Assembly (NCBI GenBank): GCA_964371145.1
Contig: CAYJKO010000002.1
Location: 14,330 to 78,329 of the forward strand
Origin: an uncultured Muribaculaceae bacterium
GTDB lineage: Bacteria; Pseudomonadota; Alphaproteobacteria; Rs-D84
Direction: 5' to 3'
DNA: 64,000 nt
Notes under the pieces: generated by a model
What the model was told of the DNA's origin: nothing
What the model saw: the letters and a program-made list of their open reading frames with translations, nothing else
Database searches by the model: none
Program-made: the position numbers and the translations under genes
Shown here: piece after piece, positions 1 through 64,000 of the stretch
Layout: the number at the start of each line of letters is the position of its first letter
How positions within the stretch are numbered: the first letter of the stretch is position 1

Positions 1-19
1 TATAATAATAGGATTTAAC

Positions 20-316
20 ATGGCATTTAGCAAGCAACAATTACAAAAATTTGCAAATCTTATCAGATTAGATTTGAATGATGAACAATTAGAACAAATG
101 AATCTGGATTCAATCGTTGGATGGTTGGATAAATTACAACAAATTAATACAGATGGAGTTACCCCGATGTTGACACCGGCCGACCACGAATTTCCAACAC
201 GTGAAGACGTTGTAACATCACCAAATATCCGCGAAAATTTATTGAAAAACGCACCAGACACGACCGGTAATGCACGTGGTTATTTCGCGGTCCCAAAAGT
301 AATTGACGAAGAATAA
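20..316 (+). CDS. gatC: Glu-tRNA(Gln)/Asp-tRNA(Asn) amidotransferase subunit C
   Basis: 98-aa ORF with an aggat RBS upstream. It is a small acidic protein sitting directly 5' of gatA, in the conserved gatC-gatA-gatB order. Confidence 0.75.
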   Translation: MAFSKQQLQKFANLIRLDLNDEQLEQMNLDSIVGWLDKLQQINTDGVTPMLTPADHEFPTREDVVTSPNIRENLLKNAPDTTGNARGYFAVPKVIDEE

Positions 317-327
317 GGCAGGATAAA

Positions 328-1794
328 ATGATAAATTTAACAATAACCCAGGCTTTGGAAAAATTGAAATCTGGTGAAATCACAGCTACCGAATTAACAA
401 ATGCGTATTTGGACAGAATAGAAGAATTAAATCCTGAATTAAATTGTTATATCACGGTTACGCGTGAACGCGCATTAAAAGACGCAGCAGAATCAGACGC
501 ACGTTATGCAGCCGGCAATCCACGCCCACTGGACGGGATTCCAATCGGCATGAAAGATTTGTTTGCAACCAATGGTATCCGTACGACGGCGGCATCCCGT
601 ATGTTGGAAAATTTTGTTCCAGAATATGAATCAACAATATCACAAAAATTCATAGACGCGGGCTCTGTATTGTTGGGAAAAACAAATTTGGATGAATTTG
701 CGATGGGAACTTTTTCCAAAACCAGTTTTTTTGGCGCGCCGATAAATCCATATCAAATGGATAAAAAATTAACAGCCGGTGGATCATCCGGTGGCGCAAC
801 GTCCGCGATTGCATCTGGTTTGGCTATGGCGGGAACCGGAACGGATACCGGTGGTTCTATTCGTTTCCCGGCCGCAATTACCGGATTGGTCGGAATGAAA
901 CCAACGTATGGATTGTGTTCCCGATTTGGATGTATTGCGTTTTCATCTTCTTTGGATACACCGGGGCCGATTGCTCGTACGGTTGATGATACTGCCCTGC
1001 TTTTGGCAACTATGGCGGGTTACGATGAAAAAGAATCTACATCTGCAAAATGCGATACGGATTTTTCTAAACCTTTGCAACCTATTTTGGGCGGCAATGA
1101 CAAAATTAAAATCGGTATCGTACGTGAATTTAATGATATAGAGATATCGGATGATATGAAAAAATTATTTGATTTGCGCATTAATCAATTAATCGACATG
1201 GGCGCTGAAATCGTGGACGTTTCTATTCCAAATATTTTGGACGCGTTGGCGGCATATTATATTATCGCCCCGGCCGAGGCATCTTCCAATTTGGCGCGTT
1301 ATGACGGCATGCGTTATGGTTTGCGCGTTGAAGGCGAAAATTTAATCGATACATACAAAAAAACTCGCTCGGCTGGATTTGGATCAGAAGTACAACGCCG
1401 TTTGATGATAGGTACAGCCGTTCTATCTTCTGAAAGTTACGAAGTATATTTTATGAAAGCTGCCCGCGTTCGCCGTTTAATCGCAGACGCATACGCCGCC
1501 GCATTCAAAGAATGTGATTTCATCATTTGTCCGTCTGGGGCTGGCACCGCACAACCTTTGGAAAAAGATTTATCGCCATTGGAATATTACGCATTGGATA
1601 TGTTTACAGTATCTATGAATTTGGCTGGGATCCCTGCGTGCAGCGTTCCGTGCGGATTGGCGACCAATGGATTGCCATTGGGTATGCAAATCGTTGGAAA
1701 TAAATTCGATGATTACCGCGTTATGCAAATGGCAAAACACATAGAAACTTTGGCAGATTTAGATAATCGCCCAACAACAATTATGGGAAAATAA
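328..1794 (+). CDS. gatA: Glu-tRNA(Gln) amidotransferase subunit A (amidase signature family)
   Basis: 488 aa. Carries the amidase-signature Gly/Ser-rich motif (TAGGSSGGATSAIASG) and a catalytic Ser-cisSer-Lys context. Start codon lies 12 nt after the gatC stop. Confidence 0.9.
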   Translation: MINLTITQALEKLKSGEITATELTNAYLDRIEELNPELNCYITVTRERALKDAAESDARYAAGNPRPLDGIPIGMKDLFATNGIRTTAASRMLENFVPEYESTISQKFIDAGSVLLGKTNLDEFAMGTFSKTSFFGAPINPYQMDKKLTAGGSSGGATSAIASGLAMAGTGTDTGGSIRFPAAITGLVGMKPTYGLCSRFGCIAFSSSLDTPGPIARTVDDTALLLATMAGYDEKESTSAKCDTDFSKPLQPILGGNDKIKIGIVREFNDIEISDDMKKLFDLRINQLIDMGAEIVDVSIPNILDALAAYYIIAPAEASSNLARYDGMRYGLRVEGENLIDTYKKTRSAGFGSEVQRRLMIGTAVLSSESYEVYFMKAARVRRLIADAYAAAFKECDFIICPSGAGTAQPLEKDLSPLEYYALDMFTVSMNLAGIPACSVPCGLATNGLPLGMQIVGNKFDDYRVMQMAKHIETLADLDNRPTTIMGK

Positions 1795-1797
1795 TAA

Positions 1798-3066
1798 ATG
1801 TTTGGATTGAAAAAGAAAAAGCCACAGATTACAGAATCCAAGGTGGAAAAAATATTAGAAGAATACATTGACGCAGCGCACAAAGAATTGGATGCGCCGG
1901 CGAACCCTGTATTAAACGAATATTACGAAAAAGATAAATCCAGATTTGGTTTTTGGGGGCTGGATGCCGCCAAATTGGTTAAAACGCCGGAAACTTTGTA
2001 TATTCCGGGCAGTTTTGATGCATATAAATTTACTGCCCTGGGTAATGAATTCAAATTTAAATCAGACGCATATAAAAAATCTATCGAAGAAACTGTATCC
2101 GCCGCAACCAAAATAGTAAACTGGACAAATGATTTAAATTTAAATGAATTATTTTTGAAAAATTCTGTATATTCTGCAAAACATCGTTGGCCATTTACTT
2201 GTAATATTAATTTCGAAGATATAAATACAGACCGCGATAAAATTTTTAAAGTCATAACCCATATGCATAATATCAATTCTGATGCCGCATTGGTAAAAGC
2301 CGGCGCAGGTATGGGATGGGTTGCGCGTAAAAAATTGGATTTAGACCCTCTATTTTATGCTTTTGGGTCAAAATTCTATCAAATCGGAAATAAAAAAACG
2401 GGCGCCACACAAACAATTGAACACAGTGGCAAAGCATTGTTTGAAGAGATTTTAAAAACGACCATAGAACACGATTCTAATTTGGAATTAATAAAATCGT
2501 ATCATATCGGTATGCCGATTACGAAAGAAATTCGTATATTTACAATTGATGGCGCGGTTCAGGCTTTTATACCATATTGGATCGAAGCCGCATTCAAAGG
2601 TCAGTCTGTATACGGCATGAAACCGGGAAAAGATTTCAAAACCGCATTTAAAGAAATAAATACATTTGATAAATCCGATTTGGATTATTTACGTTCCCAA
2701 ACAGAAATTTTGGCTCAATATCCAAAATTCCGTGATTCAAATTGGGCAATTGATTGGGTTACAACTCGTGATGGTGAATGGTATATGACCGATATGCAAA
2801 TTGCCGAATCGTCATACTTGTCTTATAAAGACGCTATTTTCGCAACGAAAGATTCGGAAAAAGAAATTTATAATTTAATGAATAATTGTTTGCAAAAAAT
2901 GAAGGCTCAAAAAGCGGCTATGTCTAAATTGGAACACGTTATGTTTGCAATGATGGGTTGTAAAATGACCATAGCAGGCCAGCTGGAACGTTCTGGATAC
3001 CCAACTCAACGAGAATTGTTGAAAATGGGAAAATTGTTATCAGGGGGGAATCAAAAAACAAAATAA
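1798..3066 (+). CDS. hypothetical protein with ATP-grasp-like C-terminal motifs, inserted between gatA and gatB
   Basis: 422-aa ORF that starts 4 nt after the gatA stop. The C-terminal segment IDWVTTRDGEWYMTDMQIAES resembles the ATP-grasp strand motif (D-f..dG.wy..E.N). Upstream, LVKAGAGMGWV and EIRIFTIDG are consistent with ATP-grasp nucleotide-binding strands. I recognise no housekeeping homolog. Confidence 0.5.
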   Translation: MFGLKKKKPQITESKVEKILEEYIDAAHKELDAPANPVLNEYYEKDKSRFGFWGLDAAKLVKTPETLYIPGSFDAYKFTALGNEFKFKSDAYKKSIEETVSAATKIVNWTNDLNLNELFLKNSVYSAKHRWPFTCNINFEDINTDRDKIFKVITHMHNINSDAALVKAGAGMGWVARKKLDLDPLFYAFGSKFYQIGNKKTGATQTIEHSGKALFEEILKTTIEHDSNLELIKSYHIGMPITKEIRIFTIDGAVQAFIPYWIEAAFKGQSVYGMKPGKDFKTAFKEINTFDKSDLDYLRSQTEILAQYPKFRDSNWAIDWVTTRDGEWYMTDMQIAESSYLSYKDAIFATKDSEKEIYNLMNNCLQKMKAQKAAMSKLEHVMFAMMGCKMTIAGQLERSGYPTQRELLKMGKLLSGGNQKTK

Positions 3067-3084
3067 AAATCCCCATACGGGGAT
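3061..3084 (-). terminator. hairpin (atcccc-atac-ggggat) with A/T run; terminator for the minus-strand tRNA-Phe and plausibly for the plus-strand ORF 1798..3066
   Basis: Perfect 6-bp GC-rich stem at 3069..3084 with a 4-nt loop. On the minus-strand transcript it is followed by tttttatttt. Confidence 0.5.
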
Positions 3085-3090
3085 TGAAAC

Positions 3091-3166
3091 TGGTGGCTAG
3101 GGACGGAATCGAACCGCCGACACAGGGATTTTCAGTCCCTTGCTCTACCAACTGAGCTACCTAGCC
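3091..3166 (-). tRNA. tRNA-Phe (anticodon GAA)
   Basis: Reverse complement gives GGCTAGG-TA-GCTCAGTTGGTAGAGC-A-AGGGA-CTGAAAA-TCCCT-GTGTC-GGCGGTTCGATTCCGTC-CCTAGCC-ACCA. This is 76 nt with a canonical cloverleaf, anticodon loop CTGAAAA (anticodon GAA), a T-loop TTCGATT and an encoded CCA. Confidence 0.9.
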
Positions 3167-3221
3167 GAAACGAAAGTAATAATAAGACAGATTAAATAAA
3201 AAATCAAGGGAAAAAGAAAAA

Positions 3222-4739
3222 ATGTTTACAATAAAAGGAAAAACAGGTGATTGGGAATTGGTAATTGGGTTAGAAACTCATATTGAAATCCTGTCAGAAT
3301 CTAAATTATTCAGCGGCGCAAGCGCGGATTATAACCCAAGCGTATCGCCAAATACCCAAGCTTCTTTCATCGATACCGCAATGCCGGGTATGTTACCTGT
3401 TTTAAATAAATATTGCGTAGAACAAGCAATCAAAATGGGACTGGGATTAAATGCTGAAATTTCCAAAGTCAGCAAATTTGCACGTAAACAATATTTCTAC
3501 CCTGACCTGCCACAAGGTTATCAGATTTCTCAACCCGCAGAAGAACCACCGGTTGTGGGGCGCGGATGGATTGAAATTATGGACGATAACGGCAACCCTA
3601 AAAAGATTAATATCGAACGCGCGCATTTGGAACAAGACGCAGGAAAATTAAAACACGATGCTCATCCGACTAAATCTTTTGCGGATTACAACAGAACGGG
3701 CGTCGCATTATTGGAAATCGTTACGTTTTTAGATATTAAAAATCCTGAAAACAATTCATATATATCATCCCCGATTGAAGCCGAAAATTATCTGCGTGAA
3801 ATTCGCGAAATTGCACGCGCACTGGGCGTATCACACGCGAACATGGAAGAAGGTTCAATGCGCGCGGACGTAAATGTGTCAGTTCGCCGCGCGGGTTCAA
3901 ATGAATTTGGAACCAGAACAGAAACAAAAAATATGGTATCTTTTAAATTTATTAAATCTGCAATTGAATATGAGGCCCGTCGTCAAATCGAAATTATCGA
4001 ATCGGGTGGCACAGTTTCACAGGACACAATGCGATACAATCAATCAACTGGAGAAACATCCGTTATGCGTTCCAAAGAAGACGCGTTAGATTACAGATAT
4101 TTCCCAGATCCGGATTTATTACCTTTAATCATCACGGACGAACAAATTGAAAACGTGCGTAAAAATATGCCTGAATTGCCATCTGCTACACGTAAAAGAT
4201 ATATTGAATCATTCGGATTATCTGAATATGATGCAGCGCGTCTGACAGAATCTGTTGCAATATCCAAATGGTACGAAACGTCTGTCGGCGGCGAAATCCG
4301 CCGTGCAAAACCGATTGCAAACTGGTTGATTTCCGAATTATTTGCACACCCTGAAAACTGGTCTGTGGACAATAAACCCGAACAAACAGAATTCAGAATT
4401 ATAACCCCGTCTGATTTGGCCGAATTGGTTGATATGATATCTGCAAATGATATCAACGGTAAGATGGCAAAAGACATATTTATCAAAATGTTGGATGGTG
4501 AAATTGGAACACCACGCGAAATTGCCGATAAATTTGGTTTAAAACAAATGTCAGATTCCGGCGCGATTGAGGCAGCCGTTGATGATATAATTGCAAACAA
4601 CGCATCCCAAGTAGAACAATATAAATCTGGCAAAGTCGGATTGATGGGATTCTTTGTAGGCCAAGTTATGAAAGCAACAGGTGGCGCGGCCAACCCTGGA
4701 ACGGTTAATGAATTATTAAAGAAAAAATTAGGAGAATAA
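3222..4739 (+). CDS. gatB: Glu-tRNA(Gln) amidotransferase subunit B
   Basis: 505 aa. N-terminal GatB catalytic region (ELVIGLETHIEI..) and C-terminal GatB/YqeY helical domain (..VGLMGFFVGQVMKATGGAANP..). Confidence 0.9.
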   Translation: MFTIKGKTGDWELVIGLETHIEILSESKLFSGASADYNPSVSPNTQASFIDTAMPGMLPVLNKYCVEQAIKMGLGLNAEISKVSKFARKQYFYPDLPQGYQISQPAEEPPVVGRGWIEIMDDNGNPKKINIERAHLEQDAGKLKHDAHPTKSFADYNRTGVALLEIVTFLDIKNPENNSYISSPIEAENYLREIREIARALGVSHANMEEGSMRADVNVSVRRAGSNEFGTRTETKNMVSFKFIKSAIEYEARRQIEIIESGGTVSQDTMRYNQSTGETSVMRSKEDALDYRYFPDPDLLPLIITDEQIENVRKNMPELPSATRKRYIESFGLSEYDAARLTESVAISKWYETSVGGEIRRAKPIANWLISELFAHPENWSVDNKPEQTEFRIITPSDLAELVDMISANDINGKMAKDIFIKMLDGEIGTPREIADKFGLKQMSDSGAIEAAVDDIIANNASQVEQYKSGKVGLMGFFVGQVMKATGGAANPGTVNELLKKKLGE

Positions 4740-4939
4740 AATGGCAAAAACAATCAAAATTATAAAAATGTTGAACTATAATATAATCACAGGTACAACA
4801 TACGGAACTGTTGAAATATCATTGAACGAAACAATTATCCAGAACACCCCAACTGCGCGCGCTTTTGAAATTGCAAAAACAAAATCAAACATTTTGAAAA
4901 AACGTAACAGAACTTTAAACATACGAAATAAATAAAATT

Positions 4940-6244
4940 ATGAAACAATTTTTTATACAAACTTTTGGTTGCCAAATGAACGTGTACGATTCAATTCGTA
5001 TTACGTCTATGTTAATTGACACGGGCTGGGCAAAATGCGACGTGGTCGAAGATGCCGATTTAATCATTTTAAACACCTGCTCTGTTCGCGAAAAAGCAAC
5101 GAACAAGGTTTTTTCCGCATTGGGACGAATTCGTCGTAAAAAAAAGCCTGACGCATTGTTTGGTATTGTCGGATGTGTTGCCCGCGAAGCCGGCGCAGAT
5201 GCTTTCCGACGTATCCCTGAATTGAATTTTGTTCTGGGACCACAAAGTTATCATAAATTGCCAACAATTTTGGAAAATCCAGATTCCAGATTATTAAATA
5301 TCGATCTGGGCGGATTGGAAAAATTTGACGAATTGCCACGGCAAAAAACATCCGACACGGTTGCATTTATTCCAATCCAAGAAGGATGCAATCACGTCTG
5401 TACGTATTGCATTGTGCCGTACACACGCGGGCGTGAATTATCACGACCATTCAATGATGTTATGGCAGATACAATGAATGCGATAAATAATGGCGCTATG
5501 GAAATATATTTTCTGGGTCAAAATGTCAACGGCTATAAATTCACAGATGAAAATGGAAAATTATTTACTTTGGCAGATTTAATAATCGAAACTGCAAAAC
5601 AAGAATCCGTTCATCGCATACGTTTTACGTCCAGTTATCCAACCGAAATGACAGACGAATTAATTGATTTATTCCGTACAGAACCAAAATTGATGCCTCT
5701 TGTTCATCTGCCAATCCAAAGCGGCAGCGCAGATGTTTTAAAAAGAATGAACAGACCATATTCATTAGAATTATATAAAGATATAATTGATAAATTACGT
5801 ATCGCAAATCCAAACATCAAAATTTCATCTGATTTTATAGTTGGTTTCCCCGGTGAAACCGACGCAGATTTTGAACAAACGATGGAAATTGTAAAATACG
5901 TTGGGTATGTAAATTCTTATTCTTTTAAATACAGCCCTCGTCCGCATACGGCAGCGGCATTGATGACAGATCAGATACCTGAAAAAATAAAAGCAGCTCG
6001 TTTGAAAATTTTGGATGATTATTTAAACGTTTTACAACGTGAATTTAATGAATCTTTTATCGACAAAATCATACCTGTTATGTTTGAAAGCATCGACCGT
6101 ACCGGTAATTATTTAATAACCAGAACGCCCCACGGCCAGCAATGCTTGATACCAAAGCCTGATTTCAAATTACCACCCGTTATAAATGTTAAAATAACAT
6201 CTGGGAACAAATCTACTTTACGCGGTGAAATTGTTATCGATTAA
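4940..6244 (+). CDS. miaB: tRNA-i6A37 methylthiotransferase (radical SAM MTTase)
   Basis: 434 aa. N-terminal MTTase domain (FIQTFGCQMN), radical-SAM CxxxCxxC (CTYCIVPYTRG), C-terminal TRAM domain. Confidence 0.85.
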   Translation: MKQFFIQTFGCQMNVYDSIRITSMLIDTGWAKCDVVEDADLIILNTCSVREKATNKVFSALGRIRRKKKPDALFGIVGCVAREAGADAFRRIPELNFVLGPQSYHKLPTILENPDSRLLNIDLGGLEKFDELPRQKTSDTVAFIPIQEGCNHVCTYCIVPYTRGRELSRPFNDVMADTMNAINNGAMEIYFLGQNVNGYKFTDENGKLFTLADLIIETAKQESVHRIRFTSSYPTEMTDELIDLFRTEPKLMPLVHLPIQSGSADVLKRMNRPYSLELYKDIIDKLRIANPNIKISSDFIVGFPGETDADFEQTMEIVKYVGYVNSYSFKYSPRPHTAAALMTDQIPEKIKAARLKILDDYLNVLQREFNESFIDKIIPVMFESIDRTGNYLITRTPHGQQCLIPKPDFKLPPVINVKITSGNKSTLRGEIVID

Positions 6245-7782
6245 AACACAGTGTTCGCACCGAAATTAAACCTGTGACCTATTTTGTTATGCGGCATATA
6301 ATCTGCCGCATACATAAAATTCACACCAAACTTATCCGCAACAGAAAAATAATTATGTTTGACACCAAAAGAATAAATATTATTGGTCTGTAAGATTAAA
6401 AACGATTCGTATTTATTTATCGCGCCACCGTATTGCTTTTCGTATTTTAAATTTATACCTGCCCTTGCATAAACATCTTGCTCATTATTATTTAAAATAC
6501 TATACCGATTAAAACCTGAACCTATAAATGGGTGCAAATCTACATTTCCCGACTTGAAAGAAACGAATCCAAAATCTCCAGACATATAAACAGAATCAGC
6601 CGCCACGTTTAAAATCAAATCACCTGAATTGAATACACCATCTGTTTCATATTTTGCATAATTATAACCGATTACACCATCAAACCAATTCGTATCATGC
6701 TTATAGCCTAAATGTAATGCGCCACCATAAATATCACCAACATAATCATTATATTCATCCGAATTTTTAAAGCTTCCAAAATGTCCCGATAATCCAATGC
6801 TGAAATTTCCGAAATTTAAAAACGATTTTGCGTTTAAAATATTCATATTTATATCATCTGACATTATATAATTTGCGTCCATTTCAAAATCGTCTTTTTC
6901 TTTATAATCTTTAAAACCCAAAACCATATTATTATTAAAAGTTTTCAACGGATTCAATAAATTTAAAGGATTAAACAATACTGATTTTGCCATAATTGAA
7001 TTCATTTCTGTTGTACAACTGGCGTTATCCATCGCATTTATAAAACCGGCATTAACATTTGATGTGCGCATAGAATTCAAAACAGAACCAGTCGTAACAC
7101 CCAAAACCTTTTTATAATCGGTTTCTCTGACGATATTCAAAACCAAATTTCCGTCCTGTACGACAGATTCCGCCGTATACAACGGATTTAAATTTAAAAC
7201 ATTAATATCTATATCCGCGCCAGACAATGAAACATTTTTAACAATAATTCCGTCTTTTTGTTCGTCCATATTTAATGTTAAATTTCCTTCGATAATTATA
7301 TTTTTCAGATCCAAAACAACATCCATAAAAAGACTGGTATCTTTTAATATTAATTTATCTGCATTTGTAACATTACCCATTATTTCAGATGTTTTAATAT
7401 TATTATTTCCCGTGACTTTAACAGAATAATTCAAATCATCATCAACTGAAATGCTTCCCAAAGATTCTTCAGAATCGATTATTTGTATTAAATTCGAATT
7501 TGTGTTGCCTGAAAATACAGACCCTATATTTCCATAATTATAAATATTTAAATCACAACCGTCACAAATATGAAAATCGGCGGACGTTATATTTGCAAAG
7601 TTCTTTATAGTAATAGAATTTTCAGAATATAAACTTTCCGCTGTAACAATTGAATTTTCTGCTATATCAATAGACCTGTCGAAGCCATATGAAACACCAA
7701 CGGCATATATAAAAGCATCTGCCGCATGCGCCAAAGTTGACGAAACAATTCCTATAAAAGCTATTATTAATTTGTTATCCAT
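6241..7782 (-). CDS. outer-membrane beta-barrel / autotransporter-like surface protein
   Basis: 513 aa. Signal peptide (..TLAHAADA), repetitive N/S/G-rich passenger region. C-terminal region has alternating aromatic/hydrophobic residues and ends ..GANTVF (C-terminal Phe), typical of OM beta-barrels. Confidence 0.5.
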   Translation of the reverse strand: MDNKLIIAFIGIVSSTLAHAADAFIYAVGVSYGFDRSIDIAENSIVTAESLYSENSITIKNFANITSADFHICDGCDLNIYNYGNIGSVFSGNTNSNLIQIIDSEESLGSISVDDDLNYSVKVTGNNNIKTSEIMGNVTNADKLILKDTSLFMDVVLDLKNIIIEGNLTLNMDEQKDGIIVKNVSLSGADIDINVLNLNPLYTAESVVQDGNLVLNIVRETDYKKVLGVTTGSVLNSMRTSNVNAGFINAMDNASCTTEMNSIMAKSVLFNPLNLLNPLKTFNNNMVLGFKDYKEKDDFEMDANYIMSDDINMNILNAKSFLNFGNFSIGLSGHFGSFKNSDEYNDYVGDIYGGALHLGYKHDTNWFDGVIGYNYAKYETDGVFNSGDLILNVAADSVYMSGDFGFVSFKSGNVDLHPFIGSGFNRYSILNNNEQDVYARAGINLKYEKQYGGAINKYESFLILQTNNIYSFGVKHNYFSVADKFGVNFMYAADYMPHNKIGHRFNFGANTVF

Positions 7783-7889
7783 AACGGATAAAATTATAAC
7801 TCACAGGATTTTATTCACAAGAAATAATTAATAAAAATTCCCGACATTTTTTGTCGGGAATCAAAAACAATAAAGACTGTTTATAAAAC

Positions 7890-8453
7890 CTACATTTTAC
7901 AAGGTTTAATCATACCCCATGCGGCTTTATATCCGTTATCGCGGGTAAATATGATTTTATTAAATGCGGTATCTTCTAATGTCATATCCTCAATCCATAA
8001 ATCTTTTGATAATACGCCATGACCATCTGACATAACGGTCGGTGTATCTGCATCAATATATTCTATCTTGCAATCTGATTTATTTGCAGTTTTACATTCA
8101 TATTCTGCGAATTGAATTTCATATGGCACACCAACTCTCATATCTTTTACGTGGAATTTAGCCATCACACCATTTTTTTCGTTGTGCATTTTAACTGTTC
8201 CTATTTCAACAGCTTTGCCGTGTCCGTTTTTAGAATATATCACAGCATGGGTACATTTTACGTCTTTCATATCCATATCTTTCATATCATGATGCATCAT
8301 TTTTTTATCATGCATATTTTGTTTTGCGTGCATTTCGTGTTTTTGATGATGTTCTGACGCGTGTTTTTTATCACCATGATGGCAAGCCGCCAAAACAAAC
8401 ATTGAAAATAAAACGGATGCGAACAATCCTGTGCGTTTAAATAAATTTTTCAT
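7890..8453 (-). CDS. secreted His/Met-rich putative metal-binding protein
   Basis: Start chosen at MKNLFKR.. (GGAG RBS 8 nt upstream), giving 187 aa. Signal peptide, then a His/Met/Asp/Lys-rich low-complexity stretch (HHGDKKHASEHHQKHEMHAKQNMHDKKMMHHDMKDMDMKD) and a Cys-containing globular C-terminus. Confidence 0.5.
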   Translation of the reverse strand: MKNLFKRTGLFASVLFSMFVLAACHHGDKKHASEHHQKHEMHAKQNMHDKKMMHHDMKDMDMKDVKCTHAVIYSKNGHGKAVEIGTVKMHNEKNGVMAKFHVKDMRVGVPYEIQFAEYECKTANKSDCKIEYIDADTPTVMSDGHGVLSKDLWIEDMTLEDTAFNKIIFTRDNGYKAAWGMIKPCKM

Positions 8454-8594
8454 AGATTTCTCCTTTTTTCTTATGAACAATATTATTATATCGCAAAAAA
8501 AGCCTGTTTTCGTTAAGTTATACTTCCTAAATCCCTTGTATAAATTCCTATGAACTGGTACAATGGCTTGAAAATAACAAAAGGACTTTTTAAT

Positions 8595-9503
8595 ATGTTG
8601 CTGGGGATATTGGCCGGTTTTGGAACAACGATTATACATTCTGTATCAAATATATTTGATGCATACATCGTTGAAAAATTTTTCAAAAAAGTTTCAACCG
8701 CTGTTTTCTTTAATGGCATTACTAATATTATCGCGATACCGATTATATTGATGTTCGGGATGCCACAGATGCTGACCGTTGAAGCTTTTGTTTTCATAGC
8801 TATTGCATCTTTAATAGAGGTTTTTTATCAATTTCCATATTATACCGCACTGAAAAAAACCGATACTTCCGTTGTAGTTGCAATGTTTTCATTGGGCAAA
8901 TTATCTATCCCGATTATGGCATATTTTATGTTGGGCGAACAATTGGCACCCATGCAATACTTTGGATTTTTTATCGTAATATTTGCAAATTTATTAATGA
9001 ACCTTACCATTTCAAAAGGCGGGAATAAGAAAAAGCTGTTATTAAATGCAGGATTTATATTAATGCTGATTGTATCCCTTGTCTGTTCTTTCCAGGCCAT
9101 CGTATCTAAAAAAGGATTAATCGAATCGGATTGGGTTACATTTATGTTTTGGTACACAATAATAACCAGCGGGCTTTCTTTTACATTATTGTTTCCATCA
9201 TCCAGCAGATCGGACATAAAAAAATCGACTCCCGTATTTTTCAAAAATTGGAAAACATTTTTTGGTATGGAACTGGCGAATCAAACGGCCGGCATGTTGT
9301 CAAAATATGCATTGATGGTTTTGCCTGTGATGATTTTAAAATCTTTAACATCGACCCAACCTATTTTCTGTTTGATATCAGGATACATTTTATATAAATT
9401 ATTTGGCGACAGATTCAAAGAAAATTTTGATAAAAAAAGCATTCGACGAAAATTGATATTTTTCGCAGTAATTATATTTGGCGTATATTTAACATTAGGA
9501 TAA
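8595..9503 (+). CDS. DMT-superfamily (EamA-like) membrane transporter, paralog 1
   Basis: 302 aa from ATG at 8595 (AAGGA RBS). About 10 predicted TM helices arranged as two half-repeats. Clearly paralogous to the adjacent 9511..10419 ORF. Confidence 0.5.
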   Translation: MLLGILAGFGTTIIHSVSNIFDAYIVEKFFKKVSTAVFFNGITNIIAIPIILMFGMPQMLTVEAFVFIAIASLIEVFYQFPYYTALKKTDTSVVVAMFSLGKLSIPIMAYFMLGEQLAPMQYFGFFIVIFANLLMNLTISKGGNKKKLLLNAGFILMLIVSLVCSFQAIVSKKGLIESDWVTFMFWYTIITSGLSFTLLFPSSSRSDIKKSTPVFFKNWKTFFGMELANQTAGMLSKYALMVLPVMILKSLTSTQPIFCLISGYILYKLFGDRFKENFDKKSIRRKLIFFAVIIFGVYLTLG

Positions 9504-9510
9504 AAAAATA

Positions 9511-10419
9511 ATGAATATTTTAGGAATGATTGCAAATTTTGGGAAAACAATGATATACGGGGTCGTCAATATATTCGATTCATATATTGTAGGGGACGTT
9601 TTCAAACGCAGCGCAACAACCGTATTTTATTACGGATTGACTAATTTAATTGCATTACCCGTTATATTAATGTTTGGCGCACCGTCTATTCCGACATGGC
9701 CTATTGCATTATTGATACTGGCATCATGTTTAATCGAAGTATTATATCAATTCCCATATTATCGATCATTAAAAGAAACCGACACATCTATTGTTATTGC
9801 GATGTTATCGTTTGGCCAAATATTGTTGCCTGTATTTGCTTATTTTATTCTGGGCGAACAAATCACAAATTTTCAATTAATCGGATTTTTCATAGTTATA
9901 TTATTCAGCATGATTTTAAATCTTGGGACCGAGGCTAAATCAAATAAAAAAATAAAATTAAATGCAGCTTTCTTTTTAATGTTTATCGTAGCATTTATAT
10001 TATCGTTTGAAGACGTGATATCTAAAAAAGCATTATTAGAAACCGGTTGGGTTACATTTATGTTTTGGTATGTATTATTAACCAGCTGTCTAAGCGCGGC
10101 TGTATATCTGTATCCAAAAAACAGAGCCGAGATAAAAAAATCATCCGTTGTCTTCAAAAAAAGATGGAAAACTTTTATTGGGATAGAAATTTTAAATCAA
10201 TCCGCCAACATGCTTTCCAGATATGCATTAGCAGTATTGCCAATCATTGCATACAGCGTAATTGACGGATTACAACCATTATTTGTTTTGATATTTGGGA
10301 TTATAATCAGCCGCCTGAAATTATTCAAAGTGCACGAAAAAATCGATTTTAAAAACATCGGAAAAAAAATCATCTGTTTTGGATTTATATTATTGGGTAT
10401 TTATTTAACTGTAATATAA
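9511..10419 (+). CDS. DMT-superfamily (EamA-like) membrane transporter, paralog 2
   Basis: 302 aa, same length and colinear similarity to the upstream ORF (e.g. VNIFDSYIVGDVFKRSATTVFYYGLTNLIALPVILMFG versus SNIFDAYIVEKFFKKVSTAVFFNGITNIIAIPIILMFG). Confidence 0.5.
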   Translation: MNILGMIANFGKTMIYGVVNIFDSYIVGDVFKRSATTVFYYGLTNLIALPVILMFGAPSIPTWPIALLILASCLIEVLYQFPYYRSLKETDTSIVIAMLSFGQILLPVFAYFILGEQITNFQLIGFFIVILFSMILNLGTEAKSNKKIKLNAAFFLMFIVAFILSFEDVISKKALLETGWVTFMFWYVLLTSCLSAAVYLYPKNRAEIKKSSVVFKKRWKTFIGIEILNQSANMLSRYALAVLPIIAYSVIDGLQPLFVLIFGIIISRLKLFKVHEKIDFKNIGKKIICFGFILLGIYLTVI

Positions 10420-10474
10420 GAAACAGTTACCCCTTGCAAATGCCGGTTGATTGAATATAATATATTTATATTTT

Positions 10475-10550
10475 GGATGCGTAGCTCAGTTGGTAGAGCA
10501 ACTGACTCTTAATCAGTGGGTCCAGAGTTCGAATCTCTGCGCGTCCACCA
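10475..10550 (+). tRNA. tRNA-Lys (anticodon CUU)
   Basis: GGATGCG-TA-GCTCAGTTGGTAGAGC-A-ACTGA-CTCTTAA-TCAGT-GGGTC-CAGAGTTCGAATCTCTG-CGCGTCC-ACCA. 76 nt, canonical cloverleaf, anticodon CTT, encoded CCA. Confidence 0.9.
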
Positions 10551-10551
10551 A

Positions 10552-10588
10552 AATAAACAACCGATCTTTATGATCGGTTTTTGTTTTG
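10552..10588 (+). terminator. rho-independent terminator-like hairpin after tRNA-Lys (copy 1 of a duplicated element)
   Basis: aaataaacAACCGATCtttatGATCGGTTtttgtttt: 8-bp stem, 5-nt loop, T-rich tail. Confidence 0.6.
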
Positions 10589-10725
10589 CCAGGACAAAGC
10601 AGATAAGAACGATAAGATTCCGAGCAAATAGTTATTGTTTTTTCGCAACGCGAATAAAATAATTACGATTGCGAAAGGGACCCGCGATTTTTAAATCGTG
10701 GGAATTACAATCTCGCAGCAATCAC

Positions 10726-10766
10726 AAAAATAAAACACCGGTCTTTATAATCGGGATTTGTTTTAA
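10726..10766 (+). repeat. degenerate second copy of the post-tRNA hairpin element
   Basis: aaaataaaacaCCGGtctttataatCGGGatttgtttt is colinear with 10547..10585 (aaaataaacaaccgatctttatgatcggtttttgtttt). It lies about 180 bp downstream, and the preceding bases (atcacaaaa) weakly echo the tRNA 3' end (tccaccaaa). Confidence 0.5.
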
Positions 10767-10772
10767 TTATCG

Positions 10773-10797
10773 TTGTATATACAGCCTGTATATACAA
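10773..10797. repeat. perfect 12-bp inverted repeat (TTGTATATACAG c CTGTATATACAA)
   Basis: Read directly from sequence. It lies 6 nt beyond the stop of the minus-strand M23 peptidase gene. Candidate operator or bidirectional terminator stem. Confidence 0.55.
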
Positions 10798-10802
10798 TCG
10801 TC

Positions 10803-12143
10803 CTATTTCTTCATATATGCTGTTGGGTTGTACGCCTTTGATCCTTTGCGGATTTCAAAATGTAATTGCGGCGCGTCCACTTTCCCGGTTTGACCAACCG
10901 TTCCTATTTGCTGCCCGACCTTTACCTTGGTACCGCGGCGCACAGACATTTTATCCATATGCGCATACACCGTCATCCAACCCCCAGAGTGCTGTATTAT
11001 GACCAAATTACCCATACCTTTGACCTCGTTACCTGCATATGCGACCGCTCCGTTTTCTGCCGCACGAACAGCCGTTCCTGATTTGGCAGATATATTTATA
11101 CCGTCATTAAACAGCCCGCCAGATTTTGCGCCATATCCGGACAATATTTTTCCGCGAACCGGCCACGAGAATTTAGACGATGAACGAGATGCCAATGTCG
11201 GAATTTTTTGCGCAGGATTTGATGATATTTTTTTCGGTTCTTCTTTTACCGCGACCGGTGTGGCCGGTGCTTTTACAGCCGGTGTTTTTACAGCCGCCGT
11301 TTCTGTTTTTTTAACAGTTGTAACTGTTGTCGTTTTTGTTTCCGGCTTTGCCGCAACAGTCTTTGTATCCGGTTTTGATTCCGACCCATATACGGATGCC
11401 GGTTTATCTGCAACCGTTATAACATTCGGATTATATTCGACCGGTTTGATATCAGGCACTTTTATTTTTTGACCAACAGACAAAGTAAAGGGGGCCGTCA
11501 ACTTATTTAAAACCGCCAAATCATTAACCGGCATTAGATAACGTCTGGACAAAGAATATAACGTATCACCCTTTGCCACAGAAATTTCTTTTAATGAAAC
11601 GGTCGGCGCCGACACTGTTTGCGGTGTTTTTGCAACATCAACATCCGTGCCCGTTAATTTCAATTTTTGACCAACCGATATTCCATATGGCGCGGATAAA
11701 TTATTTATTATTGCCAAAGCATCAACGGTCGTATCATATCGTTTTGACAAAGAATACAACGTGTCGCCTTTTTGCACAATAACGTATCCGCCGGTTTTTT
11801 TATACCCATCCCCGCCGTACATCGGAACAACCAGATAATCATCTGCAACAATAGTATCAGACGAACCATAAGTCGATTCTGGTGGCAAATAAGTATATTT
11901 ATCAGACGGTTTATAAACCAAAACCTCGTCTTCGCCCGACACATCAGGGGACGCATAGACCCCATAATCGACCGCGGCCGAATTATATATTTCGGGATTT
12001 GTTTCGGGATCCGCCAACAATGCAGGGTATCGTGTCATAATCAAATCTGCAACATTGTCCGGCACAGACGCCAATTTGGGCTGTAAATCACAGGCCAATA
12101 ACAACACCGCACAAATTAAAAATTTCAAAGCTTTATTAATCAT
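10803..12143 (-). CDS. nlpD: LysM-domain M23 peptidase lipoprotein (NlpD-like)
   Basis: Start at MINKALKFLICAVLLLAC (lipobox LLAC). Two LysM repeats (GDTLYSLSKRY.., GDTLYSLSRRY..), a Pro/Thr/Lys-rich linker, and a C-terminal M23 domain (GNLVIIQHSGGWMTVYAHM..GTVGQTG..HFEI). Confidence 0.8.
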   Translation of the reverse strand: MINKALKFLICAVLLLACDLQPKLASVPDNVADLIMTRYPALLADPETNPEIYNSAAVDYGVYASPDVSGEDEVLVYKPSDKYTYLPPESTYGSSDTIVADDYLVVPMYGGDGYKKTGGYVIVQKGDTLYSLSKRYDTTVDALAIINNLSAPYGISVGQKLKLTGTDVDVAKTPQTVSAPTVSLKEISVAKGDTLYSLSRRYLMPVNDLAVLNKLTAPFTLSVGQKIKVPDIKPVEYNPNVITVADKPASVYGSESKPDTKTVAAKPETKTTTVTTVKKTETAAVKTPAVKAPATPVAVKEEPKKISSNPAQKIPTLASRSSSKFSWPVRGKILSGYGAKSGGLFNDGINISAKSGTAVRAAENGAVAYAGNEVKGMGNLVIIQHSGGWMTVYAHMDKMSVRRGTKVKVGQQIGTVGQTGKVDAPQLHFEIRKGSKAYNPTAYMKK

Positions 12144-12201
12144 AAAATATATTATATCACAAAAAACGATCAAATAAAAGCAAGACCGGAACGCAAAAAA
12201 A

Positions 12202-12909
12202 TCAATCGTCCGACTTCATAAAAAACAAACTGGATTCGAACAAAAACCACATTGGCGCTGCCAACATAATTTGAGAAACGACATCTGGTGGCGTCAAAAC
12301 CGCAGAGCCAACAAATATAAAGACAACCGCATAACGTCTGGATTTTTTAGCAACCGATTTCGGCAATAACCCAACCCTGTTCAGCAAAATTAAAACCAAT
12401 GGCAATTGAAAAGCCAATCCGAAAATTTTCAATAATCCTATAGAAAAAGACAAATAATTTTTAACCGCAGGCAACACAACCGATGGCACAGGCGACGATT
12501 CGTTTAACGTTATAAAAAATTTAAAAACGACCGGAAACAAAACATAAAAAGCAAATGCCGCGCCAATCAAAAACAATACCGGTGACATAATTACAATTGG
12601 CACAACAAATCTTTTTTCATTTGATTTTAACCCCGGCGATACAAATGCCCACAAATGCCACAAGAAAAAAGGCAGAGACACACACAATGCAAATAAAGCG
12701 GACAATGAAAAATTTATCATCAACCCATCTGTTATCCCCGTATACAACAAATTACCATTCGCCCAAACATCTAATAATGGGGTCGTTAAAAAATCTTGTA
12801 AAAACGGTGCAACAAACCACCCCGCCCCGAACGAGACAACAAAAATCAGGACGCACCATAAAATACGTCTTTTTAATTCAGCAAAATGTTGCATCAATGT
12901 CATCTTCAT
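12202..12909 (-). CDS. tatC: twin-arginine translocase subunit TatC
   Basis: 235 aa, 6 TM helices. N-terminal MTLMQHFAELKRRIL and the overall TatC pattern. Confidence 0.85.
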   Translation of the reverse strand: MKMTLMQHFAELKRRILWCVLIFVVSFGAGWFVAPFLQDFLTTPLLDVWANGNLLYTGITDGLMINFSLSALFALCVSLPFFLWHLWAFVSPGLKSNEKRFVVPIVIMSPVLFLIGAAFAFYVLFPVVFKFFITLNESSPVPSVVLPAVKNYLSFSIGLLKIFGLAFQLPLVLILLNRVGLLPKSVAKKSRRYAVVFIFVGSAVLTPPDVVSQIMLAAPMWFLFESSLFFMKSDD

Positions 12910-13184
12910 TTTTTTGTCGCTTTTTTGGATTTTTTTGGAATCTTTGTTGAAAAACCGGACAAAATATCATCCGTTGTTTTTTTTACCAATTCATCAATTG
13001 GTTTTTCCATATCAATTTGTTCTTTTATATTTTCTGCGCTTTCTGTTATCTTCCATATAATCCCGCGTATACCCTTTACAAGACGCGCGATAAATTTAAT
13101 AACATCTGGCCACAATCGCGCCGGTATTATTAATACCGCAACCGTCAATATTATTAAAAATTCAGAAAAACTTATACCGAACAT
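12906..13184 (-). CDS. tatB: twin-arginine translocase subunit TatB (TatA/B family)
   Basis: 92 aa, starting MFGISFSEFLIILTVAVLIIPARLWPDVIKFIARLVKGIRG. N-terminal TM helix plus amphipathic helix. Overlaps the tatC start by 4 nt. A separate shorter tatA lies at 20203..20382. Confidence 0.7.
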   Translation of the reverse strand: MFGISFSEFLIILTVAVLIIPARLWPDVIKFIARLVKGIRGIIWKITESAENIKEQIDMEKPIDELVKKTTDDILSGFSTKIPKKSKKATKK

Positions 13185-13198
13185 TTTAACCCCAATTT

Positions 13199-13810
13199 TT
13201 ATTCATAAAACGAATCGCCGCCTGATGTTGAATTTGTTTTATGGCGCTCAATTTGAAAATAATCTTTTGCGAAATTTGTTTTCGTTTTTAAATTATCGAA
13301 TTCAACAAATGTTTCATTCCCCAAAGCATCGACGACTGTCCAAGAATGCAATTTAACAGGAGAATTTTCGAAATTAACAACCATGTGTCCCGCACCTTCG
13401 TTATTTTTCATATACATTTTTAAAGAAAAAATATCGTCTTTTGAAGATGTATCAGACACAACAATATCGCCGCCCGTTAATTTTATGTTTTCACGAACCA
13501 AAATTCCAGCCGGAGTCGCAGACACAGGAATTGTCGTAATTTGATCCAGACTTTTATCAAAGAAATATAAATCTGTACCGTCCGAAATTAATTGTATCGG
13601 ACTGTCTTCGTAATCCAATCTGACCTTTCCCGGGCGTAACATAGAAAATTCGCCATCTTCGGAACCTGCGAAACTGGTTTGTTCAAAATCCCCCGATAAT
13701 CCGGTTATAGAATTTAAATATTTTTCCGCACGTGATACAGCCGATGAATCAACAGAAGCCGATGCCATAAACGGCATCATTGCGATTAAAACACCCATTA
13801 TAAATTTCAT
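13199..13810 (-). CDS. lolA: outer-membrane lipoprotein carrier protein LolA
   Basis: 203 aa with a signal peptide. Colinear with E. coli LolA (GDFEQTS.., ..LISDGTDLYFFDKSLDQITT.., TPAGILVREN). Confidence 0.65.
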   Translation of the reverse strand: MKFIMGVLIAMMPFMASASVDSSAVSRAEKYLNSITGLSGDFEQTSFAGSEDGEFSMLRPGKVRLDYEDSPIQLISDGTDLYFFDKSLDQITTIPVSATPAGILVRENIKLTGGDIVVSDTSSKDDIFSLKMYMKNNEGAGHMVVNFENSPVKLHSWTVVDALGNETFVEFDNLKTKTNFAKDYFQIERHKTNSTSGGDSFYE

Positions 13811-13830
13811 TACATAAACCTTTTGTTTAA

Positions 13831-15582
13831 TTATATTGCCAAATCATCCAAAATGAATTGAGCAGATATACGTCCTTTGAATTCATTTTCTTTCAATTTT
13901 CCCAATAACTTTATTTTAGTGTTGATATTCGCATCGTCCAGCAAAAAATCTCCGATTTTTGTCCCAACCATATTAAACCCAACAAAATTCAATTGTCCGG
14001 TATTTGTGTTTACAACCCCGCGCAGATGGTTTCCCGTCCCCATTGTTCCAACCCATGATAATGTTCCACCATTTAAAACCAAAACAGGCTCTGGGTTACC
14101 CTGACCAAATGGTTCCAATTGAGACAATTTTTTTATAAAATTCATATTGGCGCCGCCTGCGTCCATTTCTACATCAACACATATTTCGACAGGTTTTTTT
14201 TCACCGCCCAATTGCTCTTTTACAGAATTTTCTAAAAATTCAATAAATTCATTTTCTTTGTCCGCCATCAAAGAAAACCCCGCAGCGGCCGCATGACCAC
14301 CGCCTTCGGTCAATATACCGCGCGCTGACGCTTCGTGTATTATTTTTCCCAAATCCACATCATCAATAGAACGCCCTGACCCGTTTATTTTGCCGTGTAC
14401 GCGGGATGCAACACAAATTGGCATATTGTATTTTTCTTTTAATCTTCCGGCGATTATTCCCATAATTCCACCGTGCCAATTATCACCAGATATAAATATA
14501 CTGAATTTATTTTCTTTTGCAATTTGTTCCGCACGTCTGTCGGCGGCCAACATTATCGCATTTTGAATATCAATTCTTTCTTGGTTCATTTTATGTAATT
14601 TTTCCGCCAATTCAGACGCGATTAACGGATTGTCGGTCAATAATAATTCTAATGACGGATTTGCAGAATCAATTCTGCCGGACGCATTCAATCGCGGTCC
14701 CAATGCAAAACCAACAGAATAAACAGATGGTTTTTTAACACCCGCAACATCCATTAAATTTGCCAATCCCAAATTTTGACGCAATCCCATAATTTTTAAT
14801 CCGGTATAAACAAAAGCGCGATTTAATTCAACCAAATTCATAGCATCACAAATCGTCCCCAGCGCAACCAAATCCAAATATTGCAAAAGATTTATGTTAT
14901 TTGCATTTTCTTTTAAAGATGAATTTTCATCGTTTTCTTTTAAATATCTGTTTAATGCAACAATGGTTAAAAACGCAACTCCGACGCCCGCCAGATAAGA
15001 TAATCCAGACGTATCATCCGCACGTTTTGGATTAACAACCGCATCCGCATTTGGTAAAACAATATCGGGACTGTGGTGATCTGTTACAACAACGGCAATA
15101 CCTTTTTCTTTTGCGTATTTGACTTCGTCCACCCCACCTATTCCGCAATCGACAGTTATTATTAACTTTACATCTTGGTCAGCCAAAGAATCTATGGCGT
15201 CATTATTTAAACCGTACCCCTCGCCGTCTCTGGTTGGCAAATGCCAAACCGTATCCGCACCCAATTCTTTTAAATATTTAATAAATATTGCAGTAGATGT
15301 AATTCCATCCACGTCATAATCACCGTACACGGCAATTTTTTGGCCAGAATAAATATATTTTGAAATTATTTTAACCGCGCGTTCCATATCTTGCATCAAA
15401 TACGGATCTGGCATATATTCTTTAACGGTTGGATTTAAAAATTTTTCTACATCAATTGTTTCGATTCCGCGCGCCTTGATTATGTTTATAATCAACGTGT
15501 CTAAATCTATGAATTCGTCATCTTTTAATACGTGCGTAACCCAGGATTTTCCCAGGATCGATTTTTCTACTATTCTTTTCAA
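13831..15582 (-). CDS. recJ: single-stranded-DNA-specific exonuclease RecJ
   Basis: 583 aa. DHH domain (IAVYGDYDVDGITS.., VVVTDHHSPD), DHHA1 domain (GGGHAAAAGF), C-terminal OB-fold region. Confidence 0.85.
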   Translation of the reverse strand: MKRIVEKSILGKSWVTHVLKDDEFIDLDTLIINIIKARGIETIDVEKFLNPTVKEYMPDPYLMQDMERAVKIISKYIYSGQKIAVYGDYDVDGITSTAIFIKYLKELGADTVWHLPTRDGEGYGLNNDAIDSLADQDVKLIITVDCGIGGVDEVKYAKEKGIAVVVTDHHSPDIVLPNADAVVNPKRADDTSGLSYLAGVGVAFLTIVALNRYLKENDENSSLKENANNINLLQYLDLVALGTICDAMNLVELNRAFVYTGLKIMGLRQNLGLANLMDVAGVKKPSVYSVGFALGPRLNASGRIDSANPSLELLLTDNPLIASELAEKLHKMNQERIDIQNAIMLAADRRAEQIAKENKFSIFISGDNWHGGIMGIIAGRLKEKYNMPICVASRVHGKINGSGRSIDDVDLGKIIHEASARGILTEGGGHAAAAGFSLMADKENEFIEFLENSVKEQLGGEKKPVEICVDVEMDAGGANMNFIKKLSQLEPFGQGNPEPVLVLNGGTLSWVGTMGTGNHLRGVVNTNTGQLNFVGFNMVGTKIGDFLLDDANINTKIKLLGKLKENEFKGRISAQFILDDLAI

Positions 15583-15627
15583 CTTAATATCTCTTTTTAT
15601 TATTAAGTATATTATAGCAATTTATTT

Positions 15628-17250
15628 TTAAAATAGCAAAGGAAGTATGTCATTTAAGATATGACCGGCGGTTGGCGCAGAATTCCAATAAGATGTTTTA
15701 TAATACCAATCTTCTTTTAAACCTTTTGGCTCGTCTAAAATAACCATAATTGTATATTTTGGTGCTTCAATTGGGAAAGCGGCAGTAAACACGGTTATAT
15801 TTCTTTTTTTATCAACTTTGCCATCTGTATATTTTTCGGCAGTCCCGGTTTTTCCGCCGATATTCATACCATTCATCTTGGCGGGTTTGCCCGAATGATT
15901 TTCAACGACGCGTTGTAATATTGTATTTAATTTTTTTGAAATATCTTTATCCAAAACATTTTCAACATCTATTTCGCCCAAGGCTCTTTTTTTCAAAGTC
16001 GGATACACATAAAAACCTGAATTTACCATAGAATTAAACCCAAGGAACAAATGCATGGGCGTTACAGAAATACCGTGCCCATATGATACAGTAGACTTTT
16101 CAACAGGTCCCCATTTATATGGCATTAACGGGCTTTCAGTTTTTCCGAATTCCAAATACAATGGTTTATCCATATTAATTCTAGATAAAAATTCTTGCTG
16201 GGTCCCATCCGGCAAATCTAAAGCTATTTGCGCACTTCCCGCGTTACAAGACATCGCCATAATTTCTTCAATGTTTAAATTTGGTCTGGGCGGTCTGAAA
16301 GACGGAACGTCATTTACATATTTAACAATACGGCCGCGGCTATTTTTAACAGGGAAAGGTTTTTCGATATAATATTCTTTATCTATTCCATTTTCTATGG
16401 CCATTGCAGTATTAAATAGTTTGAATACGGACCCCAATTCATAAACACCGCGAGTAATTTTCATCATTCTGTTTGACGCAGGATCCGCATTTAAATTTTC
16501 AGGATCAAAATCTGGCAAAGACACCATGGCCAAAATTTCACCTGTTCTGGAATCCATCAACATACCCATCGCACCAATTGCGCTGTATTTTTTTACAGCG
16601 TCAGACAATCTTTTGTAAAAAATACTTTGAATTCTTGCGTCCAGCGATAAAATTAGCGGATCCGTATTTTGCGTTAAATAAGAATTAAAAGCACGTTCTG
16701 CGCCTTCCAACCCACGATTTTCTTTTCCGACAAAACCAACTGCGTGCGAGAATATGCGCCCCGTCGGATAAACTCGTTTTTGCTTTTTTTCAACCTCTAT
16801 TCCCGGTATTTTAGCAGCGATAACAGCATCCAATTTTTTTTCATTTGCGTCAATTACAATACGTGTGTATCCAGATTTCGAATTAACGAATTTCAATGCG
16901 GATGAATAAGAATATTTATCCGGATATATTTCATGTAATAATTTTGCAACTTTTGATTTATCTTTTATTAATTTTGGTATTAAAACAATATCACCGGACA
17001 CCAAATTTTTTGCCAAAACTGTGCCATTTCTGTCAACGATATCGGCGCGATCGACAACCCATTGGCTGACAAATTCTGTATTTCTTGTAACATCTTTGCC
17101 TATAATCGCATATCGTAACATAACAAAAGAAAAGAATAAGAAAACGTAAAAGATCAAACGCAATATAGTTTTTAATCTGCGTTTTTCAAACGTTTCAGGA
17201 TTAGATATTTCAAATCCTTTTTTAAAAATGTCTTTTCCTATTTCATACAT
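15628..17250 (-). CDS. ftsI: peptidoglycan D,D-transpeptidase FtsI (PBP3)
   Basis: 540 aa, N-terminal TM anchor. Transpeptidase motifs SVFK (GSVFKLF), SCN (MSCNAGSAQ), KTGT (GKTGTAE). Immediately downstream of ftsL. Confidence 0.85.
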   Translation of the reverse strand: MYEIGKDIFKKGFEISNPETFEKRRLKTILRLIFYVFLFFSFVMLRYAIIGKDVTRNTEFVSQWVVDRADIVDRNGTVLAKNLVSGDIVLIPKLIKDKSKVAKLLHEIYPDKYSYSSALKFVNSKSGYTRIVIDANEKKLDAVIAAKIPGIEVEKKQKRVYPTGRIFSHAVGFVGKENRGLEGAERAFNSYLTQNTDPLILSLDARIQSIFYKRLSDAVKKYSAIGAMGMLMDSRTGEILAMVSLPDFDPENLNADPASNRMMKITRGVYELGSVFKLFNTAMAIENGIDKEYYIEKPFPVKNSRGRIVKYVNDVPSFRPPRPNLNIEEIMAMSCNAGSAQIALDLPDGTQQEFLSRINMDKPLYLEFGKTESPLMPYKWGPVEKSTVSYGHGISVTPMHLFLGFNSMVNSGFYVYPTLKKRALGEIDVENVLDKDISKKLNTILQRVVENHSGKPAKMNGMNIGGKTGTAEKYTDGKVDKKRNITVFTAAFPIEAPKYTIMVILDEPKGLKEDWYYKTSYWNSAPTAGHILNDILPLLF

Positions 17251-17251
17251 A

Positions 17252-17530
17252 TTATTTCTTCGTTTTTAAATCTTTTATAGATACGGCTTTATCAAATCCA
17301 ACAAATTCAGCATTCGGTTGCACATCATTCAATAATTCATCCAAATTATCTATTTCAGCAAATTCAGCCTCTGCTGCTGCAATGTTTTGTTGTGTTTTTT
17401 TAAGATTTTGACCTGCCGCATATAATTTGTCATTCTGACGTCTGTTAAAATGCCCCAACATAACGGAAACCACCACAAACAATATCAATAAAAACACACC
17501 CCAATTAAAAGCTTTATTTTCATCATTCAT
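17252..17530 (-). CDS. ftsL: cell division protein FtsL
   Basis: 92 aa, single TM helix followed by a coiled coil (..QNIAAAEAEFAEIDNLDEL..). Its stop lies 1 nt before the ftsI start. Confidence 0.55.
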   Translation of the reverse strand: MNDENKAFNWGVFLLILFVVVSVMLGHFNRRQNDKLYAAGQNLKKTQQNIAAAEAEFAEIDNLDELLNDVQPNAEFVGFDKAVSIKDLKTKK

Positions 17531-17571
17531 AAATTAACACCTATGTCTTTAAATATTTCATATATATATTA

Positions 17572-17934
17572 TCACAAATTTTTCAAAAAACTAATAACAG
17601 AATTAATTCCATTAACACGTCCTGCGCCGATATTTAAATCCAGACTGTTAAATTCAGACAAAATATCTATTTCTTTTATTTCATCAATGGATTTATTTTC
17701 TATAATATTTAATATTATTGCAATCAAACCACGCACCATTTCCGAATCAGCAAATGCATAAAATCTATTTTCAAAATTACAAATTTTAACCAATGAAGCG
17801 CACCCTTTTATTTCTGTACACGTGGCGTTTTCTGGTATTTTATTTAAACTTTTACCCAAATCGATTACAAATTCTAACTTTAAAACGGGATCATCTAAAT
17901 TCATCAACAAATTTTTTAACGTATTCCAATCCAT
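17572..17934 (-). CDS. sufE: cysteine desulfuration protein SufE
   Basis: Start taken at the internal MDWNTLKNLL.. (121 aa). SufE motif around the conserved Cys (TCTEIKGCASLVKI) and ..FYAFADSEMVRGLIAIIL. Confidence 0.65.
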   Translation of the reverse strand: MDWNTLKNLLMNLDDPVLKLEFVIDLGKSLNKIPENATCTEIKGCASLVKICNFENRFYAFADSEMVRGLIAIILNIIENKSIDEIKEIDILSEFNSLDLNIGAGRVNGINSVISFLKNL

Positions 17935-17948
17935 AATAAATCCTTTTT

Positions 17949-18254
17949 TTACCAACCCTGCTCTGTTAAATCTAACTCTAATCTGGCTGTTTCCGACATC
18001 CTGGACAAATCCCAGGCGGGATCCCAAACCAAATTTATTGAAACATCCAACACTCCGTCTACGGCCGAAACTGCCGATTTGGTCATTTCCAACAATTCTT
18101 CCATCATAGGGCACGTCGGGGTTGTAAACGTCATATTTAATGCAACTTTACCATCTTTTATATCTATATCATAGATCAAACCCAAATCCCAAATATTTAC
18201 AGGAATTTCTGGATCATACACAGTCTTTAACGCGTTTATAATATTGTCTTTCAT
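17949..18254 (-). CDS. sufT: Fe-S cluster assembly protein SufT (DUF59/MIP18 family)
   Basis: 101 aa. ALKTVYDPEIPVNIWDLGLIYDI.. and the TPTCPM motif typical of DUF59. Overlaps the sufS stop by 4 nt. Confidence 0.7.
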   Translation of the reverse strand: MKDNIINALKTVYDPEIPVNIWDLGLIYDIDIKDGKVALNMTFTTPTCPMMEELLEMTKSAVSAVDGVLDVSINLVWDPAWDLSRMSETARLELDLTEQGW

Positions 18255-19351
18255 TTTAAAATCGCCTTTATTGCATTTATAACAGAATCAGCATCTTCGC
18301 GTGAATTCCACCAACCAGGAGATATTCTGACGCCGCCCGAATACCCCATTTTGTTGAACGCCCAAGACGCACAACAATTACCAACACGTACACAAATATT
18401 ATAAGCCGACATAAAAGCACCAAAATCCAAATAATGCATATCATCTATTACAAAAGTAATAAAACAAGAATTTTCATCTGTTAAAAATTTAATTCTTTTT
18501 ATTTCTGACAATTGATCATAAATATATTTTGTGAGAATTGCAACATCCTTCCATTTATCCATATTGTCTATAACGGATGACAGCCCAGATATTTGAACCA
18601 AAGGCAATGTTCCGGCTTCAAATTTATTTGCGCCCATTGCAAAATCAATATTGCTCAAAACATTTGTAACCATTCCGCCACCAAAATTATCGGGCATCCA
18701 AACATCTAAATCTTTTACGTACATTATTCCCAAACCGGTATCTCCGCCCATTTTATGAACTGAAAAAACCAAAAAATCGCAATCCCAATCATTCACATCA
18801 ATTTTACTGTGCACGACGTATTGCGCCGCATCCACAATAACAACAGCATTTGGATTTATTTGTTTTACGCGATTAATCAATTCTTTAATATTTTGTTTTT
18901 TACCCAAAACATTCGACATAGCGGTTAAAACAAAAACATCAATTTTTGATATATTGTCTAATACAATATTATAATCAGAATCTAAATCCACAACTTGCAA
19001 ATCACACAAATTATTATCGTGTGAGATTTGCCAAGGCAATCTTGCACTGTGATGATCTAAATCCGATACGGCAACGTTTGGTTTTTTTATTTTATTTAAT
19101 ACCATTCGCATTATTTGATTGGTTGCCGCCGTTGTTCCAGATGTAAAAACTATATTATCATTTTTTGCGCCAATAAAATCCGCGATTTTTTCTCTGGCAT
19201 TATTTACCATATTATCAACAAAAACAGAGTTCGCACAAACACCCCGGCCGTGGTTTGCATAATGGTTTTTTATAAAATCCATTTGGGCATCCAGCCCGCT
19301 TTTAAATTTCAATGCAGATGCCGCAGCATCCATATATATGATTTTGTTCAT
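18251..19351 (-). CDS. sufS: cysteine desulfurase (class V aminotransferase, SufS/CsdA-like)
   Basis: 366 aa. PLP-lysine motif SVHKMGGDTGLG, active-site Cys loop RVGNCCASWAF, aminotransferase class V fold. Somewhat short for a canonical SufS. Confidence 0.75.
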   Translation of the reverse strand: MNKIIYMDAAASALKFKSGLDAQMDFIKNHYANHGRGVCANSVFVDNMVNNAREKIADFIGAKNDNIVFTSGTTAATNQIMRMVLNKIKKPNVAVSDLDHHSARLPWQISHDNNLCDLQVVDLDSDYNIVLDNISKIDVFVLTAMSNVLGKKQNIKELINRVKQINPNAVVIVDAAQYVVHSKIDVNDWDCDFLVFSVHKMGGDTGLGIMYVKDLDVWMPDNFGGGMVTNVLSNIDFAMGANKFEAGTLPLVQISGLSSVIDNMDKWKDVAILTKYIYDQLSEIKRIKFLTDENSCFITFVIDDMHYLDFGAFMSAYNICVRVGNCCASWAFNKMGYSGGVRISPGWWNSREDADSVINAIKAILK

Positions 19352-19423
19352 CTTGTTATTTTTCCTTGATTTATATAATGATTATACTAAACTTTTATAA
19401 AATATCAACCAAGGAGAATAGAT

Positions 19424-19741
19424 ATGAGTTTAAAACATTTAAATGATGAAACTTTTGCAGACGCAATAACATCTGGTATAACTCTGGTGGATTTTTGGGC
19501 AGATTGGTGTGGACCATGTAAAATGTTCGGACCTATATTTGAAGAAGCCGCAAATAAAAATTCAGACATCAATTTTGCAAAATTTGAATTGGATGAAAAA
19601 AATCGTCGAACAGCCGCACAATACGGTATTCGCAGCATACCAAGTGTATTGGCATTTAAAGACGGAAAATTAATAGAAGTCAGAACCGGCGTTATGGACA
19701 TTGACACTATTTCTGATTGGATAAAAGATTTAAAAGGATAG
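19424..19741 (+). CDS. trxA: thioredoxin
   Basis: 105 aa with the WCGPC active site. Confidence 0.9.
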   Translation: MSLKHLNDETFADAITSGITLVDFWADWCGPCKMFGPIFEEAANKNSDINFAKFELDEKNRRTAAQYGIRSIPSVLAFKDGKLIEVRTGVMDIDTISDWIKDLKG

Positions 19742-19747
19742 ATTGTT

Positions 19748-20176
19748 ATGGTAAAAACAGACTATAAAACATTAGAATTGTCTCCGAAATATATTCCTAA
19801 AAAAACAGAAGAATATATGTGCAAAGAACAAAAGGCTTATTTTTATCAATTATTAAGCCAACAAAAATTGGACCTGGAAAATCAAACTGATCCGGCGTTA
19901 AATTCTGTTCGTTTGGCAGAAAAATTGGATAACGCGGGTGTTGGTGACGATTCGGACAAATCAAATTTGGAACAAGAAATGATTAAAGATTTGAAAATTT
20001 CCAGCCGTAACAACAATTTATTAAACAAAATTAATATTGCATTGGATCGTTTGGAAAAAGGCACATTTGGTTTAAGCGTTTTATCCGGCGAAGAAATTGG
20101 AATCAAAAGAATGTTGGCGCGTCCATTGGCAACTTTGACAATCGAAGAACAAGAAGAACGCGAAAGCAACGAATAA
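19748..20176 (+). CDS. dksA: DksA-family RNA-polymerase-binding factor, Cys-less variant
   Basis: 142 aa, colinear with E. coli DksA (EEYMCKEQKAYFYQLL vs EEYMNEAQLAHFRRIL; GTFGLSVLSGEEIGIKRMLARPLATLTIEE vs [28 protein letters not shown]). All four Zn-finger Cys positions are non-Cys. The coiled-coil tip acidic pair (DDSD) is present. Confidence 0.7.
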   Translation: MVKTDYKTLELSPKYIPKKTEEYMCKEQKAYFYQLLSQQKLDLENQTDPALNSVRLAEKLDNAGVGDDSDKSNLEQEMIKDLKISSRNNNLLNKINIALDRLEKGTFGLSVLSGEEIGIKRMLARPLATLTIEEQEERESNE

Positions 20177-20179
20177 AAA

Positions 20180-20217
20180 AAACGGGCAAAAATGCCCGTT
20201 TCTTATTTTTTCTTTTT
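20180..20217. terminator. bidirectional rho-independent terminator between convergent dksA (+) and tatA (-)
   Basis: AACGGGCAaaaaTGCCCGTT: 8-bp stem, 4-nt loop. Flanked by an A-run on the 5' side and a T-run on the 3' side. Confidence 0.75.
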
Positions 20218-20382
20218 AGGTGATTTGCCGGTTTTTTTTACCGGTTTTTTGTCATCCATTTCTTTTTTGAATATATTGATACCGTTTGCAATATTTTTCA
20301 TTAATCCCGGTATTTTATTATGTCCGAATAAAACGATAACCAACACCAATACTAATAATATTTCTAACCATCCAAATCTCAT
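20203..20382 (-). CDS. tatA: twin-arginine translocase subunit TatA/E (59 aa, below the ORF-track size cutoff)
   Basis: Manual minus-strand translation gives MRFGWLEILLVLVLVIVLFGHNKIPGLMKNIANGINIFKKEMDDKKPVKTGKSPKKKKK. This is the TatA hallmark of an N-terminal TM helix, then FG-hinge, then amphipathic helix (..GINIFKKEM). GGAG RBS 8 nt upstream. Confidence 0.7.
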   Translation of the reverse strand: MRFGWLEILLVLVLVIVLFGHNKIPGLMKNIANGINIFKKEMDDKKPVKKTGKSPKKKK

Positions 20383-20392
20383 AATTTATCTC

Positions 20393-21172
20393 CTATTTTG
20401 TTGGGTAACATTCCATACCATCTGATCTTGCATTAGAGCAGAAATTTTTAGCATCTGAAAATGTTTTAAATCCAACGCGTAATCTGTATGTTGTTTTGCC
20501 ATCTTTTAATTTTGATGGGACAACGATAAAGCTTTTGTCCGACAACAAGCTTTTATGTTTTGTTTTCAAAGTTTTTTCACCAGCATTTGCCAATTTTTGT
20601 GTGGAATAAGACCCCAATTGTCCGAACCAAGTAAACCCTGTTGTTTTCGCCACAGTTTTTGCGACCGGCTTAGACACAGGTTTCGCAGGTGTCACAGTTT
20701 TCGTTGTAACCGGACGAGGTGCGGGTTTTGCAACCGATTTTACAACAGCGGGTTTCGCGACCGGCTTTGCCACAGGTTTTGCAACAGGCGCCGCTACAAC
20801 TTTTTCTGTGAATACAACGGCTGGTCTGTCCGCTATTTCACGAACAGTTACACCATTTTCATCAACAGAAACTTTGTTTACAGATTCGGATAAATTAATA
20901 TCTCCCCCCTGCTGACCATCAACAGACACAACAACAGGTTCGTCTAAATCCACTTCAATAGAAGAACTTTTATCGCCGCCCATAAAACTGATAATTGTTA
21001 TCAACGCGATAACCAACACAACCGTTGCACCACCGAAAATCATTAAACTCCAAGGCTTTTTAGGTTGCGGATTATTTATAAAAAGATTTGATTCTGCAAA
21101 ACCTTCTATTTCGACATCTTCGTCCAAATTCAGCATATCTAAATTTTCATTTATTTTATTTTCTTCGTTCAT
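20393..21172 (-). CDS. SPOR-domain cell-division protein (FtsN/DedD-like)
   Basis: 259 aa. Cytoplasmic N-terminus, one TM helix, Pro/Ala/Lys/Val repeat linker (VAKPVAKPVAKPAVV..). C-terminal SPOR-like domain (FTWFGQLGSYSTQKLANAG.. YRLRVGFKTFSDAKNFCSNARSDGMECY) with two Cys. Confidence 0.6.
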   Translation of the reverse strand: MNEENKINENLDMLNLDEDVEIEGFAESNLFINNPQPKKPWSLMIFGGATVVLVIALITIISFMGGDKSSSIEVDLDEPVVVSVDGQQGGDINLSESVNKVSVDENGVTVREIADRPAVVFTEKVVAAPVAKPVAKPVAKPAVVKSVAKPAPRPVTTKTVTPAKPVSKPVAKTVAKTTGFTWFGQLGSYSTQKLANAGEKTLKTKHKSLLSDKSFIVVPSKLKDGKTTYRLRVGFKTFSDAKNFCSNARSDGMECYPTK

Positions 21173-21248
21173 AATTTTCTCCGTGTCAAAGTTTATATAT
21201 ATATTATAACATATAAAGCCGCAATAATCAAAGCGGCTTTATATATTT

Positions 21249-21389
21249 TTATTTTGGCATCTGTCCAAATGTTTTAGGAACAATTAATTTTTTATTTTGT
21301 TCCACAATCGGTTCAGATTCACATTTTTGGCAAGCCCCCACAGACACAGCCAAAACACACAAAGTTAAAACTGTTAATATTTTTTTCAT
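21249..21389 (-). CDS. small secreted/lipoprotein-like peptide (46 aa)
   Basis: Manual translation gives MKKILTVLTLCVLAVSVGACQKCESEPIVEQNKKLIVPKTFGQMPK. Signal peptide with a lipobox-like VGAC. GGAG RBS upstream. Sits 17 nt downstream of the thrS stop, and a hairpin (aaagccgc..gcggcttt) follows it. Confidence 0.4.
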   Translation of the reverse strand: MKKILTVLTLCVLAVSVGACQKCESEPIVEQNKKLIVPKTFGQMPK

Positions 21390-21405
21390 ATCCATCTCCC
21401 TTTTT

Positions 21406-23148
21406 TTATTCCAATGGTAATTTGATTTCTTTTGCGATAAATGTCACAAAATCATTCAATTCCATAACATCTTGTTTGTCCGATCCCAAACGTCTGATGG
21501 TTACAGATTTATCCATTTGTTCTTTTTCACCCACAACCAAGATAATCGGTGTTTTTGACAAAGACAATTCGCGTATTTTATAATTTACTTTTTCATCACG
21601 CATATCTGCCCTTGTTGAAACTCCGGCTGATTTCAAAGATTTTACAACATCCATTGCGTAATCTTTATACTTTATCGACACAGGTACAACCACGACCGGT
21701 TCAGGCGACAACCACAACGGCAAATGTCCGCCTGTTGATTCCAATAACACGCCCATAAATCTTTCGATACTGCCCAACATTGCGCGATGCAACATAATTG
21801 GTCTGTGATTTTGTCCGTCTTCGCCAACGTAAGACAAATTAAATCTTTCTGGCAAATTCATATCCAATTGTACAGTTCCGCATTGCCAAACGCGCCCGAT
21901 TGAATCTTTCAAATAACAATCAATTTTTGGCCCATAAAATGCGGCATCTCCCGGTTCAATTTGAAAATCTAAATCATTTTTTTCCAGCGCATTTTGCAAA
22001 GCGCCTTCGGCTTTGTCCCAGATTTCGTCTGACCCGATACGGAATTCAGATTCTTTACGTGTCGCCAATTTCATATGAACATTATCAAATCCGAATTTAG
22101 AATAAATATCTTTGATAAATTTCAATACTTTTACAACCTCGCCTTCTAATTGATCTGGTGTGCAGAAAATATGAGCATCATCTTGAGTAAATTCACGTAC
22201 TCGCATTAATCCTGACAATCCGCCTGCGGCTTCATATCTGTTAACTTTTCCGAATTCTGCCACATACATCGGCAATTCTTTATAAGAAGTTATTCCATGA
22301 CCGAAAACCAACATACCGCCCGGACAAGACATAGGTTTAATACAAAAAGTTTTACCATCTTGTGTTGTGCCTGAATAATTATGTTCACCATATTTTGCCC
22401 AATGCCCGGATGTTTCCCATAAAACTTTGTCCATAACGGCCGGAGTTGATATTTCTGTATAACCCGCCATTTCTTGACGAACGCGAACAAATTCAATTAA
22501 TTTACGATAAATTTTATAACCTTTGTCGTGCCAAAAAACAGACCCCGGTGCATATTCTGGTTCAAAATGGAATAAATCCATGTCGCGTCCCAATTTTCTG
22601 TTATCACGTGCGGCGGCTTCTTCCAACATTTTTAAATGTTGATCTAATTCTTCTTTTGTTAAAAAAGCATCAACATAAATTCTTTGCAACATTTTATTGT
22701 TTGAATCTCCGCGCCAATAAGCACCCGCAACCGATTTAATTTTAAACGAATCGCGTGGTAATTCTTTAGACGAATCAACATGTGGTCCGCGACATAAATC
22801 TGTAAAATCACGGAAACTGTATATAGACAGAGCTTCACCATTTTCGTCATATTCGTTTAACCACTCCATTTTATATGGTTGGTTTGCAAATATTTCTTTT
22901 GCATCCGCTGCCGACACTTCTTTTCTGATGAATTTTCCATCTGATTTAATAAGGCTGCGCATTTCTTTTTCTATTAAATCGAAATCCGCATCTGAAAATC
23001 TGTATTCAGAATCAAAATCATAATAAAAACCGTTTTCTATATTTGGACCACCGCCAAATTTTACGTCTGGGTGTAATTTCTGAACGGCTGCCGCCATAAC
23101 ATGCGCCAGACTGTGTCTAATTATTTCTATTTCATATTTATTTGACAT
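21406..23148 (-). CDS. thrS: threonyl-tRNA synthetase (no N-terminal TGS domain)
   Basis: 580 aa. Begins in the editing domain (IRHSLAHVMAAAV.. GGGPNIENGFYYDFD), followed by the class II catalytic core (..GAYWRGDSNNKMLQRIY..) and an anticodon-binding domain. Confidence 0.9.
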   Translation of the reverse strand: MSNKYEIEIIRHSLAHVMAAAVQKLHPDVKFGGGPNIENGFYYDFDSEYRFSDADFDLIEKEMRSLIKSDGKFIRKEVSAADAKEIFANQPYKMEWLNEYDENGEALSIYSFRDFTDLCRGPHVDSSKELPRDSFKIKSVAGAYWRGDSNNKMLQRIYVDAFLTKEELDQHLKMLEEAAARDNRKLGRDMDLFHFEPEYAPGSVFWHDKGYKIYRKLIEFVRVRQEMAGYTEISTPAVMDKVLWETSGHWAKYGEHNYSGTTQDGKTFCIKPMSCPGGMLVFGHGITSYKELPMYVAEFGKVNRYEAAGGLSGLMRVREFTQDDAHIFCTPDQLEGEVVKVLKFIKDIYSKFGFDNVHMKLATRKESEFRIGSDEIWDKAEGALQNALEKNDLDFQIEPGDAAFYGPKIDCYLKDSIGRVWQCGTVQLDMNLPERFNLSYVGEDGQNHRPIMLHRAMLGSIERFMGVLLESTGGHLPLWLSPEPVVVVPVSIKYKDYAMDVVKSLKSAGVSTRADMRDEKVNYKIRELSLSKTPIILVVGEKEQMDKSVTIRRLGSDKQDVMELNDFVTFIAKEIKLPLE

Positions 23149-23329
23149 TATTTCTTTCCTTTAAAAAATACTGTATTAATTTTATAAATTTATTTTATAT
23201 ATATTTCGCAAAAAAAGCGAACAAAAAGTTCTATACCCCCCAAGGGGTCGTTACAGTCGTGTTAAAGATAAAAGACATTTTTTTCATAACAATTATATTA
23301 TAGTTAAATAATCGTTAAAAATCAAGCCT

Positions 23330-24079
23330 TTACCCCACATACAAAACCGAACCGAATAAAACCGCGAAAAAGAAACATACCGATCCGCCGATTACGAACA
23401 AATGCCAAACCGCGTGAGAAAATTTCAATTTACGCCATAAATAAAACAAAACACCGATTGTATAAGATAATGCGCCCGCCAAAATAAACCACAATCCAAC
23501 GGGGTGAACCGTTTTAATCATAACAGGCAAAACAAAAATCAAAGCCCAACCCATAATTAAATATAATGCGACCATCCATTTCGGTTGATGTTTTGGACTG
23601 CGAATTTTCATATACGCGCCAAATATTGCAATTGCCCACAATATTCCAAACAAAGTCCAACCGACAATCCCGCGCATATTTACCAAACAAAACGGGGTAT
23701 ATGTTCCGGCAATCAAAGCATAAATTGCAACACTGTCCCATACTTCGAAAAAGCTTTCTGATTTTTCGCCTATCATTGCATGACACATTGTGCTGCCGAA
23801 ATATAATGTAAACATTGTTGTTCCAAATATAGCGGTAGATACAACCGCCCACGGATCACCTTTGATAACGGCATATGCAACCAACAAAGTCAATCCCGCA
23901 ATTGCCAAACCGATTCCAATACCGTGGGTTATTATATTTAAAACTTCTTCGCCCTTTGTCGCGGGTCTTTCCCATCTGAATAAACCGGTCTTTTGCAAGA
24001 TTTTTAACAATCCGTTTGCTCGATTATCGGATTTAATATTTTTTAATTTTTGTTTTTTAATTTTTTTCACAGTCGTCAT
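23330..24079 (-). CDS. hemolysin III family (PAQR/YqfA) membrane protein
   Basis: Seven TM helices with conserved His-containing motifs (..HGIGIG.., ..HAVWHLFVIGGS..). Start taken at MTTVKKIKK, avoiding overlap with gltX. Confidence 0.65.
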   Translation of the reverse strand: MTTVKKIKKQKLKNIKSDNRANGLLKILQKTGLFRWERPATKGEEVLNIITHGIGIGLAIAGLTLLVAYAVIKGDPWAVVSTAIFGTTMFTLYFGSTMCHAMIGEKSESFFEVWDSVAIYALIAGTYTPFCLVNMRGIVGWTLFGILWAIAIFGAYMKIRSPKHQPKWMVALYLIMGWALIFVLPVMIKTVHPVGLWFILAGALSYTIGVLFYLWRKLKFSHAVWHLFVIGGSVCFFFAVLFGSVLYVG

Positions 24080-24080
24080 T

Positions 24081-25685
24081 TTATATCGCCTTTTTAATTC
24101 TGGATTCAACCCTGTCTTTTCCCATAACGCACATCACAGAATATAAATCTGGCGCATTTGTACGACCTGTTAAGGCGACCCGTAAATTCATAGCAACGTC
24201 ACCTGATTTCATATCCATATCAGTTGCGATTGCGACAATTTTTTGCCACCACGTGTCTTTATCATCGGTATCATTATATGTATTTAAAAATGCTTTTAAA
24301 CAGTCCCCATTAAATTCATATTCAGAATTTGAAACAAATAAATCGTCCCAGAAATAAGAAATTTCATCCATTGTTTGTTTCATGCAAATAAAATCTTTAC
24401 GGATACGTTTTGGATTGTCACGTTCGATTGCCAATATATTTTTTAAATATTCGTCACACCCAACAATTCTTTGTTTCCATTCATTTCCATAATTTTGAAT
24501 CCAATTTTTTGCGGCTCCGAATAAATCGCCGATAGACATAGATGCGATATATTCTTTTGCCCACCAATCTAATTTTTGCATATTAAACAAAGCCGGACTG
24601 GTCGGAATTTTTTTAATTTTTAATGGAAAATTCCAAATATCTGTATCTGGTTTTTTTAATTTTTCTTCTTCAAATCCACTGCATACAATATTATACAAAT
24701 AATTTAATACAGCCGTGCGTGGATATCCAGATTCCAAATAAAAAGCAACGTTTGCTTCTGGATCAGTTCTTTTAGATAATTTACGTGAATTACCGGTATT
24801 TTCATCCAATTTATTAATTGTTGCAACGTGAATATAATCGGGCGCCACCCATTCCATCATGCGAAATAATTGCAAATGCAAATTCAAAGACGGCAACCAT
24901 TCTTCGCCACGTTGAACCAGATTGGTTCTCATATAATGATCGTCCACCAAATGCGCAAAATGATATGTTGGCAAACCATCATTTGATTTAATCAAAACGA
25001 TATCTTCGTTATTTTCTGGCAAAGCCAATCGGCCGCGTGTTTTATCATTGAAAAATATTTTATTATCCGGATTTCCAACGGAATATAATCTGACGCTTGG
25101 GATTTCACCGGCGTTTAATCTTTCAGTGATTTCAGATTCTTCGATATTTCTGTATTTTGCAAATTCACCATAAATACCGGTCATTTGACCAGATAATTTT
25201 TGCCCCGCGCGAATTTCTTCCATTTCAGAAGACGTTAAAAAGCAAGGATACGCCAAACCACGTTCCAACAAATCGGCGGCAACACTGTGATAAATATCGC
25301 GGCGTTCGGATTGAACATATGGTCCATATGCGCCCTGTTCATCTCCATTCAAATTCATACCCTCATCCGGATTTAACTCAAAATAATCGGCAGATTTTAA
25401 AATCAAATCAACTGCGCCATCTACTTCGCGTTTGGTGTCTGTATCTTCAATACGCAACATAAACACACCATTTGATTGAGAAGCCAATTTTTTCGCAATC
25501 AACATTTGATACAAAGTCCCCAAATGCATTAATCCCGTTGGGCTGGGTGCGACACGTGTTACATATGCACCATCTTCTAAATTGCGCGGCGGATACATCT
25601 TTTCCATATCATCCAAAGTCCATTTTGGCTTTGTGCCTAAAATTCTTTCTATTAAATTGCGTGAAATACCTGGTCTCATTTTCAT
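24081..25685 (-). CDS. gltX: glutamyl-tRNA synthetase (class I; longer than typical)
   Basis: 534 aa. HIGH-region RVAPSPTGLMHLGTLYQMLIA and KMSKS-like KLSKR. The C-terminal anticodon-binding region is extended relative to the ~470-aa norm. Confidence 0.8.
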   Translation of the reverse strand: MKMRPGISRNLIERILGTKPKWTLDDMEKMYPPRNLEDGAYVTRVAPSPTGLMHLGTLYQMLIAKKLASQSNGVFMLRIEDTDTKREVDGAVDLILKSADYFELNPDEGMNLNGDEQGAYGPYVQSERRDIYHSVAADLLERGLAYPCFLTSSEMEEIRAGQKLSGQMTGIYGEFAKYRNIEESEITERLNAGEIPSVRLYSVGNPDNKIFFNDKTRGRLALPENNEDIVLIKSNDGLPTYHFAHLVDDHYMRTNLVQRGEEWLPSLNLHLQLFRMMEWVAPDYIHVATINKLDENTGNSRKLSKRTDPEANVAFYLESGYPRTAVLNYLYNIVCSGFEEEKLKKPDTDIWNFPLKIKKIPTSPALFNMQKLDWWAKEYIASMSIGDLFGAAKNWIQNYGNEWKQRIVGCDEYLKNILAIERDNPKRIRKDFICMKQTMDEISYFWDDLFVSNSEYEFNGDCLKAFLNTYNDTDDKDTWWQKIVAIATDMDMKSGDVAMNLRVALTGRTNAPDLYSVMCVMGKDRVESRIKKAI

Positions 25686-25721
25686 AAATTCCTTGTTTTT
25701 ATCAAAAATAATTTTATACTA

Positions 25722-26369
25722 GTGTTTATGAAAATGCAAGAAATAAGAACTTTTGGTCGCGTTCACGGCAAAAAAATATCGAACCGACAACAATATCTGG
25801 TCGACAATGTTTTACCAGACGTTTTACCAAACGTAAATTGTGAAAACAATATTTTGGAAATCGGTTTTGGAAACGGAGAACATTTACGCGAAATATCAAT
25901 TGAATTTCCGAATAATACAGTTATTGGTGCAGAACCTTTTATGAATGGTGTTGCGTCTCTTTTGTCTTCTATATCAAACGAACAAAATGAAATATTGGAC
26001 GACCATAAAAACATTCGCATATGGGCGGATGACGTTCGTAAAATTTTAAATCCTGAAAATAATGAATTCATAGATATCAAATTTTCAAAGATTTTTGTCC
26101 TGCATCCCGATCCTTGGCCAAAGGCTCGTCACGAAAAACGCCGCTTGTTAAATTCTGAATTTTTGAAATTATTATCATCTCGTCTGATGACAGATGGCGA
26201 AATTATAATTGGAACAGATCATTGGGGTTATTACGATTGGGTAATAGAACAATTACAAAAAACCGATTTGAAAATTAAATCTGACAAAATGGACATTATC
26301 CAAACCAGATACCAACAGAAAAACAAAGCAAAAACAGAAAATCCGAAATATTTGATTTTATCTAAATAA
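25722..26369 (+). CDS. trmB: tRNA (guanine46-N7)-methyltransferase
   Basis: 215 aa. SAM-binding LEIGFGNGEHL and the TrmB motif VLHPDPWPKARHEKRRL. Confidence 0.8.
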   Translation: MFMKMQEIRTFGRVHGKKISNRQQYLVDNVLPDVLPNVNCENNILEIGFGNGEHLREISIEFPNNTVIGAEPFMNGVASLLSSISNEQNEILDDHKNIRIWADDVRKILNPENNEFIDIKFSKIFVLHPDPWPKARHEKRRLLNSEFLKLLSSRLMTDGEIIIGTDHWGYYDWVIEQLQKTDLKIKSDKMDIIQTRYQQKNKAKTENPKYLILSK

Positions 26370-26393
26370 CAATATATTTGTGTACGGCAGATT

Positions 26394-27047
26394 TTATGGT
26401 TTTAAAACAAATCTGACTTTGTTTGAAATGTCGGGATTATTTTTATTAATCAACCACCAAACATTTCTGACGCGCGGCGCATCATTACCAACATTAAAAT
26501 GAATTTCTTTAAAATCATTTGGATTTAATGCGTTCAACAAAGTATATATACGTCCCGCAAATATAGCCTTTTTATTATGCAAACTTTCAAAGCAAATAAA
26601 ATCTGGGTTTAACACCCCTATTTTTTCCAACAAAGATTCTTTCAAAGCCATAATATCATATTCATCCATTTTTATACACAACCCAAATTCTTTGTTTTTA
26701 AAAATATCGTCTTTAATTGGCAAAATCCCAGATATAAAATTATCTAAATTTTTTGCATCAACATTAAATCGAACCGAGTCCGCACCATTTTTAAAACAAG
26801 TTATAACATCGCCCAAAACAAAGCTGATATCTGAATCATAATCAAAACAAACCATAATTTTGGTCGAAGATTTTTCTAACCAAGCCCATAAAGATTCCAC
26901 AAATTCAGGTTTTGATATTATATATTTAATATTATTTTCATTTGCAATCGCAGACAGCCGCATTAAATCCAAGGCTTCTGTATAATACACAGAATCCCAT
27001 ACAATTAAATCTTTTATTTCGGTTAAAATATCATTTTTTTCAATCAT
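26394..27047 (-). CDS. hypothetical protein (weak DeoC-like TIM-barrel resemblance)
   Basis: 217-aa ORF with no signal peptide. It shows only weak pattern similarity to class I aldolase-like segments (..NIKYIISKPEFV..). Divergently oriented from the 27.1 kb locus. Confidence 0.4.
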   Translation of the reverse strand: MIEKNDILTEIKDLIVWDSVYYTEALDLMRLSAIANENNIKYIISKPEFVESLWAWLEKSSTKIMVCFDYDSDISFVLGDVITCFKNGADSVRFNVDAKNLDNFISGILPIKDDIFKNKEFGLCIKMDEYDIMALKESLLEKIGVLNPDFICFESLHNKKAIFAGRIYTLLNALNPNDFKEIHFNVGNDAPRVRNVWWLINKNNPDISNKVRFVLKP

Positions 27048-27103
27048 TTCCTTTTTACTTTATCATATTTATGATAAAATTAAAAGAAAGAAGGAAAAAA
27101 AAT

Positions 27104-27907
27104 ATGCATAAATTATTATTAGGAATTTTATGGTTGTCGTCTACATCTTTAATCGGCAGCGCATTATTAAATTATAAATATTCATTTAATGTATTCGAAA
27201 TCGATCATTGGGTTTATTTGGGTCAAATACAGGCTCAAAATGCAAACGACATTTCAAATGGTTTTTATATAACGCTAATTTCCATCACGATTATTATTTT
27301 GTTTGGCTTATATATAATATTACACCACAAACATAAATTACAATCCGCGCCTAAACAAATTATTTTGCCATTACCGCAAACTTATTCAAAAGAAACCGAA
27401 CAAACAAACAATATAATTCAAATGGAACGCCCACCCAGATTAAACACATCGCCCGGCATGATCCATCAAAGAACCCAACCAATTATGAATGTGTCACCAA
27501 AAAACATAGCTGGCGAAATGACAGATATTTTTAAATCTAATAATTATACGGTTAAAACGTCTCCTAAAATTGGGCAATCCCGCCCTGATTTATTTGCAAT
27601 CGGGTCTAATGAAACTTTATGGATAGGTTTAAATAACGCAACCAATGACACAATGGCCGCAATGAAAAATGTTTTAAATGAAATATTTACAGAAGTTTTA
27701 GAAGATATAGAAATCGACATAAAATTATTTAACGTTAATTCAAACGTGTCTAACCCAGACAATGATTTTTTATATTTTTCTAACATAGATAATTTAAAAA
27801 ATTATTTAACACCAAACAAAAGTGTTGATTCGGACATAGAAAAAGATTTTGAAACATTAATAGATCATTTGATTAAATATTTAAATAATACGAACACCGG
27901 GGCATAA
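27104..27907 (+). CDS. membrane-anchored hypothetical protein; possible N-terminal component of a toxin locus
   Basis: Start at MHKLLLGILWLSSTSL.. (AAGGAA RBS). N-terminal hydrophobic segment plus a second TM (GFYITLISITIIILFGLYIIL). The C-terminal about 150 aa contain a RPDLFAIGSNETLWIG segment reminiscent of PD-(D/E)xK nuclease-fold cores (D..E, Lys not obvious). Its stop lies 1 nt before the next ATG. Confidence 0.45.
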   Translation: MHKLLLGILWLSSTSLIGSALLNYKYSFNVFEIDHWVYLGQIQAQNANDISNGFYITLISITIIILFGLYIILHHKHKLQSAPKQIILPLPQTYSKETEQTNNIIQMERPPRLNTSPGMIHQRTQPIMNVSPKNIAGEMTDIFKSNNYTVKTSPKIGQSRPDLFAIGSNETLWIGLNNATNDTMAAMKNVLNEIFTEVLEDIEIDIKLFNVNSNVSNPDNDFLYFSNIDNLKNYLTPNKSVDSDIEKDFETLIDHLIKYLNNTNTGA

Positions 27908-27908
27908 A

Positions 27909-28412
27909 ATGATAAGCAAACATTTGGCGACTAAAAAATTAGACGAATATTTATTGACCGGGTTACCGATTCGCGAATTCAATGTCAAACCATGTTCAGT
28001 TGAAAAAGATTGGTTTGCAAAATACATTCGTGTCCGACAAGAATTCATAGAATCTTTGGCAGACAACATGGAAGATTTAATATTTTTTAATTTCCCCCAA
28101 GATGTTTTTATGGATTTATTAATGGGCTCAAAAATTCCTGAAAACATTTCTATTCGTCTGCGCGTACCTCTTGTTTGGGGCGGAAAATTAGAAATAGACA
28201 ATATGTTTTTATGCAGAACTTTTAATGATTCTCATAATATGGATAAATTTATTATTTCACAAAGCGCTTTTCAAACGGTATGGTTACCGGACCCTGCAAA
28301 AAAAGTTTATATGTCCACAAATATAGGTGGCGCAGGAGATGGCGGAAATTCCGCCGAAGACAGAATGACTCAAATCGCGATGCAACAAGCCGCTTCAAAG
28401 GGAAGGATTTAA
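27909..28412 (+). CDS. candidate HNH/EndoVII-fold toxin domain protein (variant core)
   Basis: 167 aa. The segment RLRVPLVWGGKLEIDNMFLCRTFNDSHNMDK aligns position-by-position with the HNH core pattern ([28 protein letters not shown]: GG, acidic residue, N-L, LC, N). The canonical first His position is Arg/Val here. Translationally coupled to the ORFs on both sides. Confidence 0.4.
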   Translation: MISKHLATKKLDEYLLTGLPIREFNVKPCSVEKDWFAKYIRVRQEFIESLADNMEDLIFFNFPQDVFMDLLMGSKIPENISIRLRVPLVWGGKLEIDNMFLCRTFNDSHNMDKFIISQSAFQTVWLPDPAKKVYMSTNIGGAGDGGNSAEDRMTQIAMQQAASKGRI

Positions 28413-28415
28413 AAA

Positions 28416-28853
28416 ATGAACGGGAAAGAATTTTCAGACTTTATCAAATCAAACAATGTAAAAATAATACCGCCTTTTGAAGATCGCGAATTAATTTTAA
28501 CAAACGCCGGTCTGCAAAAAATGAGAGCCGCGATATTACCGAATGATTTAATTGAATTGTATAAAAAAGTCGGTGGTTTTAATTTAAACGGTGCATACGT
28601 TTTTGGACCGAAAGAATTTTTACGACAAAATACATCCGCCGTACCGTCTATTATGGAAATCAACAAACAATTGACCGATTTTCAATGTATGCGAGGAAAA
28701 ACCGTATTCGCCAGAAATGATTTATTTTGGTTTGCATTTGATGTGAACGGTGAATTTTTTATGTTAGATAATTTAACATTAAAACCATTAAAAAAATACG
28801 ATAATTTATTTAATGCAATATGCGACTGTTTAACCGTGGGAAGATTAAAATGA
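28416..28853 (+). CDS. SUKH-1 (SMI1/KNR4-like) immunity-protein candidate
   Basis: 145 aa. Carries FED..L...AILPNDLIELYKKVGGFNLNG (the LP.dY..fl...nGg signature) and the C-terminal FWFAFDVNGEFFMLD (f.iA.D..G..f.lD), as in SUKH-1 immunity proteins. Sits directly after the nuclease-like ORF. Confidence 0.5.
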   Translation: MNGKEFSDFIKSNNVKIIPPFEDRELILTNAGLQKMRAAILPNDLIELYKKVGGFNLNGAYVFGPKEFLRQNTSAVPSIMEINKQLTDFQCMRGKTVFARNDLFWFAFDVNGEFFMLDNLTLKPLKKYDNLFNAICDCLTVGRLK

Positions 28854-29062
28854 AAAAATTATCCGTAGTATTAAATGGACACCAAACAAGCATTTCATTA
28901 GAAGAAATTTTTATTGAAACATTAAAAAATATCGCAAAAAAAGAAAACACATCTATTGCGTCCATTATAAACAAAATAGATTCCGCACGCACGGGCAATT
29001 CTAATTTATCATCTGAAATCCGCATATGGATTATGAATTATTTATTACACAACAAAAATTGA
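28850..29062 (+). CDS. ribbon-helix-helix domain protein (COG4321-like)
   Basis: Start at MKKLSVVLNGHQTSISLEEIFIETLKNIAKKENTSIASIINKID.. (70 aa). Matches the alphaproteobacterial small RHH family pattern (S..L.GH.TS..LE..F...L...A...g.S...li..iD). Overlaps the previous stop by 4 nt (ATGA). Confidence 0.5.
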   Translation: MKKLSVVLNGHQTSISLEEIFIETLKNIAKKENTSIASIINKIDSARTGNSNLSSEIRIWIMNYLLHNKN

Positions 29063-29077
29063 TGTATCCGGCAAAAT

Positions 29078-31030
29078 TCAAGACTTATAAGATTTTCGCA
29101 CACAATAAAATACATATATCAATATTGATGAAAATGCAAATATAATTAACATCATTAAATCACGTCCAATTGAACGATATATTGTATTGTGCCCCTGACC
29201 TATTTCACCATCTAAAACGCCAATTGCTCCAATTGGCAATTGCGCCATTATTTCACCATTTGATGACACAAATGCGCTGATGCCGGAAAAATTAGCACGC
29301 ACAATCGGTAATCCTGATTCTATTGCATATCTGCGCACCATATCCAAATGTTGAAAACTTCCCTGGGTTTTACCAAACCAAATATCATTTGTAATGTTTA
29401 TTATAACTTGCGGTGTTTTGTTTGAATTTTTCGGGATTAACGAATCGGTAAAAACAATTTCATAACATATAGCGGGTGCAAAGTTGAATGATATATCATC
29501 ATCTAACTTTAATTCTATTATCTCTGGGCCAACTCCGCTGGATAATTGACCAGGTGTTGGAATTATATCGCCAAAGGGTCTGTATTCGCCGAATGGAACC
29601 AAATGTGATTTATTATATATTTTTTCTATATGCCCGTTTTTATCCGCAACAATCATAGAATTATATAAATGTCCATTTTTGTAACTGGTTGCACCCGTTA
29701 TTATTGTTGTATTTAATATTTTTGCCATGGGCAAATAATCATCTGTTACAACATATGGATATGTTGTTTCTGGAAAAACAATTAAATCAAATTTTTTATC
29801 ATCCGAATTTGACATAGATATTAATTTTTGAACATTACGTTCGCTTGATTGTCTTAAATGTTGCGGCAAATGACTTTCTTTGTCTTCGGCAGAAAAAGAC
29901 GGTTGCACTATTCTGACAGATATTTTTTCTTCGGGTGATGCGGTGTTTGATTTTTCAATATTTGCGTGCCCCACAAAAACGCCTATGACAATTAAAGATA
30001 AAAATATCACAAATGTTATTTTATTTTGTCTGTTACGTTTCATAATTAAATCTACCACACTTGCAATTAAACCAATTAAAACAAAAGACAAACCCAATGC
30101 GCCCCACATCGACATAGAATTAGATAACAATGGGCACGGCAAAGAAATATTTGCAAATGGATTCCATGGGAAACCTGTCAACAACCATTCGCGTAACCAT
30201 AAAACAAATGTCCAAAAAAATGCGAATAAAATTGATGAACCCGGTAAAAAACGCCGTGCACGCGCCATCAATACAAATGGAGTTGAAAAAATTATACCCC
30301 CGAAAAAAGCAATACCAATTAATGATGGAATTGTCCATATTGCAAATTGAGCCGCCAATTCGGGAATTACATATATTGAATTCAACATCCACCAAAACAT
30401 AGACAAAGCATATATGGATGCAAATGGCATAATTTTTACGAATGATTTATAAACAGAATTTTTATCATCATCTTTAACGGTTAAATAATACGCCCCACCT
30501 ATTCCAATTAAAGATAAAAACCACATATTATATGGCGCAAATCCAAGAGATGCAAATCCACCGCATACGGCTAAAATTAAGATACGCATCCAATCTTTGT
30601 TTTTTTCTTTATATGGATTTTTTATGTTTAATTTCTTTAATATTTTAATCTCTGCTGTCTCCATTTTGTTTGCATCTTTATCGTCCAAATGGTCAAAGCC
30701 CAATAAATGCAAAGCGCCATGTACAATTAAATGAATGGTGTGATTTTCTATCGTTTTATTTTGTTCTGCGGCTTCACGAATAACCGTATCAATTGATATA
30801 TATACATCACCCAACAATTCATCATCGCCCATTTCAAAAGACAAAACATTTGTCGGTTTATCAAATCCCCGATATTTTTTATTTAATTTTCGAATCTCGG
30901 CATCATTTGTAAAAACTATTGATAGTTCAGCATTTTTATTATGCGCGATATCTATTTTTGATATAATTTTATCTGTATCAATATTATATTCATTCCATCT
31001 TTTATCGGTAATATCTATATACGCTTTCAT
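29078..31030 (-). CDS. ybeY-lnt: fusion protein: rRNA maturation RNase YbeY (N-terminal) and apolipoprotein N-acyltransferase Lnt (C-terminal)
   Basis: 650-aa continuous ORF. Residues about 1-140 are YbeY (ELSIVFTNDAEIRKLNKKYRGFDKPTNVLSF.. HTIHLIVHGALHLLGFDHLDD, the H3xH5xH zinc motif). The rest is Lnt: multi-TM N-domain, then a CN-hydrolase domain (..LIVFPETTYP.., ..NKSHLVPFGEYRP.., ..CYEIVF..). Confidence 0.75.
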   Translation of the reverse strand: MKAYIDITDKRWNEYNIDTDKIISKIDIAHNKNAELSIVFTNDAEIRKLNKKYRGFDKPTNVLSFEMGDDELLGDVYISIDTVIREAAEQNKTIENHTIHLIVHGALHLLGFDHLDDKDANKMETAEIKILKKLNIKNPYKEKNKDWMRILILAVCGGFASLGFAPYNMWFLSLIGIGGAYYLTVKDDDKNSVYKSFVKIMPFASIYALSMFWWMLNSIYVIPELAAQFAIWTIPSLIGIAFFGGIIFSTPFVLMARARRFLPGSSILFAFFWTFVLWLREWLLTGFPWNPFANISLPCPLLSNSMSMWGALGLSFVLIGLIASVVDLIMKRNRQNKITFVIFLSLIVIGVFVGHANIEKSNTASPEEKISVRIVQPSFSAEDKESHLPQHLRQSSERNVQKLISMSNSDDKKFDLIVFPETTYPYVVTDDYLPMAKILNTTIITGATSYKNGHLYNSMIVADKNGHIEKIYNKSHLVPFGEYRPFGDIIPTPGQLSSGVGPEIIELKLDDDISFNFAPAICYEIVFTDSLIPKNSNKTPQVIINITNDIWFGKTQGSFQHLDMVRRYAIESGLPIVRANFSGISAFVSSNGEIMAQLPIGAIGVLDGEIGQGHNTIYRSIGRDLMMLIIFAFSSILIYVFYCVRKSYKS

Positions 31031-31031
31031 A

Positions 31032-32636
31032 TTATTTTTCTTTTAATTTTTGTTTTAAATTGTCTAATTTTTTATCAAAACTTTTTTTATTCTTTTTTGA
31101 AATTTTAAAGTTTTGTTTGGCTGCATTTAATTCTTTTTCGGCCGCAACATATTCTTCTTTATCCATTAAATATTTCGCTTTTTTTAAACGCAGTTCTGCG
31201 GCGGAAAAATACAATTCTGCTTTTTCTTCATCTTCGAATTCTGCGCCAGACAAATTAAATAAAGCGCGTCTTATTTCTATCATTGCTGAATCCAATTTAT
31301 TTTCTTTGACTGCGCCAAAGAAATTTGTAGCATTATCGATTTTATTATCAATCAAATCTAAAACGGAATCTTTTTTTATTTTGTTAATTTGAGATTTTGA
31401 AACATAAAAGTCTGATGGCACTGATTGATTTTCCAAACACGATATCATATATTCCCACCCCGGAATAGTTTTTTGATTTAATCTTTCACGCAAAGTCATA
31501 TCTGATTTATGTTGACGTCCCGACATCATCTTTTCGATAAATTCTTTACTGAAATCAAATTCATCATTTTTTATAACCTCGCGATAATTTATTGCAAAAA
31601 AACCATCTATATATGCATCTAAAAATTGTTTTGAATTAATTTGTCCTGTTGCCAATGCGGCGCATACCCAACGTTTATTAATTGTACCAGGATATTTGCT
31701 TTTGGCACCTGCCCCATACATAAAGGAATTTGCTTTTTGTTCATCAGACTTATTTCCGTTAAATCCATTTTTGCAAATAGATTTTAAATGACCCGGCAAT
31801 TGATATCCCGCTATGCATAAAGCCAGATAATCATTAATTGAAATGGGATCGGACAAATTATTTTTTAACAATCTGAACAAACTGGCCTTATCTGTTTGCC
31901 CCATTGACGTATATGTCGTAGATGTACAATAATCAAATCCCAATTTTTTACCAATGGTATCATTTACATTTATATTCGGTAAAGATTGGCCGGGACGTCC
32001 ATTTTTTCTAGAAATTTGTCTTTCGAAATTTATTTCATTATTTTTATCCACAGGCCAAAAATATGTAACACCCGGACCATATGTATAAACATTTTCTGCC
32101 CGATTTACTTTTGGTGTTTTATAATATGTTTCGGCGTACAAAATCGCAGGATACAAAACATCAAACAAAGCGGCACATTGCCCCAGAAAATCTTCTGAAT
32201 TTGGATCCAATATTTTTTCATTAAAATCTATATTTCCTTTTTCTGTTTTCTTTACCTCGGTTTTAATCTGCGAAGCCATATCCTTGGCAGAATCCGCCGT
32301 ATAGAAGCCTGCGAACATTAATAACGGAATAGAATAATACAAAATATGAGCAGATAAATTCGGATGTTTTTTGGCAAAATATTTTAATCCAACGGATTTG
32401 TCCATATCGGGGTTTGTTTTTGAAAATACATCCTCTAATTTTCTTAAAATTTTATTATCAACCGCCAATAAACGGGTCGCCCAAAACATAAATTGAGTTA
32501 TTCCTGCGACACCCATTGCCGATTTTTTTATAACTTCTCCGCCAATATTTTTAGCCTTTAACTTACCGACATTTTTTCTGAAATTTCTTGCCAAGTTTTC
32601 CGGTTTTTTTACATTTTTTGTAAATTTATCTGACAT
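31032..32636 (-). CDS. hypothetical protein with C-terminal coiled-coil
   Basis: 534 aa with no recognisable catalytic motifs. A short N-terminal hydrophobic segment. C-terminal charged coiled-coil/TPR-like stretch (..EEKAELYFSAAELRLKKAKYLMDKEEYVAAEKELNAAKQNFK..). Its stop lies 1 nt from the ybeY-lnt start. Confidence 0.45.
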   Translation of the reverse strand: MSDKFTKNVKKPENLARNFRKNVGKLKAKNIGGEVIKKSAMGVAGITQFMFWATRLLAVDNKILRKLEDVFSKTNPDMDKSVGLKYFAKKHPNLSAHILYYSIPLLMFAGFYTADSAKDMASQIKTEVKKTEKGNIDFNEKILDPNSEDFLGQCAALFDVLYPAILYAETYYKTPKVNRAENVYTYGPGVTYFWPVDKNNEINFERQISRKNGRPGQSLPNINVNDTIGKKLGFDYCTSTTYTSMGQTDKASLFRLLKNNLSDPISINDYLALCIAGYQLPGHLKSICKNGFNGNKSDEQKANSFMYGAGAKSKYPGTINKRWVCAALATGQINSKQFLDAYIDGFFAINYREVIKNDEFDFSKEFIEKMMSGRQHKSDMTLRERLNQKTIPGWEYMISCLENQSVPSDFYVSKSQINKIKKDSVLDLIDNKIDNATNFFGAVKENKLDSAMIEIRRALFNLSGAEFEDEEKAELYFSAAELRLKKAKYLMDKEEYVAAEKELNAAKQNFKISKKNKKSFDKKLDNLKQKLKEK

Positions 32637-32718
32637 ATTTTTTCGCTTTGTTTTTTCTATTATTATATTATGATGTAATTATATCATAAATATAACAAAA
32701 GTAAAATACGAACAAAAT

Positions 32719-33981
32719 ATGACCAGACCATTAGCAGATCTTATGAGACCCACAACTATTGACCAAGTATTGGGACAACATTTAATATTGGGTGAAACCG
32801 GCATAATCAGTCGCATGGTTGAAAATGACAATCTTTCTAATTTGGTTTTATGGGGGCCGCCGGGATGCGGGAAAACGACCATCGCGCGCGCATTGGCGAA
32901 TTCTGTGGATATGGATTTTGTTCCGATGTCTGCCGTATTTTCCGGCACAGCCGACATTAAAAAAGCTATGGAGGCGGCAAAATTAAATAAAAATTTGGGT
33001 CGTAATACTTTATTATTTATTGACGAAATTCATCGTTTTAATAAAACCCAACAAGATACCCTGCTTCCTTATTTAGAAGACGGAACGGTTGTATTTGTTG
33101 GCGCAACTACCGAAAACCCCAGCTTTAATTTAAATAACGCATTGTTATCCAGATGTCATGTTTGCGTGTTACAACCTCTGTCTGCGGCAGATTTAATGGA
33201 ATTGATTGATCGCGCAGAAAAATACATTGGAAAAACACTGCCATTAAATCCGGATTCAAAAATTCATTTGGCGAATATGGCAAATGGGGATGCGCGGTTT
33301 TTATTAAATACAATTGAATATTTATCGGGTGCTGGATTTAAAAAAAATTTATCCCCCGATGATTTAGATAACGCAATACAAAAACGCAGTCCACTGTCCG
33401 ATAAAGATGGGGACGAACATTATAATTTGATTTCAGCTGTACACAAATCATTACGTTCCAGTGATACAGATGCTGCATTATATTGGGTTGCACGTATGAT
33501 GATATCGGGACAAGATCCGATGTATATATTTCGACGTCTAACCCGATTTGCAATCGAAGACATTGGTCTGGCCGATCCGAATGCTGCGACCGTTGCAATA
33601 AACGCATGGCAAATATACGAAAGATTGGGCAGCCCAGAGGGGGATTTGGCACTGACTCAATTGGTTATTTATCTGGGAACGGCACCCAAAAGCATTGGAA
33701 ATTATCGCGCGAAAAATTCCGCCTATGCGGCGGCGCGCGCGACAGATAACCTGATGCCACCAAAAAACATTTTGAACGCCCCAACAAAAATGATGCGAGA
33801 TATGGGATATAACGAAGGTTACATTTATGACCCCGATACTGCGGACGGATTTTCCGGACAAAATTGTTTTCCAACCGAAATGGGACGTCAAAAATATTAT
33901 GAACCTGTTATGCGCGGATTTGAACGAGAAATAAAAAAACGTCTGGATTATTGGGACGAATTGCGTAAAAAGAAATCATAA
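32719..33981 (+). CDS. rarA: replication-associated recombination protein A (AAA+ ATPase RarA/MgsA)
   Basis: 420 aa. Walker A (GPPGCGKTT), Walker B (LLFIDEIHRFNK), MgsA C-terminal helical domain. Confidence 0.85.
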   Translation: MTRPLADLMRPTTIDQVLGQHLILGETGIISRMVENDNLSNLVLWGPPGCGKTTIARALANSVDMDFVPMSAVFSGTADIKKAMEAAKLNKNLGRNTLLFIDEIHRFNKTQQDTLLPYLEDGTVVFVGATTENPSFNLNNALLSRCHVCVLQPLSAADLMELIDRAEKYIGKTLPLNPDSKIHLANMANGDARFLLNTIEYLSGAGFKKNLSPDDLDNAIQKRSPLSDKDGDEHYNLISAVHKSLRSSDTDAALYWVARMMISGQDPMYIFRRLTRFAIEDIGLADPNAATVAINAWQIYERLGSPEGDLALTQLVIYLGTAPKSIGNYRAKNSAYAAARATDNLMPPKNILNAPTKMMRDMGYNEGYIYDPDTADGFSGQNCFPTEMGRQKYYEPVMRGFEREIKKRLDYWDELRKKKS

Positions 33982-33982
33982 A

Positions 33983-34010
33983 AAAATCCCCAACTGGGGA
34001 TTTTTTTTAT
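33983..34010. terminator. bidirectional terminator between convergent rarA (+) and OMP gene (-)
   Basis: AATCCCCaactGGGGATT hairpin followed by an 8-T run. An A-run precedes it on the other strand. Confidence 0.75.
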
Positions 34011-34751
34011 TTAAAACAATACATTAATTTTTCCGCCGATGAAATTTTCATCTTTTTCAAAATTATAATCAATGTATCCAAAATATTGTGTTCTTCCGAA
34101 ACGTGCACCCAATTTTGCGAATACAGATTGTTCGTCGAACAATGAACTGGTTGATTTACGGATATTAAATCCAAATCCACCCGTCCACGTATTTGTTATT
34201 CTGAAATATGCCTCTGGTGTGATATCAATAAAAGACATTCCGTTAATTTCATCAAACAACCAACTGGATTTACCGGTAATCGCCAAAGTCATATAAGACC
34301 AATTATATCCCCCGCGAACCCCAACCGTGTAAATTGTACCATCAAATGCCGGGCTAAACATATTTTCAGCAGACAAGAAATCCATACCAAATAAAATGTC
34401 ATATGTCATTTTATCGCCCGCATCAGACATTCTGTATGTTCCGTTTAATGAAAAACTGGAAAAACCATCATCATACCCATTGAAATCTTCTTCGTATATA
34501 AAACCCAACCCCAATGACAATCGATCAAATACGTTATATGATAAAGATTGTTCCAATTTCAACAAACCTTCATTATTAAAACCTAAATCTGTTTTTGACA
34601 ATAAATCCTTTTTTTTACCAAAGAATAATGGATCGCCCGTATCCAAACCAGAATTTAATAAATCAGCTCGGGGTGTTGCCGCATTTGCCGCACAAACAAA
34701 CATCATTGCAAAAATTGGTGCAATTAAAAATTTCACAAAATTATTTTTCAT
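34011..34751 (-). CDS. outer-membrane beta-barrel protein (small, OmpW/Opa-like)
   Basis: 246 aa. Signal peptide (..FVCAANA), alternating hydrophobic/aromatic beta-strand pattern, C-terminal ..KINVLF. Confidence 0.55.
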   Translation of the reverse strand: MKNNFVKFLIAPIFAMMFVCAANAATPRADLLNSGLDTGDPLFFGKKKDLLSKTDLGFNNEGLLKLEQSLSYNVFDRLSLGLGFIYEEDFNGYDDGFSSFSLNGTYRMSDAGDKMTYDILFGMDFLSAENMFSPAFDGTIYTVGVRGGYNWSYMTLAITGKSSWLFDEINGMSFIDITPEAYFRITNTWTGGFGFNIRKSTSSLFDEQSVFAKLGARFGRTQYFGYIDYNFEKDENFIGGKINVLF

Positions 34752-34770
34752 ATTTTATATTTCCCTTTTA

Positions 34771-35919
34771 TTAAAATGTTAAGACGCCCTGCAACCCAAA
34801 TGACATTTCGGAATTGTTATCAATTGTAGTTGTTCCGATTTGTGTATAAGTATTTAAACCAGCAGATGGTTCATACCAATAAAATTCTAATTCCATATCA
34901 TCTGCTGTGTTATAAAATTGTCCTTTTCCATAAAATGATAATGCAAATCTATCTGTTGGTTGCCATCCGATTGCGGCGCGGAAATTACCTTGTGAACTCC
35001 AATCATAATCACCCAAAACGGCTTCTACATTCAAAGTCCAATCTTGATTCAATTGTGTAAACACACCCAACCCTGCTTCTAAAAACACAGATGTTTGGTC
35101 GCCTCTTTTATATGCGATAAAGAAACCTTTTCCATCTTCTTCGAATCCATTTCCGTAATTATCGCCATCAAAAGTAACGGCCGTTGCGCGCGCCAATCCG
35201 TAAATTGTATGGTTTTCAATTTTGTAACCGGCCTTTGCGTCGAATGTAAAGAAATCACCTAAATCTGTATATCTTTGATAATATCCAGAAACTGTTCCAA
35301 CCCATTCATAATTATCAACAAATTGCCACAAGGCGCCGATGCCGTATGATGCCAATTTTGTATCTGACATGCTGTCGTCTGGTTCTGTTGCCCAATCCAT
35401 AGTATATTCAGCCGCATCTAATTTCGCGCTTAACATCAAAGCAAAATTGTCTGTTATACCATAGCTTAAATCTTCTTTGATATAAAAGGTTGAAGAATCC
35501 CACGTTGCTTCTAAACCATCAAAACCCGGGATTGTTGGCGTATTTAACACCAAATCATAACCAGAATTTACATAAGAAATATCTGTAACAGATCCAAATT
35601 CACCTTTTTTAGGTTGAAAAAATGGGCTTAACAAATAAACTTCGTGGTTATCATTATTTCCATATTTTGGTTTTTCCAAATTTAATCTTGGGCTTTCAGG
35701 TTTTTCATATCTTGTATACAGTTCAGTGTTTTTATTATTTTCACCAGTGTAATATAAATTAGCCTTTGGTCTTTGATAGCTTGTATATTTAACCTTTGAT
35801 ACGGTTACAGTTGTAGAAACGTCACCGCTGCTTTTTGTGTATGTTGTTGTATTTGCAACCGCCGGCATTAAACCAATTGCGGTTAACAAAATAACGGATA
35901 AAGACACTTTATTTTTCAT
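34771..35919 (-). CDS. outer-membrane beta-barrel protein (porin/MOMP-like)
   Basis: 382 aa. Signal peptide (..MPAVANTT), Tyr/Gly/Asp-rich amphipathic strands, C-terminal ..LQGVLTF (terminal Phe). Confidence 0.55.
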   Translation of the reverse strand: MKNKVSLSVILLTAIGLMPAVANTTTYTKSSGDVSTTVTVSKVKYTSYQRPKANLYYTGENNKNTELYTRYEKPESPRLNLEKPKYGNNDNHEVYLLSPFFQPKKGEFGSVTDISYVNSGYDLVLNTPTIPGFDGLEATWDSSTFYIKEDLSYGITDNFALMLSAKLDAAEYTMDWATEPDDSMSDTKLASYGIGALWQFVDNYEWVGTVSGYYQRYTDLGDFFTFDAKAGYKIENHTIYGLARATAVTFDGDNYGNGFEEDGKGFFIAYKRGDQTSVFLEAGLGVFTQLNQDWTLNVEAVLGDYDWSSQGNFRAAIGWQPTDRFALSFYGKGQFYNTADDMELEFYWYEPSAGLNTYTQIGTTTIDNNSEMSFGLQGVLTF

Positions 35920-35991
35920 AGTTTACCTCTTTTTATAAATATTATATCACAAACCTTGACAAAAGTCGCACTTTTTTTTGTTTTGTGATAA

Positions 35992-38208
35992 TTACAGTAT
36001 TTGTCTTTTGTTGTTTCCATCTGGTGGGCTGATGATTCCATCTGCCTCCATTTTTTCTATCAAAGTCGCGGCTTTGTTGTACCCGATTTCCAATCTTCTT
36101 TGCAAATAAGAAATGGTCGGTTTTTTGTCTCGTAATACAATTGTTTTTGCCTGTTCGTACAAATCCGCATTTTTTGCATCCTTGCCGCCTGCGCCTGGCA
36201 TAATATCGGCCACCGCGCCACCGAAAGATTCTTCATCAGATACATCGACCGTGTATTCTGGTTCGCCCTGGTCTTTCAAGAATTTTGCAACACGATTAAT
36301 TTCTTTATTTACAATTAATGCCCCGTGGATACGAACCGGAGCTTTGCCAGCTTCGGAAAATAACATATCCCCACAAGACAACAGATTTTCCGCGCCCTTT
36401 TGACCCAACGTTGTCATACTGTCGATATTTGAACGCGCCTGGAAAGAAATACGTGTTGGGAAATTAGATTTAATAACACCCGTAATAACATCCGCACTTG
36501 GGCGTTGTGTCGCCATAACCAAATGAATTCCGGCCGCACGTGCTTTTTGCGCCAATCTTTGAACGCATAATTCAACGTCTTTGCGTGCAACGGTCATCAA
36601 ATCTGCAACCTCGTCTATGATTATCACCAAATACGGCATATCTGATAAATCAATATTTTTTGTTTCAAATTCTAATTCACCGGTTTCAGGATTTGTACCG
36701 ACCGCAACCTGTTCTGTTACAGGTTTTCCGGATTTTCTCAAAGCACGAACTTCGTCATTATATCCTTCGATATTTTGAACACCCAATTTTTTTAATTTTT
36801 TATATCTTTCTTCCATTTCGCGCACAGACCATTTCAAAGCATTAACCGCCGTAGTACCGTCTGTCAAAATCGGTGTCGCCAAATGTGGTATTTTTTCCCA
36901 CAATGTAAAATCTACACCTTTTGGATCAACGATAACCAATTTACATTGTTCTGGGGTAAATTTATATAAAATCGACATAATAATAGATTGAACAAATACG
37001 GATTTACCGGACCCTGTTCGTCCCGCGATCATCAAATGCGGCATTTTTGCAAGATCAAAATACATCGGTGTTCCACCAATATTAACCCCCAATGCCAAAG
37101 GAATTCCAAATTTAGAATTCAAAAATTCAGGCGTTGTGATTAAATTTTGGAAACGCAAATCTTGACGCGTTATATTTACCATTTCAATACCGATATAATT
37201 GGTACGTGGGATAACCGCCATACGAATTTTATCTGATGCCATTGCCAACATCATATCATCAACGGTTTCTGTAACCTTTGAAATTCTGATACCCTGTTCT
37301 GGTTTAAATTCGTACAACGTTACAATCGGTCCCGGCTGGATCCCGTGTACTTTACCGTATACATTGAAATTTTGGAAATTAGTTTCCATTGCAACGGCCT
37401 GCATTTTATGTTCGGAAGTTACAGATGTTTTTGAAAAAACAGATTTTTCTAAAAATTCAGGTGGAGGCAATTGAAAGAATGGTTCGTCTATAACAATTTC
37501 TTTTACGACCGGCTTTTTTACAGTTGCGCGTGATGTTTGTTTTTTTCTTTTGGTTTTTGTTGGTGCAACATCGGATCCCATATCTTCATCATCTATATAA
37601 GAAAAATCCAAACTGGCCGGTTTTGTCATATGAAAAACAGATAACACCCAATGAATAAAAGATCCCAATTTTTTTACAATATATTTTACATCACCGAACG
37701 TTATATTTAAAATTTTGCCAGCCATCATAAAGAACAATCCAGATAACAATATTCCAAAAACAATAATCGTGGATCCCATTAAAGATTTAAAATCATTAGC
37801 AATAATCGCCCCCAACAATCCGCCGAATGAATTATCGGTACTGATAAACCCAAAAGCCGTGACGCCTATGAAAAAAGTTGTTAAAAAAGACAACAAGATA
37901 TATTGATTTGATTTTTCTGTTTCTTTTTTCATTAACATAAAATAACCCACACGCCCAACACAAGCAAATAAAAACATAGCAGGAATAAAACCGAATGAAT
38001 ATTTACAAAAATCTATTATATGCCCCATTAAATTTTGTTCACCGAAATTGCTGGCGATTCCGATGCTGTTTAAATTTGGATTATAAAAAAACAATGCAAT
38101 TAATAATAAAATCCCGGACAATGAAATAACCCCGCCCAACAATCGTTTGGCAAAGTTTTTAAGGCTGGCACCCAAGCCTTGTGGTAAAAAATCAGAATGT
38201 GTCGACAT
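35992..38208 (-). CDS. ftsK: DNA translocase FtsK
   Basis: 738 aa. N-terminal 4-5 TM domain, linker, RecA-like motor (GRTGSGKSV Walker A, ..LVIIIDEVADLM..) and a C-terminal gamma winged-helix domain. Confidence 0.9.
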   Translation of the reverse strand: MSTHSDFLPQGLGASLKNFAKRLLGGVISLSGILLLIALFFYNPNLNSIGIASNFGEQNLMGHIIDFCKYSFGFIPAMFLFACVGRVGYFMLMKKETEKSNQYILLSFLTTFFIGVTAFGFISTDNSFGGLLGAIIANDFKSLMGSTIIVFGILLSGLFFMMAGKILNITFGDVKYIVKKLGSFIHWVLSVFHMTKPASLDFSYIDDEDMGSDVAPTKTKRKKQTSRATVKKPVVKEIVIDEPFFQLPPPEFLEKSVFSKTSVTSEHKMQAVAMETNFQNFNVYGKVHGIQPGPIVTLYEFKPEQGIRISKVTETVDDMMLAMASDKIRMAVIPRTNYIGIEMVNITRQDLRFQNLITTPEFLNSKFGIPLALGVNIGGTPMYFDLAKMPHLMIAGRTGSGKSVFVQSIIMSILYKFTPEQCKLVIVDPKGVDFTLWEKIPHLATPILTDGTTAVNALKWSVREMEERYKKLKKLGVQNIEGYNDEVRALRKSGKPVTEQVAVGTNPETGELEFETKNIDLSDMPYLVIIIDEVADLMTVARKDVELCVQRLAQKARAAGIHLVMATQRPSADVITGVIKSNFPTRISFQARSNIDSMTTLGQKGAENLLSCGDMLFSEAGKAPVRIHGALIVNKEINRVAKFLKDQGEPEYTVDVSDEESFGGAVADIMPGAGGKDAKNADLYEQAKTIVLRDKKPTISYLQRRLEIGYNKAATLIEKMEADGIISPPDGNNKRQIL

Positions 38209-38244
38209 AATATGTATTATATCATAAAATCTTTATAAAAAAAA

Positions 38245-38904
38245 TTATCTTTTGCAAAAAAAGCTTTTAACCAAATCCGCGATAACCAACCCCAAAAATG
38301 CACCCAATAAAACGTCACTTGGGAAATGATAACCGGACAAAACACGTGATAGACCGATAAAAATTGCAACGGTCCACGTATATGGCTTTAATTTTGGATA
38401 CAGCATTCCAATCATAACCAACCCTGCAAAAGATACGATTGCATGACCCGACGGCATAGAATGAAACCCCCAAGAATTAACAAAAGGATTATATCCCGTC
38501 TGTCCCAATGCTTCGAAAAAAACCGGTCTTTGGCGACCTATTCCAAATTTCAAAACATACCCGATTAAAGACGCCATAAACACAGATATAAAAACCAAAG
38601 CGCCTTTATTTTTTGATATATGTTTTTTCAAATTTTTATATTTTAAATTCGATAATAAAGATTTTTTTGATTTCATTAACATCTTTATAAAACCCGCCCC
38701 TGCCCAAATTGCAGTGACAAATAACCAAACCTTTGGATCGAAAATATGTTCCAAAACATTCCATGATTCTAAATCGAAATTATAAGAATGAGATATAAAA
38801 AAAACATCAAACCAAGACATACAAAAAACAATTAAGACGGCCGTTATCAACGCACCCACCAACAACCATTTCCATTTTATAGAATTATCTTTTTTTAAAA
38901 ACAT
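38245..38904 (-). CDS. PAP2-family membrane phosphatase (PgpB/undecaprenyl-diphosphatase-like)
   Basis: 219 aa, 6 TM helices. PAP2 motifs KxxxxxxRP (..GIGRQRPVF), PSGH (MPSGHAIVSFAG) and SRxxxxxHxxxD (SRVLSGYHFPSDV). Confidence 0.7.
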   Translation of the reverse strand: MFLKKDNSIKWKWLLVGALITAVLIVFCMSWFDVFFISHSYNFDLESWNVLEHIFDPKVWLFVTAIWAGAGFIKMLMKSKKSLLSNLKYKNLKKHISKNKGALVFISVFMASLIGYVLKFGIGRQRPVFFEALGQTGYNPFVNSWGFHSMPSGHAIVSFAGLVMIGMLYPKLKPYTWTVAIFIGLSRVLSGYHFPSDVLLGAFLGLVIADLVKSFFCKR

Positions 38905-38905
38905 A

Positions 38906-40408
38906 TTAATTATCCATTAATTTTTCATACAAAGACGTATTGCTTAAAACTTTAACAGACACAGCCATCGCGACCGCATCTTCTTCTGAACCGTCGACGA
39001 TAACGGGACATCCTTGTCTGATTTTATTAACGTCGATTTCGGTGATTTTATTAAAATCAGTTATATTAAAATCATCATTTACAACGTTCAAGAAAAAAGC
39101 ACCTTGTTGTTCTGAATTTCTGATATTTGATAAACAAACCAATGGATATACTCCGCGCCCATCGATTGTGTTCCCATTACCCGTTTTAACAATTTTATTT
39201 AATAATTCCAACATTCCGCCATTTTTTAAATCTATTAATGTTGCGATACGTGCATTACCCGCGGTCGGCGTTCCAATTAATAAACCACGATTATTTTCAT
39301 ATAGCGCGGCAGCCAAAGCCTCGGCTGTACCTTTTGTTGTATTTGAAACCAACACAACCATATTTGCATTTGTTCTTTTATCTGCGCCTGGTAAAACTTC
39401 TGTTTCTGCTTTGGCGGCCTCGACTATTCTTAAAACTGGCACTTGTCCCAAAAACAATCCCGCCATTTTTGCCATGGCAGTTTCAGAATTCCCAGACGAT
39501 GCGCGCAAATCCAATATGATACCAGAAACATTATCACCATACATATCAATTGCATCCGTTACAATAGATACCGCATCATCGGTTAAATTATGGACAATTA
39601 TTTCCAATAAATCATTTTGACCATTTGTTGAATTTCGATATACAACATCTGCGTCTGACAAAACAATTGTTGCGCGACGCAATACAACATCTTTGTTACC
39701 AGACGGTGTTAATAATTTTAATTTCAAAGTACCTGAATTAAATCCAGAAAAAGAATTTTCCATATCAAAAATTCTTTGCCCGTTCACGGTTGTGATTAAA
39801 TCATTTTCTTTTATTCCCGACAAGTCCGCGGGCGAGTCTTTATAAACCCCCGTCACGCGGAAATTTCCGCGTTCATCGATGGCGCCATCTAAACCGACGC
39901 TGGTTAAAATTCTGCCATCTTCTTCTATTTGCGCACGTTTAGAATAAACATATTTACCATTTTCATCCAATCCGCGAATTAATGCATCGACCGCGATTTG
40001 ATAAGTTTGGCTTTGTGATTGTTGCGCAAATTCTGGAATTTGTTCTTTTAATTTTACGATTAACGCAGTTGTAATTTCTGCAAATTGTTCCCAATCTTTG
40101 GGTTGTGGTGTTGGATAATTTGCGATAATTTCGTCATCCCAAACCAAAACAATGCGATTTTCGGTTGCGGCAATATGAGCCGATTGATGAATTTTTTCCA
40201 AATTTTCAATTGCTATATTTGGTGTTTTCCCACCCCAGCTGACACCGTCCAATTTTTGATAAATATCGGTAAAGTTTTCAATAGATTCATTTATATTGAA
40301 TCCCATCAGAACACTGTCTTCTGCTTCAAAAATTTGAAAAGAATAAGAGGATGACAAACCCAAAAACATAGCCAGAAACATCGTTCCAAAACATTTAATT
40401 ATTTTCAT
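38906..40408 (-). CDS. ctpA: C-terminal processing (tail-specific) peptidase, S41 family, with PDZ domain
   Basis: 500 aa with a signal peptide. PDZ region (..VTGVYKDSPADLSGIKENDLITTVNG..). S41 catalytic region (ILDLRASSGNSE.., ..VLVSNTTKGTAEALAAAL.., ..TPTAGNARI). Confidence 0.8.
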   Translation of the reverse strand: MKIIKCFGTMFLAMFLGLSSSYSFQIFEAEDSVLMGFNINESIENFTDIYQKLDGVSWGGKTPNIAIENLEKIHQSAHIAATENRIVLVWDDEIIANYPTPQPKDWEQFAEITTALIVKLKEQIPEFAQQSQSQTYQIAVDALIRGLDENGKYVYSKRAQIEEDGRILTSVGLDGAIDERGNFRVTGVYKDSPADLSGIKENDLITTVNGQRIFDMENSFSGFNSGTLKLKLLTPSGNKDVVLRRATIVLSDADVVYRNSTNGQNDLLEIIVHNLTDDAVSIVTDAIDMYGDNVSGIILDLRASSGNSETAMAKMAGLFLGQVPVLRIVEAAKAETEVLPGADKRTNANMVVLVSNTTKGTAEALAAALYENNRGLLIGTPTAGNARIATLIDLKNGGMLELLNKIVKTGNGNTIDGRGVYPLVCLSNIRNSEQQGAFFLNVVNDDFNITDFNKITEIDVNKIRQGCPVIVDGSEEDAVAMAVSVKVLSNTSLYEKLMDN

Positions 40409-40439
40409 TTTTCATCCTCTCTTGTTTTTTTATTTTATA

Positions 40440-41306
40440 TTATTTTACATCCGATTCACGTAAATTGAAATGATACAAAATAACATTAGATATATAAATA
40501 CTGGTCATTGTTCCCATCACAACAGCAAAAGTCATAGCAATTGCAAAATCTTGTAACATTGTGCCACCAAAGAAATATAATCCGATTAATGCAACAATTG
40601 TTGAAACAGACGTCATAATTGTACGACGGAACATTTCATTCACAGACAAATCAATCAAATCTGTCATAGGCATTTTATGGTATTTTTTTATATTTTCTTC
40701 AATTCTGTCGTAATTCACAACTTTGTCATTAATAGAATATCCAACCCCCATTAATAACACGGCAATGGACGCTTGGTTAAATTCTAATCCCATAAGAGAA
40801 AAGAATCCGAACATCAAAACAAAGTCCAAAATCAAAGACACGAATGAACCAACCGCATATCCACCTTTATAACGAATCCAAATATAAACAGCCATCAATA
40901 TAAAAGACATCAATACGGCGAAAATTCCACCACGTACCAATTCGGACCCAATTTTTGGACCTACGATTTGCACTTGTTCATATTTTACTTTTTCGCCCAA
41001 GATTTGTTTTATTTCGGCAACTTTCACATTTTGTTGTTCATCCGTTGAATTTTTTGGCAACCCAACGCGTATTAAAACAGAATTTCCATCAACTGCTTGT
41101 AATTCAGGCGAGAATTGTTTTAAATCGACACGCATTTTATCAATGGTATATGTATCAATTTGCGGTTTAACTTCCATAGAAATACCACCGATAAAATCAA
41201 TACCGAAATTCAAGCCGCGCGTCAACAGCGACACAACCGACAATATAACCAAAATACTGGAAACCCAATAAGACAGTTTGCGAAATTTCATAAATTTAAG
41301 TTTCAT
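40440..41306 (-). CDS. secF: protein translocase subunit SecF
   Basis: 288 aa, typical SecF topology and motifs (..LNFGIDFIGGISMEV..). Confidence 0.85.
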   Translation of the reverse strand: MKLKFMKFRKLSYWVSSILVILSVVSLLTRGLNFGIDFIGGISMEVKPQIDTYTIDKMRVDLKQFSPELQAVDGNSVLIRVGLPKNSTDEQQNVKVAEIKQILGEKVKYEQVQIVGPKIGSELVRGGIFAVLMSFILMAVYIWIRYKGGYAVGSFVSLILDFVLMFGFFSLMGLEFNQASIAVLLMGVGYSINDKVVNYDRIEENIKKYHKMPMTDLIDLSVNEMFRRTIMTSVSTIVALIGLYFFGGTMLQDFAIAMTFAVVMGTMTSIYISNVILYHFNLRESDVK

Positions 41307-41324
41307 ATTTTTATCTCCTGACTT

Positions 41325-42875
41325 TTAATTAAAACCGACTGTTTTATTTTTGTTTTTCATATACCAATCGATAATAACTTTTGACAAACACAAACATGTG
41401 AACAAAGTCGTAATTACACCAATAGATAAAGTTACAGCAAATCCACGGATTGGTCCTGCTCCGAATTGGAACAAAATCAAAGAACAAATTAAATTTGTTA
41501 AATTTCCGTCTAATACCGCTTTCATAGATTTATTGAATCCCACATCAACTGCGCGTGCGGTTGGAACACCTGCACGGATTTCATCACGGATTCTTTCATA
41601 CGGCAAGATATTAGCGTCCACCGCCATACCCAAAGTCAAAACAATACCTGCAATACCTGGCAATGTTAATGTTGCGCCCAGAAAAGCTGATACACCGATA
41701 ATCATTAATAAATTAACAACCAAAACGACATTTGCAAACAATCCAAATCTGCGATAGAAAATCATCATGAAAGCCATAACGAAAATCAATCCTAAAATCG
41801 CACCGATTTTACCGGCTGCAATAGCGTCCGCACCCAATCCCGCACCAACGGTTCTTTCTTCTATCACAGACAATGGCGCAGGCAAAGCGCCTGAACGCAA
41901 CAACACGGCTAAATCTTTTGCAGATTCCAAAGTAAACCCACCAGATATTTGACCACGGCCACCTGGAATCGGTTCATTGATTCTTGGCGCAGATAAAACT
42001 TTGCCGTCCAAAACAATTGCGAAACGTTCATTCACGTGTTTTGTTGTTAATCTTGAAAATTGACGTGCGCCTGTTGTATCAAAAACAGTTGTCACAACCG
42101 GCATATTATTTTGATCAAAGTCAGCTTGGGAATCTTTCAAAGATTCGCCCGACACTTCTACTCTGTCGTACACAGCAACAGTTTGCATTGGCGAATCTGT
42201 ATAAGGCAAAAATTTTGTGCCGGCCGGTGCATTACCCGTCATTAATTGTTCTTGTGTAATATTTTCATTCACAAGATGAAAAGACATTTTTGCAGTTTGA
42301 CCGATTAAATCTTTGATTTTTTCAGGATTGTCGACACCCGGCAATTGAATTAAAATATATTTTCCGCCCTGTGATTGAATGGACGGATCTTTTGTTCCCA
42401 ACGCATCAATACGACTGCGAACGATTTCAATACTGCGGTTTAATGCGTCTGCCGTCATTATTTCTTTTTGTTTATCTGAATATGACAATGTTACAACGCT
42501 GCCGTTTGAATCTATATCAACGCCTTCGCCTAATTCTGAACGCAAACGTCCCATAGCGTCCGTAACTTCATCTGAATTACGAACAGTGAAAGATACGCGT
42601 CCTTCTGTTTCGGATAACCCTGAAAAACGAATTACGCCTTTTTCACGATTAACCAAAGCCGTTCTAACTGAATCATATAATTGAACACCTTTTTCTTCAA
42701 TCATAGCGTCTGCATCAACTTCTAATAATAATTGAGCCCCGCCCTTTAAATCCAACCCCAAAGGCACTGGTTCTATCCAACTTGGTAAATATTGGGATGA
42801 AGAAGAAATCAATGTTGGCAAAGACAACACAATACCAAACAAAGCAACTGAAATAATAACAAGCTTTTTAAACAT
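41325..42875 (-). CDS. secD: protein translocase subunit SecD
   Basis: 516 aa (..GLDLKGGAQLLLEVD..), large periplasmic domain, C-terminal 6 TM. Confidence 0.85.
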   Translation of the reverse strand: MFKKLVIISVALFGIVLSLPTLISSSSQYLPSWIEPVPLGLDLKGGAQLLLEVDADAMIEEKGVQLYDSVRTALVNREKGVIRFSGLSETEGRVSFTVRNSDEVTDAMGRLRSELGEGVDIDSNGSVVTLSYSDKQKEIMTADALNRSIEIVRSRIDALGTKDPSIQSQGGKYILIQLPGVDNPEKIKDLIGQTAKMSFHLVNENITQEQLMTGNAPAGTKFLPYTDSPMQTVAVYDRVEVSGESLKDSQADFDQNNMPVVTTVFDTTGARQFSRLTTKHVNERFAIVLDGKVLSAPRINEPIPGGRGQISGGFTLESAKDLAVLLRSGALPAPLSVIEERTVGAGLGADAIAAGKIGAILGLIFVMAFMMIFYRRFGLFANVVLVVNLLMIIGVSAFLGATLTLPGIAGIVLTLGMAVDANILPYERIRDEIRAGVPTARAVDVGFNKSMKAVLDGNLTNLICSLILFQFGAGPIRGFAVTLSIGVITTLFTCLCLSKVIIDWYMKNKNKTVGFN

Positions 42876-42888
42876 AACTTTTCGCCTT

Positions 42889-43185
42889 TTAATTTAAACC
42901 TGCAACTGCATTTTTATTAACTTCGATAACGACGCCTTTTGATATTTCGATTTCAAAAGAATTTTCTTTTACAGATTTGATAGTACCATAAATACCTGCG
43001 GCCATTACACGGCTGCCGACTTTTAAAGAATCTATCATTTTTTTGTATTCTGTCATACGTTTTTTATTTGGTCGTATCATAAAGAAATATACAATTGCCA
43101 ACATAACGCCAACGAATATCATATTTTCTAAAAAAGCACCCTGTTGCATTGTGTTTGCGGCTGCATTTGCTGTTTCTGGATTCAT
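42889..43185 (-). CDS. yajC: preprotein translocase subunit YajC
   Basis: 98 aa, single TM then ..IRPNKKRMTEYKKMIDSLKVGSRVMAAGIYGTIKSV... In the conserved position upstream of secD. Confidence 0.8.
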   Translation of the reverse strand: MNPETANAAANTMQQGAFLENMIFVGVMLAIVYFFMIRPNKKRMTEYKKMIDSLKVGSRVMAAGIYGTIKSVKENSFEIEISKGVVIEVNKNAVAGLN

Positions 43186-43269
43186 CTTTTATCTCCTGTA
43201 TTTGTTATACAAAAAAGAATAGTAAAAAAAACCTGGTCTGTAAAGAAAAAAGATTGAATTTGGATGGGG

Positions 43270-44991
43270 TTAAATACGTTCAAACATATTGTCTAAATCA
43301 CACATTGGAATAATTTTATAAACGGGGCGCCCATGATTACATTGTCCGGCGCGTTCCATATTTTCAACTCGGCGCAACAAAGCATCCATTTGATTCATAT
43401 CCAACTTTTGCCCAGAACGTACGGAATGATGGCATGCATAATTTGCCAATTTTAAATGTAATTTTTCTTGCAACGCAGAAGAATGGCCGTATACGGCAAC
43501 TTCTTCTGCAATCATATGCATTAATTTATCCCAATCTAAATCCCAATCTGCGGGTTTTTCAAATACAGCCAAAGCAGACTCTCCGAATCTATCAACCAAT
43601 ACTCCGCATGACTTTAATTCGTTTGCTATTTCCATAACTGCATCCAATTTTTCGGCGCGCATATTTATAACAATTGGCGTCAAAAGCGGTTGGATTTTTA
43701 TAGTTTTGTTACGCAAAGATTCGTACACTATTCTTTCGTGCGCCGCGTGTTGGTCGACAATAATTAAACCCGCGTTATTTTGTGCCAAAATATATTTATT
43801 TCCATATTGCCCGATGACGTAACCCAATGGATAATCTTGTGATTGCACGATCGGTTTTTCTGGCGCATCTTGGACAAAAGAATTTGGAACATCGAACTTT
43901 CTTTCAAACAAAGCATCCATTGTGACAGAATCCGAATTATTTGAATTAAACACAAAATTATTCGGCGCTAATTCTTTAACAGGAATTCTATTTACAAAAT
44001 CATTGTTAATTGTCTGATTCAAAGGCACGGCCAGCGCATCACGCAAAACACGTATAATGAAACCACGAACGCGTGACGGTTCTAAAAAATGCACATCTGT
44101 TTTTGCGGGCGACACATTAACGTCGACCTCGGCTTGCGGGACCGTTAAATATAATGCGCATATTGGAAATTCACGCGCGCTCATAACATCCATGTATGCC
44201 GCACGCAATGCCCCCACCAAAACTTTGTCTTTTGCAACGCGTCCATTTACAAATAAATATTGATCAACAGAAGACGCGCGACGCATAGTCGGTTTTGAAA
44301 TATATCCCGACAAAGACAAGGCACCGGACGAATTTGATATGTTTGAAATTTCTATTAAATTGTCACGTACATCCGTCCCCACAACAGATATAATTCTGTC
44401 ATATAAACTTTGATCTTTTTCAAAGCGCCATTTATTATTTAAAACAAATCCGACATCTCCGCGCGACATAGCCAATTTTTTTACCACATCCACAATTGCC
44501 ATCATTTCTGCCCGGTCTGAACGCAGGAATTTAAGGCGCGCAGGCGTTTTCGCAAATAAATTACGCACCTTTATTCTGGTGCCGCTGTTCCAAGCCGACG
44601 GTTTAATTTCACCGGACGCGCAATCTAAACTCCAACCATTTGGATCTGCGCCGTTATATGTGTCTATTGTCATATCGGACACAGATGCAATTGACGGTAA
44701 TGCTTCGCCGCGGAATCCCATAAAATTAATATTTAACAAATCGTCTGTCGGTAATTTAGATGTTGCGTGTCGGGTAACAGATTTCTTTAAATCTGAAGCA
44801 TTCATTCCCGCACCATTATCTATGATACTGATTTCTGTGCGACCGCCATCTATTACATCTATGACAATTTGAGTTGCGCCCGCATCCAATGAATTTTCCA
44901 CCAATTCCTTAACAACGCTGGCGGGTCTTTCGACTACTTCGCCTGCTGCTATTTGATTTATAAGGTTATCGGGAAGAATTCGTATAGCCAT
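43270..44991 (-). CDS. mutL: DNA mismatch repair protein MutL
   Basis: 573 aa. GHKL ATPase N-terminus (INQIAAGEVVERPASVVKELVENSLDAGA..), C-terminal dimerisation domain. Confidence 0.9.
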   Translation of the reverse strand: MAIRILPDNLINQIAAGEVVERPASVVKELVENSLDAGATQIVIDVIDGGRTEISIIDNGAGMNASDLKKSVTRHATSKLPTDDLLNINFMGFRGEALPSIASVSDMTIDTYNGADPNGWSLDCASGEIKPSAWNSGTRIKVRNLFAKTPARLKFLRSDRAEMMAIVDVVKKLAMSRGDVGFVLNNKWRFEKDQSLYDRIISVVGTDVRDNLIEISNISNSSGALSLSGYISKPTMRRASSVDQYLFVNGRVAKDKVLVGALRAAYMDVMSAREFPICALYLTVPQAEVDVNVSPAKTDVHFLEPSRVRGFIIRVLRDALAVPLNQTINNDFVNRIPVKELAPNNFVFNSNNSDSVTMDALFERKFDVPNSFVQDAPEKPIVQSQDYPLGYVIGQYGNKYILAQNNAGLIIVDQHAAHERIVYESLRNKTIKIQPLLTPIVINMRAEKLDAVMEIANELKSCGVLVDRFGESALAVFEKPADWDLDWDKLMHMIAEEVAVYGHSSALQEKLHLKLANYACHHSVRSGQKLDMNQMDALLRRVENMERAGQCNHGRPVYKIIPMCDLDNMFERI

Positions 44992-44994
44992 AAT

Positions 44995-45465
44995 TTAATC
45001 TTTAAACTTTACTTCTAATATTTCATATTCGCGTGAACCGGACGGCAAATTAACAGTGCAATAATCCCCAACACATTTACCAATCATAGCGCGCCCAACG
45101 GGTGACGTACATGCAATCACGGTTTTCCCATCCGATTCTATATCTGACAATATTCTGCATTCTAATTTGTTGCCATCATCATCTTCTGCAACAACGCGAG
45201 CGCCGAACACAACGCGATCACCGGTTAAAGAATCCGTATCAATTACATTTGCGTTTTTTACAACTTCTTCTAAAAATTTAATTCTTTTATCGATCGACAC
45301 CTGTTTTTCTTTTGCGGCACTGTAATCAGCATTTTCAGACAAATCCCCCAAAGAACGCGCCCATTGCACGACTTTTAAAATATCTGGTCTGTCAATTTCT
45401 TTTAATTGTTTTAATTCTTTCAACACAGCATCGAATCCGTGTCTGGATATAGGTTTTTTATCCAT
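44995..45465 (-). CDS. greA: transcription elongation factor GreA
   Basis: 156 aa, coiled-coil N-terminus plus FKBP-like C-terminal domain. Its stop lies 3 nt from the mutL start. Confidence 0.85.
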   Translation of the reverse strand: MDKKPISRHGFDAVLKELKQLKEIDRPDILKVVQWARSLGDLSENADYSAAKEKQVSIDKRIKFLEEVVKNANVIDTDSLTGDRVVFGARVVAEDDDGNKLECRILSDIESDGKTVIACTSPVGRAMIGKCVGDYCTVNLPSGSREYEILEVKFKD

Positions 45466-45545
45466 TTTTATTCCTTTTATCTTTTTTTAATAGTATTCAT
45501 TTTAATTTTGCAATTGTCAAATGAACAATATATAATTAAGAAATT

Positions 45546-46604
45546 ATGTTTAAAACAAAAATATTAACAAGATTTTTAATAACCAGATTTCTATCAGGCG
45601 TCGCAACCGTCATGCTGACGATATGTGGTATCATATTCACAATTACGTTCGTTGAAAGAATTCAACATAATCCGACTATGTTATCTGCGATTATGGATTC
45701 TTGGGTACGTTTATTAGAATATGTCCCACTGTTTTTACCATTGGCAATATTTATGGGAACTTTGTTTACATCATACCGTCTGACAAAATCTACCGAAAGC
45801 ATCATAATTTCCAGCGGAGGCCTGTCCCCTTTTCAATCGGCGCGCCCATTTTTAATCGCAGCCGCATTAATCGGCGTGTTTACAACAACAATTGTTAACC
45901 CGTACACCATCGGTGCATCTAATAAAATTATTACGGCAGACAATTTAAAATTGATTGATAAAAAAATCTGGATTCGCGAATCGGGCACAGAAACATCTAT
46001 TACATTGTCCGCAGAAGATGTTTTGGTAAAAGACGATTCAATTATATTTGAAAATTCTATTTTATTTAAACAAGACAAACAGACCGGCAAAATAGAAAGA
46101 ATAGAATCCGAATATGTCAATTTATCAAAAGACGGATTATCATCACAAAATGCTAAAATATTTGATTCAGACGGTTTGAAAAAAACTGGTTCTTGGTCGA
46201 CTAATACATTATTGAATCACAAAACTGTTTTGGACAGATACATACAACCAGATCAAATTTCTTTTTGGGAATTACCAAAATTTATATCAAAAATGTCTGC
46301 CGTTGGGATTCCGACTCGCGCACACTTAATACAATATTGGACGTTATTGTTTTTGCCATTAACATTAATAGCCATGACTTTTCTTGGGGTTGCTTTTTCC
46401 CAAACTAAACAACGACGCAATTACAGTTTTGGATTAAAATTTGGATCGGGTGTTATTGTGTGTTTTGGTTTATATTTTATTATAAATTTATTTAACGCAT
46501 TGGGTGCAACGGGTGCGTTGCCGGCATTATTGGCGGTAATTGCTCCACCTTTGATTATAATAGCCATAGCCGGCGTATCGATAATCACAATGGACAACAT
46601 TTAA
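45546..46604 (+). CDS. LPS export ABC permease LptF/LptG (YjgP/YjgQ family)
   Basis: 352 aa. 3 TM, then a periplasmic beta-jellyroll, then 3 TM. N-terminal ..LTRFLITRFLSGVATVML.. is typical of the family. Confidence 0.75.
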   Translation: MFKTKILTRFLITRFLSGVATVMLTICGIIFTITFVERIQHNPTMLSAIMDSWVRLLEYVPLFLPLAIFMGTLFTSYRLTKSTESIIISSGGLSPFQSARPFLIAAALIGVFTTTIVNPYTIGASNKIITADNLKLIDKKIWIRESGTETSITLSAEDVLVKDDSIIFENSILFKQDKQTGKIERIESEYVNLSKDGLSSQNAKIFDSDGLKKTGSWSTNTLLNHKTVLDRYIQPDQISFWELPKFISKMSAVGIPTRAHLIQYWTLLFLPLTLIAMTFLGVAFSQTKQRRNYSFGLKFGSGVIVCFGLYFIINLFNALGATGALPALLAVIAPPLIIIAIAGVSIITMDNI

Positions 46605-46621
46605 TAAAAAAGGAAACAGAT

Positions 46622-46753
46622 ATGCCAATACATAAAAAGAAAAAATTAAATTCTAAAAAAATCATATTTTATGCAATTGCTGCTTTGATTATAATATTGA
46701 TGTTTATTACATTTCCAGCCAGCCAAACCATTGTTGAAACTCAATTAATATAA
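46622..46753 (+). CDS. possible small membrane protein (43 aa)
   Basis: MPIHKKKKLNSKKIIFYAIAALIIILMFITFPASQTIVETQLII: basic N-terminus plus one TM helix. Its stop codon overlaps the xerD ATG by 1 nt. No strong RBS. Confidence 0.25.
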   Translation: MPIHKKKKLNSKKIIFYAIAALIIILMFITFPASQTIVETQLI

Positions 46754-47616
46754 TGAATTATATAAACATATATCTTGAATCATTGTCGGCAGAAAAAGGC
46801 CGCAGCCTGAAAACGCTGGAAAGTTATAACAGCGATTTATCGCACGCATCAGATATGCTGGGTGATTTAACACAAATTAACGACAAACAATTACAAGATT
46901 ATATATCATCTCTTCCGATTAACGCATCGTCCGCTGCACGCAAAGCCAGCGCATTAAGAGGATTTTATAAATTTTTAATGATGGAAAAAATCATTCAAAA
47001 AAATCCTGCAAAATCGTTGGAAATTCCAAAACGCCAAAAATCTTTACCGAAATTTTTATCGTTCGACGAAATTGAATTATTAATATCATCGGCCGGGGAC
47101 ATAAAAAATTCCTTGCGACTGCGCGCCATGATAGAATTATTATATGCATCCGGACTGCGAGTTTCTGAATTATGTTCGTTACCGAAATCCGGTGTATTGG
47201 GTGATAAATTATTAATCCGAGGCAAAGGCGCAAAAGAAAGATTAATCCCTATGCATGATGCTGCACAAATTGCATTGGCAAAATGGTTGGATACGATGGG
47301 CGATAAAAAAAATACATCTAAATTTGTATTTCCTTCTAATTCTAAATCCGGATATATTACGCGCGACGGTTTTTTCAAAATATTAAAAAAATGTGCGATT
47401 TTGGCCGGCATAAACCCAGACCGCGTCAGTCCCCACGTATTACGCCATTCATTTGCATCACACTTGCTGGCGGGTGGCGCAAATTTACGCAGCATACAAA
47501 CAATGCTGGGGCACGAAGACATTTCTACAACACAAATTTACACACACGTATTGCCTGAAAAATTACAAGAAACAGTGCAAGAACATCACCCATTATCCAA
47601 AGGTATAACAAAATGA
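46753..47616 (+). CDS. xerD: site-specific tyrosine recombinase XerC/XerD family
   Basis: 287 aa. Catalytic region with R..H..R/H..Y (..RHSFASHLLAGGANLRSIQTMLGHEDISTTQIYTHV..). Confidence 0.8.
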   Translation: MNYINIYLESLSAEKGRSLKTLESYNSDLSHASDMLGDLTQINDKQLQDYISSLPINASSAARKASALRGFYKFLMMEKIIQKNPAKSLEIPKRQKSLPKFLSFDEIELLISSAGDIKNSLRLRAMIELLYASGLRVSELCSLPKSGVLGDKLLIRGKGAKERLIPMHDAAQIALAKWLDTMGDKKNTSKFVFPSNSKSGYITRDGFFKILKKCAILAGINPDRVSPHVLRHSFASHLLAGGANLRSIQTMLGHEDISTTQIYTHVLPEKLQETVQEHHPLSKGITK

Positions 47617-48122
47617 TAAAAAGATGCGATAAGCCGGGTTGCGGCAAAGCCGGTGTTTGCCGCGCGCCAAAAAACCGCGATTTAAAAGAATATTGGAATT
47701 TCTGCAAAGAGCACGCAGAAGAATATAATAAAAATTGGAATTATTATTCAAATATGTCTGAGTCCGACATTGAATCAGACTGGGAAAAACGCACATTTGG
47801 CTCTGAATTAAAAGATGCAGACAAGGCTAAAAAAGACAGCACAGATTATGCAAAATTCATAAATGATTTTTTATCAGGCCGCGAAACATATGACCATGCG
47901 GTATCAAAACCGGTTGCACCATCGACCATCATATCTGCCCTGTCTGTTTTTGAATTGGGCATAAATTCGTCATGGCGTGAAATATCTGCAAAATATAGAA
48001 TGCTGGCTAAAAAATATCACCCCGACACAAATGCGGACAAACCGGATGCGGCCGAAAAATTTACAAAAATTTCCACCGCATATAAAACATTGGAAGAATA
48101 TTACAAAAAAAAGAAGGCTTAA
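47613..48122 (+). CDS. J-domain (DnaJ-like) protein with N-terminal Cys cluster
   Basis: 169 aa. N-terminal CDKPGCGKAGVCRAP...CKEH (4 Cys plus His) and a C-terminal J-domain with the HPD motif (AKKYHPDTNADKPDAAEKF). Start overlaps the xerD stop (ATGA). Confidence 0.65.
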   Translation: MIKRCDKPGCGKAGVCRAPKNRDLKEYWNFCKEHAEEYNKNWNYYSNMSESDIESDWEKRTFGSELKDADKAKKDSTDYAKFINDFLSGRETYDHAVSKPVAPSTIISALSVFELGINSSWREISAKYRMLAKKYHPDTNADKPDAAEKFTKISTAYKTLEEYYKKKKA

Positions 48123-48142
48123 AAAAGCCTTCTTTTTTATTT
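48104..48142. terminator. bidirectional terminator between convergent J-domain gene (+) and trxB (-)
   Basis: AAGAAGGCTtaaaaaAGCCTTCTT hairpin (9-bp stem), with an A-run 5' and TTTTTTATTTT 3'. Confidence 0.8.
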
Positions 48143-49036
48143 TGAATTCAAATATGCGATTGCATCCATACCGGCGCTGCACCCTGCACCAACGGCTGTT
48201 GCTATTTGCATTTTCAAATCAGATTGAACGTCACCCGCAACGAACATACCGGTCGGCAATTCATTTTGGTTCAAACGGCCCATTTTATCACGTTTAACGG
48301 TTTCAGATAAATAATCTGTATTTGCTTCGTGACCGATTGCGATAAACAAACCGTGGCAAACAATTTCTTCGCCAGACGTTGTTGTTGCAATTAATTCGCC
48401 ATCTGTTGACCCATCTTTTTCTTTCAAAGATTTTAATTCAGTATTGAATACACATTCGATTTTTTCATTTTCGTGTACGCGATCAACCATAACTTGTTCC
48501 GCGCGAGAAAAATCTTCTTTGCGATAAACAATTTTTACAGATTTTGCAACGTCCGCCAAATATAACGCATCATTCAAAGCAGAATTTCCACCACCAATTA
48601 CCAATACATCTTTATCTGTGTAAAAGAATCCATCACATGTCGCACAATAAGAAACGCCACGACCGAATAATTCTTTTGCGCCTTCTATTTCTAACTTACG
48701 TGGGGATGCGCCCGTTGATAAAATAACAGATTTACCGGTATATTGTGTGCCATTTGCGCCTGTTACAACGAATCCTGTGTCGCTGTCGCCTGAAATAGAT
48801 ACAGCCGGAGTCATAACAACTTCTGTTCCAAATGTTTCGGCCTGAGCTTTCATAAATTCAGACAATTCCAAACCGCTGCCTTTCCAACCTGGATAATTTT
48901 CCAAAACGGCGATACCGGCTGTTTGACCACCCAATTTATCACCACCCAAAATTAAAGTCTTTTTGCCTGCACGCGCCGTATACAAAGCGGCAGTCAAACC
49001 CGCAGGTCCAGACCCCAAAATAATAATATCATACAT
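48137..49036 (-). CDS. trxB: thioredoxin reductase
   Basis: 299 aa. FAD-binding GSGPAG, redox-active CATC (SYCATCDGFF), NADPH-binding GGGNSA. Confidence 0.9.
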   Translation of the reverse strand: MYDIIILGSGPAGLTAALYTARAGKKTLILGGDKLGGQTAGIAVLENYPGWKGSGLELSEFMKAQAETFGTEVVMTPAVSISGDSDTGFVVTGANGTQYTGKSVILSTGASPRKLEIEGAKELFGRGVSYCATCDGFFYTDKDVLVIGGGNSALNDALYLADVAKSVKIVYRKEDFSRAEQVMVDRVHENEKIECVFNTELKSLKEKDGSTDGELIATTTSGEEIVCHGLFIAIGHEANTDYLSETVKRDKMGRLNQNELPTGMFVAGDVQSDLKMQIATAVGAGCSAGMDAIAYLNSK

Positions 49037-49223
49037 AATTTTTCTCCGTTTATTATTACTATTATATATATGTTTATATTGAACAAAAACAAGACTAACA
49101 CATAAAAAACAAAATACAAAGATATATTTTTTTTAAAAATATTGATTTTCCAAGGTTTTTTTTCAGATTAAAAATGTTCATAAATAAACGCCTATAAAAA
49201 GTCAAGCATATAAATTAAAAAAA

Positions 49224-49252
49224 TTGAAAAAAATGTGTTTTTATTATATAAT
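49224..49252 (+). promoter_or_regulatory. sigma70-like promoter for nrdJ-pduO (TTGAAA -17 bp- TATAAT)
   Basis: TTGAAA at 49224..49229, TATAAT at 49247..49252, exact 17-bp spacer. Located 89 nt upstream of the RNR start. Confidence 0.5.
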
Positions 49253-49254
49253 AA

Positions 49255-49302
49255 TTACTATATATTGTGTTTAATCAACAAAATTAACACTATTAGTAGT
49301 GT
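49255..49302 (+). promoter_or_regulatory. two tandem NrdR-box-like 16-bp palindromes
   Basis: Box A at 49255..49270 is TTACTATATATTGTGT. Box B at 49287..49302 is ACACTATTAGTAGTGT. The recalled NrdR consensus is acaCwAtATaTwGtgt. The box centres are 32 bp apart, immediately downstream of the -10 element. Confidence 0.55.
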
Positions 49303-49340
49303 TTTTTATAAAATTACTTTTAAAAACAAAGGGCGTAAAA

Positions 49341-51206
49341 ATGAACGAATCATTAAAACTTTTATCAGATTTAACATACTATATGAAATATTCTAAATAT
49401 ACGCCCCAGATGAAAAGACGTGAAACTTGGGCAGAAACCATTTTACGTAACAAAGAAATGCATTTGAAAAAATTCCCACAGGTTGCAGACATCATAGAAA
49501 AAGCATACGAATTGGTTTTACAGAAAAAAATTTTGCCTTCTATGCGCTCTATGCAATTTGGTGGCGCAGGTATAGAACAAAATAATGCACGTATGTATAA
49601 TTGTTCGGCCATAGGCATAGATTCTATCGAATCATTTCGCGATTTATTTTATTTATTATTATGTGGCACAGGTGTTGGTTTTTCTGTGCGTCACAACTTT
49701 GTTGAAAAATTACCAGAATTTGTAAAACAAACTGGGCACACTGAAATATTCAAAGCACCCGATTCTATCGAAGGCTGGGCAGATTGCGTATACGCCCTGT
49801 TCCGCGGTTATTTTGTAACGGGAAATAAAATCGAATTTGATTTATCCGCGATTCGTCCAAAAGGTTCATTAATAAAATCCAGCATGTGCGCAGCGCCAGG
49901 TCCAGAACCTTTAAAATTGTCTTTGGATAATTTAACAAAAATGTTGGATAAAAAATTAGAAATTGGCGCAACAAAATTAACATCTATTGATTGTTATGAT
50001 ATATGTTGTTTTATATCAGAAGCCGTTCTTGCCGGCGGAGTCCGCCGTAGCGCGATGATTTGTTTATTCGACAAAGACGATGAATTAATGTTACATGCAA
50101 AAGAAGGCAACTGGTGGGAAGAAAACCCTCAACGCGGTTTGGCAAACAATTCTGTTCAATTCGATCGCGATAATACTTCGCGTGAAGATTTCGACAAAAT
50201 ATTTACACAATGTCAAAATTCAGGTTGCGGTGAACCGGGCATCGTTTGGACAAACACAAATGATTGGTTGGTAAATCCATGTTGTGAAATATCTATGCCA
50301 TCAAAAGGATTTTGTAATTTAACATCTGTAAATTTGGGCTCTATCGAATCACAATCTGATTTCGAAGAACGTTGTTTTTACGCATCCGTATTGGGAACAT
50401 TACAAGCCTCATATACAAACTTTAAATACATCGATGACAAATGGAAAGAAAACGCAGATGATATGTCTTTAATCGGAGTATCATTAACCGGTATCGCATC
50501 CCATCCAAATTTAAAAGAATTGGATTTCAAATCTGCGGTTGAATCTGTAAAAGCTGCGAACGATGAAATATCAACAAAAATCGGAATTAAAACCGCCGAC
50601 AGATTAACGACCGTTAAACCAGATGGCACCGGTTCTCTTGTATTGGGTACATCCAGCGGCATACACCCATGGCATGCAAAACATTATATTCGTCGTCTGC
50701 GTATAAATAAATTGGAACCATTGTATACATATATGGTTGAAAATTTCCCTCAATTGGTAGAAGATGAACAAATGAATCCGGATAAAAACGCGGTTATTTC
50801 TATGGTTATTCGCGCACCAGAAGGCGCCGTTACACGACGCAACGAAACGGCAACAGATTTCTTGGAACGCGTAAAATACATATTTGAAAATTGGGTGGTC
50901 CCAGGACACAGATCTGGCGACAATTACAATAACGTATCTTGCACATGTAACATTAAAAATCATGAATGGGACGACGTACGCAATTGGATGTGGGATAATC
51001 GCGACAGCTATACCGGAATATCTTTATTACCATATTCAGACGCCAGCTATATCCAAGCACCATTCGAAGACACGAACGAAGAAGCATACAAAGAATTTTT
51101 GAAAATTGTTCCAGAATTACATTTGGAAAATATTGAAGAAGAAAAAAACTTTGTAAACTTTGGACAAGAAGCGGCCTGTGCGGGCGGTGCTTGTGAATTG
51201 ATATAA
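49341..51206 (+). CDS. nrdJ: ribonucleotide reductase, class II-like monomeric (RTPR-type, adenosylcobalamin-dependent)
   Basis: Start at MNESLK.. (AAGGG RBS), 621 aa. No ATP-cone. Active-site motif NPCCEISMPSKGFCNLTSVNL (N-x-C-x-E thiyl-radical loop plus the CNL cysteine). C-terminal redox pair CAGGAC (C-x4-C). Followed directly by a cobalamin adenosyltransferase gene. Confidence 0.6.
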   Translation: MNESLKLLSDLTYYMKYSKYTPQMKRRETWAETILRNKEMHLKKFPQVADIIEKAYELVLQKKILPSMRSMQFGGAGIEQNNARMYNCSAIGIDSIESFRDLFYLLLCGTGVGFSVRHNFVEKLPEFVKQTGHTEIFKAPDSIEGWADCVYALFRGYFVTGNKIEFDLSAIRPKGSLIKSSMCAAPGPEPLKLSLDNLTKMLDKKLEIGATKLTSIDCYDICCFISEAVLAGGVRRSAMICLFDKDDELMLHAKEGNWWEENPQRGLANNSVQFDRDNTSREDFDKIFTQCQNSGCGEPGIVWTNTNDWLVNPCCEISMPSKGFCNLTSVNLGSIESQSDFEERCFYASVLGTLQASYTNFKYIDDKWKENADDMSLIGVSLTGIASHPNLKELDFKSAVESVKAANDEISTKIGIKTADRLTTVKPDGTGSLVLGTSSGIHPWHAKHYIRRLRINKLEPLYTYMVENFPQLVEDEQMNPDKNAVISMVIRAPEGAVTRRNETATDFLERVKYIFENWVVPGHRSGDNYNNVSCTCNIKNHEWDDVRNWMWDNRDSYTGISLLPYSDASYIQAPFEDTNEEAYKEFLKIVPELHLENIEEEKNFVNFGQEAACAGGACELI

Positions 51207-51231
51207 TTAATTATTAAAAGGAAGGTTTGTT

Positions 51232-51750
51232 ATGGCAAGAATTACAACAAAAAATGGTGACAGTGGGATGACTCAATTAAATCCCACAACAATCGCCAGC
51301 AAATCACACCCTGTTATAAAAATACAAGGTGATTTGGATGAATTGTCTTGCGCATTGGGAATGTGCGGAGACAGATTCGACGATGTGCAAACTTTCCTTT
51401 CCGAAGTTATGGGATATTTTTATTACAAATCATCCGACGACAGAAAAGTTATGGAACAAATTCAAAATATGGAAGAATATATAACAACGCATAATAATTC
51501 TATTCCTCCGTTTTTTGTAAATCCGCGCGGGGCTATATCTCTTGCACGCGCCATAGCCCGCCGCGTAGAACGAAATATTGTTGAATTTTACGAGACGGAC
51601 AGAAAATTATCAGACGACGAAAAATACGGAATGAATATGTCATCCGTTATTCAATATATTAATCGATTAAGCGATTATTTATTCGTTCGCAGCTTTGAAC
51701 GTGAAATCGCACAACCCGAATTATTCAAAGACGAAATGGCAACTGGTTAA
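51232..51750 (+). CDS. pduO: ATP:cob(I)alamin adenosyltransferase, PduO-type
   Basis: 172 aa. ITTKNGDSGMTQL......IKIQGDLDELSCALG matches the PduO-type N-terminal motif (T..GD.G.T.L.....v.k....v.a.G..DELns.iG). Confidence 0.7.
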   Translation: MARITTKNGDSGMTQLNPTTIASKSHPVIKIQGDLDELSCALGMCGDRFDDVQTFLSEVMGYFYYKSSDDRKVMEQIQNMEEYITTHNNSIPPFFVNPRGAISLARAIARRVERNIVEFYETDRKLSDDEKYGMNMSSVIQYINRLSDYLFVRSFEREIAQPELFKDEMATG

Positions 51751-51763
51751 ATATAATTATATA

Positions 51764-51792
51764 AAAATGCCGACATTGGCATTTTTTATTTG
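51764..51792 (+). terminator. rho-independent terminator after pduO
   Basis: AATGCCgacattGGCATT hairpin followed by TTTTTATTT. Confidence 0.65.
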
Positions 51793-51847
51793 CGAATTGT
51801 GTCAAGTGACCATATAATTAAACCGATATATAAAAAAAGGTTAAATT

Positions 51848-53128
51848 ATGTTGGATATGAAATTTATTCGCGAAAATCCGGAATTGGTCAAAAATGCATG
51901 CCGCGTCAAAGGATTCGCAGATTACACAGATGAAATTTTAAAAATGGACGAGCAAGTTCGCGCATTGAAAACCAGCACTCAATCGCAAACTGCCGAAAAA
52001 AATAAAATTACTCAACAAATTCCAACGGCAGAAGACAAAGCACCTTTGATTGCAAAATCACGTGAAATATCCGAACAGATTGCAAATGATTTAAAACAAT
52101 TGGAAGAATTGGAAATCAAATTAAATGATTTAATGCATCGTGTACCACAAATTCCAAATGAAAATTCTCCAATTGGACCAGATGATAATTCTAATGTTGA
52201 AATATTTAAATCGGGCAACGTTCCAAATTTTGATTTTGAACCACGCGCCCATTGGGATATTTTGGATATGAATGGTTGGTGGATGCCAGAATCTATTTCT
52301 AAAATTTGCGGAACACGCACATATGCTCTTGTAGGGGACGCCGCAGAATTGGAATTAGCCGTTCAAAATTACGTAATTGATAAAATCCGCGGAAAAGGTT
52401 TTACATTAATCAACTGTCCGGCAATCACAAAACCGGCCAGCGTTTTTAACGCGGGACATTTTTTGGGATCTGATTTATCCGTTATGGATAATGACGTATT
52501 TATGTTAACAGACACCGACAGATGTTTGGCGGGGACAAGTGAAATTATTTTAAATTCATTATTTGCGGGTGACATTTTAACAGAAAATGAATTACCGAAA
52601 AAATTTATGGGACTGTCCCAATGTTTTCGTAAAGAGGCCGGCGCCGCCGGACGCGACACCCGCGGATTAACCCGTGTTCATCAATTTAACAAAGTCGAAC
52701 AATTCATATTTTGTGAACCAAATAAATCAAATGAGATGTTTGATGAATTGGCACAAAATTTATGCGAAGTTATGGAAGATTTAGAATTACCATATCGCGT
52801 ATTGGATATATCAACGGGGGATATGGGATTTAATAAAATTAAACAAAAAGATATTGAAGCATGGATACCGTCTGATAATAAATATCTGGAATTGGGCAGT
52901 TGCAGCGCAATCGGCGAATTCCAAGCCCGCAGAACAAATACCAGATATCGTGAAAATAAAACGGGGGACGTTAAATTTGTTGCGACATTAAATAATACAG
53001 CCATTGCCTTGCCTCGCGCATTGGGTCCGATTTTGGAAAATCATCAAAACGCAGATGGTTCAATTAATATTCCGAAAAAATTGCAACCGTTTATGGGCGG
53101 CAAAACAAAAATTGGTGGCACCAAATAA
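51848..53128 (+). CDS. serS: seryl-tRNA synthetase
   Basis: 426 aa. N-terminal coiled-coil arm and the class II core. Confidence 0.9.
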   Translation: MLDMKFIRENPELVKNACRVKGFADYTDEILKMDEQVRALKTSTQSQTAEKNKITQQIPTAEDKAPLIAKSREISEQIANDLKQLEELEIKLNDLMHRVPQIPNENSPIGPDDNSNVEIFKSGNVPNFDFEPRAHWDILDMNGWWMPESISKICGTRTYALVGDAAELELAVQNYVIDKIRGKGFTLINCPAITKPASVFNAGHFLGSDLSVMDNDVFMLTDTDRCLAGTSEIILNSLFAGDILTENELPKKFMGLSQCFRKEAGAAGRDTRGLTRVHQFNKVEQFIFCEPNKSNEMFDELAQNLCEVMEDLELPYRVLDISTGDMGFNKIKQKDIEAWIPSDNKYLELGSCSAIGEFQARRTNTRYRENKTGDVKFVATLNNTAIALPRALGPILENHQNADGSINIPKKLQPFMGGKTKIGGTK

Positions 53129-53143
53129 TTTCAACAACATATC

Positions 53144-53175
53144 AAAAAACCGGTCAAATGACCGGTTTTTTATTT
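53144..53175. terminator. bidirectional terminator between convergent serS (+) and hypothetical gene (-)
   Basis: AACCGGTCAaaTGACCGGTT hairpin, A-run before it, TTTTTTATTTTATTTT after it. Confidence 0.8.
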
Positions 53176-53610
53176 TATTTTTACACCAAATGAATTTAAA
53201 GATTTAAATTCCAAATACATTTGTTTAAATGAATTTGAATTCATAATTTCCCATCTTTTTGCGAATTCCAACAATTTGGATTTTCCAATTGCGTCAAAAC
53301 GATTATTACTTTTATCTGTATAATATTTTTCGCTTAAAAAATGTAAAAATTGTTTTACGAACACATATCTGTGATTTCCATATTTTGTAACCAGCCCCGC
53401 TCCGTTTAAAACCATATTATTTTTTAGGCGATAATGATAATGTACAGAAAAAGGCAATGTTCCTATGATTTCATCTAATTTATTAACTTCGTTCAATATT
53501 GATATTTTATCCGATTTTTTTGGTTCCGCATCCATCTCTGCCATCATAATGTCTTTGGCAGAATTCAAAATTTGTTTTATAGTTGCGTTATAATCTATAT
53601 TTTTTTTCAT
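53170..53610 (-). CDS. hypothetical protein (orphan, 146 aa)
   Basis: ORF bounded by terminators. Lys/Asn-rich with no recognisable motifs. Confidence 0.4.
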   Translation of the reverse strand: MKKNIDYNATIKQILNSAKDIMMAEMDAEPKKSDKISILNEVNKLDEIIGTLPFSVHYHYRLKNNMVLNGAGLVTKYGNHRYVFVKQFLHFLSEKYYTDKSNNRFDAIGKSKLLEFAKRWEIMNSNSFKQMYLEFKSLNSFGVKIK

Positions 53611-53741
53611 AATTTAACCTTTGCATATTTGTCATACATTTTAAATATATCAATTTTTTTCGTATTTTCAATGAAATTTGTTGAATTTCAGATTATATGG
53701 TATACTCTTATAACCAGAAATTAAATCAAAAGGTATATTTT

Positions 53742-55577
53742 ATGAAAATTCGTAATATTGCAATTATTGCGCACGTGGACCATGGTAAAACGACTTTGGT
53801 TGACAATATGTTGAAACAAGCCGGTACATTCCGTGAAAACGAACGCGTAGACGAACGCGTAATGGACAGCGGGGATATCGAACGCGAACGCGGGATTACA
53901 ATTTCTGCGAAACCGACATCTATTCAATGGGGTGAATATAAAATTAATATCGTAGACACGCCGGGCCACGCGGATTTTGGCGGAGAAGTAGAACGTATTT
54001 TGTCTATGGTTGACGGGGTTGTGTTATTGGTGGATTCTGCCGAAGGTCCAATGCCTCAAACTAAATTCGTATTATCCAAAGCTTTGAAATTGGGTTTGCA
54101 TCCGATTGTATGTATTAATAAAATCGATCGTGGAGACCAACGCGCAGAAGAAGTTTTGGGCGAAACTTTTGATTTATTTGATAAATTGGGCGCGACAGAT
54201 TCTCAATTGGACTTCCCACATTTATATGCGGTTGGACGTGATGGTTGGGCTGTTCGCGATTTAAAAGATGAACGCGTTGATTTAAAACCTTTGTTTCAAT
54301 TAATTTTGGATCATGTACCTGCCCCTGATTGTGGTGGCACCAGATGTCATTTGGACGCGCCGTTTAAAATGTTGGCAACAACATTAGAAGCAGATCCATA
54401 TGTGGGACGTATTTTAACCGGTAAAATTGAATCCGGAACAGCACGCGTTGGTCAACCTGTTCGCGCCTTGAATATGAAAGGCGACGTTATAGAACAAGCA
54501 AAAATTACAAAAATTATTGAATACCGCGGTTTGGAAAAAGTATCAAAAGATACAGCGTCCGCGGGCGACATTGTTATCATAGCCGGATTTTCAAAAGCAA
54601 CTGTGGCAGACACATTGTGTGATTTATCTGTGTCCGAACCAATTCCGGCGATTCCAATTGACCCACCAACATTGACTATGACTTTCTTTGTGAACACATC
54701 TCCTTTGGCGGGACGCAGTGGTGGAAAAAAATTAACATCTCGTATGATTGGCGACAGATTATTTAAAGAAGCCGAAACAAACATCGCGTTAAAAGTTTCA
54801 CAAAGTGCAAACAACGAAGCGTTCGAAGTGTCCGGTCGTGGTGAATTGCAATTGGGTATTTTAATTGAAACTATGCGCCGCGAAGGATTTGAATTGTCAG
54901 TTTCCCGTCCGCGCGTTGTTATGAAACAAGATGAAAATGGAAATATGTTGGAACCAATCGAAGACGTTATCATTGACGTAGACGATGAATTCTCTGGTGT
55001 GGTTATCGAAAAAATGACTCGTCGTAAAGCAACTATTACCGAAATGAAACCATCCGGCGTTGGCAAAACCAGAATTGTATTTTCAGCGCCTTCTCGTGGA
55101 TTAATCGGTTATTTATCAGAATTCAGAACTGATACTCGTGGGACCGGCATTATGAACAGAACATTTGCAGATTACGAAGAATATCGCGGACCGGTTACTC
55201 AATATCGTCCGGGTGTTTTGGTATCTATGGAAAATGGCGCAGCTGCAACATTTGCATTGAATAATTTAGAAGCACGTGGAACTTTGTTCATCGGTCCTCA
55301 AACTCAGGTTTATTCTGGAATGATTATCGGCGAACACAGCAAAGAAAATGATTTAGAAGTCAATCCGATAAAAGGAAAAGAATTAACAAATATGAGATCG
55401 GCCGGTGCGGACGAAAAAATGTTTTTATCCCCTCCTCGTAAAATGACTTTGGAAGATGCTTTGTCTTATATCCAAGACGACGAATTGGTAGAAGTAACAC
55501 CAGACACAATTCGCCTTCGTAAAAGAGAATTAGACAGTGGCGCCAGAAAAAAAGCAAAAAGAGCGGCCAATGATTAA
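53742..55577 (+). CDS. typA: ribosome-associated translational GTPase TypA/BipA
   Basis: Start at [19 protein letters not shown] (G1), then [14 protein letters not shown] (G3), NKIDR (G4). EF-G-like domain order and a C-terminal BipA-specific domain. Confidence 0.9.
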
Positions 55578-56409
55578 ACGACTGTTTATATTTGCAGGAT
55601 ATAATTCTTCAAACACTATAAACAGCGCGTTGACGTATTACGTCAAAAAATTATCCGAAATCGGAGATGTTATTGTTCATATGGATTGTGACATTTCCGA
55701 TTCGGAATTAAATAAAATTTCACCATTTACTATTTTTTCATCTGCCACCCGACATCAAGAATATGATTTCGGCAGCTATAAACGTGGTTACATATATGCA
55801 CGTGATAATGAATTATTGCAAAATTATGATTACATATATTTTGTAAATGATTCTGTATTTGGACCCTTGTCGGATTTAGAAAGTTTATTAAAAAATTACG
55901 AAAACACCGGTAAAAATGCTTATGGAATGGTGTATCGAACACATAAAAAAAATCCACATCTGCAATCTTGGTTTTTGGGCATGGATAAAAAAACATTTTT
56001 ATCTGATGAATTTGATAAATTTATATGCAATGTCAAACGTGAAAAAAACAAATACATAATTTGCGACAAATACGAATCAGGTTTTACCAGATTGTTAATA
56101 AAAAATAATTTTTCTTTTTATTATTCTTTTATCGCACACGGTCATGATATTTATAACAAACCAAAAAAAATGTTTAAAATGGGTATGCCCTTTTTCAAAA
56201 CAATAATTGCGAACAGATATAACGGAATGTTTGGTGCGCAGATAAATTATATTTTATCCCATATAAATTCAGATATAAAAAATATCATAATAAAATCTAT
56301 TGATGAAAATTACGGTAATGGTTATGCAAAAAAATTCTTAACAAAAAACCCATTTAAAACATTTACGCGTTTTTTAAAATATAATATAAACAAAGGATTA
56401 AAAAAATGA
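55570..56409 (+). CDS. putative polysaccharide-biosynthesis glycosyltransferase (RgpF-like?)
   Basis: 279 aa from [12 protein letters not shown]... Asn/Lys/Tyr-rich. Family assignment is tentative. First gene of a 4-gene glycosyltransferase cluster, and it overlaps the typA stop. Confidence 0.4.
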   Translation: MIKRLFIFAGYNSSNTINSALTYYVKKLSEIGDVIVHMDCDISDSELNKISPFTIFSSATRHQEYDFGSYKRGYIYARDNELLQNYDYIYFVNDSVFGPLSDLESLLKNYENTGKNAYGMVYRTHKKNPHLQSWFLGMDKKTFLSDEFDKFICNVKREKNKYIICDKYESGFTRLLIKNNFSFYYSFIAHGHDIYNKPKKMFKMGMPFFKTIIANRYNGMFGAQINYILSHINSDIKNIIIKSIDENYGNGYAKKFLTKNPFKTFTRFLKYNINKGLKK

Positions 56410-57236
56410 CAAAAAAAATTGCCGTTATCACGATGGCTTATAATGATGAATTTTTCTTGAACCGTTGGATTAAATATTATGGCCAATTATTTGGCGAAGA
56501 AAATTTATTTATTCTACAAGATGGGTTGGACCAAAAAACACCAAAATTGGTGGGCAATTCAAATGTTTTTAAAATCGAAAAAAAGACCGGTTTATCACGC
56601 GCGCGCGCAGACAAATACAGAATTAATTTAATATCAGATGTGGCATCTGATTTATTTGAAAAAGATTATGATTTAATTATCGGATGCGACGTAGATGAAT
56701 TTTTAATTGTAGATCCAAAAAAAAATAAAACCCTGCCCCAATATTTATCCGAATTAAAAATTAAAACTTGTGTATCTGGTTTGGGATTGGATGTTGGAAT
56801 GGATTTAAATTCAGAATACACATTGGATGCAGATAAACCATTTTTAGAACAAAGAAAATTTGCCCTGTTATCCACACGATATACAAAACCCGTTGTTTTA
56901 TCAAAACCCGCACGTTGGGGTTCTGGATTTCATTGTGTTAAAAAACATAATTTTCATATTGATAAAAATTTATATTTGCTGCATTTTGGATCTGTTGATT
57001 ACGATATGATTAAAAACAAAGTCGGCGACAGAAATCCAGATTGGAAAAAACATCTATCTCGTCGAGCCGACACCATTATGCAAATTACAAAAAATCCAAA
57101 AAGAAATTTCTCGTTAACATTGGCGCGAATTTTGCAATCTGTTTTTCGCCCTATTTATGCTTGGAACAAACCGGGCATGTTGGGATTGAAAAAAATCACA
57201 ACATTGCCAGAACGTTTCAAACAAACAAATGTTTAA
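56406..57236 (+). CDS. putative glycosyltransferase (GT2-like fold, DxD motif)
   Basis: 276 aa. ..IAVITMAYNDEFFLNRWIKYY.. and an acidic DxD-type motif (IGCDVDEF). Overlaps the upstream ORF by 4 nt. Confidence 0.5.
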   Translation: MTKKIAVITMAYNDEFFLNRWIKYYGQLFGEENLFILQDGLDQKTPKLVGNSNVFKIEKKTGLSRARADKYRINLISDVASDLFEKDYDLIIGCDVDEFLIVDPKKNKTLPQYLSELKIKTCVSGLGLDVGMDLNSEYTLDADKPFLEQRKFALLSTRYTKPVVLSKPARWGSGFHCVKKHNFHIDKNLYLLHFGSVDYDMIKNKVGDRNPDWKKHLSRRADTIMQITKNPKRNFSLTLARILQSVFRPIYAWNKPGMLGLKKITTLPERFKQTNV

Positions 57237-57240
57237 AAAA

Positions 57241-57271
57241 AACCGGCTTTTGCCGGTATTTTTTTATTTTA
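57241..57271. terminator. bidirectional terminator between convergent glycosyltransferase genes
   Basis: AACCGGCttttGCCGGT hairpin followed by ATTTTTTTATTTT, with an A-run before it. Confidence 0.75.
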
Positions 57272-58268
57272 TAAATTCCAAAATTTTATTTTTCAATTTT
57301 TTATTTTTTGGCTCACAAGGATTTTCCAAAACCCCTATTTCAGCAATTGATGAAAATAATTTTTTAGCTTCTATGATATCCAATTCATCTTTTAATTTAG
57401 AAACTTTGCCAAACCCATAATGTAAAAAAGGCCACATAAATTTAGATTGCCAAACATTCATTTCGGATTTTTTTGCCTGCATTTTATAAACATCAAAAAT
57501 ATATTTAATCCCATATATTAAATTATCAATTTTTCGTAAAACTTTGCTGGATGCCATAATAGAATTTATTTGCGGAATGTAATAATACAAAGGCAAATTA
57601 ATAATTGTAGTTTTCGGATGACGCAACCAAAGCAGCGGCCACCATGCCGCATCTTCCATTATGATGCCGGGCGTAAATGGAATGTCCGATATTAATTCGC
57701 GGCGATATAAATTTTGCCATACATAACAATGTCTGATTTCAAATTTTTGTTTGCTGCCCCGCTCTGTCACAACAGAAAAAATATCGTTCGTTGTATACGA
57801 TTCTATTTTTGATAAATCATATTTTTTATTTAAATTTTTTGGACGAGTATTATTTCCATTAATGCCGAAAAATTCTTTAATTAAAATTTTCGTGCGCAGC
57901 CCTGTATTTTTTTTAAAAGACACGATATCAGAATTATTTTGCACCGCCAAATTATATGCAATTTCCAAAGTTTGAAAATGGATATAATCATCAGAATCTA
58001 AAAAATAAATATATTCGCCATTCGCATTTTTTGTCCCTGTATTTCTGGCAGATGACAGTCCACCATTTTTTTGAGTTATAACTTTTATTCTGGAATCTTT
58101 TGCAGCATATTCATTTAAAATATCAATTGAATTATCCGGACTGCCATCATTGACTGCTATTATTTCGAAATCTGTCAAAGTTTGATTTTGCAAACAATCC
58201 AGGCATCTGCGCAAATATTTTTCTACATTATATACCGGCAAAATTACAGAGATTTTTGGAACAGCCAT
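57264..58268 (-). CDS. family 2 glycosyltransferase
   Basis: 334 aa. The classic GT2 N-terminus ISVILPVYNVEKYLRRCLDCLQNQTLTDFEIIAVNDGSPDNS and the DSDD motif (YFLDSDDY). Confidence 0.85.
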   Translation of the reverse strand: MAVPKISVILPVYNVEKYLRRCLDCLQNQTLTDFEIIAVNDGSPDNSIDILNEYAAKDSRIKVITQKNGGLSSARNTGTKNANGEYIYFLDSDDYIHFQTLEIAYNLAVQNNSDIVSFKKNTGLRTKILIKEFFGINGNNTRPKNLNKKYDLSKIESYTTNDIFSVVTERGSKQKFEIRHCYVWQNLYRRELISDIPFTPGIIMEDAAWWPLLWLRHPKTTIINLPLYYYIPQINSIMASSKVLRKIDNLIYGIKYIFDVYKMQAKKSEMNVWQSKFMWPFLHYGFGKVSKLKDELDIIEAKKLFSSIAEIGVLENPCEPKNKKLKNKILEFIK

Positions 58269-58269
58269 A

Positions 58270-59190
58270 TTATTTTTTTCCTTTGTACATTTTGTTAATC
58301 ATAACATCTGCAAAACTGTTTGGAATAATTTTTTCACCACGCAGATAAGTTAATTTTTGAAAAAAAGAATCTTTTGTTAATTCATCAAATTTTTTTTGAT
58401 TGAATTGTTTTTGTCTGACGGTCCACCATACACTGTGTGTCGGTTCTTGATAAACATGTTTCATTTTTTCGAAATGCAATTTACATTTGTCATCATTTTC
58501 AACCATAACACGAAACAAAACCTGGTGCATAAAATAATCGAAAGCATTTGGTTCTTTTGACCAATATGCATGTATCATTGCACGCCATGCATTTAATAAA
58601 TACGAACCACGTTTCGAACGAATAAAACAATTTTGCACAAAGCTGTATTTATCACCGATTTTATCACCAACCAAATACATAAAAAAATCTTGTGATTCAA
58701 TCCAATCTTGGATTTCATGGGACGCAAACCCGGTTGAATCCAACCAAAATCCACCATAATTATATAATAATTCAACACGACAAATGTCGGCAAAATGAGC
58801 ATTTTTTATTTGCCCACGTTTACGTTTTTTCATAATAACATCTGGTAATTTTATGTAATCAAATAATGTATTTTCATCCAGAACAATTAATTCTTGTTTA
58901 CAATTTTTTCGCACACTGTTGTAACAAGCGCGAACTAAATCCGGAGCATTGTTTTCCCCCTGTAACCAGATAGTCCAAATTTTTTCAGATGTATTATTTT
59001 TATTCGGTTTTGAATCTGGCAAATTTTTAACAGCATACAAATATCTTTTCAAATATTTTGTAATATATTTTGCGGCAACATCATTTCTGATTTTTTTTCT
59101 TGTCGCTCTATCGCGCCAAAACCAATTTGAAATGTGTGCTTTAAAAATTATTGCGGTCAAATAATAATTTCTTGCCAGATTCATAAACAA
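58270..59190 (-). CDS. glycosyltransferase with DXD sugar-binding region (Gly_transf_sug/OCH1-like)
   Basis: 306 aa. ..KIWTIWLQGENNAP.. and ..AHFADICRVELLYNYGGFWLDST.. match the DXD sugar-binding glycosyltransferase family pattern. Its stop lies 1 nt from the next gene's start. Confidence 0.6.
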   Translation of the reverse strand: MFMNLARNYYLTAIIFKAHISNWFWRDRATRKKIRNDVAAKYITKYLKRYLYAVKNLPDSKPNKNNTSEKIWTIWLQGENNAPDLVRACYNSVRKNCKQELIVLDENTLFDYIKLPDVIMKKRKRGQIKNAHFADICRVELLYNYGGFWLDSTGFASHEIQDWIESQDFFMYLVGDKIGDKYSFVQNCFIRSKRGSYLLNAWRAMIHAYWSKEPNAFDYFMHQVLFRVMVENDDKCKLHFEKMKHVYQEPTHSVWWTVRQKQFNQKKFDELTKDSFFQKLTYLRGEKIIPNSFADVMINKMYKGKK

Positions 59191-59196
59191 CCTTTT

Positions 59197-60270
59197 TTAT
59201 TCTGCATCTTCTTGCGATGTCACAGGTTCCGGACCTGTCATCATTTCTTCTGCGATTCCAGATGATTTTGCCATAATTTTATCTAATAATTCTGCTTGTT
59301 CGGTTGGGTGATCTTTCAACCATTGGCGTGCATTTGCTTCGCCCTGTCCCATACGAGTTGAATTATAAGAATAGAAACTTCCCGCTTTTTCGATAAAATC
59401 GTATTTAACACCCATATCTAAAATTTCACTGATACGGGATACACCTTCGCCATACATAATTTTGAAATCAACTGTACGGAATGGTGGCGCGACTTTATTT
59501 TTAACAACTTTTACTCTTGTTTCGTTTCCGACAATATTTTCTTTATCTTTGATTTGACCTGTGCGACGAATATCCAGACGGACAGATGCGTAAAATTTCA
59601 AAGCATTTCCACCGGACGTTGTTTCAGGAGATCCAAACATAACACCGATTTTATGACGGATTTGATTGATAAAGATTAATAACGTGTTGCTGCGAGAAAC
59701 AGAACCTGCCAATTTTTTCAAAGATTGAGACATCAAACGAGCAGTTGTACCCATAAATGTATCACCGATATTTCCTTCTAATTCTGCTTTTGGCACCAAT
59801 GCTGCAACAGAATCGACAACGATAACATCGACCGCGCCAGATTTAATTAAAGTGTCCGCGATTTCCAAAGCCTGTTCGCCGGAATCGGGTTGAGATATAA
59901 TTAAATTTGAAACATTCACACCCAATTTATTTGCGTATGATGGATCCAAAGCATTTTCAGCGTCGATATACGCACATGTTCCGCCCATCTTTTGGCTTTC
60001 TGCAACCGCATGCAAAGCAAGCGTTGTTTTACCAGAACTTTCCGGTCCATAAATTTCAACGATACGACCCTTTGGATAACCGCCTATTCCCAATGCGATA
60101 TCCAACCCAAGTGAACCCGATGAGATTGCTTCGATATTTTGAACAGAGCCATCACCCATTGTCATAATTGCATCTTTTCCGAATTGTTTTTGAATTTGCG
60201 CCAACGCAGATTCCAAAGCCGGATTTTTAGATGAAGATGCGGCAGCTTTTATAGTTTCTTTTTTTGCCAT
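59197..60270 (-). CDS. recA: recombinase RecA
   Basis: 357 aa. Walker [10 protein letters not shown], and the L1/L2 loops are conserved. Confidence 0.95.
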
Positions 60271-60335
60271 TTTTTATCCTTTCTTTTTCTTATATCTATC
60301 ATACAAATGACAGGATTTTTTTGCAACAACAAAAA

Positions 60336-61529
60336 CTATTTTTTAAAGTTATATATGTACAAAGAAACCAAACATGCAAACACCGCAAACAACCATACGA
60401 AATATGTATCGCGGAACAAAAATATTATACCTGCACACATTAATGGCGCTATGAATTTGGACAAAGTATTTGCGGTTGTATATATACCCAAAAATTTTGG
60501 TCTCTCGGACTTTTTAACCGCATCAAAGAAACTTAAATCTCTAACCGGTGCCATAATCGCGGCTGAAACTTGCCATAAAATAAATATTATCGGCAACATG
60601 AAATTTGATGCGAACACCGCCCATAACGCAAACAATCCAAATGTTATCAATCCAAAATTCATCAAAGCCCGTTTTCCAAAACGTCTGATTAATGTTACAA
60701 CAAACATATTGGAAAAGATATATGGCAAAACACCAATAGATAAAACAATACCCAATTGCGTCGGGGAAAATCCACGTTCTACCATAACGATTGGAACATA
60801 TAATGCGCGGATTGACACCAATATAAAATAACAAATGCTGTTGATATATGACATTCTTAATTTATGCTTCGAAAAGAAAACCTTGATAGAACGCATCAAT
60901 GATTTAAAATTTCGTTTTGCATTTGGCGTCATCTTTTTTTTGTCCGCCTGCACTATTCTGAAATATCTGAAATCCATCCAACAAATTAAATAGCAGATAC
61001 CCGCAATAACAAATCCCAAACGATAATTATCCCCAAATCTTTCTGCAATATACATCGCCAACATAGGGCCGGCAAAAATACCAATATTTGCCCACACATT
61101 AAATCTGGATCTTAATTCTGTTATACCGGTTTTTTTGGTTGAAAAATCCGACATGAACAAAGGCGTTAAAACACCGGTAAAAACCGCCGCCAACCCCGTC
61201 ATATAATCCAGCGCAATAAACGTTCCAACTTTTATCGACAACCCCATCATACAAAAACCGATACCAGCAACCAAAAGCGAGAAATGAAACACTTGTGATT
61301 TTGTAAAATATTTTAAAACCTCGTTCGGTATCAAAGACACCAATAAACAGAAAAAAGAATATAACGCGACATAAATACTAACCAATGCGCTGTTACCATT
61401 TAACAATTCTAATAATACCAAAGAATAAGACGCCCCATACACACCCGCGGCCAACCCCATAAAAATACCCATATTCGCAAACGAATAACCATTAATAGTT
61501 TTTTTTACAGACAAATATTTTTCGTGCAT
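60336..61529 (-). CDS. MFS-type membrane transporter
   Basis: Start taken at MHEKYLSV.. (398 aa). About 12 TM helices with MFS-like loop motifs (..MDFRYFRIVQADKKK.. between the halves, ..LIRRFGKRALM..). Confidence 0.55.
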   Translation of the reverse strand: MHEKYLSVKKTINGYSFANMGIFMGLAAGVYGASYSLVLLELLNGNSALVSIYVALYSFFCLLVSLIPNEVLKYFTKSQVFHFSLLVAGIGFCMMGLSIKVGTFIALDYMTGLAAVFTGVLTPLFMSDFSTKKTGITELRSRFNVWANIGIFAGPMLAMYIAERFGDNYRLGFVIAGICYLICWMDFRYFRIVQADKKKMTPNAKRNFKSLMRSIKVFFSKHKLRMSYINSICYFILVSIRALYVPIVMVERGFSPTQLGIVLSIGVLPYIFSNMFVVTLIRRFGKRALMNFGLITFGLFALWAVFASNFMLPIIFILWQVSAAIMAPVRDLSFFDAVKKSERPKFLGIYTTANTLSKFIAPLMCAGIIFLFRDTYFVWLFAVFACLVSLYIYNFKK

Positions 61530-61575
61530 TCCAATCTCTTTTTTTATACGACATATATTGTACCACAAAAACCAT

Positions 61576-61616
61576 AAAAAAAATACTGCAAATTGCAGTA
61601 TTTTTTTATTTTTTGA
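61576..61616. terminator. hairpin terminator downstream of secB (-)
   Basis: ATACTGCAAaTTGCAGTAT perfect palindrome, A-run 5' and a long T-run 3'. Confidence 0.7.
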
Positions 61617-61623
61617 AAAAACA

Positions 61624-62064
61624 TTATGCGTTTGCTGCTGCATATTTTTCTTCATATTTTTTTTCGAAATCAACCGGTTGCATAGCAAATGGAGGAAATC
61701 CAGATTCAGCCGTCAAACGTGTAACCAATGCGCGAATAGATGGGAACAATAAATTTGGAACATCTATTAACAAAATGCGTTTTTTTGCATCTTCGTCCAT
61801 TTCTGCATCATCAATTTGAACCAATCCGGAATATGTTGTTTCAATCATAAAGATAGTTTTTTCATCTTCTGTTAATTTTGAATGAACTTTCAAAATCAAA
61901 TCTACCATATACAAGTTGTTTTCACCTGCTTTCATCAATTTAATTTCAACGGGCATATCTATTTTTGCTTGACCGTTGCCTTGTTTTACCAATAATTCAG
62001 GTACATTTGGGCTTTCAAATGATATATCTTTTAAAAATTGAACAGCCAGATTAAATTTTGCCAT
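61624..62064 (-). CDS. secB: protein-export chaperone SecB
   Basis: 146 aa, MAKFNLAVQFLKDISFESPNVPE.., acidic C-terminus. Confidence 0.85.
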   Translation of the reverse strand: MAKFNLAVQFLKDISFESPNVPELLVKQGNGQAKIDMPVEIKLMKAGENNLYMVDLILKVHSKLTEDEKTIFMIETTYSGLVQIDDAEMDEDAKKRILLIDVPNLLFPSIRALVTRLTAESGFPPFAMQPVDFEKKYEEKYAAANA

Positions 62065-62141
62065 AATAATACTCCTTTTTTTATAAAGCTATTTATGATA
62101 ATATAACACTATTGGTTAAAATTACAAGTGGGTATATAAAA

Positions 62142-63257
62142 ATGAATCAAAAAAAATTATTAAACTCTTTAAAAGCGCCTGTTTTATTGATGGCAGGATT
62201 ATTTATTTTGGCAACTTTGCCGTCTTGCGACCTGTCTCCGTCCAGCAGAAAAGTCCCGGGTTCCAAAATGCCGTCTTCTAATTTCACAAAAGTATCCTAC
62301 TCTGCTCTGCCGGGTTGGGAAGATGATGACGTTCGCTATGCATTACAAGCTTTCCGTAACAGCTGTCGTGCAAAAATTCAATATGTTGGCGAATTAAATC
62401 CGAACCCTGAATTATTCAAAGAAAAATGCGAAACATTGCCAAGTCCGGATGCGTCCACGTCCACAGTTCGCGCATGGTTTGAATCTCATTTCCAACCGTA
62501 CCAAATTTATAATGACAACGGAACAGATACGGGATTATTCACCGGATATTATTCACCGACTATAAAGGGATGCAGAACAAAAACAGCGCATTGTGATACC
62601 CCATTGATGAGCGCGCCAACAGATGGTCGCGAATATAAAGGTGTTGAAAAAGAAACAATCGTTAAAAATAAAATTGGTAACGTATTATATTGGGCGAATA
62701 TCGTAGATGTTCAAGATATACAAATCCAAGGCAGCGGTTTGGTTGAATTAGAAAACGGCGAACGTGTTAAATTAAATTTCGGCGGCACAAATGATATGAC
62801 ATTTAAATCTGTTGCCCAATATTTAAAAGACCGCAACATTAAACCTGAGGGCGGGTATTCGGCAGAAGCCCTGTGGTCACATTTACGCGCACGCCCAGAA
62901 TTGGCATATGACGCAATTAATTCAAACCCAAGATATGTATATTTTACAAAAGCATCTTCCCATGACGTTATTGGAAAAATCGGAACACCTCTATCTAAAA
63001 TCCGCAGCATCGCAATGGATGACGAATTATATACAATTGGATTGCCTGTATACATTGATACGAAATTATCAAACGGACAAAAATTCCAAAGATTGATGAT
63101 TGCCCAAGATACCGGCAGCGCGATAACAGGATGGATTCGTGCAGATATCTTTTTCGGATCAGGAACCGACGCATATCAATATGCCCAAGGCCAACATCAA
63201 CAAGGCAGAATGTTTATATTGATGCCAAAAGAATACACATATGTCCAACCCGATTAA
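62142..63257 (+). CDS. mltA: membrane-bound lytic murein transglycosylase A (lipoprotein)
   Basis: Start at MNQKKLL.. with lipobox LPSC. MltA-specific domain and a C-terminal 3D domain (..GWIRADIFFGSGTDAYQYAQGQHQQGRMFILMPK). Confidence 0.8.
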   Translation: MNQKKLLNSLKAPVLLMAGLFILATLPSCDLSPSSRKVPGSKMPSSNFTKVSYSALPGWEDDDVRYALQAFRNSCRAKIQYVGELNPNPELFKEKCETLPSPDASTSTVRAWFESHFQPYQIYNDNGTDTGLFTGYYSPTIKGCRTKTAHCDTPLMSAPTDGREYKGVEKETIVKNKIGNVLYWANIVDVQDIQIQGSGLVELENGERVKLNFGGTNDMTFKSVAQYLKDRNIKPEGGYSAEALWSHLRARPELAYDAINSNPRYVYFTKASSHDVIGKIGTPLSKIRSIAMDDELYTIGLPVYIDTKLSNGQKFQRLMIAQDTGSAITGWIRADIFFGSGTDAYQYAQGQHQQGRMFILMPKEYTYVQPD

Positions 63258-63573
63258 TAATAAATTTTTAAAACGTTTCAGCCGTCCCAGAACATTTGCA
63301 TCATCTCTTGGTAATTTGATGCAAATTATGGGAGTGGCCGCCAGCGATTCTGACCTGCTGAATCGATGGGATAAAATCATGGGATCGGACATTGCAAACA
63401 TTGCTGAATTAAATGGTATTAAATCCAACAAAGAAAAAAAATTTATAATCACAATTCGTGCCAAATCACCGGCTTTTTCATTACAATTATCATATCAAAA
63501 AACCGAAATTATTGATAAAATTAATAAATATTTCGGATATGACGCAGTATCAAAAATTATTATAAAAAAATAA
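63241..63573 (+). CDS. DUF721/DciA-like protein
   Basis: 110 aa. ..LLNRWDKIMGSDIANIAELNGIKSNKEKKFIITIRAKSPAFSLQLSYQKTEIIDKINKYFGYDAVSKIII matches the DUF721 pattern (W..ivG..la.h..p..l..g.L.v.v.s.awa.eL......i...in..lg...v..i.f). The annotated start overlaps the mltA 3' end. Confidence 0.5.
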   Translation: MSNPINNKFLKRFSRPRTFASSLGNLMQIMGVAASDSDLLNRWDKIMGSDIANIAELNGIKSNKEKKFIITIRAKSPAFSLQLSYQKTEIIDKINKYFGYDAVSKIIIKK

Positions 63574-63682
63574 TTTAATTTTCTTTTTTTCCGTAATAAG
63601 AAATCAATGCTTTTGCATAATCTTGCAGACCAGATATATATTGAAATATAATAAAATTTTTCATATTAACATTCCTTTATTT

Positions 63683-63976
63683 TTAAATTAATTTTCTTAA
63701 AGAATGTCTGGACCAATATGTTGCCAATGCCGGAATCAAAAACAAAACAATTCCTGCGATATTCCAAACTGTTATCCAATTCGCCCAATCATTGTGTAAT
63801 GTAACCACAGACAATTGAAACATATTTGCAACCATATTCATAAAATCATCAGAAAAACCCAACGCCCAAAAAATTATAACCAAAGAAATATTTAAAACCC
63901 AAGAATAAAACAAAAATATCTGACGGCTTTTTAAATCAGAATCAAATTGTCTGGCCTGTTCTAAATCTGTTTTCAT
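63683..63976 (-). CDS. hypothetical small membrane protein
   Basis: 97 aa with two predicted TM helices. No recognisable family. Confidence 0.4.
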   Translation of the reverse strand: MKTDLEQARQFDSDLKSRQIFLFYSWVLNISLVIIFWALGFSDDFMNMVANMFQLSVVTLHNDWANWITVWNIAGIVLFLIPALATYWSRHSLRKLI

Positions 63977-64000
63977 AATAATTCTCCCAATACATTTTAT

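Follow-up and report, generated by a model that had tools for sequence, protein, structure and literature searches.

Why a gene for an ATP-grasp-like protein is wedged inside the gatCAB operon of an uncultured alphaproteobacterium is the question raised by this locus. In the window, by which we mean the whole 64-kb stretch of DNA that was analyzed, gatC (positions 20 to 316, plus strand) and gatA, the gene for the amidase subunit (328 to 1794, plus strand), are followed by an ORF encoding 422 aa (1798 to 3066, plus strand), by a tRNA-Phe gene with anticodon GAA that lies antisense to the operon (3091 to 3166, minus strand; called by ARAGORN and matched by the Rfam tRNA model at 73 bits), and only then by gatB (3222 to 4739, plus strand). 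ORF calls place a 64-aa ORF (4741 to 4935) and a MiaB-like radical-SAM gene (4940 to 6244) after gatB. The gat genes were likewise ORF calls, and the homologs in relatives match PF02686 (GatC), PF01425 (Amidase), and PF02934 plus PF02637 for gatB. An intrinsic terminator hairpin, with a 7-bp stem followed by a run of T's, belongs to the tRNA-Phe gene (3085 to 3068, minus strand). The layout of gatA, 422-aa ORF, minus-strand tRNA-Phe with hairpin, and gatB reproduces the original prediction, coordinates included, and the three peptide motifs quoted there (AIDWVTTRDGEWYMTDMQIAES, LVKAGAGMGWV, and EIRIFTIDG) are all present in the ORF. The gatA stop codon (TAA, 1792 to 1794) is followed by a second TAA (1795 to 1797) and directly by the ATG of the ORF (1798), giving a TAA-TAA-ATG junction with a 3-nt spacer (1792 to 1800, plus strand; ...GGGAAAATAATAAATG...) behind a gatA 3' end that reads GGGAAAATAA-TAA-ATG. 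A Shine-Dalgarno-like GGGA lies 9 nt 5' of that ATG, inside the last gatA codons (ATG GGA AAA TAA), and the GatA C terminus, MG[KE]*, is kept in all loci compared. This geometry fits translation by coupling to gatA through the 3-nt spacer, and the ORF would be transcribed together with gatCA from the gat promoter.

Several findings mark the 422-aa ORF as a genuine gene rather than a chance reading frame: 27 full-length homologs, 50 invariant columns in the alignment of the 27 long-form sequences (alignment A1), a dN/dS of 0.12, and a confident structure model. The ORF is intact in all 27 clusters, and the dN/dS (dN 0.16) indicates purifying selection; the corresponding values are 0.07 for gatA, 0.06 for gatB, and 0.11 for miaB, all ratios being approximate at a dS near saturation. 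The protein diverges much faster than the products of the neighboring genes, yet it does so under purifying selection. Between the window and its relative L005, GatA, GatB, and MiaB are 82, 86, and 84% identical and the ORF product is 45% identical; between L006 and L010, the corresponding figures are 91, 92, and 83% and 74%. In base composition the gene is typical of the window, the outcome of a proposed check of its GC3 and codon usage against those of its neighbors: its GC is 0.355 and its GC3 is 0.318 (window means, 0.363 and 0.311), and its codon usage ranks 20th of 48 and is indistinguishable from the rest. GC is lower in the ORF than in gatA and gatB because the latter two are unusually GC-rich for this genome.

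The gene is predicted to encode an R2K-clade ATP-grasp enzyme with an intact catalytic site. The original prediction had proposed an ATP-grasp fold, possibly of the R2K type, and no known amidotransferase accessory subunit, and all three points are borne out, the fold by stepping-stone homologs and fold comparison and the clade as a divergent branch of R2K. The window protein scored 13.6 bits against PF18299 (R2K_2; cut-off, 26.2), and it found no match to PF14243 (R2K_3) in the Pfam search, none in NCBIfam or PHROG, and none in PDB sequence searches with either the single sequence or a profile. By phmmer, it was related to proteins of ~270 aa with E values down to 7e-20, and 22 of 30 of these match PF14243 at an E value of ≤0.001, several of them above the gathering cut-off. 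Moreover, hhalign aligned the long form with these short relatives across the whole catalytic module (probability, 100%; E value, 3e-50). The closest solved structure to the model is Cdc123, an R2K member (PDB 4zgo), and the two-domain catalytic module (RAGNYA plus a protein-kinase/PIPK-like domain), preceded by a pre-ATP-grasp domain, is present. Because the window protein falls below Pfam thresholds, we place the long form beside DUF4343/PF14243 as a divergent sister subfamily rather than within that Pfam model.

The residues that define the ATP-grasp superfamily and the R2K clade were listed by Burroughs, Zhang, and Aravind in 2015 (PMC4431377), and the mark of R2K is a second conserved Lys or Arg in the loop just past the strand lysine (PMC4431377). 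In the long form, the two-basic-residue signature would be K121 and K128, with R130 (2158 to 2187, plus strand). K121 is invariant in 27/27 sequences and lies at the end of a strand (ELFLKN; strand 117 to 122 of the model, a numbering assigned from model and motif). Seven residues further on, in the loop after the strand (SxKHRW), K128 is also invariant in 27/27, its equivalent is invariant in the short relatives (K122 of P0031), and R130 is conserved in 25/27. The ExR motif E244-I-R246 (2527 to 2535, plus strand; strand 244 to 250), which the amide-bond-forming assemblage of ATP-grasp enzymes has, and the predicted Mg/ATP ligands D319 and D332-x-Q334 (2752 to 2799, plus strand) are invariant throughout (27/27). 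D319, taken as the acidic residue that the superfamily has in the fourth strand of the kinase-like domain, sits in AIDW on strand 316 to 322 of the model, and D332-M-Q334, at the end of the last strand (328 to 335), is a DxQ variant of the ExN motif, in which N is occasionally swapped for other polar residues (PMC4431377). In alignment A1, the stretch from W109 to F119 is free of invariant Lys or Arg, and K121 is not followed by a GxG-type loop motif, positions here being equated only provisionally with those of classical ATP-grasp structures. The classical flexible-loop motif of RimK, LysX, and ArgX appears to be absent, and an R2K-type second basic residue is found instead. By inference from the superfamily, Mg-ATP would be held by K121/K128, E244/R246, D319, and D332/Q334, and a substrate carboxylate would be converted to an acyl-phosphate that is attacked by an amine to give an amide bond. 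Most likely, an amino acid or peptide would be added to a protein, as has been predicted for the R2K clade. The label "ligase" is one that we infer: in the literature searched, neither bacterial nor phage R2K proteins have a known biochemical activity, and for Cdc123, the only studied member, the excerpts of that literature report no ligation product.

How the long form differs from its relatives lies mainly in added modules. A variable N-terminal helical extension (residues 1 to 45; 1798 to 1932, plus strand) is absent from the short phage-type relatives. A subfamily-specific insert of ~45 residues (~190 to 237; 2365 to 2508, plus strand) appears as a gap in the hhalign alignment with the short relatives and is modeled as a beta-hairpin plus a helix. 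A C-terminal four-helix extension (residues ~350 to 422; 2845 to 3063, plus strand), also absent from the short relatives, holds the invariant G400-Y401-P402 and is possibly a target-recognition module. Together, the N-terminal, insert, and C-terminal modules may supply target recognition. DUF4343/PF14243 (R2K.2 in PMC4431377; R2K_3 in Pfam) has the same K...K, ExR, D, and D-x-polar motifs, and the sporadic distribution and phage association described for it (PMC4431377) are shared. The long form, however, is 422 to 450 aa rather than about 270 aa, adds the N-terminal extension, the ~45-residue insert, and a ~70-residue C-terminal extension with GYP, and is chromosomal, embedded in the gatCAB operon, and limited to one uncultured alphaproteobacterial clade. 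Cdc123 (R2K.1) is a eukaryotic protein that binds eIF2-gamma and regulates the abundance of the eIF2 complex. The long form is only 14% identical to Cdc123 with no sequence-level match, belongs to another family within the R2K clade, and is encoded by a gene that is dispensable in close relatives. We conclude that the long form is a new variant of R2K/DUF4343 and that it does not overturn current understanding. Unlike for RimK, LysX, and ArgX, no substrate gene is linked to long-form R2K. A family of Cys-motif ORFs between gatC and gatA (none in the 64-kb window) and an "ITG" mini-protein after gatB were each considered as a substrate or partner and rejected, as carriers and noncarriers of R2K have them alike.

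How the R2K gene is distributed was determined from both carriers and noncarriers. The order gatA, R2K, minus-strand tRNA-Phe, and gatB is found in nine genomes (the window, L001, L004, L005, L006, L009, L010, L011, and L067), the gatA-R2K spacer is 3 to 8 nt in all gat-slot carriers, and R2K abuts gatA in 9 of the 11 distinct genomic contexts examined. Carriers are rare, with 4 among 185,579 GTDB species representatives. The clade was also sampled through GatB, independently of R2K, as three contigs and 48 metagenome loci, 33 of which hold a complete gatA-gatB interval. R2K is absent from the three contigs, in which GatB is 80 to 82% identical and synteny from sufBD to an autotransporter-like gene is kept, and from all 33 complete intervals. 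Overall, the count among GatB-selected close relatives, with GatCAB about 80% identical, is 0/36, a figure that comes from another collection than the carriers and bounds the carrier frequency only loosely. The antisense tRNA-Phe, in contrast, is present in 28 of the 33 intervals and in every gat-slot carrier, and in 24 of those 28 loci the whole gatA-gatB gap is only 139 to 200 nt. Two outgroups (GatB 72 to 73% identical) have contiguous gatA and gatB with a gap of 4 to 7 nt, and three other GatB-seeded loci hold unrelated ORFs and no tRNA in the interval. With tRNA-Phe in 28/33 and R2K in 0/33, we conclude that the antisense tRNA-Phe is clade-wide and older than R2K, and that R2K is a minority add-on. 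The comparison of synteny in relatives suggested by the original prediction thus found R2K most often absent and tRNA-Phe throughout the clade; R2K is optional, and the position does not hold a housekeeping gene common to all relatives, a case that had also been raised.

The history of R2K appears to be one of inheritance and loss. Carriers are scattered on a neighbor-joining tree of GatA plus GatB (38 taxa, 100 bootstraps), in which L005 groups with the window (100%), noncarrier L024 is the closest neighbor of carrier L010 as its sister (100%), and L001, L004, and L011 stand apart. Pairwise R2K identities track those of the neighboring genes (Spearman, 0.44 to 0.62). Tracking of the neighbors and scattering of the carriers fit a gene that was acquired once, long ago, and then lost repeatedly, with recombination as a probable further contributor. 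In the L006-L009 pair, a ~1.7-kb tract that spans R2K and the tRNA has 1 substitution, and the flanks are about 2.5% diverged. We considered R2K-specific horizontal transfer as the cause but downgraded it, since divergence is mosaic elsewhere along the same pair, and the tract shows only that recombination tracts can include R2K. Similarly, TAATAAATGGGTATAAAAAAAG after gatA in noncarrier L016 was considered a relic of the R2K start left as a deletion scar and was rejected as unproven, because gatA-tRNA spacers of noncarriers are short, variable, and mostly hairpins.

What R2K might do is suggested by its relatives and its pattern of retention. The ~270-aa short relatives are at least partly phage-borne, occurring there in modules for DNA/RNA metabolism, and one is on an IMG/VR contig. 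The closest of them, P0028, lies among genes for an SbcC-like nuclease, an exonuclease, SSB, and HNH, and the contig of another carries HNH, methyltransferase, and RNA-ligase genes. Distant R2K homologs occur in Clostridium phage Maintenon, SPbeta-like phages of Staphylococcus, and Fusobacterium phage phiFN37. The window protein had no tblastn match in 50,697 phage genomes, and among plasmids it matched only three ATP-grasp genes of Pseudomonas megaplasmids at 21 to 24% identity. Neither it, nor the short relatives, nor the co-located ORFans had a match in PADLOC-DB v2. For the R2K clade, a part in phage-host and other conflicts has been predicted, in which amino acids or peptides would be attached to proteins (PMC4431377). 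The window gene is sporadically retained, diverges rapidly, and has phage relatives, which suggests a conflict-related or niche-adaptive role instead of housekeeping Gln/Asn-tRNA synthesis; for conflict or defense, this reading draws on distribution and evolutionary rate only. We favor, at a probability of roughly 70%, an accessory long-form R2K enzyme that occupies a permissive slot between gatA and tRNA-Phe by vertical inheritance and loss and serves conflict or niche adaptation rather than GatCAB housekeeping. After its entry into the slot between gatA and the preexisting antisense tRNA-Phe, the gene would have been passed down mainly by vertical descent, with repeated losses and some recombination within species.

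Whether the gene arrived on a mobile element bears on the claim of a tRNA-targeted insertion, which survives in part. The slot does carry variable cargo. In L059, it holds an ORFan of ~215 aa that is homologous to an ORFan after R2K in L001, and L022 and L029 have two further ORFs between the tRNA and gatB. L014 keeps no more than the 3' half of tRNA-Phe; L006, L009, and L067 have one or two units that combine a hairpin with a degenerate copy of positions 35 to 76 of tRNA-Phe; and L022 and L031 have other partial copies. Integrases that insert at tRNA genes typically leave half-tRNA duplicates behind. Two of the family's most divergent members lie outside the gat slot. P0024 stands alone a few kilobases past miaB; it has a near-consensus promoter (TTGACA-16-TATTAT) and a terminator of its own, and the 3' end of tmRNA adjoins it. 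P0027 follows the gene for an HTH_23 protein and precedes infC. A tree rooted with the short proteins has the long family monophyletic (100%) with P0024 and P0027 at its base, but it gives little support (26% bootstrap) to a gat-only clade and hence to a single capture into the slot. As integrase-type partial tRNA copies occur in the slot of relatives and the basal members lie beside tmRNA or after an HTH gene, a mobile origin of R2K is plausible, if ancient. A recent island, in which an integrase-borne element inserted at tRNA-Phe and so brought the ATP-grasp gene into the operon, would also account for a tRNA-Phe 3' end that faces the R2K ORF, for the 3'-half copies (35 to 76) in L006, L009, L067, L022, and L031, for the truncated tRNA in L014, and for the R2K gene of L066, which adjoins the 3' end of tmRNA, a classic integrase target. 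Such duplicates from the anticodon loop onward and a family member beside tmRNA are indeed what tRNA/tmRNA-targeted islands share with this family. The scars, however, lie between R2K and the tRNA and not between gatA and R2K, and hence they mark other events and are not placed as R2K boundaries. Moreover, no integrase was found among the ORFs of positions 1 to 8000, no second copy of either tRNA-Phe half in the 64-kb window, and no flanking direct repeats (att) around R2K in the window; composition is fully host-like; and the position is common to carriers as divergent as 40%, which makes any insertion an ancient one. With an ameliorated composition, no att repeats in the window, and 3 to 8 nt to gatA in all carriers, R2K is old and not a recent island insertion, which we consider very improbable.

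Why R2K should be retained in this operon at all admits other answers. Abutment to gatA by 3 to 8 nt in 9 of 11 contexts might also reflect a functional link with the operon, and the original prediction had offered an unrecognized partner in Glu/Gln-tRNA metabolism. R2K might be a Cdc123-like, ATP-dependent factor that assembles or modifies the GatCAB heterotrimer, or an ATP-grasp enzyme that has a GatCAB subunit as substrate or that attaches an amine other than ammonia to the side-chain carboxylate of mischarged Glu-tRNA(Gln) or Asp-tRNA(Asn). ATP-grasp and GatB reactions both run through acyl-phosphates, a shared chemistry that suits this idea, as do the gatA-gatB position in nine genomes at only about 40% protein identity and a closest solved structure, Cdc123, that acts on a heterotrimeric translation factor. 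If so, R2K would be an optional bacterial counterpart of Cdc123-eIF2, and bacterial R2K proteins would have their first identified target. Co-occurrence of R2K and gatCAB fails across the lineage, however. The gene is missing from 36/36 GatB-selected close relatives with the same operon and like synteny, carriers and noncarriers are sister taxa, unrelated ORFans occupy the same slot, two basal family members are not beside gat genes, and common descent explains the conserved position. A link to GatCAB or aminoacyl-tRNA seems distinctly unlikely, because most close relatives lack the gene and unrelated genes use the slot. That R2K is a ligase for small molecules or peptides (a dipeptide, metabolite, or cell-wall-type product, like Ddl, DcsG, or L-amino-acid ligases) rather than a protein-modifying enzyme is doubtful but keeps some weight. 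The operon has no linked biosynthetic, transporter, or precursor genes, the clade is predicted to act on proteins (PMC4431377), and the extra helical modules would seem to resemble those that recognize macromolecules. Finally, frequent loss, fast divergence, and the lack of a match to any known family at curated thresholds might mark R2K as a decaying passenger, inactive or functionless and retained only through embedding in an essential operon. That is barely credible for a gene whose ORF is full length and intact in 27/27 clusters, whose catalytic residues are all invariant, whose dN/dS is akin to that of miaB, and whose fold is modeled with confidence.

Why the favored accessory enzyme matters is twofold. 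The R2K clade includes the essential eukaryotic protein Cdc123, and the literature searched names no bacterial or phage member with a known substrate. This locus is a tractable entry to what bacterial R2K enzymes modify: the long form is monophyletic with an intact predicted active site, it has putative recognition modules and a confident model, and syntenic genomes with and without the gene provide natural variants. In addition, an essential translation operon, split by an antisense tRNA and repeatedly colonized by ORFans, appears to act as a porous expression platform. A gene wedged inside gatCAB is not unprecedented in Alphaproteobacteria, as variable genes interrupt gatA-gatB and are independently lost in Caulobacter, Brevundimonas, and Phenylobacterium (Open Biol 2014, PMC4221894); no paper in the literature searched links gatCAB with an ATP-grasp gene. 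Recurrent insertion and independent loss of unrelated genes are common to the Caulobacter-type junction and this one, but here a conserved antisense tRNA-Phe is present and the R2K cargo is tight to gatA.

The porous operon takes the Caulobacter finding further and leads one to ask how gatB can be expressed past a tRNA gene in head-on orientation. The plus-strand transcript probably runs over the antisense tRNA into gatB, because the T-run of the terminator hairpin is on the minus strand only and no plus-strand promoter-like site was found before gatB in a scan of positions 1300 to 4100. In relatives, hairpins of unlike sequence sit at the place of the tRNA-Phe terminator. A promoter-like site that may drive tRNA-Phe (TTGATT-17-TATTAT; 3207 to 3179, minus strand) has a -35 element that overlaps the gatB ribosome-binding region on the opposite strand, and the tRNA-Phe/gatB spacer (ATAATAAGATA...AAGCAAGGAAAAA) is kept across the clade.

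The gap between gatA and gatB holds an antisense tRNA-Phe throughout the clade. The tRNA gene (window 3091-3166, minus strand, with its spacer up to gatB reaching 3221; also L015-L064) was found in 28 of 33 loci from relatives that were picked through GatB, independently of the ATP-grasp gene R2K, and gatA and gatB are contiguous in outgroups. The spacer that leads from the tRNA to gatB measures approximately 52 nt and is strongly conserved (ATAATAAGATA...AAGCAAGGAAAAA). Moreover, the -35-like hexamer of tRNA-Phe and the ribosome-binding region of gatB overlap on opposite strands. Thus, transcription of gatB may need to run head-on through a tRNA gene that is itself active, and the gatB mRNA would then include the full antisense tRNA-Phe. 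We note that one relative (L041, 331-606) carries a minus-strand cluster of tRNA-Pro(TGG), tRNA-Arg(ACG) and tRNA-Phe(GAA) upstream of gatB, and therefore the tRNA wedge is able to grow into a small tRNA array.

Remnants of tRNA-Phe occur in several relatives. Degenerate partial copies, which begin in the anticodon loop, span positions ~35-76 and lie on the 3' side of the tRNA, were found in L006 (~7380-7500), L009 (~7275-7515, in tandem duplicate), L067 (~4030-4110), L022 (4890-5140) and the spacer of L031, and L014 carries a truncated tRNA-Phe (5943-5984). We conclude that the partial and truncated copies are integrase-type att scars and that tRNA-Phe is thus a recurrent integration site. 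The slot between gatA and the 3' end of the tRNA also holds an ORFan of ~215-225 aa, alongside R2K in L001 (7376-8053) and without it in L059 (~2230-2760), that follows the pattern M..K..LGRF..(N/D)..YNILLD...YRWENVLYYY... and has no match in Pfam or PADLOC. On the gatB side of the tRNA, one or two further ORFans (170 and 238 aa) occupy L029 (4745-5991) and L022 (5275-5991) and stop 3 nt short of gatB. The lineage of these two loci is sister to the pair formed by the window and L005, and their ORFans are another, independent colonization of the gat operon.

In relatives, the interval between gatC and gatA is also occupied, by paralogous ORFs that are each 130-165 aa long and number from one to four (L004, 2784-4493; L006, 3444-3920; L010, 3517-4410; L015, L016, L024, L025 and others). 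The paralogs share a conserved terminal Cys motif, C..L..GKC.D.F....G..L.P..Y..QK, which gave 19 hits across the loci, and they have no Pfam match. The Cys-motif ORF is absent from L005, L011 and the window, in the last case from the entire 64 kb.

Downstream, a 64-aa ORF with a basic tail (MAKTIKIIKMLNYNIITGTTYGTVEISLNE...) lies between gatB and miaB (window 4741-4935, plus strand). The ORF has no match in Pfam or PADLOC. Its family, conserved and unannotated, consists of mini-proteins with an N-terminal ITGxxYG motif and was found at this position in 34 loci, R2K carriers and noncarriers alike. Convergent with miaB is a 513-aa ORF of low GC content (0.31; window 6241-7782, minus strand), the position of which is kept in all relatives. 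The L016 homolog matches PF03797 (Autotransporter), the copies in the window and in L066, where R2K stands outside the slot, have no Pfam match, and the product is probably a fast-evolving surface protein.

GatA of the R2K carriers L011 (4311-5873; 520 aa) and L067 (1245-2720) is unusually divergent: it is 54-58% identical to that of the window, and GatA of other relatives is 74-82% identical; GatB of L011, however, is 76% identical. These identities suggest that gatA of L011 and L067 has evolved faster or has been replaced. Comparison of whole loci from the near-identical strains L006 and L009 gave a mosaic of substitution densities: ~0.7% over 1900-4600, ~2.5-3% over gatA and from gatB downstream, and ~0 across R2K and the tRNA. 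The mosaic indicates frequent homologous recombination inside the species. Finally, L008 and L005 lie on one contig, CAYIZJ010000007.1. Its record bears the title "uncultured Muribaculaceae bacterium," but the gene content and synteny of the contig match the alphaproteobacterial clade, and the MAG is probably misbinned or mislabeled.

Follow-up and report, generated by a model that had tools for sequence, protein, structure and literature searches.

A vertically inherited core operon of Rs-D84 Alphaproteobacteria encodes a putative domesticated pseudo-nuclease and its SUKH partner

The order Rs-D84, a group of genome-reduced gut Alphaproteobacteria, carries a vertically inherited core operon of four genes, which we found at positions 27104 to 29062 of a 64,000-nt stretch (the window) of contig CAYJKO010000002.1 (GCA_964371145.1; Rs-D84 lineage). 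Judged by sequence relationships, the second and third gene products (ORF2 and ORF3) appear to have evolved from an HNH (His-Me finger) toxin and a SUKH immunity protein of the YhhZ-CT/YrhA type. The reading that we favor, at roughly even confidence, is that the operon encodes a domesticated pseudo-nuclease/SUKH complex that is tethered by ORF1, autoregulated by ORF4, and originally served a type IV coupling protein. An earlier note had taken these genes for a polymorphic-toxin/immunity cassette used in conflict. Its domain calls for ORF2, ORF3, and ORF4 proved largely right as statements of evolutionary origin, but the function that it assigned did not hold.

A four-gene operon at a fixed site

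Four ORFs with tight stop/start spacing had been described, and we verified this arrangement on the plus strand, along with the peptide strings that had been cited: ORF1 (27104 to 27907; 267 amino acids [aa]), ORF2 (27909 to 28412; 167 aa), ORF3 (28416 to 28853; 145 aa), and ORF4 (28850 to 29062; 70 aa). ORF1 and ORF2 are separated by 1 nt and ORF2 and ORF3 by 3 nt, and ORF4 is translationally coupled to ORF3 through a 4-nt ATGA overlap. The flanking genes were also as described, with trmB (25722 to 26369) on one side and a fused ybeY-lnt ORF (29078 to 31030, minus strand) on the other; an additional conserved and divergent gene, orfM217 (26394 to 27047, minus strand; 217 aa), lies in the interval between trmB and ORF1. 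Homologues of uniform length were found by the dozens for each of ORF1 to ORF4. Because these homologues recur in the same order, and because dN/dS across the four genes is 0.08 to 0.17, we conclude that ORF1 to ORF4 are genuine genes and not chance ORFs.

The order ORF1 to ORF4 is collinear at one syntenic site in 84 to 85 of 85 related loci, and relatives of ORF2 occur in 264 species representatives, which belong to Rs-D84/Ca. Enterousia wherever they are named. Each locus has one copy of the operon, with no second copy within 5 kb on either side. The strength of selection resembles that on housekeeping genes: dN/dS is 0.082 for ORF2 and 0.084 for ORF3, compared to 0.075 for gltX and 0.080 for trmB, and median identity is 49% for ORF2 and 50% for ybeY-lnt. 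GC content ranges from 0.29 to 0.37, and the operon shows no compositional anomaly relative to its flanks; the absence of such an anomaly, together with the fixed synteny, ruled out an origin as a mobile island. The guess that the window comes from a reduced symbiont fits its close relatives, Rs-D84/Ca. Enterousia, whose genomes are mostly under 1 Mb according to the literature; for two relatives, a single chromosome record exists, 717 kb in one case and 959 kb in the other. Most biosynthesis has been shed from genomes of this order.

A classical polymorphic-toxin or contact-dependent cassette would be a mobile, strain-variable module for interbacterial conflict, and the tandem of an HNH-derived domain with a SUKH gene in a set of tightly coupled ORFs speaks for it. 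However, ORF2 is a stand-alone protein in which no trafficking or pre-toxin domain was found (Pfam), its catalytic histidines are lost (see below), and the loci show neither polymorphism nor extra cassettes. A search for anti-phage defence systems (PADLOC) returned no match for ORF1 to ORF4, orfM217, or a neighboring 534-aa ORF. Thus, the distribution of the operon, which is inherited vertically at a fixed locus across the order, and its conservation at housekeeping rates contradict this explanation, and we consider it very improbable.

Origin of the ORF2-ORF3 pair

ORF2 is a soluble protein with an N-terminal helical region and what appears to be a pseudo-nuclease derived from the His-Me finger (HNH) fold. 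It had no match in Pfam, NCBIfam, PADLOC, or PHROGs, either as a single sequence or as a profile. When the alignments of ORF2 and of its Form-B relatives (from other gut Alphaproteobacteria, as described below) were compared to PDB sequence profiles, only noise was returned, with Pyocin AP41 DNase at an E value of 0.4, and a structure model of ORF2 had no significant match in the PDB (Foldseek). The ORF2 profile did not match Escherichia coli YhhZ significantly when the two were compared directly (hhalign; E = 0.17). A transitive chain connects them, in which the ORF2 profile leads to the Form-B relatives and all 38 of the Form-B relatives tested match YhhZ 272-387 (best score, 62 bits). Because the direct comparisons are not significant, the link between ORF2 and YhhZ, like that between ORF3 and YrhA (below), needs intermediate sequences. 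YhhZ has been placed in His-Me finger group 32, and the HNH-like stretch previously noticed in ORF2 is, by way of these intermediates, a genuine His-Me finger remnant homologous to the Hcp-toxin domain of YhhZ.

The core of this remnant is degenerate (SIRLRVPLVWGGKLEIDNMFLCRTF). At the catalytic dyad, NVHHK of YhhZ aligns with NVHLK of Form B and SIRLR of ORF2, which places R83 at the first histidine and L84 at the general base. The general-base histidine is absent from every alphaproteobacterial member, and histidine occupies none of the 29 columns that are invariant among 32 sequences. In the same alignment, N98 is invariant, as are N110 and D112 in the helix, whereas H107 and H109 vary. ORF2 and all 46 of its close homologues are stand-alone proteins of 151 to 170 aa. 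ORF2 carries a conserved C-terminal tail, GGDGGN.(A/S)EDR, that YhhZ lacks. The loss of the histidine dyad and the gain of this tail suggest that ORF2 is no longer a canonical DNase toxin. A non-canonical enzymatic or toxic activity could still be accommodated, given the many invariant polar residues (R83, N98, N110, D112, N147, D151, and R152).

The earlier assignment of ORF3 to the SUKH (SMI1/KNR4) superfamily is borne out by its characteristic alpha+beta fold, although its profile scores lie below curated cutoffs: 19.2 bits for Pfam SMI1_KNR4 (cutoff, 25.4), 19.0 for SUKH_6 (cutoff, 27), and 44 for the NCBIfam YrhA family (NF038335; cutoff, 55). ORF3 is of the YrhA type, and 37 of 43 ORF3 orthologues match the YrhA family. 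It also matches the ORF3-like protein of the VirD4-containing locus L090 (E = 1e-13), which itself scores 66.6 bits against the YrhA family, above the cutoff of 55. The ORF3 profile did not match K-12 YrhA significantly (hhalign; E = 0.54), K-12 YrhA had no match in Pfam, and comparison of the ORF3 alignment with PDB sequence profiles gave noise only. ORF3 starts just past the ORF2 stop codon, in the downstream position of an immunity gene, and the two are paired in all related loci. ORF3 is presumably a tight binding partner of ORF2.

ORF1, VirD4-linked relatives, and the control region

ORF1 contains two hydrophobic segments by hydropathy (residues 4 to 22 and 49 to 76), in agreement with the proposal that it is membrane anchored; ORF2, ORF3, and ORF4 contain none. 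It is predicted to be an inner-membrane protein in which an invariant RPPRLN linker motif accompanies a cytoplasmic C-terminal alpha/beta domain. As an orphan, ORF1 had no match in Pfam, NCBIfam, PADLOC, or PHROGs with single sequences or profiles, and its alignment returned only noise from a sequence-profile search of the PDB. A PD-(D/E)xK-like segment had also been suggested, but no profile supported a PD-(D/E)xK/NERD-type nuclease domain in the C terminus, and the 41 family members had no consistent Pfam match. One of the 41 touched an REase model (MTES_1575; E = 0.035), and the family consensus, LWIGxV, is without E-x-K. By eye only, longer relatives of ORF1 resemble NERD. orfM217 likewise belongs to no known family (no match in Pfam, NCBIfam, PADLOC, or PHROG), and ORF1, ORF2, and orfM217 define three unannotated protein families.

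Loci from other gut Alphaproteobacteria, which we refer to as Form B, have the order ORF1-like, VirD4/TraG, ORF2-like, ORF3-like and are flanked by housekeeping genes. This VirD4-linked arrangement could not be seen from the window alone. Of 44 metagenomic Form-B loci, 35 encode VirD4 directly 5' of the ORF2-like gene, and in the other 9 the sequence ends within ~210 nt; an ORF1-like gene lies upstream of VirD4 in 20. With hhalign, the ORF1 profile hits the product of the gene that precedes VirD4 in locus L090 (93.8%, E = 1.7e-7) and that of the gene that precedes the ORF2-like gene in locus L139 (91.6%). In sister lineages, the consistent position of these genes around virD4 points toward a connection with type IV secretion or DNA transfer, and the bracketing of virD4 by the same three genes suggests that the original job of the complex was with the VirD4/TraG coupling protein. 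A tblastn search for virD4 had no hit in the window or in the 5-kb flanks of the operon from 85 Rs-D84 relatives, and the literature on PF13467, Rs-D84 secretion systems, and SUKH proteins with VirD4 yielded nothing relevant. A stronger version of this idea, which strikes us as rather unlikely, is that ORF1, ORF2, and ORF3 form a new substrate-receptor/adaptor complex for a type IV coupling protein, which in Rs-D84 has become an essential RHH-regulated core machine while virD4 was relocated or lost.

The Form-B loci also bear on whether the pair could still be active. ORF2 might be toxic through non-canonical residues, a possibility to which its invariant polar residues lend some weight, or through tight nucleic-acid binding, with ORF3 neutralizing or chaperoning it; the pair would then owe its retention to addiction or to a role of ORF2 as a core effector, one that a type IV system delivers into partner or host cells using the C-terminal tail as the VirD4 signal. 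Such an active toxin/effector with its immunity protein or chaperone is consistent with the toxin-immunity ancestry, with the immunity-type gene directly downstream, and with the conserved tail that is missing in YhhZ. In the Form-B relatives, a variable low-complexity N-terminal region precedes the ORF2-like domain, which occupies the C terminus, and virD4 adjoins; this layout resembles that of effectors, and bacteria-killing T4SS effector/immunity pairs of the Xanthomonadales provide a precedent. Against this stand the loss of both dyad histidines in ORF2 and of the general base throughout the alphaproteobacterial members, the absence of diversification, orphan immunity genes, and horizontal spread, and a housekeeping-level dN/dS on ORF2 and ORF3 that is atypical of conflict systems. 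Moreover, virD4 is not near the operon in Rs-D84, and no Pfam family of any sort, XVIPCD and other secretion domains included, matched ORF2 or its relatives (XVIPCD perhaps lies outside the release searched). We therefore view an active pair as possible but doubtful.

ORF4, which had been called a small ribbon-helix-helix protein, scores well above the cutoff for RHH_4 (PF13467; E = 8e-21, 74.2 bits, cutoff 25), with positions 2 to 67 of the 67-position model covered. It lies directly 3' of ORF3 in 84 of 85 loci; it is also present in the distant Form-A loci L138-L140 and absent from the VirD4-containing form. At the other end of the operon, orfM217 neighbors ORF1 in divergent orientation in 78 of 85 loci; it shares a control region with ORF1 and probably belongs to the locus as a fifth gene. 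The 45-nt stretch between the starts of orfM217 and ORF1 is conserved in the aligned intergenic consensus. This putative bidirectional promoter contains a 16-bp palindrome (27061 to 27076, no strand), TATCATATTTATGATA (consensus, TATCAYAAATATGATA), and an extended -10 box, TGnTAyAAT, into which the right arm of the palindrome reaches. The palindrome is located at -29/-30 from the ORF1 ATG in 70 of 80 Rs-D84 loci, is enriched ~45-fold relative to the remainder of the loci, and has its only exact match in the window at this site. We infer that it is a candidate operator through which ORF4 acts as an autoregulator. Promoter and terminator scans performed at chance level. A wider palindrome regulon, based on near-matches upstream of mgsA and recA, was rejected as too poorly conserved (4 of 21 loci).

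It could be argued that the four genes are lineage specific, have no functional relationship, and are cotranscribed only as a result of genome compactness; ORF4 would then be an RHH regulator general to Alphaproteobacteria, and ORF2/ORF3 would be a relic in decay. Tight gene packing is usual in reduced genomes, the RHH_4 family is defined independently of the operon, and the coevolution signal is not operon specific: a mirror-tree test did not single out the ORF2-ORF3 pair (partial correlations: ORF2-ORF3, 0.34; ORF2-ORF1, 0.41; ORF2-ybeY-lnt, 0.21; ORF4-ybeY-lnt, 0.43). However, even very distant lineages keep ORF1, ORF2, and ORF3 linked, in one context with VirD4 and in another with RHH_4, the ancestral pair ORF2 and ORF3 is kept jointly in every locus with enough sequence, and purifying selection is too strong for a relic. 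This explanation seems improbable to us.

In the domesticated complex that we favor, ORF2 and ORF3 would form an obligate heterodimer, as their toxin-immunity ancestry suggests, and the conserved operon order makes ORF1, with its two transmembrane helices and cytoplasmic domain, the likely tether to the inner membrane. The complex may serve as a non-cleaving accessory module, an adaptor that binds nucleic acid or protein. ORF4 would autoregulate the operon together with orfM217 by binding the palindrome at the extended -10 box. Toxin-immunity pairs are usually regarded as fast-evolving, mobile weapons; here, both partners were apparently domesticated together and are under housekeeping-level selection in every Rs-D84 member examined. 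Such selection, combined with the loss of the dyad, argues for an important non-toxic function of a high-affinity toxin-immunity interface. Under the stronger, rather unlikely version given above, the complex might mediate an exchange of DNA or protein between Rs-D84 bacteria and the cells on which they live. The operon offers a lead on the cell-cell interactions of these uncultured minimal-genome bacteria, which probably depend on partner cells, and the palindrome and ORF4 offer a testable operator/regulator pair.

Comparison with known systems

The closest counterpart is the E. coli yhhZ/yrhA locus, to which the T6SS pairs Hcp-ET1/ETI1 are related. Through the Form-B relatives, the ORF2 family can be aligned with the YhhZ C-terminal domain, the YrhA family (NF038335), to which the gene after yhhZ belongs, matches ORF3 and its relatives, and in both loci a toxin-type gene precedes a SUKH-type gene, with an ATGA overlap at yhhZ/yrhA. 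However, YhhZ retains the HH dyad and is delivered by the T6SS as a fusion to Hcp, and IS1E interrupts yrhA at the E. coli locus; ORF2, by contrast, carries R-L where YhhZ has HH, lacks Hcp, bears an additional conserved C-terminal tail, and is a vertically inherited core gene. Other HNH/WHH/colicin-DNase toxins with SUKH partners (RhsP-WHH/RhsPI, 8bd1; Bacillus subtilis YobL/YobK) form the C-terminal part of large, secreted polymorphic proteins, which ORF2 does not, and they are catalytically active, variable, and horizontally mobile, none of which appears to apply to ORF2/ORF3.

The X-Tfe/X-Tfi pairs of the Xanthomonadales are bacteria-killing T4SS effectors and immunity proteins recognized by VirD4 via XVIPCD. 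The sister-lineage ORF2-like/ORF3-like pair resembles them in its position directly downstream of virD4 and in its conserved C-terminal region. In contrast, ORF2/ORF3 have no XVIPCD match or general-base histidine and are conserved rather than diversified, and the operon of the window lineage contains no virD4. The DotL-DotM-DotN-IcmS/W proteins of Legionella form a type IV coupling complex. The analogy is one of layout only, namely, that a gene for a membrane protein with a cytoplasmic domain directly precedes that of the coupling ATPase and that small soluble partners are encoded with them; the sister-lineage VirD4 is of the IVA (TraG/VirD4) type, and we claim no relationship in sequence or fold.

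Type II toxin-antitoxin operons whose RHH antitoxins autoregulate at palindromic operators resemble this operon, which encodes an RHH protein and has a conserved palindrome at the -10 region. They differ in that the RHH gene here is last and is not paired with the toxin-like gene, the neutralizer-type partner is a SUKH protein, and the operon, with its four or five genes, is not mobile. Lastly, the Smad MH1 domain and the nuclease-like domain of ENPP, catalytically dead and co-opted for binding, also keep a His-Me scaffold under continuing selection after losing the catalytic histidine. These domains are eukaryotic and have no retained immunity partner, whereas in Rs-D84 the SUKH partner appears to have been co-domesticated with ORF2.

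Layout of the operon and its promoter region

The earlier note had described four tightly spaced ORFs between trmB and ybeY-lnt, and this layout was borne out. ORF1 (27104-27907), ORF2 (27909-28412), ORF3 (28416-28853), and ORF4 (28850-29062) all lie on the plus strand, with junctions of 1 nt and 3 nt and an ATGA overlap between ORF3 and ORF4, and every peptide string that the note quoted was found in the translations. Hydropathy placed two hydrophobic segments in ORF1 (residues 4-22 and 49-76) and indicated that ORF2, ORF3, and ORF4 are soluble. ORF4, described as a ribbon-helix-helix (RHH) protein, indeed matched RHH_4 (PF13467, 74 bits). The ybeY-lnt flank is a single 650-aa ORF (29078-31030, minus strand) that fuses YbeY (rRNA maturation RNase) to Lnt (apolipoprotein N-acyltransferase). 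A fused query gave a tblastn match adjoining the operon in 80 of 85 Rs-D84 loci, and the gene calls of six related loci, including L001, L003-L005, and L140, contain the same fusion with both domains (596-678 aa). Next to it, a 534-aa ORF of no family with a Lys-rich, coiled-coil-like C terminus (31032-32636, minus strand) is fast-evolving (21-31% identity); some relatives lack it or have another gene in its place, such as one for a TPR protein in L001. The minus-strand gltX (24081-25685) and HlyIII-family (23330-24109, TTG start) ORFs overlap by 29 nt (24081-24109), probably because the start codon of hlyIII was miscalled.

Between trmB and ORF1 lies the divergent 217-aa gene orfM217 (26394-27047, minus strand), which had no family match and is kept beside ORF1 in 78/85 loci. 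The 56-nt intergenic region between orfM217 and ORF1 contains a perfect palindrome, TATCATATTTATGATA (27061-27076). In 70 of 80 loci, the consensus TATCAYAAATATGATA is found at position -29/-30 relative to the ORF1 ATG, an enrichment of about 45-fold over background. An extended -10 box (TGnTAyAAT) overlaps the right arm of the palindrome, and the intergenic region (~45 nt) is conserved throughout. These sequence features fit a bidirectional promoter with a candidate operator, for which ORF4 is the obvious candidate binder. Sharing this conserved palindromic promoter region, orfM217 may belong to the system as its fifth member. Two intergenic copies of the palindrome, with two mismatches each, lie upstream of mgsA/rarA (32682-32697) and recA (60297-60312). 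A shared regulon with these genes is doubtful, because only 4 of 21 related loci retain the mgsA-upstream site.

Distribution and inheritance

ORF2 had 45 other homologues (151-170 aa, 46-57% identity) and ORF3 had 78 (mostly 144 aa); those of ORF1 were weaker (28-34% identity). Scanning a single genome for each species recovered ORF2 relatives in 264 species representatives. Among the 80 of these that were listed, nearly all were labelled Alphaproteobacteria, Rickettsiales, or Ca. Enterousia, and three were labelled Muribaculaceae; sources, where named, were rumen, faeces, or gut, and two records were single chromosomes (717 and 959 kb). The carrying lineage is the order Rs-D84, whose members are described as having genomes of <1 Mb and as probably depending on partner organisms (PMC12306168). 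Metagenome-assembled records L008 (OZ246409.1), L042, and L050, one of them a 717-kb chromosome, are labelled "uncultured Muribaculaceae bacterium" and carry the alphaproteobacterial operon with its usual neighbours; these labels are apparently wrong.

The four ORFs are adjacent and collinear in 84-85 of the 85 loci, across which hlyIII, gltX, trmB, orfM217, and ybeY-lnt are likewise retained as neighbours. Median identity to the window was 49% for ORF2, 46% for ORF3, and 57% for ORF4, versus 50% for ybeY-lnt and 60% for trmB. Similarly, dN/dS (NG86, 47 pairs) was 0.082, 0.084, and 0.078 for ORF2, ORF3, and ORF4, versus 0.075 for gltX and 0.080 for trmB. No locus compared had a second copy of ORF2 or ORF3, and base composition of the operon region revealed no compositional island. 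The operon is core and vertically inherited. Fixed synteny, single copy, housekeeping-level dN/dS, and the lack of an island speak strongly against a mobile cassette.

Ancestry of ORF2 and ORF3 and loss of the catalytic dyad

Exhaustive HMMER searching with the ORF2 alignment recovered 74 proteins, and those of 180-433 aa, in which no Pfam domains were detected, carry the ORF2-like domain C-terminally, after an MWDWS motif and a P/Q-rich linker. Each of the 38 distant relatives of ORF2 that were compared by BLASTP matched residues ~272-387 of E. coli K-12 YhhZ (best match, 62 bits, with 39% identity across 113 aa). This Hcp-fused "putative endonuclease" combines an Hcp domain with a weak Pfam HNH match and is classed as His-Me finger group 32 in a systematic classification (PMC5714182); yrhA, its adjacent SUKH-type partner gene, overlaps yhhZ and is split by IS1. 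Experiments have shown Hcp-ET1, which has an HNH-DNase domain, to be a T6SS effector paired with a cognate immunity protein (reviewed in PMC6730261). The chain from ORF3 to YrhA parallels that from ORF2 to YhhZ: ORF3 matched the ORF3-like proteins of L090 (E 1e-13) and L086 (95%, hhalign), and the former belongs to the YrhA family (66.6 bits versus the NCBI cut-off of 55). Both relationships are transitive, since direct comparisons of ORF2 with YhhZ and of ORF3 with K-12 YrhA were non-significant. The earlier calls for ORF2 (HNH-like), ORF3 (SUKH), and ORF4 (RHH) were correct as to fold and ancestry, with modest evidence for the HNH fold.

In the combined alignment, the active-site stretch of YhhZ is NVHHKLSLDDGGTNDFENLVLIENEPYH. 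The second histidine of the dyad, which corresponds to the general base H103 of colicin E9 and H840 of Cas9, is L or I in the VirD4-linked relatives (NVHLKVPFEYGGTxDFSNLxLIQTHPYHxEIH). The ORF2 stretch is SIRLRVPLVWGGKLEIDNMFLCRTF, with both dyad histidines replaced (R83 and L84). A 32-sequence ORF2 alignment has 29 invariant columns, none of them a histidine; structural N98 and helix residues N110 and D112 are invariant. With the dyad lost and no histidine invariant, ORF2 is most likely not a canonical HNH DNase, and may have another activity. YhhZ has no counterpart to the conserved C-terminal tail (GGDGGNATEDR or SGGGKxxxDRSVYAGF...GR) acquired by the alphaproteobacterial family.

VirD4 linkage in relatives and a proposed model for the operon

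The gene directly upstream of the distant ORF2 relatives encodes a VirD4/TraG coupling protein (PF02534, E 1e-41; NCBIfam VirD4/TraG models). A metagenome scan found 44 loci of this type, with VirD4 directly upstream in 35 (the remaining 9 are cut off within about 210 nt), an ORF3-like gene downstream in 41, and an ORF1-like gene upstream of VirD4 in 20. The ORF1 profile matched the L090 gene at this last position (hhalign 93.8%, E 1.7e-7). VirD4-module flanks are housekeeping genes (pyrG, pckG, uvrB, uvrC, and fadL), with no virB genes among them. Neither the window nor the surroundings of the operon in the 85 Rs-D84 loci yielded a virD4, and this VirD4-free arrangement (ORF1-ORF2-ORF3-RHH_4) also occurs in the more distant lineages L138-L140. 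Because uvrB lies downstream of one VirD4-free and one VirD4-linked locus (61% identity), we suggest that both forms derive from one ancestral locus.

The relatives vary in other ways. L091 has an ORF2-like/ORF3-like pair that lacks both VirD4 and an ORF1-like gene; immediately upstream of this pair are genes for two large proteins (582 and 704 aa; 4945-8818, minus strand) with type IV pilin-like N termini. In several lineages, the VirD4 module has small predicted lipoproteins (94-101 aa) beside it: L090 (6276-6581), L092 (10017-10301), and L094 (~859). In L090, VirD4 is also preceded by a tandem pair of ORF1-like paralogues (354 and 352 aa; 4145-6271). Compared with Rs-D84 ORF1, both paralogues, like the homologues in L088 and L139, contain a ~25-40-aa insertion (about 25 columns when L090_352 and L139 are aligned by hhalign). 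On visual inspection, the longer versions look similar to a NERD/PD-(D/E)xK core.

The best-supported model, to which we give an even chance, is that ORF2 and ORF3 would form a domesticated pseudo-nuclease/SUKH heterodimer, tethered to the membrane by ORF1 and autoregulated via ORF4; it would derive from a type IV coupling-protein module and may still serve one. The main rival, possible though rather unlikely, is that ORF2 is still a toxin or T4SS effector and ORF3 its immunity protein or chaperone. The polymorphic-toxin function proposed previously was not supported: there is no trafficking domain, polymorphism, or mobility, the catalytic dyad is lost, and selection is at housekeeping level. 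A mirror-tree co-evolution comparison of the operon genes gave no discriminating signal. The literature searched contained no co-domesticated, VirD4-linked toxin-immunity pair fixed as a core operon. Catalytically dead His-Me fingers retained for binding do have precedents, in Smad MH1 and ENPP (PMC5714182).

Follow-up and report, generated by a model that had tools for sequence, protein, structure and literature searches.

An inherited in-frame fusion of YbeY and apolipoprotein N-acyltransferase in Alphaproteobacteria

In a stretch of alphaproteobacterial DNA of 64,000 nucleotides (hereafter the window), a single reading frame appears to join two enzymes whose active sites would lie on opposite sides of the cell membrane. 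One is YbeY, a zinc-dependent single-strand endoribonuclease and maturation factor of the 30S subunit, and the other is apolipoprotein N-acyltransferase (Lnt), which acts in the last step of lipoprotein maturation. The locus raises the question of whether such a gene is genuine and encodes one polypeptide, and further of how it came about and whether the two enzymes have become partners by being joined.

The fused reading frame and its modules

The frame 29078..31030 on the minus strand contains neither a stop codon nor a break of frame between its YbeY and Lnt parts. It can be divided into the following features, all on the minus strand:

29078..31030, minus strand: YbeY-Lnt fusion open reading frame of 650 aa, with an ATG start and its stop codon at 29078-29080
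30611..31030, minus strand: YbeY endoribonuclease module, residues 1-140, with the conserved NPY (138-140) as its natural C-terminal end
30689..30721, minus strand: zinc-binding motif H104-GAL-H108-LLGFD-H114, as read in the sequence
30590..30610, minus strand: linker KEKNKDW, residues 141-147, Lys-rich and of the shortest class in the family
30587..30589, minus strand: codon of Met148, aligning with residue 12 of E. coli Lnt
29936..30589, minus strand: Lnt membrane domain with predicted TM1-TM7, residues 148-365 (Pfam LNT_N at 157-319)
29186..29935, minus strand: periplasmic CN-hydrolase (nitrilase-like) catalytic domain of Lnt, residues 366-615 (PF00795, E 6.4e-28)
29768-29770, 29609-29611 and 29465-29467, minus strand: Lnt catalytic residues E421, K474 and C522, respectively
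29081..29185, minus strand: C-terminal segment with TM8, residues 616-650, aligning with the C-terminal helix of E. coli Lnt

Pfam assigns residues 28-134 of the 650-aa protein to YbeY (E 7.6e-35), 157-319 to LNT_N and 395-610 to CN_hydrolase. The YbeY module scores 120 bits against PF02130 (cut-off 25), and PF20154 and PF00795 in the Lnt half both exceed their Pfam cut-offs. The NCBIfam equivalogs for lnt (TIGR00546, 244.3 bits, cut-off 132.9) and YbeY (TIGR00043, 128.6 bits, cut-off 45) are likewise matched. Furthermore, the N-terminal part aligns with residues 37-151 of the 155 residues of E. coli YbeY and the C-terminal part with residues 12-504 of the 512 residues of E. coli Lnt. Each half is therefore aligned end to end with an E. 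coli protein of solved structure, and both modules are complete. The likeness to YbeY and Lnt is far beyond chance. The original prediction of a single 650-aa frame joining a complete YbeY to a complete Lnt thus agrees with the profile matches and the E. coli alignments, at the same coordinates and with an uninterrupted frame; the zinc motif that it had read as HGALHLLGFDH occupies residues 104-114, and the junction that it had placed at about 30600 coincides with the linker at 30590-30610.

The catalytic motifs of both halves are intact. H104, H108 and H114 are invariant in an alignment of 24 sequences (A1), the pattern HxxxHxxxxxH is kept in 119 of 120 fusion homologs, and the motif corresponds in alignment to HGSLHLLGYDH in E. 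coli YbeY; R54...TNVLSFE, a further invariant block, is preserved too. E421, K474 and C522 of the Lnt half are invariant in the same alignment, with their motifs found in all 120 homologs, and in the alignment with E. coli Lnt, whose catalytic triad is E267/K335/C387 (PMC5500888), they fall on the motifs WPE, YNKNHLVPFGE and ICYE. The alignment of this half with the Lnt proteins of E. coli and P. aeruginosa starts at TM1. Mean pairwise identity among the fusion homologs amounts to 63% for the YbeY module, 54% for the Lnt TM domain and 62% for the CN-hydrolase domain. Since YbeY is as conserved as the CN-hydrolase domain and the catalytic motifs are intact, selection appears to act on both halves, and we infer from this conservation that the fused copy functions as a YbeY RNase.

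An AlphaFold (AF2) model built on the alignment reaches a mean pLDDT of 80.6 and a pTM of 0.71. Over residues 1-140, where pLDDT lies mostly between 76 and 90, the YbeY part matches 1xm5 with a target-normalised TM-score of 0.80 (rmsd 2.7-2.8 Å, 36-37% identity) and, in Foldseek, 1oz9 as well. Seven helices follow (145-164, 170-186, 193-219, 223-258, 265-285, 306-330 and 334-361), and after the seventh come a beta-rich domain (370-610) and a last helix (623-649), such that the model contains the eight-TM architecture with the CN-hydrolase domain between TM7 and TM8. Foldseek matches to Lnt structures have target-normalised TM-scores of 0.73-0.76; none of the Foldseek matches is a solved chain spanning both halves. 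In Lnt structures, eight TM helices are arranged with cytoplasmic N- and C-termini and a periplasmic nitrilase-like domain (PMC5500888). Because the N-terminus of Lnt is cytoplasmic, the YbeY module should be cytoplasmic too and lie a few residues off the membrane surface, tethered at the inner face of the cell membrane. The membrane tethering of YbeY proposed at the outset is hence supported through the topology of Lnt, by homology.

Distribution, neighbouring genes and origin

The same architecture is found in many other sequences. A search of 5.8 billion protein clusters, with the fusion clusters drawn from four sources (NCBI, JGI, ENA and Logan assemblies), yielded the identical protein and 119 further clusters, giving at least 120. 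The further clusters are 637-703 aa long, show 49-61% identity at 96-100% coverage and contain PF02130, PF20154 and PF00795 in all cases. A scan of one genome per species with custom YbeY and Lnt HMMs revealed seven species-level genomes (L001-L007) in which both HMMs match the same ORF; all seven are MAGs from rumen, caecum or gut, listed as Alphaproteobacteria bacterium, Rickettsiales bacterium or Candidatus Enterousia sp. When 1.84 billion representatives of 50%-identity clusters were searched exhaustively with HMMER, just about eight full-length fused proteins were retrieved, the lower matches being ordinary Lnt proteins of 480-550 aa. The architecture is inherited across a lineage and is not a peculiarity of one genome, an observation that lies beyond what the original prediction could see.

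The window itself has a GC content of 35.6% and fits the Candidatus Enterousia / Rs-D84 lineage. Candidatus Enterousia is placed in the GTDB order Rs-D84, with members from animal guts and genomes below about 1 Mbp (PMC12306168). In such reduced genomes, gene loss and compaction are to be expected.

In every source, the database name of the fusion proteins is solely "apolipoprotein N-acyltransferase," and surveys based on names will therefore wrongly score the lineage as lacking ybeY. The YbeY-Lnt architecture is visible in precomputed domain tables. Our search found no published description of a YbeY-Lnt fusion, an earlier mention being still conceivable. Both enzymes belong to textbook families, and the novelty, which is real but modest and of an evolutionary kind, lies in their fusion.

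Two further genes of the window bear on the history of the locus:

31032..32636, minus strand: upstream lineage-specific gene of 534 aa, with its stop codon at 31032-31034
4940-6244: miaB-like gene

The flanking genes are shared with relatives. The order MgsA, variable protein of about 530 aa and fusion is common to the window and L001-L006, as is the downstream series of an RHH protein, a SUKH protein and a 167-aa protein, on to TrmB. The 534-aa gene has just one weak, sub-threshold Pfam match, and counterparts with 26-30% identity occupy the same position in L001, L002 and L006. Because its stop codon lies 1 nt before the ATG of the fusion, it is probable that the two genes share a transcript and are translationally coupled. 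The best promoter-like site (32705-32678, minus strand) lies upstream of the 534-aa gene, in a region where such sites are no more numerous than by chance. Over the promoter and terminator scan as a whole, counts stay at chance level, and an internal promoter is unsupported.

According to the original prediction, alphaproteobacteria usually keep ybeY, corC and lnt as separate genes and corC is missing here, and both statements can be confirmed. In a survey of arrangements at 80 alphaproteobacterial loci, ybeY, corC and lnt follow each other in that order in 54, as in L014 and L017, where the intervening gene encodes CBS and CorC_HlyC domains and PhoH lies upstream. Fourteen loci have lnt without ybeY in the upstream flank, seven have ybeY and lnt fused into a single ORF, and in the remaining five ybeY abuts lnt as a separate ORF without corC. 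A tblastn search of the 64-kb window (E 1e-3) gave no homolog of corC or phoH. As the miaB-like gene is present and phoH and corC are absent from the window, the classical cluster has been broken up.

The abutting loci illustrate the kind of precursor from which a fusion could have been formed. At one of them (L008) the sequence reads ...NPYQE*RMLVKL..., with the start of lnt two codons past the stop of ybeY and in the same frame, and at another (L011) a single in-frame stop separates the two genes. Loss of a stop of this type would give a junction very like that of the window, NPYKEKNKDWMRIL. A neighbour-joining (NJ) tree does not place the two loci as sisters of the fusion clade, and they should be read as models of a precursor and not as the ancestor itself. 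The fusion likely originated through loss of corC, followed by loss of the ybeY stop, during genome reduction. In a first step, the ancestral ybeY-corC-lnt cluster would have lost corC, leaving ybeY abutting lnt; in a second step, loss of the ybeY stop codon would have created the single ORF. The setting would have been a gut-associated, genome-reduced alphaproteobacterial lineage comprising Candidatus Enterousia and its relatives in Rs-D84.

More distant fusions, with 34-45% identity, were confirmed by Pfam. Two of these at 34-36% identity are genuine: P0136, which is encoded directly after miaB and is identical in two NCBI assemblies and an independent sequencing run, and P0139, encoded between mlaD and dksA. 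Altogether, the genomic surroundings of fused proteins are of at least three kinds. A rough NJ tree of Lnt domains, itself marked by long branches, shows the main fusion clade as monophyletic, with five unfused Lnt proteins (P0133, P0135, P0137, P0138 and P0145) nesting among fused lineages. The gene upstream of these nested Lnts is not ybeY. Genes of about 175 aa upstream of P0133 and P0137 were considered as divergent ybeY genes and rejected, as they gave neither a Pfam hit (E up to 1) nor an alignment in BLASTP. Since the nested Lnts are unfused and their upstream gene is not ybeY, the tree points to more than one fusion or to later fission; being a rough distance tree, it supports no more than a history that is not obviously confined to one event.

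A probable tethered polypeptide and the alternatives

The gene is genuine and vertically inherited, and most likely encodes one polypeptide. What this polypeptide does is probably best described as the work of a stable bifunctional protein, born of operon compaction, with two active sites that work independently, one on either side of the membrane. A cytoplasmic YbeY would be joined head-to-tail to the cytoplasmic N-terminus of Lnt, and the product would stay uncleaved. The tethered YbeY would then work at most a few nanometres away from the inner membrane, and the fusion would mainly amount to compaction and fixed co-expression, with no new joint reaction.

A functional coupling in the "Rosetta stone" sense, with YbeY acting together with Lnt at the membrane, is an unlikely alternative. 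The fusion could, for example, couple the biogenesis of lipoproteins and the envelope to 30S maturation or to the quality control of ribosomes, and thereby fix a physical association hinted at by the widespread ybeZ-ybeY-corC-lnt operon. The linkage is indeed ancient, the ybeZYX-lnt operon being well known in E. coli and ybeY-corC-lnt the dominant alphaproteobacterial layout, yet E. coli lnt is reportedly under a sigma factor other than that of ybeZYX. The variety of genomic contexts (at least three) and the lack of clean monophyly suggest that the fusion could have arisen repeatedly; on the other hand, it is found in a narrow clade, with about eight full-length representatives among 1.84 billion, whose reduced genomes make neutral compaction the expected course. 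The fusion of YbeY to Era has been read as a sign that the two are true partners, and the recurrent synteny of ybeY with enzymes of metabolism, dagK among them, is regarded as enigmatic (PMC10582724), whereas our literature search gave no experiment or paper joining YbeY and Lnt functionally. Finally, the two active sites face opposite sides of the membrane.

The junction argues in both directions. In about half of the relatives, an evolved Cys-rich linker of about 30 aa (a long linker, as in the L002 protein) is followed by a basic amphipathic stretch, suggesting an elaborated junction and hinting that it may have a function. Such a function would not be predicted by purely neutral compaction. 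The linker is, however, conserved neither in sequence (mean pairwise identity 18%) nor in length, which ranges from 4 to 39 aa across 117 homologs when measured between the end of NPY and the approximate start of TM1 (the KEKNK of the window counts 5 by that measure). It is rather doubtful that YbeY, in small-subunit maturation and quality control, and Lnt, in the last step of lipoprotein maturation, are physically and functionally partnered at the inner membrane with the Cys-rich linker as a metal-binding or membrane-docking regulator. If such a partnership were true, it would explain why ybeY stays near lnt and, in other phyla, near membrane lipid enzymes such as dagK.

One ORF might also give rise to two proteins, either by cleavage of the linker or by additional synthesis of Lnt from an internal start such as Met148, with YbeY free in the cytoplasm. 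In alignment, Met148 falls on the region where standalone Lnt starts, an arrangement resembling that of L008, and its codon may be left over from the ancestral start of lnt. Other family members carry W, F, L or Q at position 148, however, so that the Met is not conserved, and no SD-like match precedes it in GAAAAAAACAAAGA. A Met occurs somewhere in the linker of 21 of the 117 homologs, but alignment A1 contains no conserved in-frame start in the linker region, nor is an SD-like motif conserved. The promoter scan, whose number of sites is at chance level, places one promoter-like site (30556-30527) downstream of Met148. Moreover, internal initiation would give free Lnt and no free YbeY, and the linker, with just about 5-7 residues, lacks a conserved cleavage motif. 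Taken together, we consider the production of two proteins improbable.

It is still less credible that the YbeY module has become a cytoplasmic accessory domain of Lnt without an RNase role, with another gene supplying YbeY. Such decay is at odds with a zinc triad intact in 119 of 120 homologs, a preserved R54...TNVLSFE block and a 63% identity like that of the Lnt catalytic domain. No second YbeY was found within the 64-kb window, and a redundant ybeY copy is unlikely because the genomes of the clade are smaller than about 1 Mbp.

The concern that two ordinary genes were merged by a sequencing or assembly error, through a dropped stop or a shift of frame, was raised with the original prediction and can be dismissed as next to impossible: comparison with relatives reveals the same architecture in at least 120 diverged clusters, which stem from independent projects, as well as in the seven species-representative genomes, P0136 is identical across two assemblies and a separate read-set assembly, and the flanking synteny is conserved, such that a stop lost in one assembly is no explanation and the fusion must be inherited.

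A stable, tethered bifunctional protein would have several implications. If the fused ybeY is the sole copy, a universally conserved 30S maturation factor can work fixed to the membrane via a linker of about 7 residues, which constrains models of where and how YbeY meets pre-30S particles, uS11 and Era; so short a linker may limit the access of the 30S particle to the YbeY active site. The fusion also provides a lead on the synteny that ybeY shows with lnt and further membrane or lipid enzymes, which has long been noted and lacks an explanation. Furthermore, it offers an example of stepwise operon compaction, by corC loss, abutment and stop-codon loss, in genomes below 1 Mbp. It can be regarded as a natural experiment on YbeY localisation, though compaction, and no new mechanism, is probably what lies behind it.

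Comparison with known systems

The closest counterparts are the ybeZ-ybeY-ybeX(corC)-lnt operon of E. coli and the alphaproteobacterial phoH-ybeY-corC-lnt cluster, which encode both enzymes as well, likewise with ybeY upstream of lnt and in matching orientation. By the NCBIfam equivalogs, the two modules of the fusion count as full-length orthologs. In contrast to both, the window lacks corC and has no phoH nearby, and the ybeY stop has been lost, leaving the products covalently joined.

Fusions of YbeY to Era have been described in some Clostridia, Selenomonadales and Thermoleophilum (PMC10582724). As in the protein of the window, YbeY is N-terminal in these and joined to the product of a frequent neighbour gene (PMC10582724). 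Era, however, is a soluble ribosome-assembly GTPase and a known physical partner of YbeY, whereas Lnt is an integral membrane enzyme that modifies lipids. Pfam detects no Era GTPase or KH domain in the fusion protein, whose C-terminal domains are solely LNT_N and CN_hydrolase, and it therefore does not belong to the YbeY-Era class. To our knowledge, Lnt has no tie to ribosomes.

Lnt has been joined to other enzymes as well. In mycobacterial Ppm1, an Lnt-like domain is linked to polyprenol-phosphate-mannose synthase, and one of the proteins found here (P0179) combines Lnt at residues 19-503 with a C-terminal APH kinase domain. Both demonstrate that one terminus of Lnt can bear an additional catalytic domain in the cytoplasm, as in YbeY-Lnt. 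Their partners are C-terminal and are lipid, sugar or kinase enzymes, whereas the partner in YbeY-Lnt is N-terminal and processes RNA.

Membrane-anchored RNases are known from E. coli RNase E, which is held by an amphipathic helix, and B. subtilis RNase Y, held by a TM helix. These two enzymes are precedents for RNA processing, including rRNA steps, at the inner membrane. Their anchors are dedicated short segments, whereas the anchor of YbeY-Lnt is a complete and independently essential enzyme.

Genes flanking the fusion

The gene encoding the YbeY-Lnt fusion lies between a lineage-specific gene on its own strand and three genes on the opposite strand:

31032-32636, minus strand: lineage-specific protein of 534 aa
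28820-29062, plus strand: ribbon-helix-helix protein of 80 aa (Pfam RHH_4)
28416-28853, plus strand: SUKH/SMI1-KNR4-like protein of 145 aa (weak match)
27909-28412, plus strand: protein of 167 aa (no Pfam match)

The stop codon of the upstream gene is located 1 nt ahead of the ATG of the fusion. Its product combines hydrophobic N-terminal segments with a Lys/Glu-rich, coiled C-terminus, and a Pfam search of this protein returned only a sub-threshold match to DUF5667. Identity to its counterparts at the fused loci L001, L002, and L006 is only 26–30%.

The three plus-strand genes (27909-29062) are convergent to the fusion and are kept as a set: all three occupy the same position at five further fused loci (L001–L004 and L006), with 44–67% identity. 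At L005, the genes for the 167-aa and SUKH proteins are also present, but elsewhere in the locus. SUKH domains are frequently found in immunity proteins.

A cysteine-rich linker in related fusions

In 55 of 117 fusion homologs, about half, the segment of approximately 30 aa which connects YbeY to the first transmembrane helix of Lnt contains at least three cysteines, with a maximum of eight among the homologs tabulated. The usual shapes are C-x-D-x-S-C-C-P-G or CDCECDCEYGCCCC, and examples include the loci L001, L002, L004, and L006 as well as the proteins P0094, P0110, P0112, and P0117. The linker of L002 is located as follows:

L002, 8409-8600 (approximate): cysteine-rich linker, NPYADECNCGCGGKCNCVDCKCKNCSCCNCPG

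After the cysteine-rich stretch follows a basic amphipathic segment (e.g., KFISWLKKLKIREN). The linker resembles an insert for binding metal or docking to the membrane. It is a feature of the relatives only and is absent from the fusion protein of the window itself.

Unusual lnt loci and Lnt-bearing proteins

At L006, from a Candidatus Enterousia sp. MAG, the fused gene is immediately followed by a 97-aa ORF (10014-10304) matching positions 118–192 of the Lnt HMM with 112 bits. This ORF is either a duplicated piece of lnt or a repeat from the assembly. At L008 (CAVBCV010000004.1, labelled “Lachnospiraceae bacterium”), an alphaproteobacterial-type ybeY directly abuts lnt. Since Lnt is not expected in a Firmicutes genome, this bin is probably mislabelled or contaminated.

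The representative search also identified a different Lnt fusion, P0179 (816 aa), in which a full Lnt (residues 19–503) carries at its C-terminus an APH domain of the aminoglycoside/choline-kinase-like type (PF01636, residues 535–733). In the “Rickettsiales bacterium” MAG encoding P0133, the nearest unfused Lnt, a Cas9 gene lies about 2 kb downstream of lnt:

L085, 5195-8080, and L086, 5106-7991: Cas9 (HNH_4, Cas9_RuvC, RuvC_III), at least about 990 aa long

Members of the classical gene cluster

Neither phoH nor corC was found anywhere within the 64-kb window, and a MiaB-like gene lies about 23 kb away from ybeY-lnt:

4940-6244, plus strand: MiaB-like radical-SAM gene (UPF0004 and Radical_SAM)

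In many bacteria, the cluster order is miaB-phoH-ybeY-corC-lnt, with miaB at the head, and the distant YbeY-Lnt fusion P0136 is still located directly 3' of miaB.

Follow-up and report, generated by a model that had tools for sequence, protein, structure and literature searches.

A predicted tandem NrdR operator at the nrdJ promoter of an uncultured, reduced-genome alphaproteobacterial lineage

Genes of the locus

The window, the whole 64-kb stretch of DNA analysed here, has a GC content of 35.6% and carries ordinary Gram-negative chromosomal genes, including gatA/B, tatC, lolA, recJ, thrS, ftsK and mutL, together with greA, lptF/G, an xerC-like gene, serS, typA and recA. The only ribonucleotide reductase (RNR) gene seen in it is nrdJ (49341-51206, + strand), which encodes a 621-aa RTPR-like, adenosylcobalamin-dependent class II enzyme. 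In this protein the Pfam family Ribonuc_red_lgC scores above its cut-off and the RNR-II insertion domain reaches 23 bits, below the cut-off of 27 bits; comparison with the Lactobacillus leichmannii ribonucleoside-triphosphate reductase (PDB 1L1L) gives 7e-30. The best NCBIfam match is TIGR02505 (RTPR; 4.9e-72), and because its 243 bits fall short of the 340-bit cut-off, the NrdJ of the window is, by this score, a divergent member of the RTPR type. No ATP-cone domain was matched in NrdJ by Pfam.

The locus was compared with 15 related MAG loci (L001-L015) of about 10 kb each, giving 16 genomes with the window included. A gene for a PduO-type ATP:cob(I)alamin adenosyltransferase (51232-51750, + strand; Pfam PF01923, TIGR00636) starts 25 bp past nrdJ, with serS next, and nrdJ and the adenosyltransferase gene are probably co-transcribed. 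Every relative with a locus reaching that far (14/14) has the same gene directly 3' of nrdJ, at 62-78% identity. On the other side lies trxB, encoding thioredoxin reductase (48137-49036, - strand; TIGR01292, 292 bits, below the 343-bit cut-off); it is found near nrdJ in 14 of the 15 relatives, either divergent or co-oriented. These conserved neighbours therefore make the cluster one of an enzyme, the maker of its cofactor and an electron-donor reductase. In the window, trxB and nrdJ are divergent and separated by a 304-bp spacer of 17% GC, and it is this spacer that holds the regulatory features described below.

Architecture of the predicted promoter and operator

The spacer contains a -35-like hexamer, TTGAAA (49224-49229, + strand), and, 17 bp past it, a -10 hexamer, TATAAT (49247-49252, + strand). 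Together they match the sigma-70 consensus at 11 of 12 positions and form the best promoter-like site of the spacer; six sites of at least 11/12 occur over both strands of the window, so the match, though real, is less exceptional than the box pair described next. TTGAAA-17-TATAAT is a candidate promoter, from which transcription would start at about 49259-49261.

Directly downstream lie two boxes resembling the binding site of NrdR, a widespread bacterial repressor of DNA-precursor synthesis: box 1, TTACTATATATTGTGT (49255-49270), and box 2, ACACTATTAGTAGTGT (49287-49302), separated by a 16-bp linker (49271-49286); none of the three is assigned to a strand. The box starts are offset by 32 bp, the predicted transcript start would fall inside box 1, and box 2 would cover about +28 to +43. 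Counted against ACACWATATATWGTGT, box 1 has 2 mismatches (14/16) and box 2 has 3 (13/16). Box 1 carries C4, A6, A8, T9, T11 and G13, while box 2 carries C4, A6, T11 and G13 and has TA, not AT, at its centre. Between C4 and G13, the A+T content is 8/8 (100%) in box 1 and 7/8 (88%) in box 2. The pair lies 39-86 bp upstream of the nrdJ ATG, with a gap of 38 bp between the end of box 2 and the ATG. A ribosome-binding region, AAGGGCG (49329-49335, + strand), was read from the sequence 5-11 nt before the ATG; AAGGGCGC is found before the nrdJ ATG in most relatives.

An earlier sequence-only reading of this DNA had placed the promoter hexamers and both boxes at these coordinates; all were found there, its match scores and the 32-bp spacing were reproduced, and the consensus it had used agrees with the published acaCwAtATaTwGtg(t) (PMC4009431). 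The two 16-bp boxes that it had called palindromes are imperfect ones; as read from the sequence, 5 of the 8 symmetric pairs hold in box 1 and 7 in box 2. One description in that reading needs adjustment. It had the boxes overlapping the promoter; the 11/12 promoter is present, but box 1 abuts the -10 element, starting 3 bp after it, and overlaps neither hexamer.

The requirements of NrdR for its operator have been mapped in detail. Binding needs both boxes, with C4 and G13, 8 bp apart, being critical; the central A8T9 is dispensable, and at least 63% A+T is required between C4 and G13 (PMC13584703, in which about 60,000 NrdR motifs were surveyed). The sequence of the linker is immaterial; its length is about 15-16 bp, with 14-17 bp binding well and a second optimum at 24-27 bp (PMC12051234). 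The box pair upstream of nrdJ agrees with all published sequence criteria: C4/G13, A6/T11, A+T content, linker length and position at an RNR promoter. The central TA of box 2 is a rare variant.

Conservation across related genomes

The relatives are 68-83% identical to the window in NrdJ and 61-75% in SerS, and their GC content ranges from 34 to 52%. Their deposited labels are uncultured Alphaproteobacteria or 'Rickettsiales bacterium', and their habitats are mouse gut, termite gut and an anoxic spring; one relative (L009) is a closed chromosome of 716 kb. The source lineage of the window is an uncultured alphaproteobacterium of gut and anoxic habitats with reduced genomes. Three of the related records (L002, L009 and L012) were deposited as 'uncultured Muribaculaceae bacterium'; these are likely mislabelled, because their NrdJ, SerS and TrxB sequences and their operator group with those of alphaproteobacterial MAGs.

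In the alignment of the spacer across the 16 genomes, mean column identity is 39%, and three islands stand out. Positions 3-14 of box 1 are invariant (16/16). In box 2, positions 3-6, 11, 13 and 16 are invariant (16/16), including C4, A6, T11 and G13; positions 1-2 and 7-10, including the central dinucleotide, are variable, and at positions 12, 14 and 15 the window alone deviates, with the box 2 of the relatives reading ACACTAYCTGTTGATT. Against the consensus, the relatives score 14-16/16 in box 1 and 10-12/16 in box 2. The linker measures 16 bp in the window and in L015, against 17 bp for each of the remaining 14 relatives; its columns are poorly conserved (about 0.1-1.7 bits each), and the flanks drift too, whereas the T residues immediately 3' of box 2 are conserved.

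This natural variation independently reproduces the mutational map published in 2026, with C4, A6, T11 and G13 fixed and the central dinucleotide and outermost positions free. Such a correspondence across 16 genomes is hard to explain except by selection for NrdR binding. The sequence-only reading had seen here the architecture of NrdR repression at an RNR operon, a view that the published sequence criteria and this phylogenetic footprinting support.

The near-consensus promoter is private to the window. At the homologous position in the relatives there is no match of at least 9/12, and the only -10-like hexamers near the gene are TATATA or TATATT, both inside box 1. The position of RNA polymerase relative to the boxes is therefore uncertain; in every genome the boxes would coincide with the likely -10 region or immediately follow it, which is the usual placement of NrdR sites, with the exact geometry a matter of prediction. 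The same observations can be used to argue that the conserved DNA is simply a core promoter, in which the TATATAT centre of box 1 would serve as the -10 element and the downstream block as the initially transcribed or discriminator region; A+T-rich palindromes inherently resemble -10 elements. However, a -10 element accounts for about 6 bp, not for 12 invariant bases that include C4 and G13, and it leaves unexplained a second block, 32-33 bp away, in which the NrdR-critical bases are fixed and the palindrome centre is variable. The window, moreover, has a separate consensus TATAAT upstream of box 1. As a replacement for an NrdR operator this explanation is very unlikely, and the two roles are compatible, NrdR boxes commonly overlapping promoter elements (PMC13584703).

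Comparison with known NrdR systems

One of the closest known systems is Escherichia coli nrdHIEF, whose operator consists of box 1 TTGCTATATATTGTGT and box 2 CAACTACATCTAGTAT (PMC13584703, PMC12176259). The window's box 1 is identical at 15 of 16 positions to the E. coli box 1, which binds NrdR in vitro (PMC13584703, Table 1). In both cases an RNR promoter carries a pair of boxes spaced by about three helical turns, with the essential C4 and G13 and a box 2 less consensus-like than box 1. They differ in that nrdHIEF encodes a class Ib enzyme, responds to Fur and other inputs, has a 15-bp linker and has experimentally shown binding, whereas the window's operator belongs to a class II RTPR-like nrdJ, has a 16-bp linker and is predicted from sequence.

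The Streptomyces coelicolor nrdRJ operon is alike in placing NrdR boxes at a B12-dependent class II RNR; there, the cryo-EM complex has a tetramer with ATP and dATP on two boxes that overlap the start site (PMC9110341). The nrdR gene of S. coelicolor shares a transcript with nrdJ and is autoregulated, and the operator there has G+C-rich boxes with a 15-bp linker; in the window, by contrast, nrdR is not near nrdJ. NrdR boxes also precede the class II RNR genes of Thermotoga maritima and Pseudomonas aeruginosa (PMC13584703, Table 4; PMC4409342), as they do here. T. maritima has three boxes with 14-bp linkers, compared with two boxes in the window; in P. aeruginosa nrdJab is split and additional regulators are involved, whereas in the window a cobalamin adenosyltransferase gene is the downstream operon partner.

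As relayed in PMC4009431, the predicted NrdR regulon (Rodionov and Gelfand 2005) is marked by acaCwAtATaTwGtgt in tandem boxes with whole-turn spacing at nrd promoters. Set against that account, the window differs in nothing of substance, and the 17-bp linker usual among its relatives is borderline for the common class of 15-16 bp. The locus is a new instance of a thoroughly described system and holds little new biology; it provides a clean case, backed by comparative genomics, of predicted NrdR control among uncultured alphaproteobacteria with reduced genomes.

Search for the nrdR gene

The sequence-only reading had reported no nrdR gene in the window, and this was borne out: tblastn with E. 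coli NrdR gave no match there, and Pfam, applied to most long ORFs, returned no protein with an ATP-cone or Zn-ribbon. Nor did tblastn with E. coli NrdR find nrdR within the approximately 10 kb around nrdJ in the 15 relatives. With E. coli NrdR as the query, the 120 homologs listed were all from Enterobacterales, and no NrdR of alphaproteobacterial type came up among representatives clustered at 50% identity. An artificial, A+T-rich NrdR query of alphaproteobacterial type retrieved proteins seemingly mostly from marine and soil alphaproteobacteria. Alphaproteobacterial NrdR proteins are about 65-75% identical across orders, and their gene typically follows glyA; the glyA-nrdR order was confirmed in two loci, both from unrelated genomes.

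A metagenome scan with the codon-biased pattern QVKDSRP...FTTFE yielded 63 nrdR loci. A homolog search that started from one of these, L076, led to a clade of NrdR proteins of 150-157 aa on low-GC MAG-type contigs in public metagenome assemblies. In the nrdR loci of this clade (L081-L095, L104 and L110) the gene order is a reduced one, rpiB-glyA-nrdR-nusB-pyrG, in which nusB follows nrdR and the intervening riboflavin genes are gone; the usual glyA-nrdR-ribD order is seen in L016. The alphaproteobacteria reached by these searches generally encode a well-conserved NrdR, those on low-GC MAG-type contigs included. A separate observation concerns a metagenome contig of 51% GC (L030), where 1442-3212 contains a divergent 171-aa nrdR with the variants KRRR, KFTTFE and RFVSVY; this gene adjoins, in divergent orientation, a gene for a CcrM-like N6-adenine DNA methyltransferase with a DPPY motif.

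Links between these nrdR loci and the operator-bearing lineage were sought in several ways. The nrdR-bearing MAG records CAYPVK01, CBDQYX01, JAZRBO01 and CASECI01 include none of the 15 operator-bearing MAGs. The only genes shared by nrdR loci and lineage loci that could serve for an identity test are serS, on L108, and a gene with a weak SPOR-domain match, on L110. Membership of L108 in the lineage was rejected: its SerS is 35% identical to that of the window (true relatives, 61-75%), and its tetranucleotide correlation with the window is 0.37. Contig names beginning with 'k87_', which might have tied two nrdR contigs to the Zodletone MAGs, were likewise rejected at tetranucleotide correlations of 0.37-0.60. 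Several loci of the rpiB-glyA-nrdR-nusB clade correlate with the window at 0.81-0.85, within the 0.70-0.87 of the true relatives, and only 2 of 49 background nrdR loci reach 0.80; this signature is suggestive but discriminates only weakly. Longer pieces do not cleanly separate the nrdR clades: the 18.9-kb nrdR locus L110 has a mean correlation of 0.74, no higher than L046 and L047, which belong to a different nrdR clade.

No NrdR box pair was seen at the alphaproteobacterial nrdR loci examined, including those of the rpiB-glyA-nrdR-nusB clade, and because of this, autoregulation of nrdR through a box pair appears unlikely in that clade. Rickettsia lacks nrdR, according to a review (PMC4009431), and this is therefore a real caveat for reduced alphaproteobacteria. 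An nrdR gene is nevertheless likely to be present elsewhere in the genomes of the operator-bearing lineage.

A different protein might bind the boxes instead, above all in the event that nrdR has been lost from the lineage, as from Rickettsia, which would make this an orphan or re-used operator. Speaking for this are the failure to find nrdR in any sequence tied to the lineage, its reduced genomes, as illustrated by the closed 716-kb chromosome, and an invariant block 48 nt upstream of box 1, at which other factors probably act. Against it, nothing known besides NrdR would hold C4, A6, T11 and G13 together with three-turn spacing across genomes of 34-52% GC. NrdR is present in 77% of bacterial genomes (PMC13584703) and in every alphaproteobacterial group reached by the searches, and some low-GC nrdR loci fall within the tetranucleotide range of the relatives, which is weak evidence. 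Taken together, these points make binding by another protein quite improbable, and NrdR stays the preferred ligand of the box pair.

RNA-level reading and chance expectation

The DNA from box 2 onward could also be imagined to act as RNA, with box 2 and the following T-run forming a hairpin and U-tract attenuator or a structured 5' UTR leader. In the window, AACACUAUUAGUAGUGUU, at box 2 and its flanks (49284-49308), can fold into a terminator-like 7-bp hairpin of -5.3 kcal/mol followed by UUUUUU, and the conserved T residues directly past box 2 fit such an element. This hairpin is restricted to the window, however: the relatives' box 2 reaches -0.5 to -1.2 kcal/mol, with most positions unpairable. 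The stem is weak and A+U-rich, a terminator scan found none, the spacer has no Rfam match, and box 1 is located at the predicted start or ahead of it. An RNA element is accordingly a highly improbable explanation compared with an NrdR operator acting at the DNA level.

How often NrdR-like boxes arise by chance was estimated from the window itself. Single sites with at most 3 mismatches occur 3 times in 64 kb, against 1.46 expected, so a single box is unremarkable. Besides boxes 1 and 2, the only such site is ATCCAAAATATTGTGT (34076-34091), which lies inside an ORF, has no partner and is probably due to chance. With the limit set at 3 or at 4 mismatches per box and a linker of 14-17 bp, a pair occurs only once in the 64-kb window. 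First-order Markov simulation of the window, run 300 times, never gave a comparable pair, and neither did any of 20,000 simulated 304-bp sequences with the spacer's own composition of 17% GC. The sequence-only reading had held that box-like palindromes at comparable density in A+T-rich intergenic DNA would count against it; checked within the window, the other intergenic DNA (4.1 kb of a total of 4.4 kb) contains two sites at 4 mismatches, both partnerless, and no comparable pair. When the requirement was relaxed to the four core bases, no more than 5 mismatches and a linker of 14-17 bp, 130 kb of relatives' loci gave the nrdJ box pairs only, and 571 kb of unrelated loci gave zero box pairs. 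A chance origin of the pair in this extremely A+T-rich spacer, which the 17% GC and the near-expected number of single sites might favour, is effectively refuted by these simulations and by the position-specific conservation of the pair in 15 other genomes, some of them at 45-52% GC.

Proposed regulation of nrdJ

The box pair is very probably a canonical NrdR operator on the nrdJ-adenosyltransferase promoter, which would block RNA polymerase when dATP is plentiful. Starting from the observed site, its statistics, its conservation pattern and the identities of the genes, NrdR binding and the direction of regulation are predicted as follows. By analogy with Streptomyces and E. coli, NrdR, a repressor composed of a Zn-ribbon and an ATP-cone, would form a tetramer with ATP and dATP and place one dimer on each box, contacting C4 and G13 and kinking the A+T-rich centre. 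Box 1, 3 bp past the -10 element, would cover the predicted start, with box 2 downstream of it. From this placement over the start region, bound NrdR would be expected to obstruct the polymerase, keeping it from forming or leaving the open complex. When dATP falls and ATP alone is bound, NrdR would assemble into oligomers that are unable to bind DNA, and nrdJ would be transcribed.

Since the RTPR-like enzyme has no ATP-cone match, this transcriptional loop may be the cell's main, perhaps only, dATP feedback on dNTP synthesis. The presence of the adenosyltransferase gene in the nrdJ operon suggests that NrdR also controls cofactor supply. If a host is found, the lineage would offer a simple system for the physiology of NrdR.

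Upstream invariant block

Upstream of the promoter lies the block AAGTCAAG (49199-49206, no strand assigned), exactly 48 nt from box 1 and at about -57 from the predicted start. All 16 genomes keep its GTCAAG unchanged and at the same distance from box 1, and AAGTCAAG occurs once in the window. The relatives have further upstream blocks, ATATTGATAC, TTTTTGTGC, TGATTCG (a GANTC site) and CAGAAAACGG, regardless of the orientation of trxB; of these further blocks the window retains only AAATATTGAT (49138-49147). When compared by eye with sigma-70, heat-shock-type, CtrA, DnaA, IHF and LexA sites, AAGTCAAG fitted none. GANTC sites number 182 in the window against 179 expected, and are neither enriched nor depleted.

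These conserved upstream blocks hint at a second input besides NrdR. In such dual control, NrdR would act together with a second factor at AAGTCAAG, and maybe at the further upstream blocks, including GANTC in most relatives. We regard this as a tentative idea that is rather unlikely to hold; were it correct, dNTP synthesis would be coupled to a further signal, for example the cell cycle.

Other observations in the window

Nine sizeable ORFs of the window, 145-534 aa long, lack a Pfam match at E<=1e-5. Regions containing them are 1798-3066, 6241-7782, 26942-28853, 31032-32636, 34011-35919 and 53170-53610; those at 26942-28853 form a co-oriented run of three, and 34011-35919 contains two.

At 29078-31030 (- strand), a 650-aa ORF combines a YbeY endoribonuclease domain with the Lnt domains LNT_N and CN_hydrolase. 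YbeY and Lnt are usually encoded by separate neighbouring genes, and the joined ORF could reflect a genuine fusion or could result from choosing the longest ORF.
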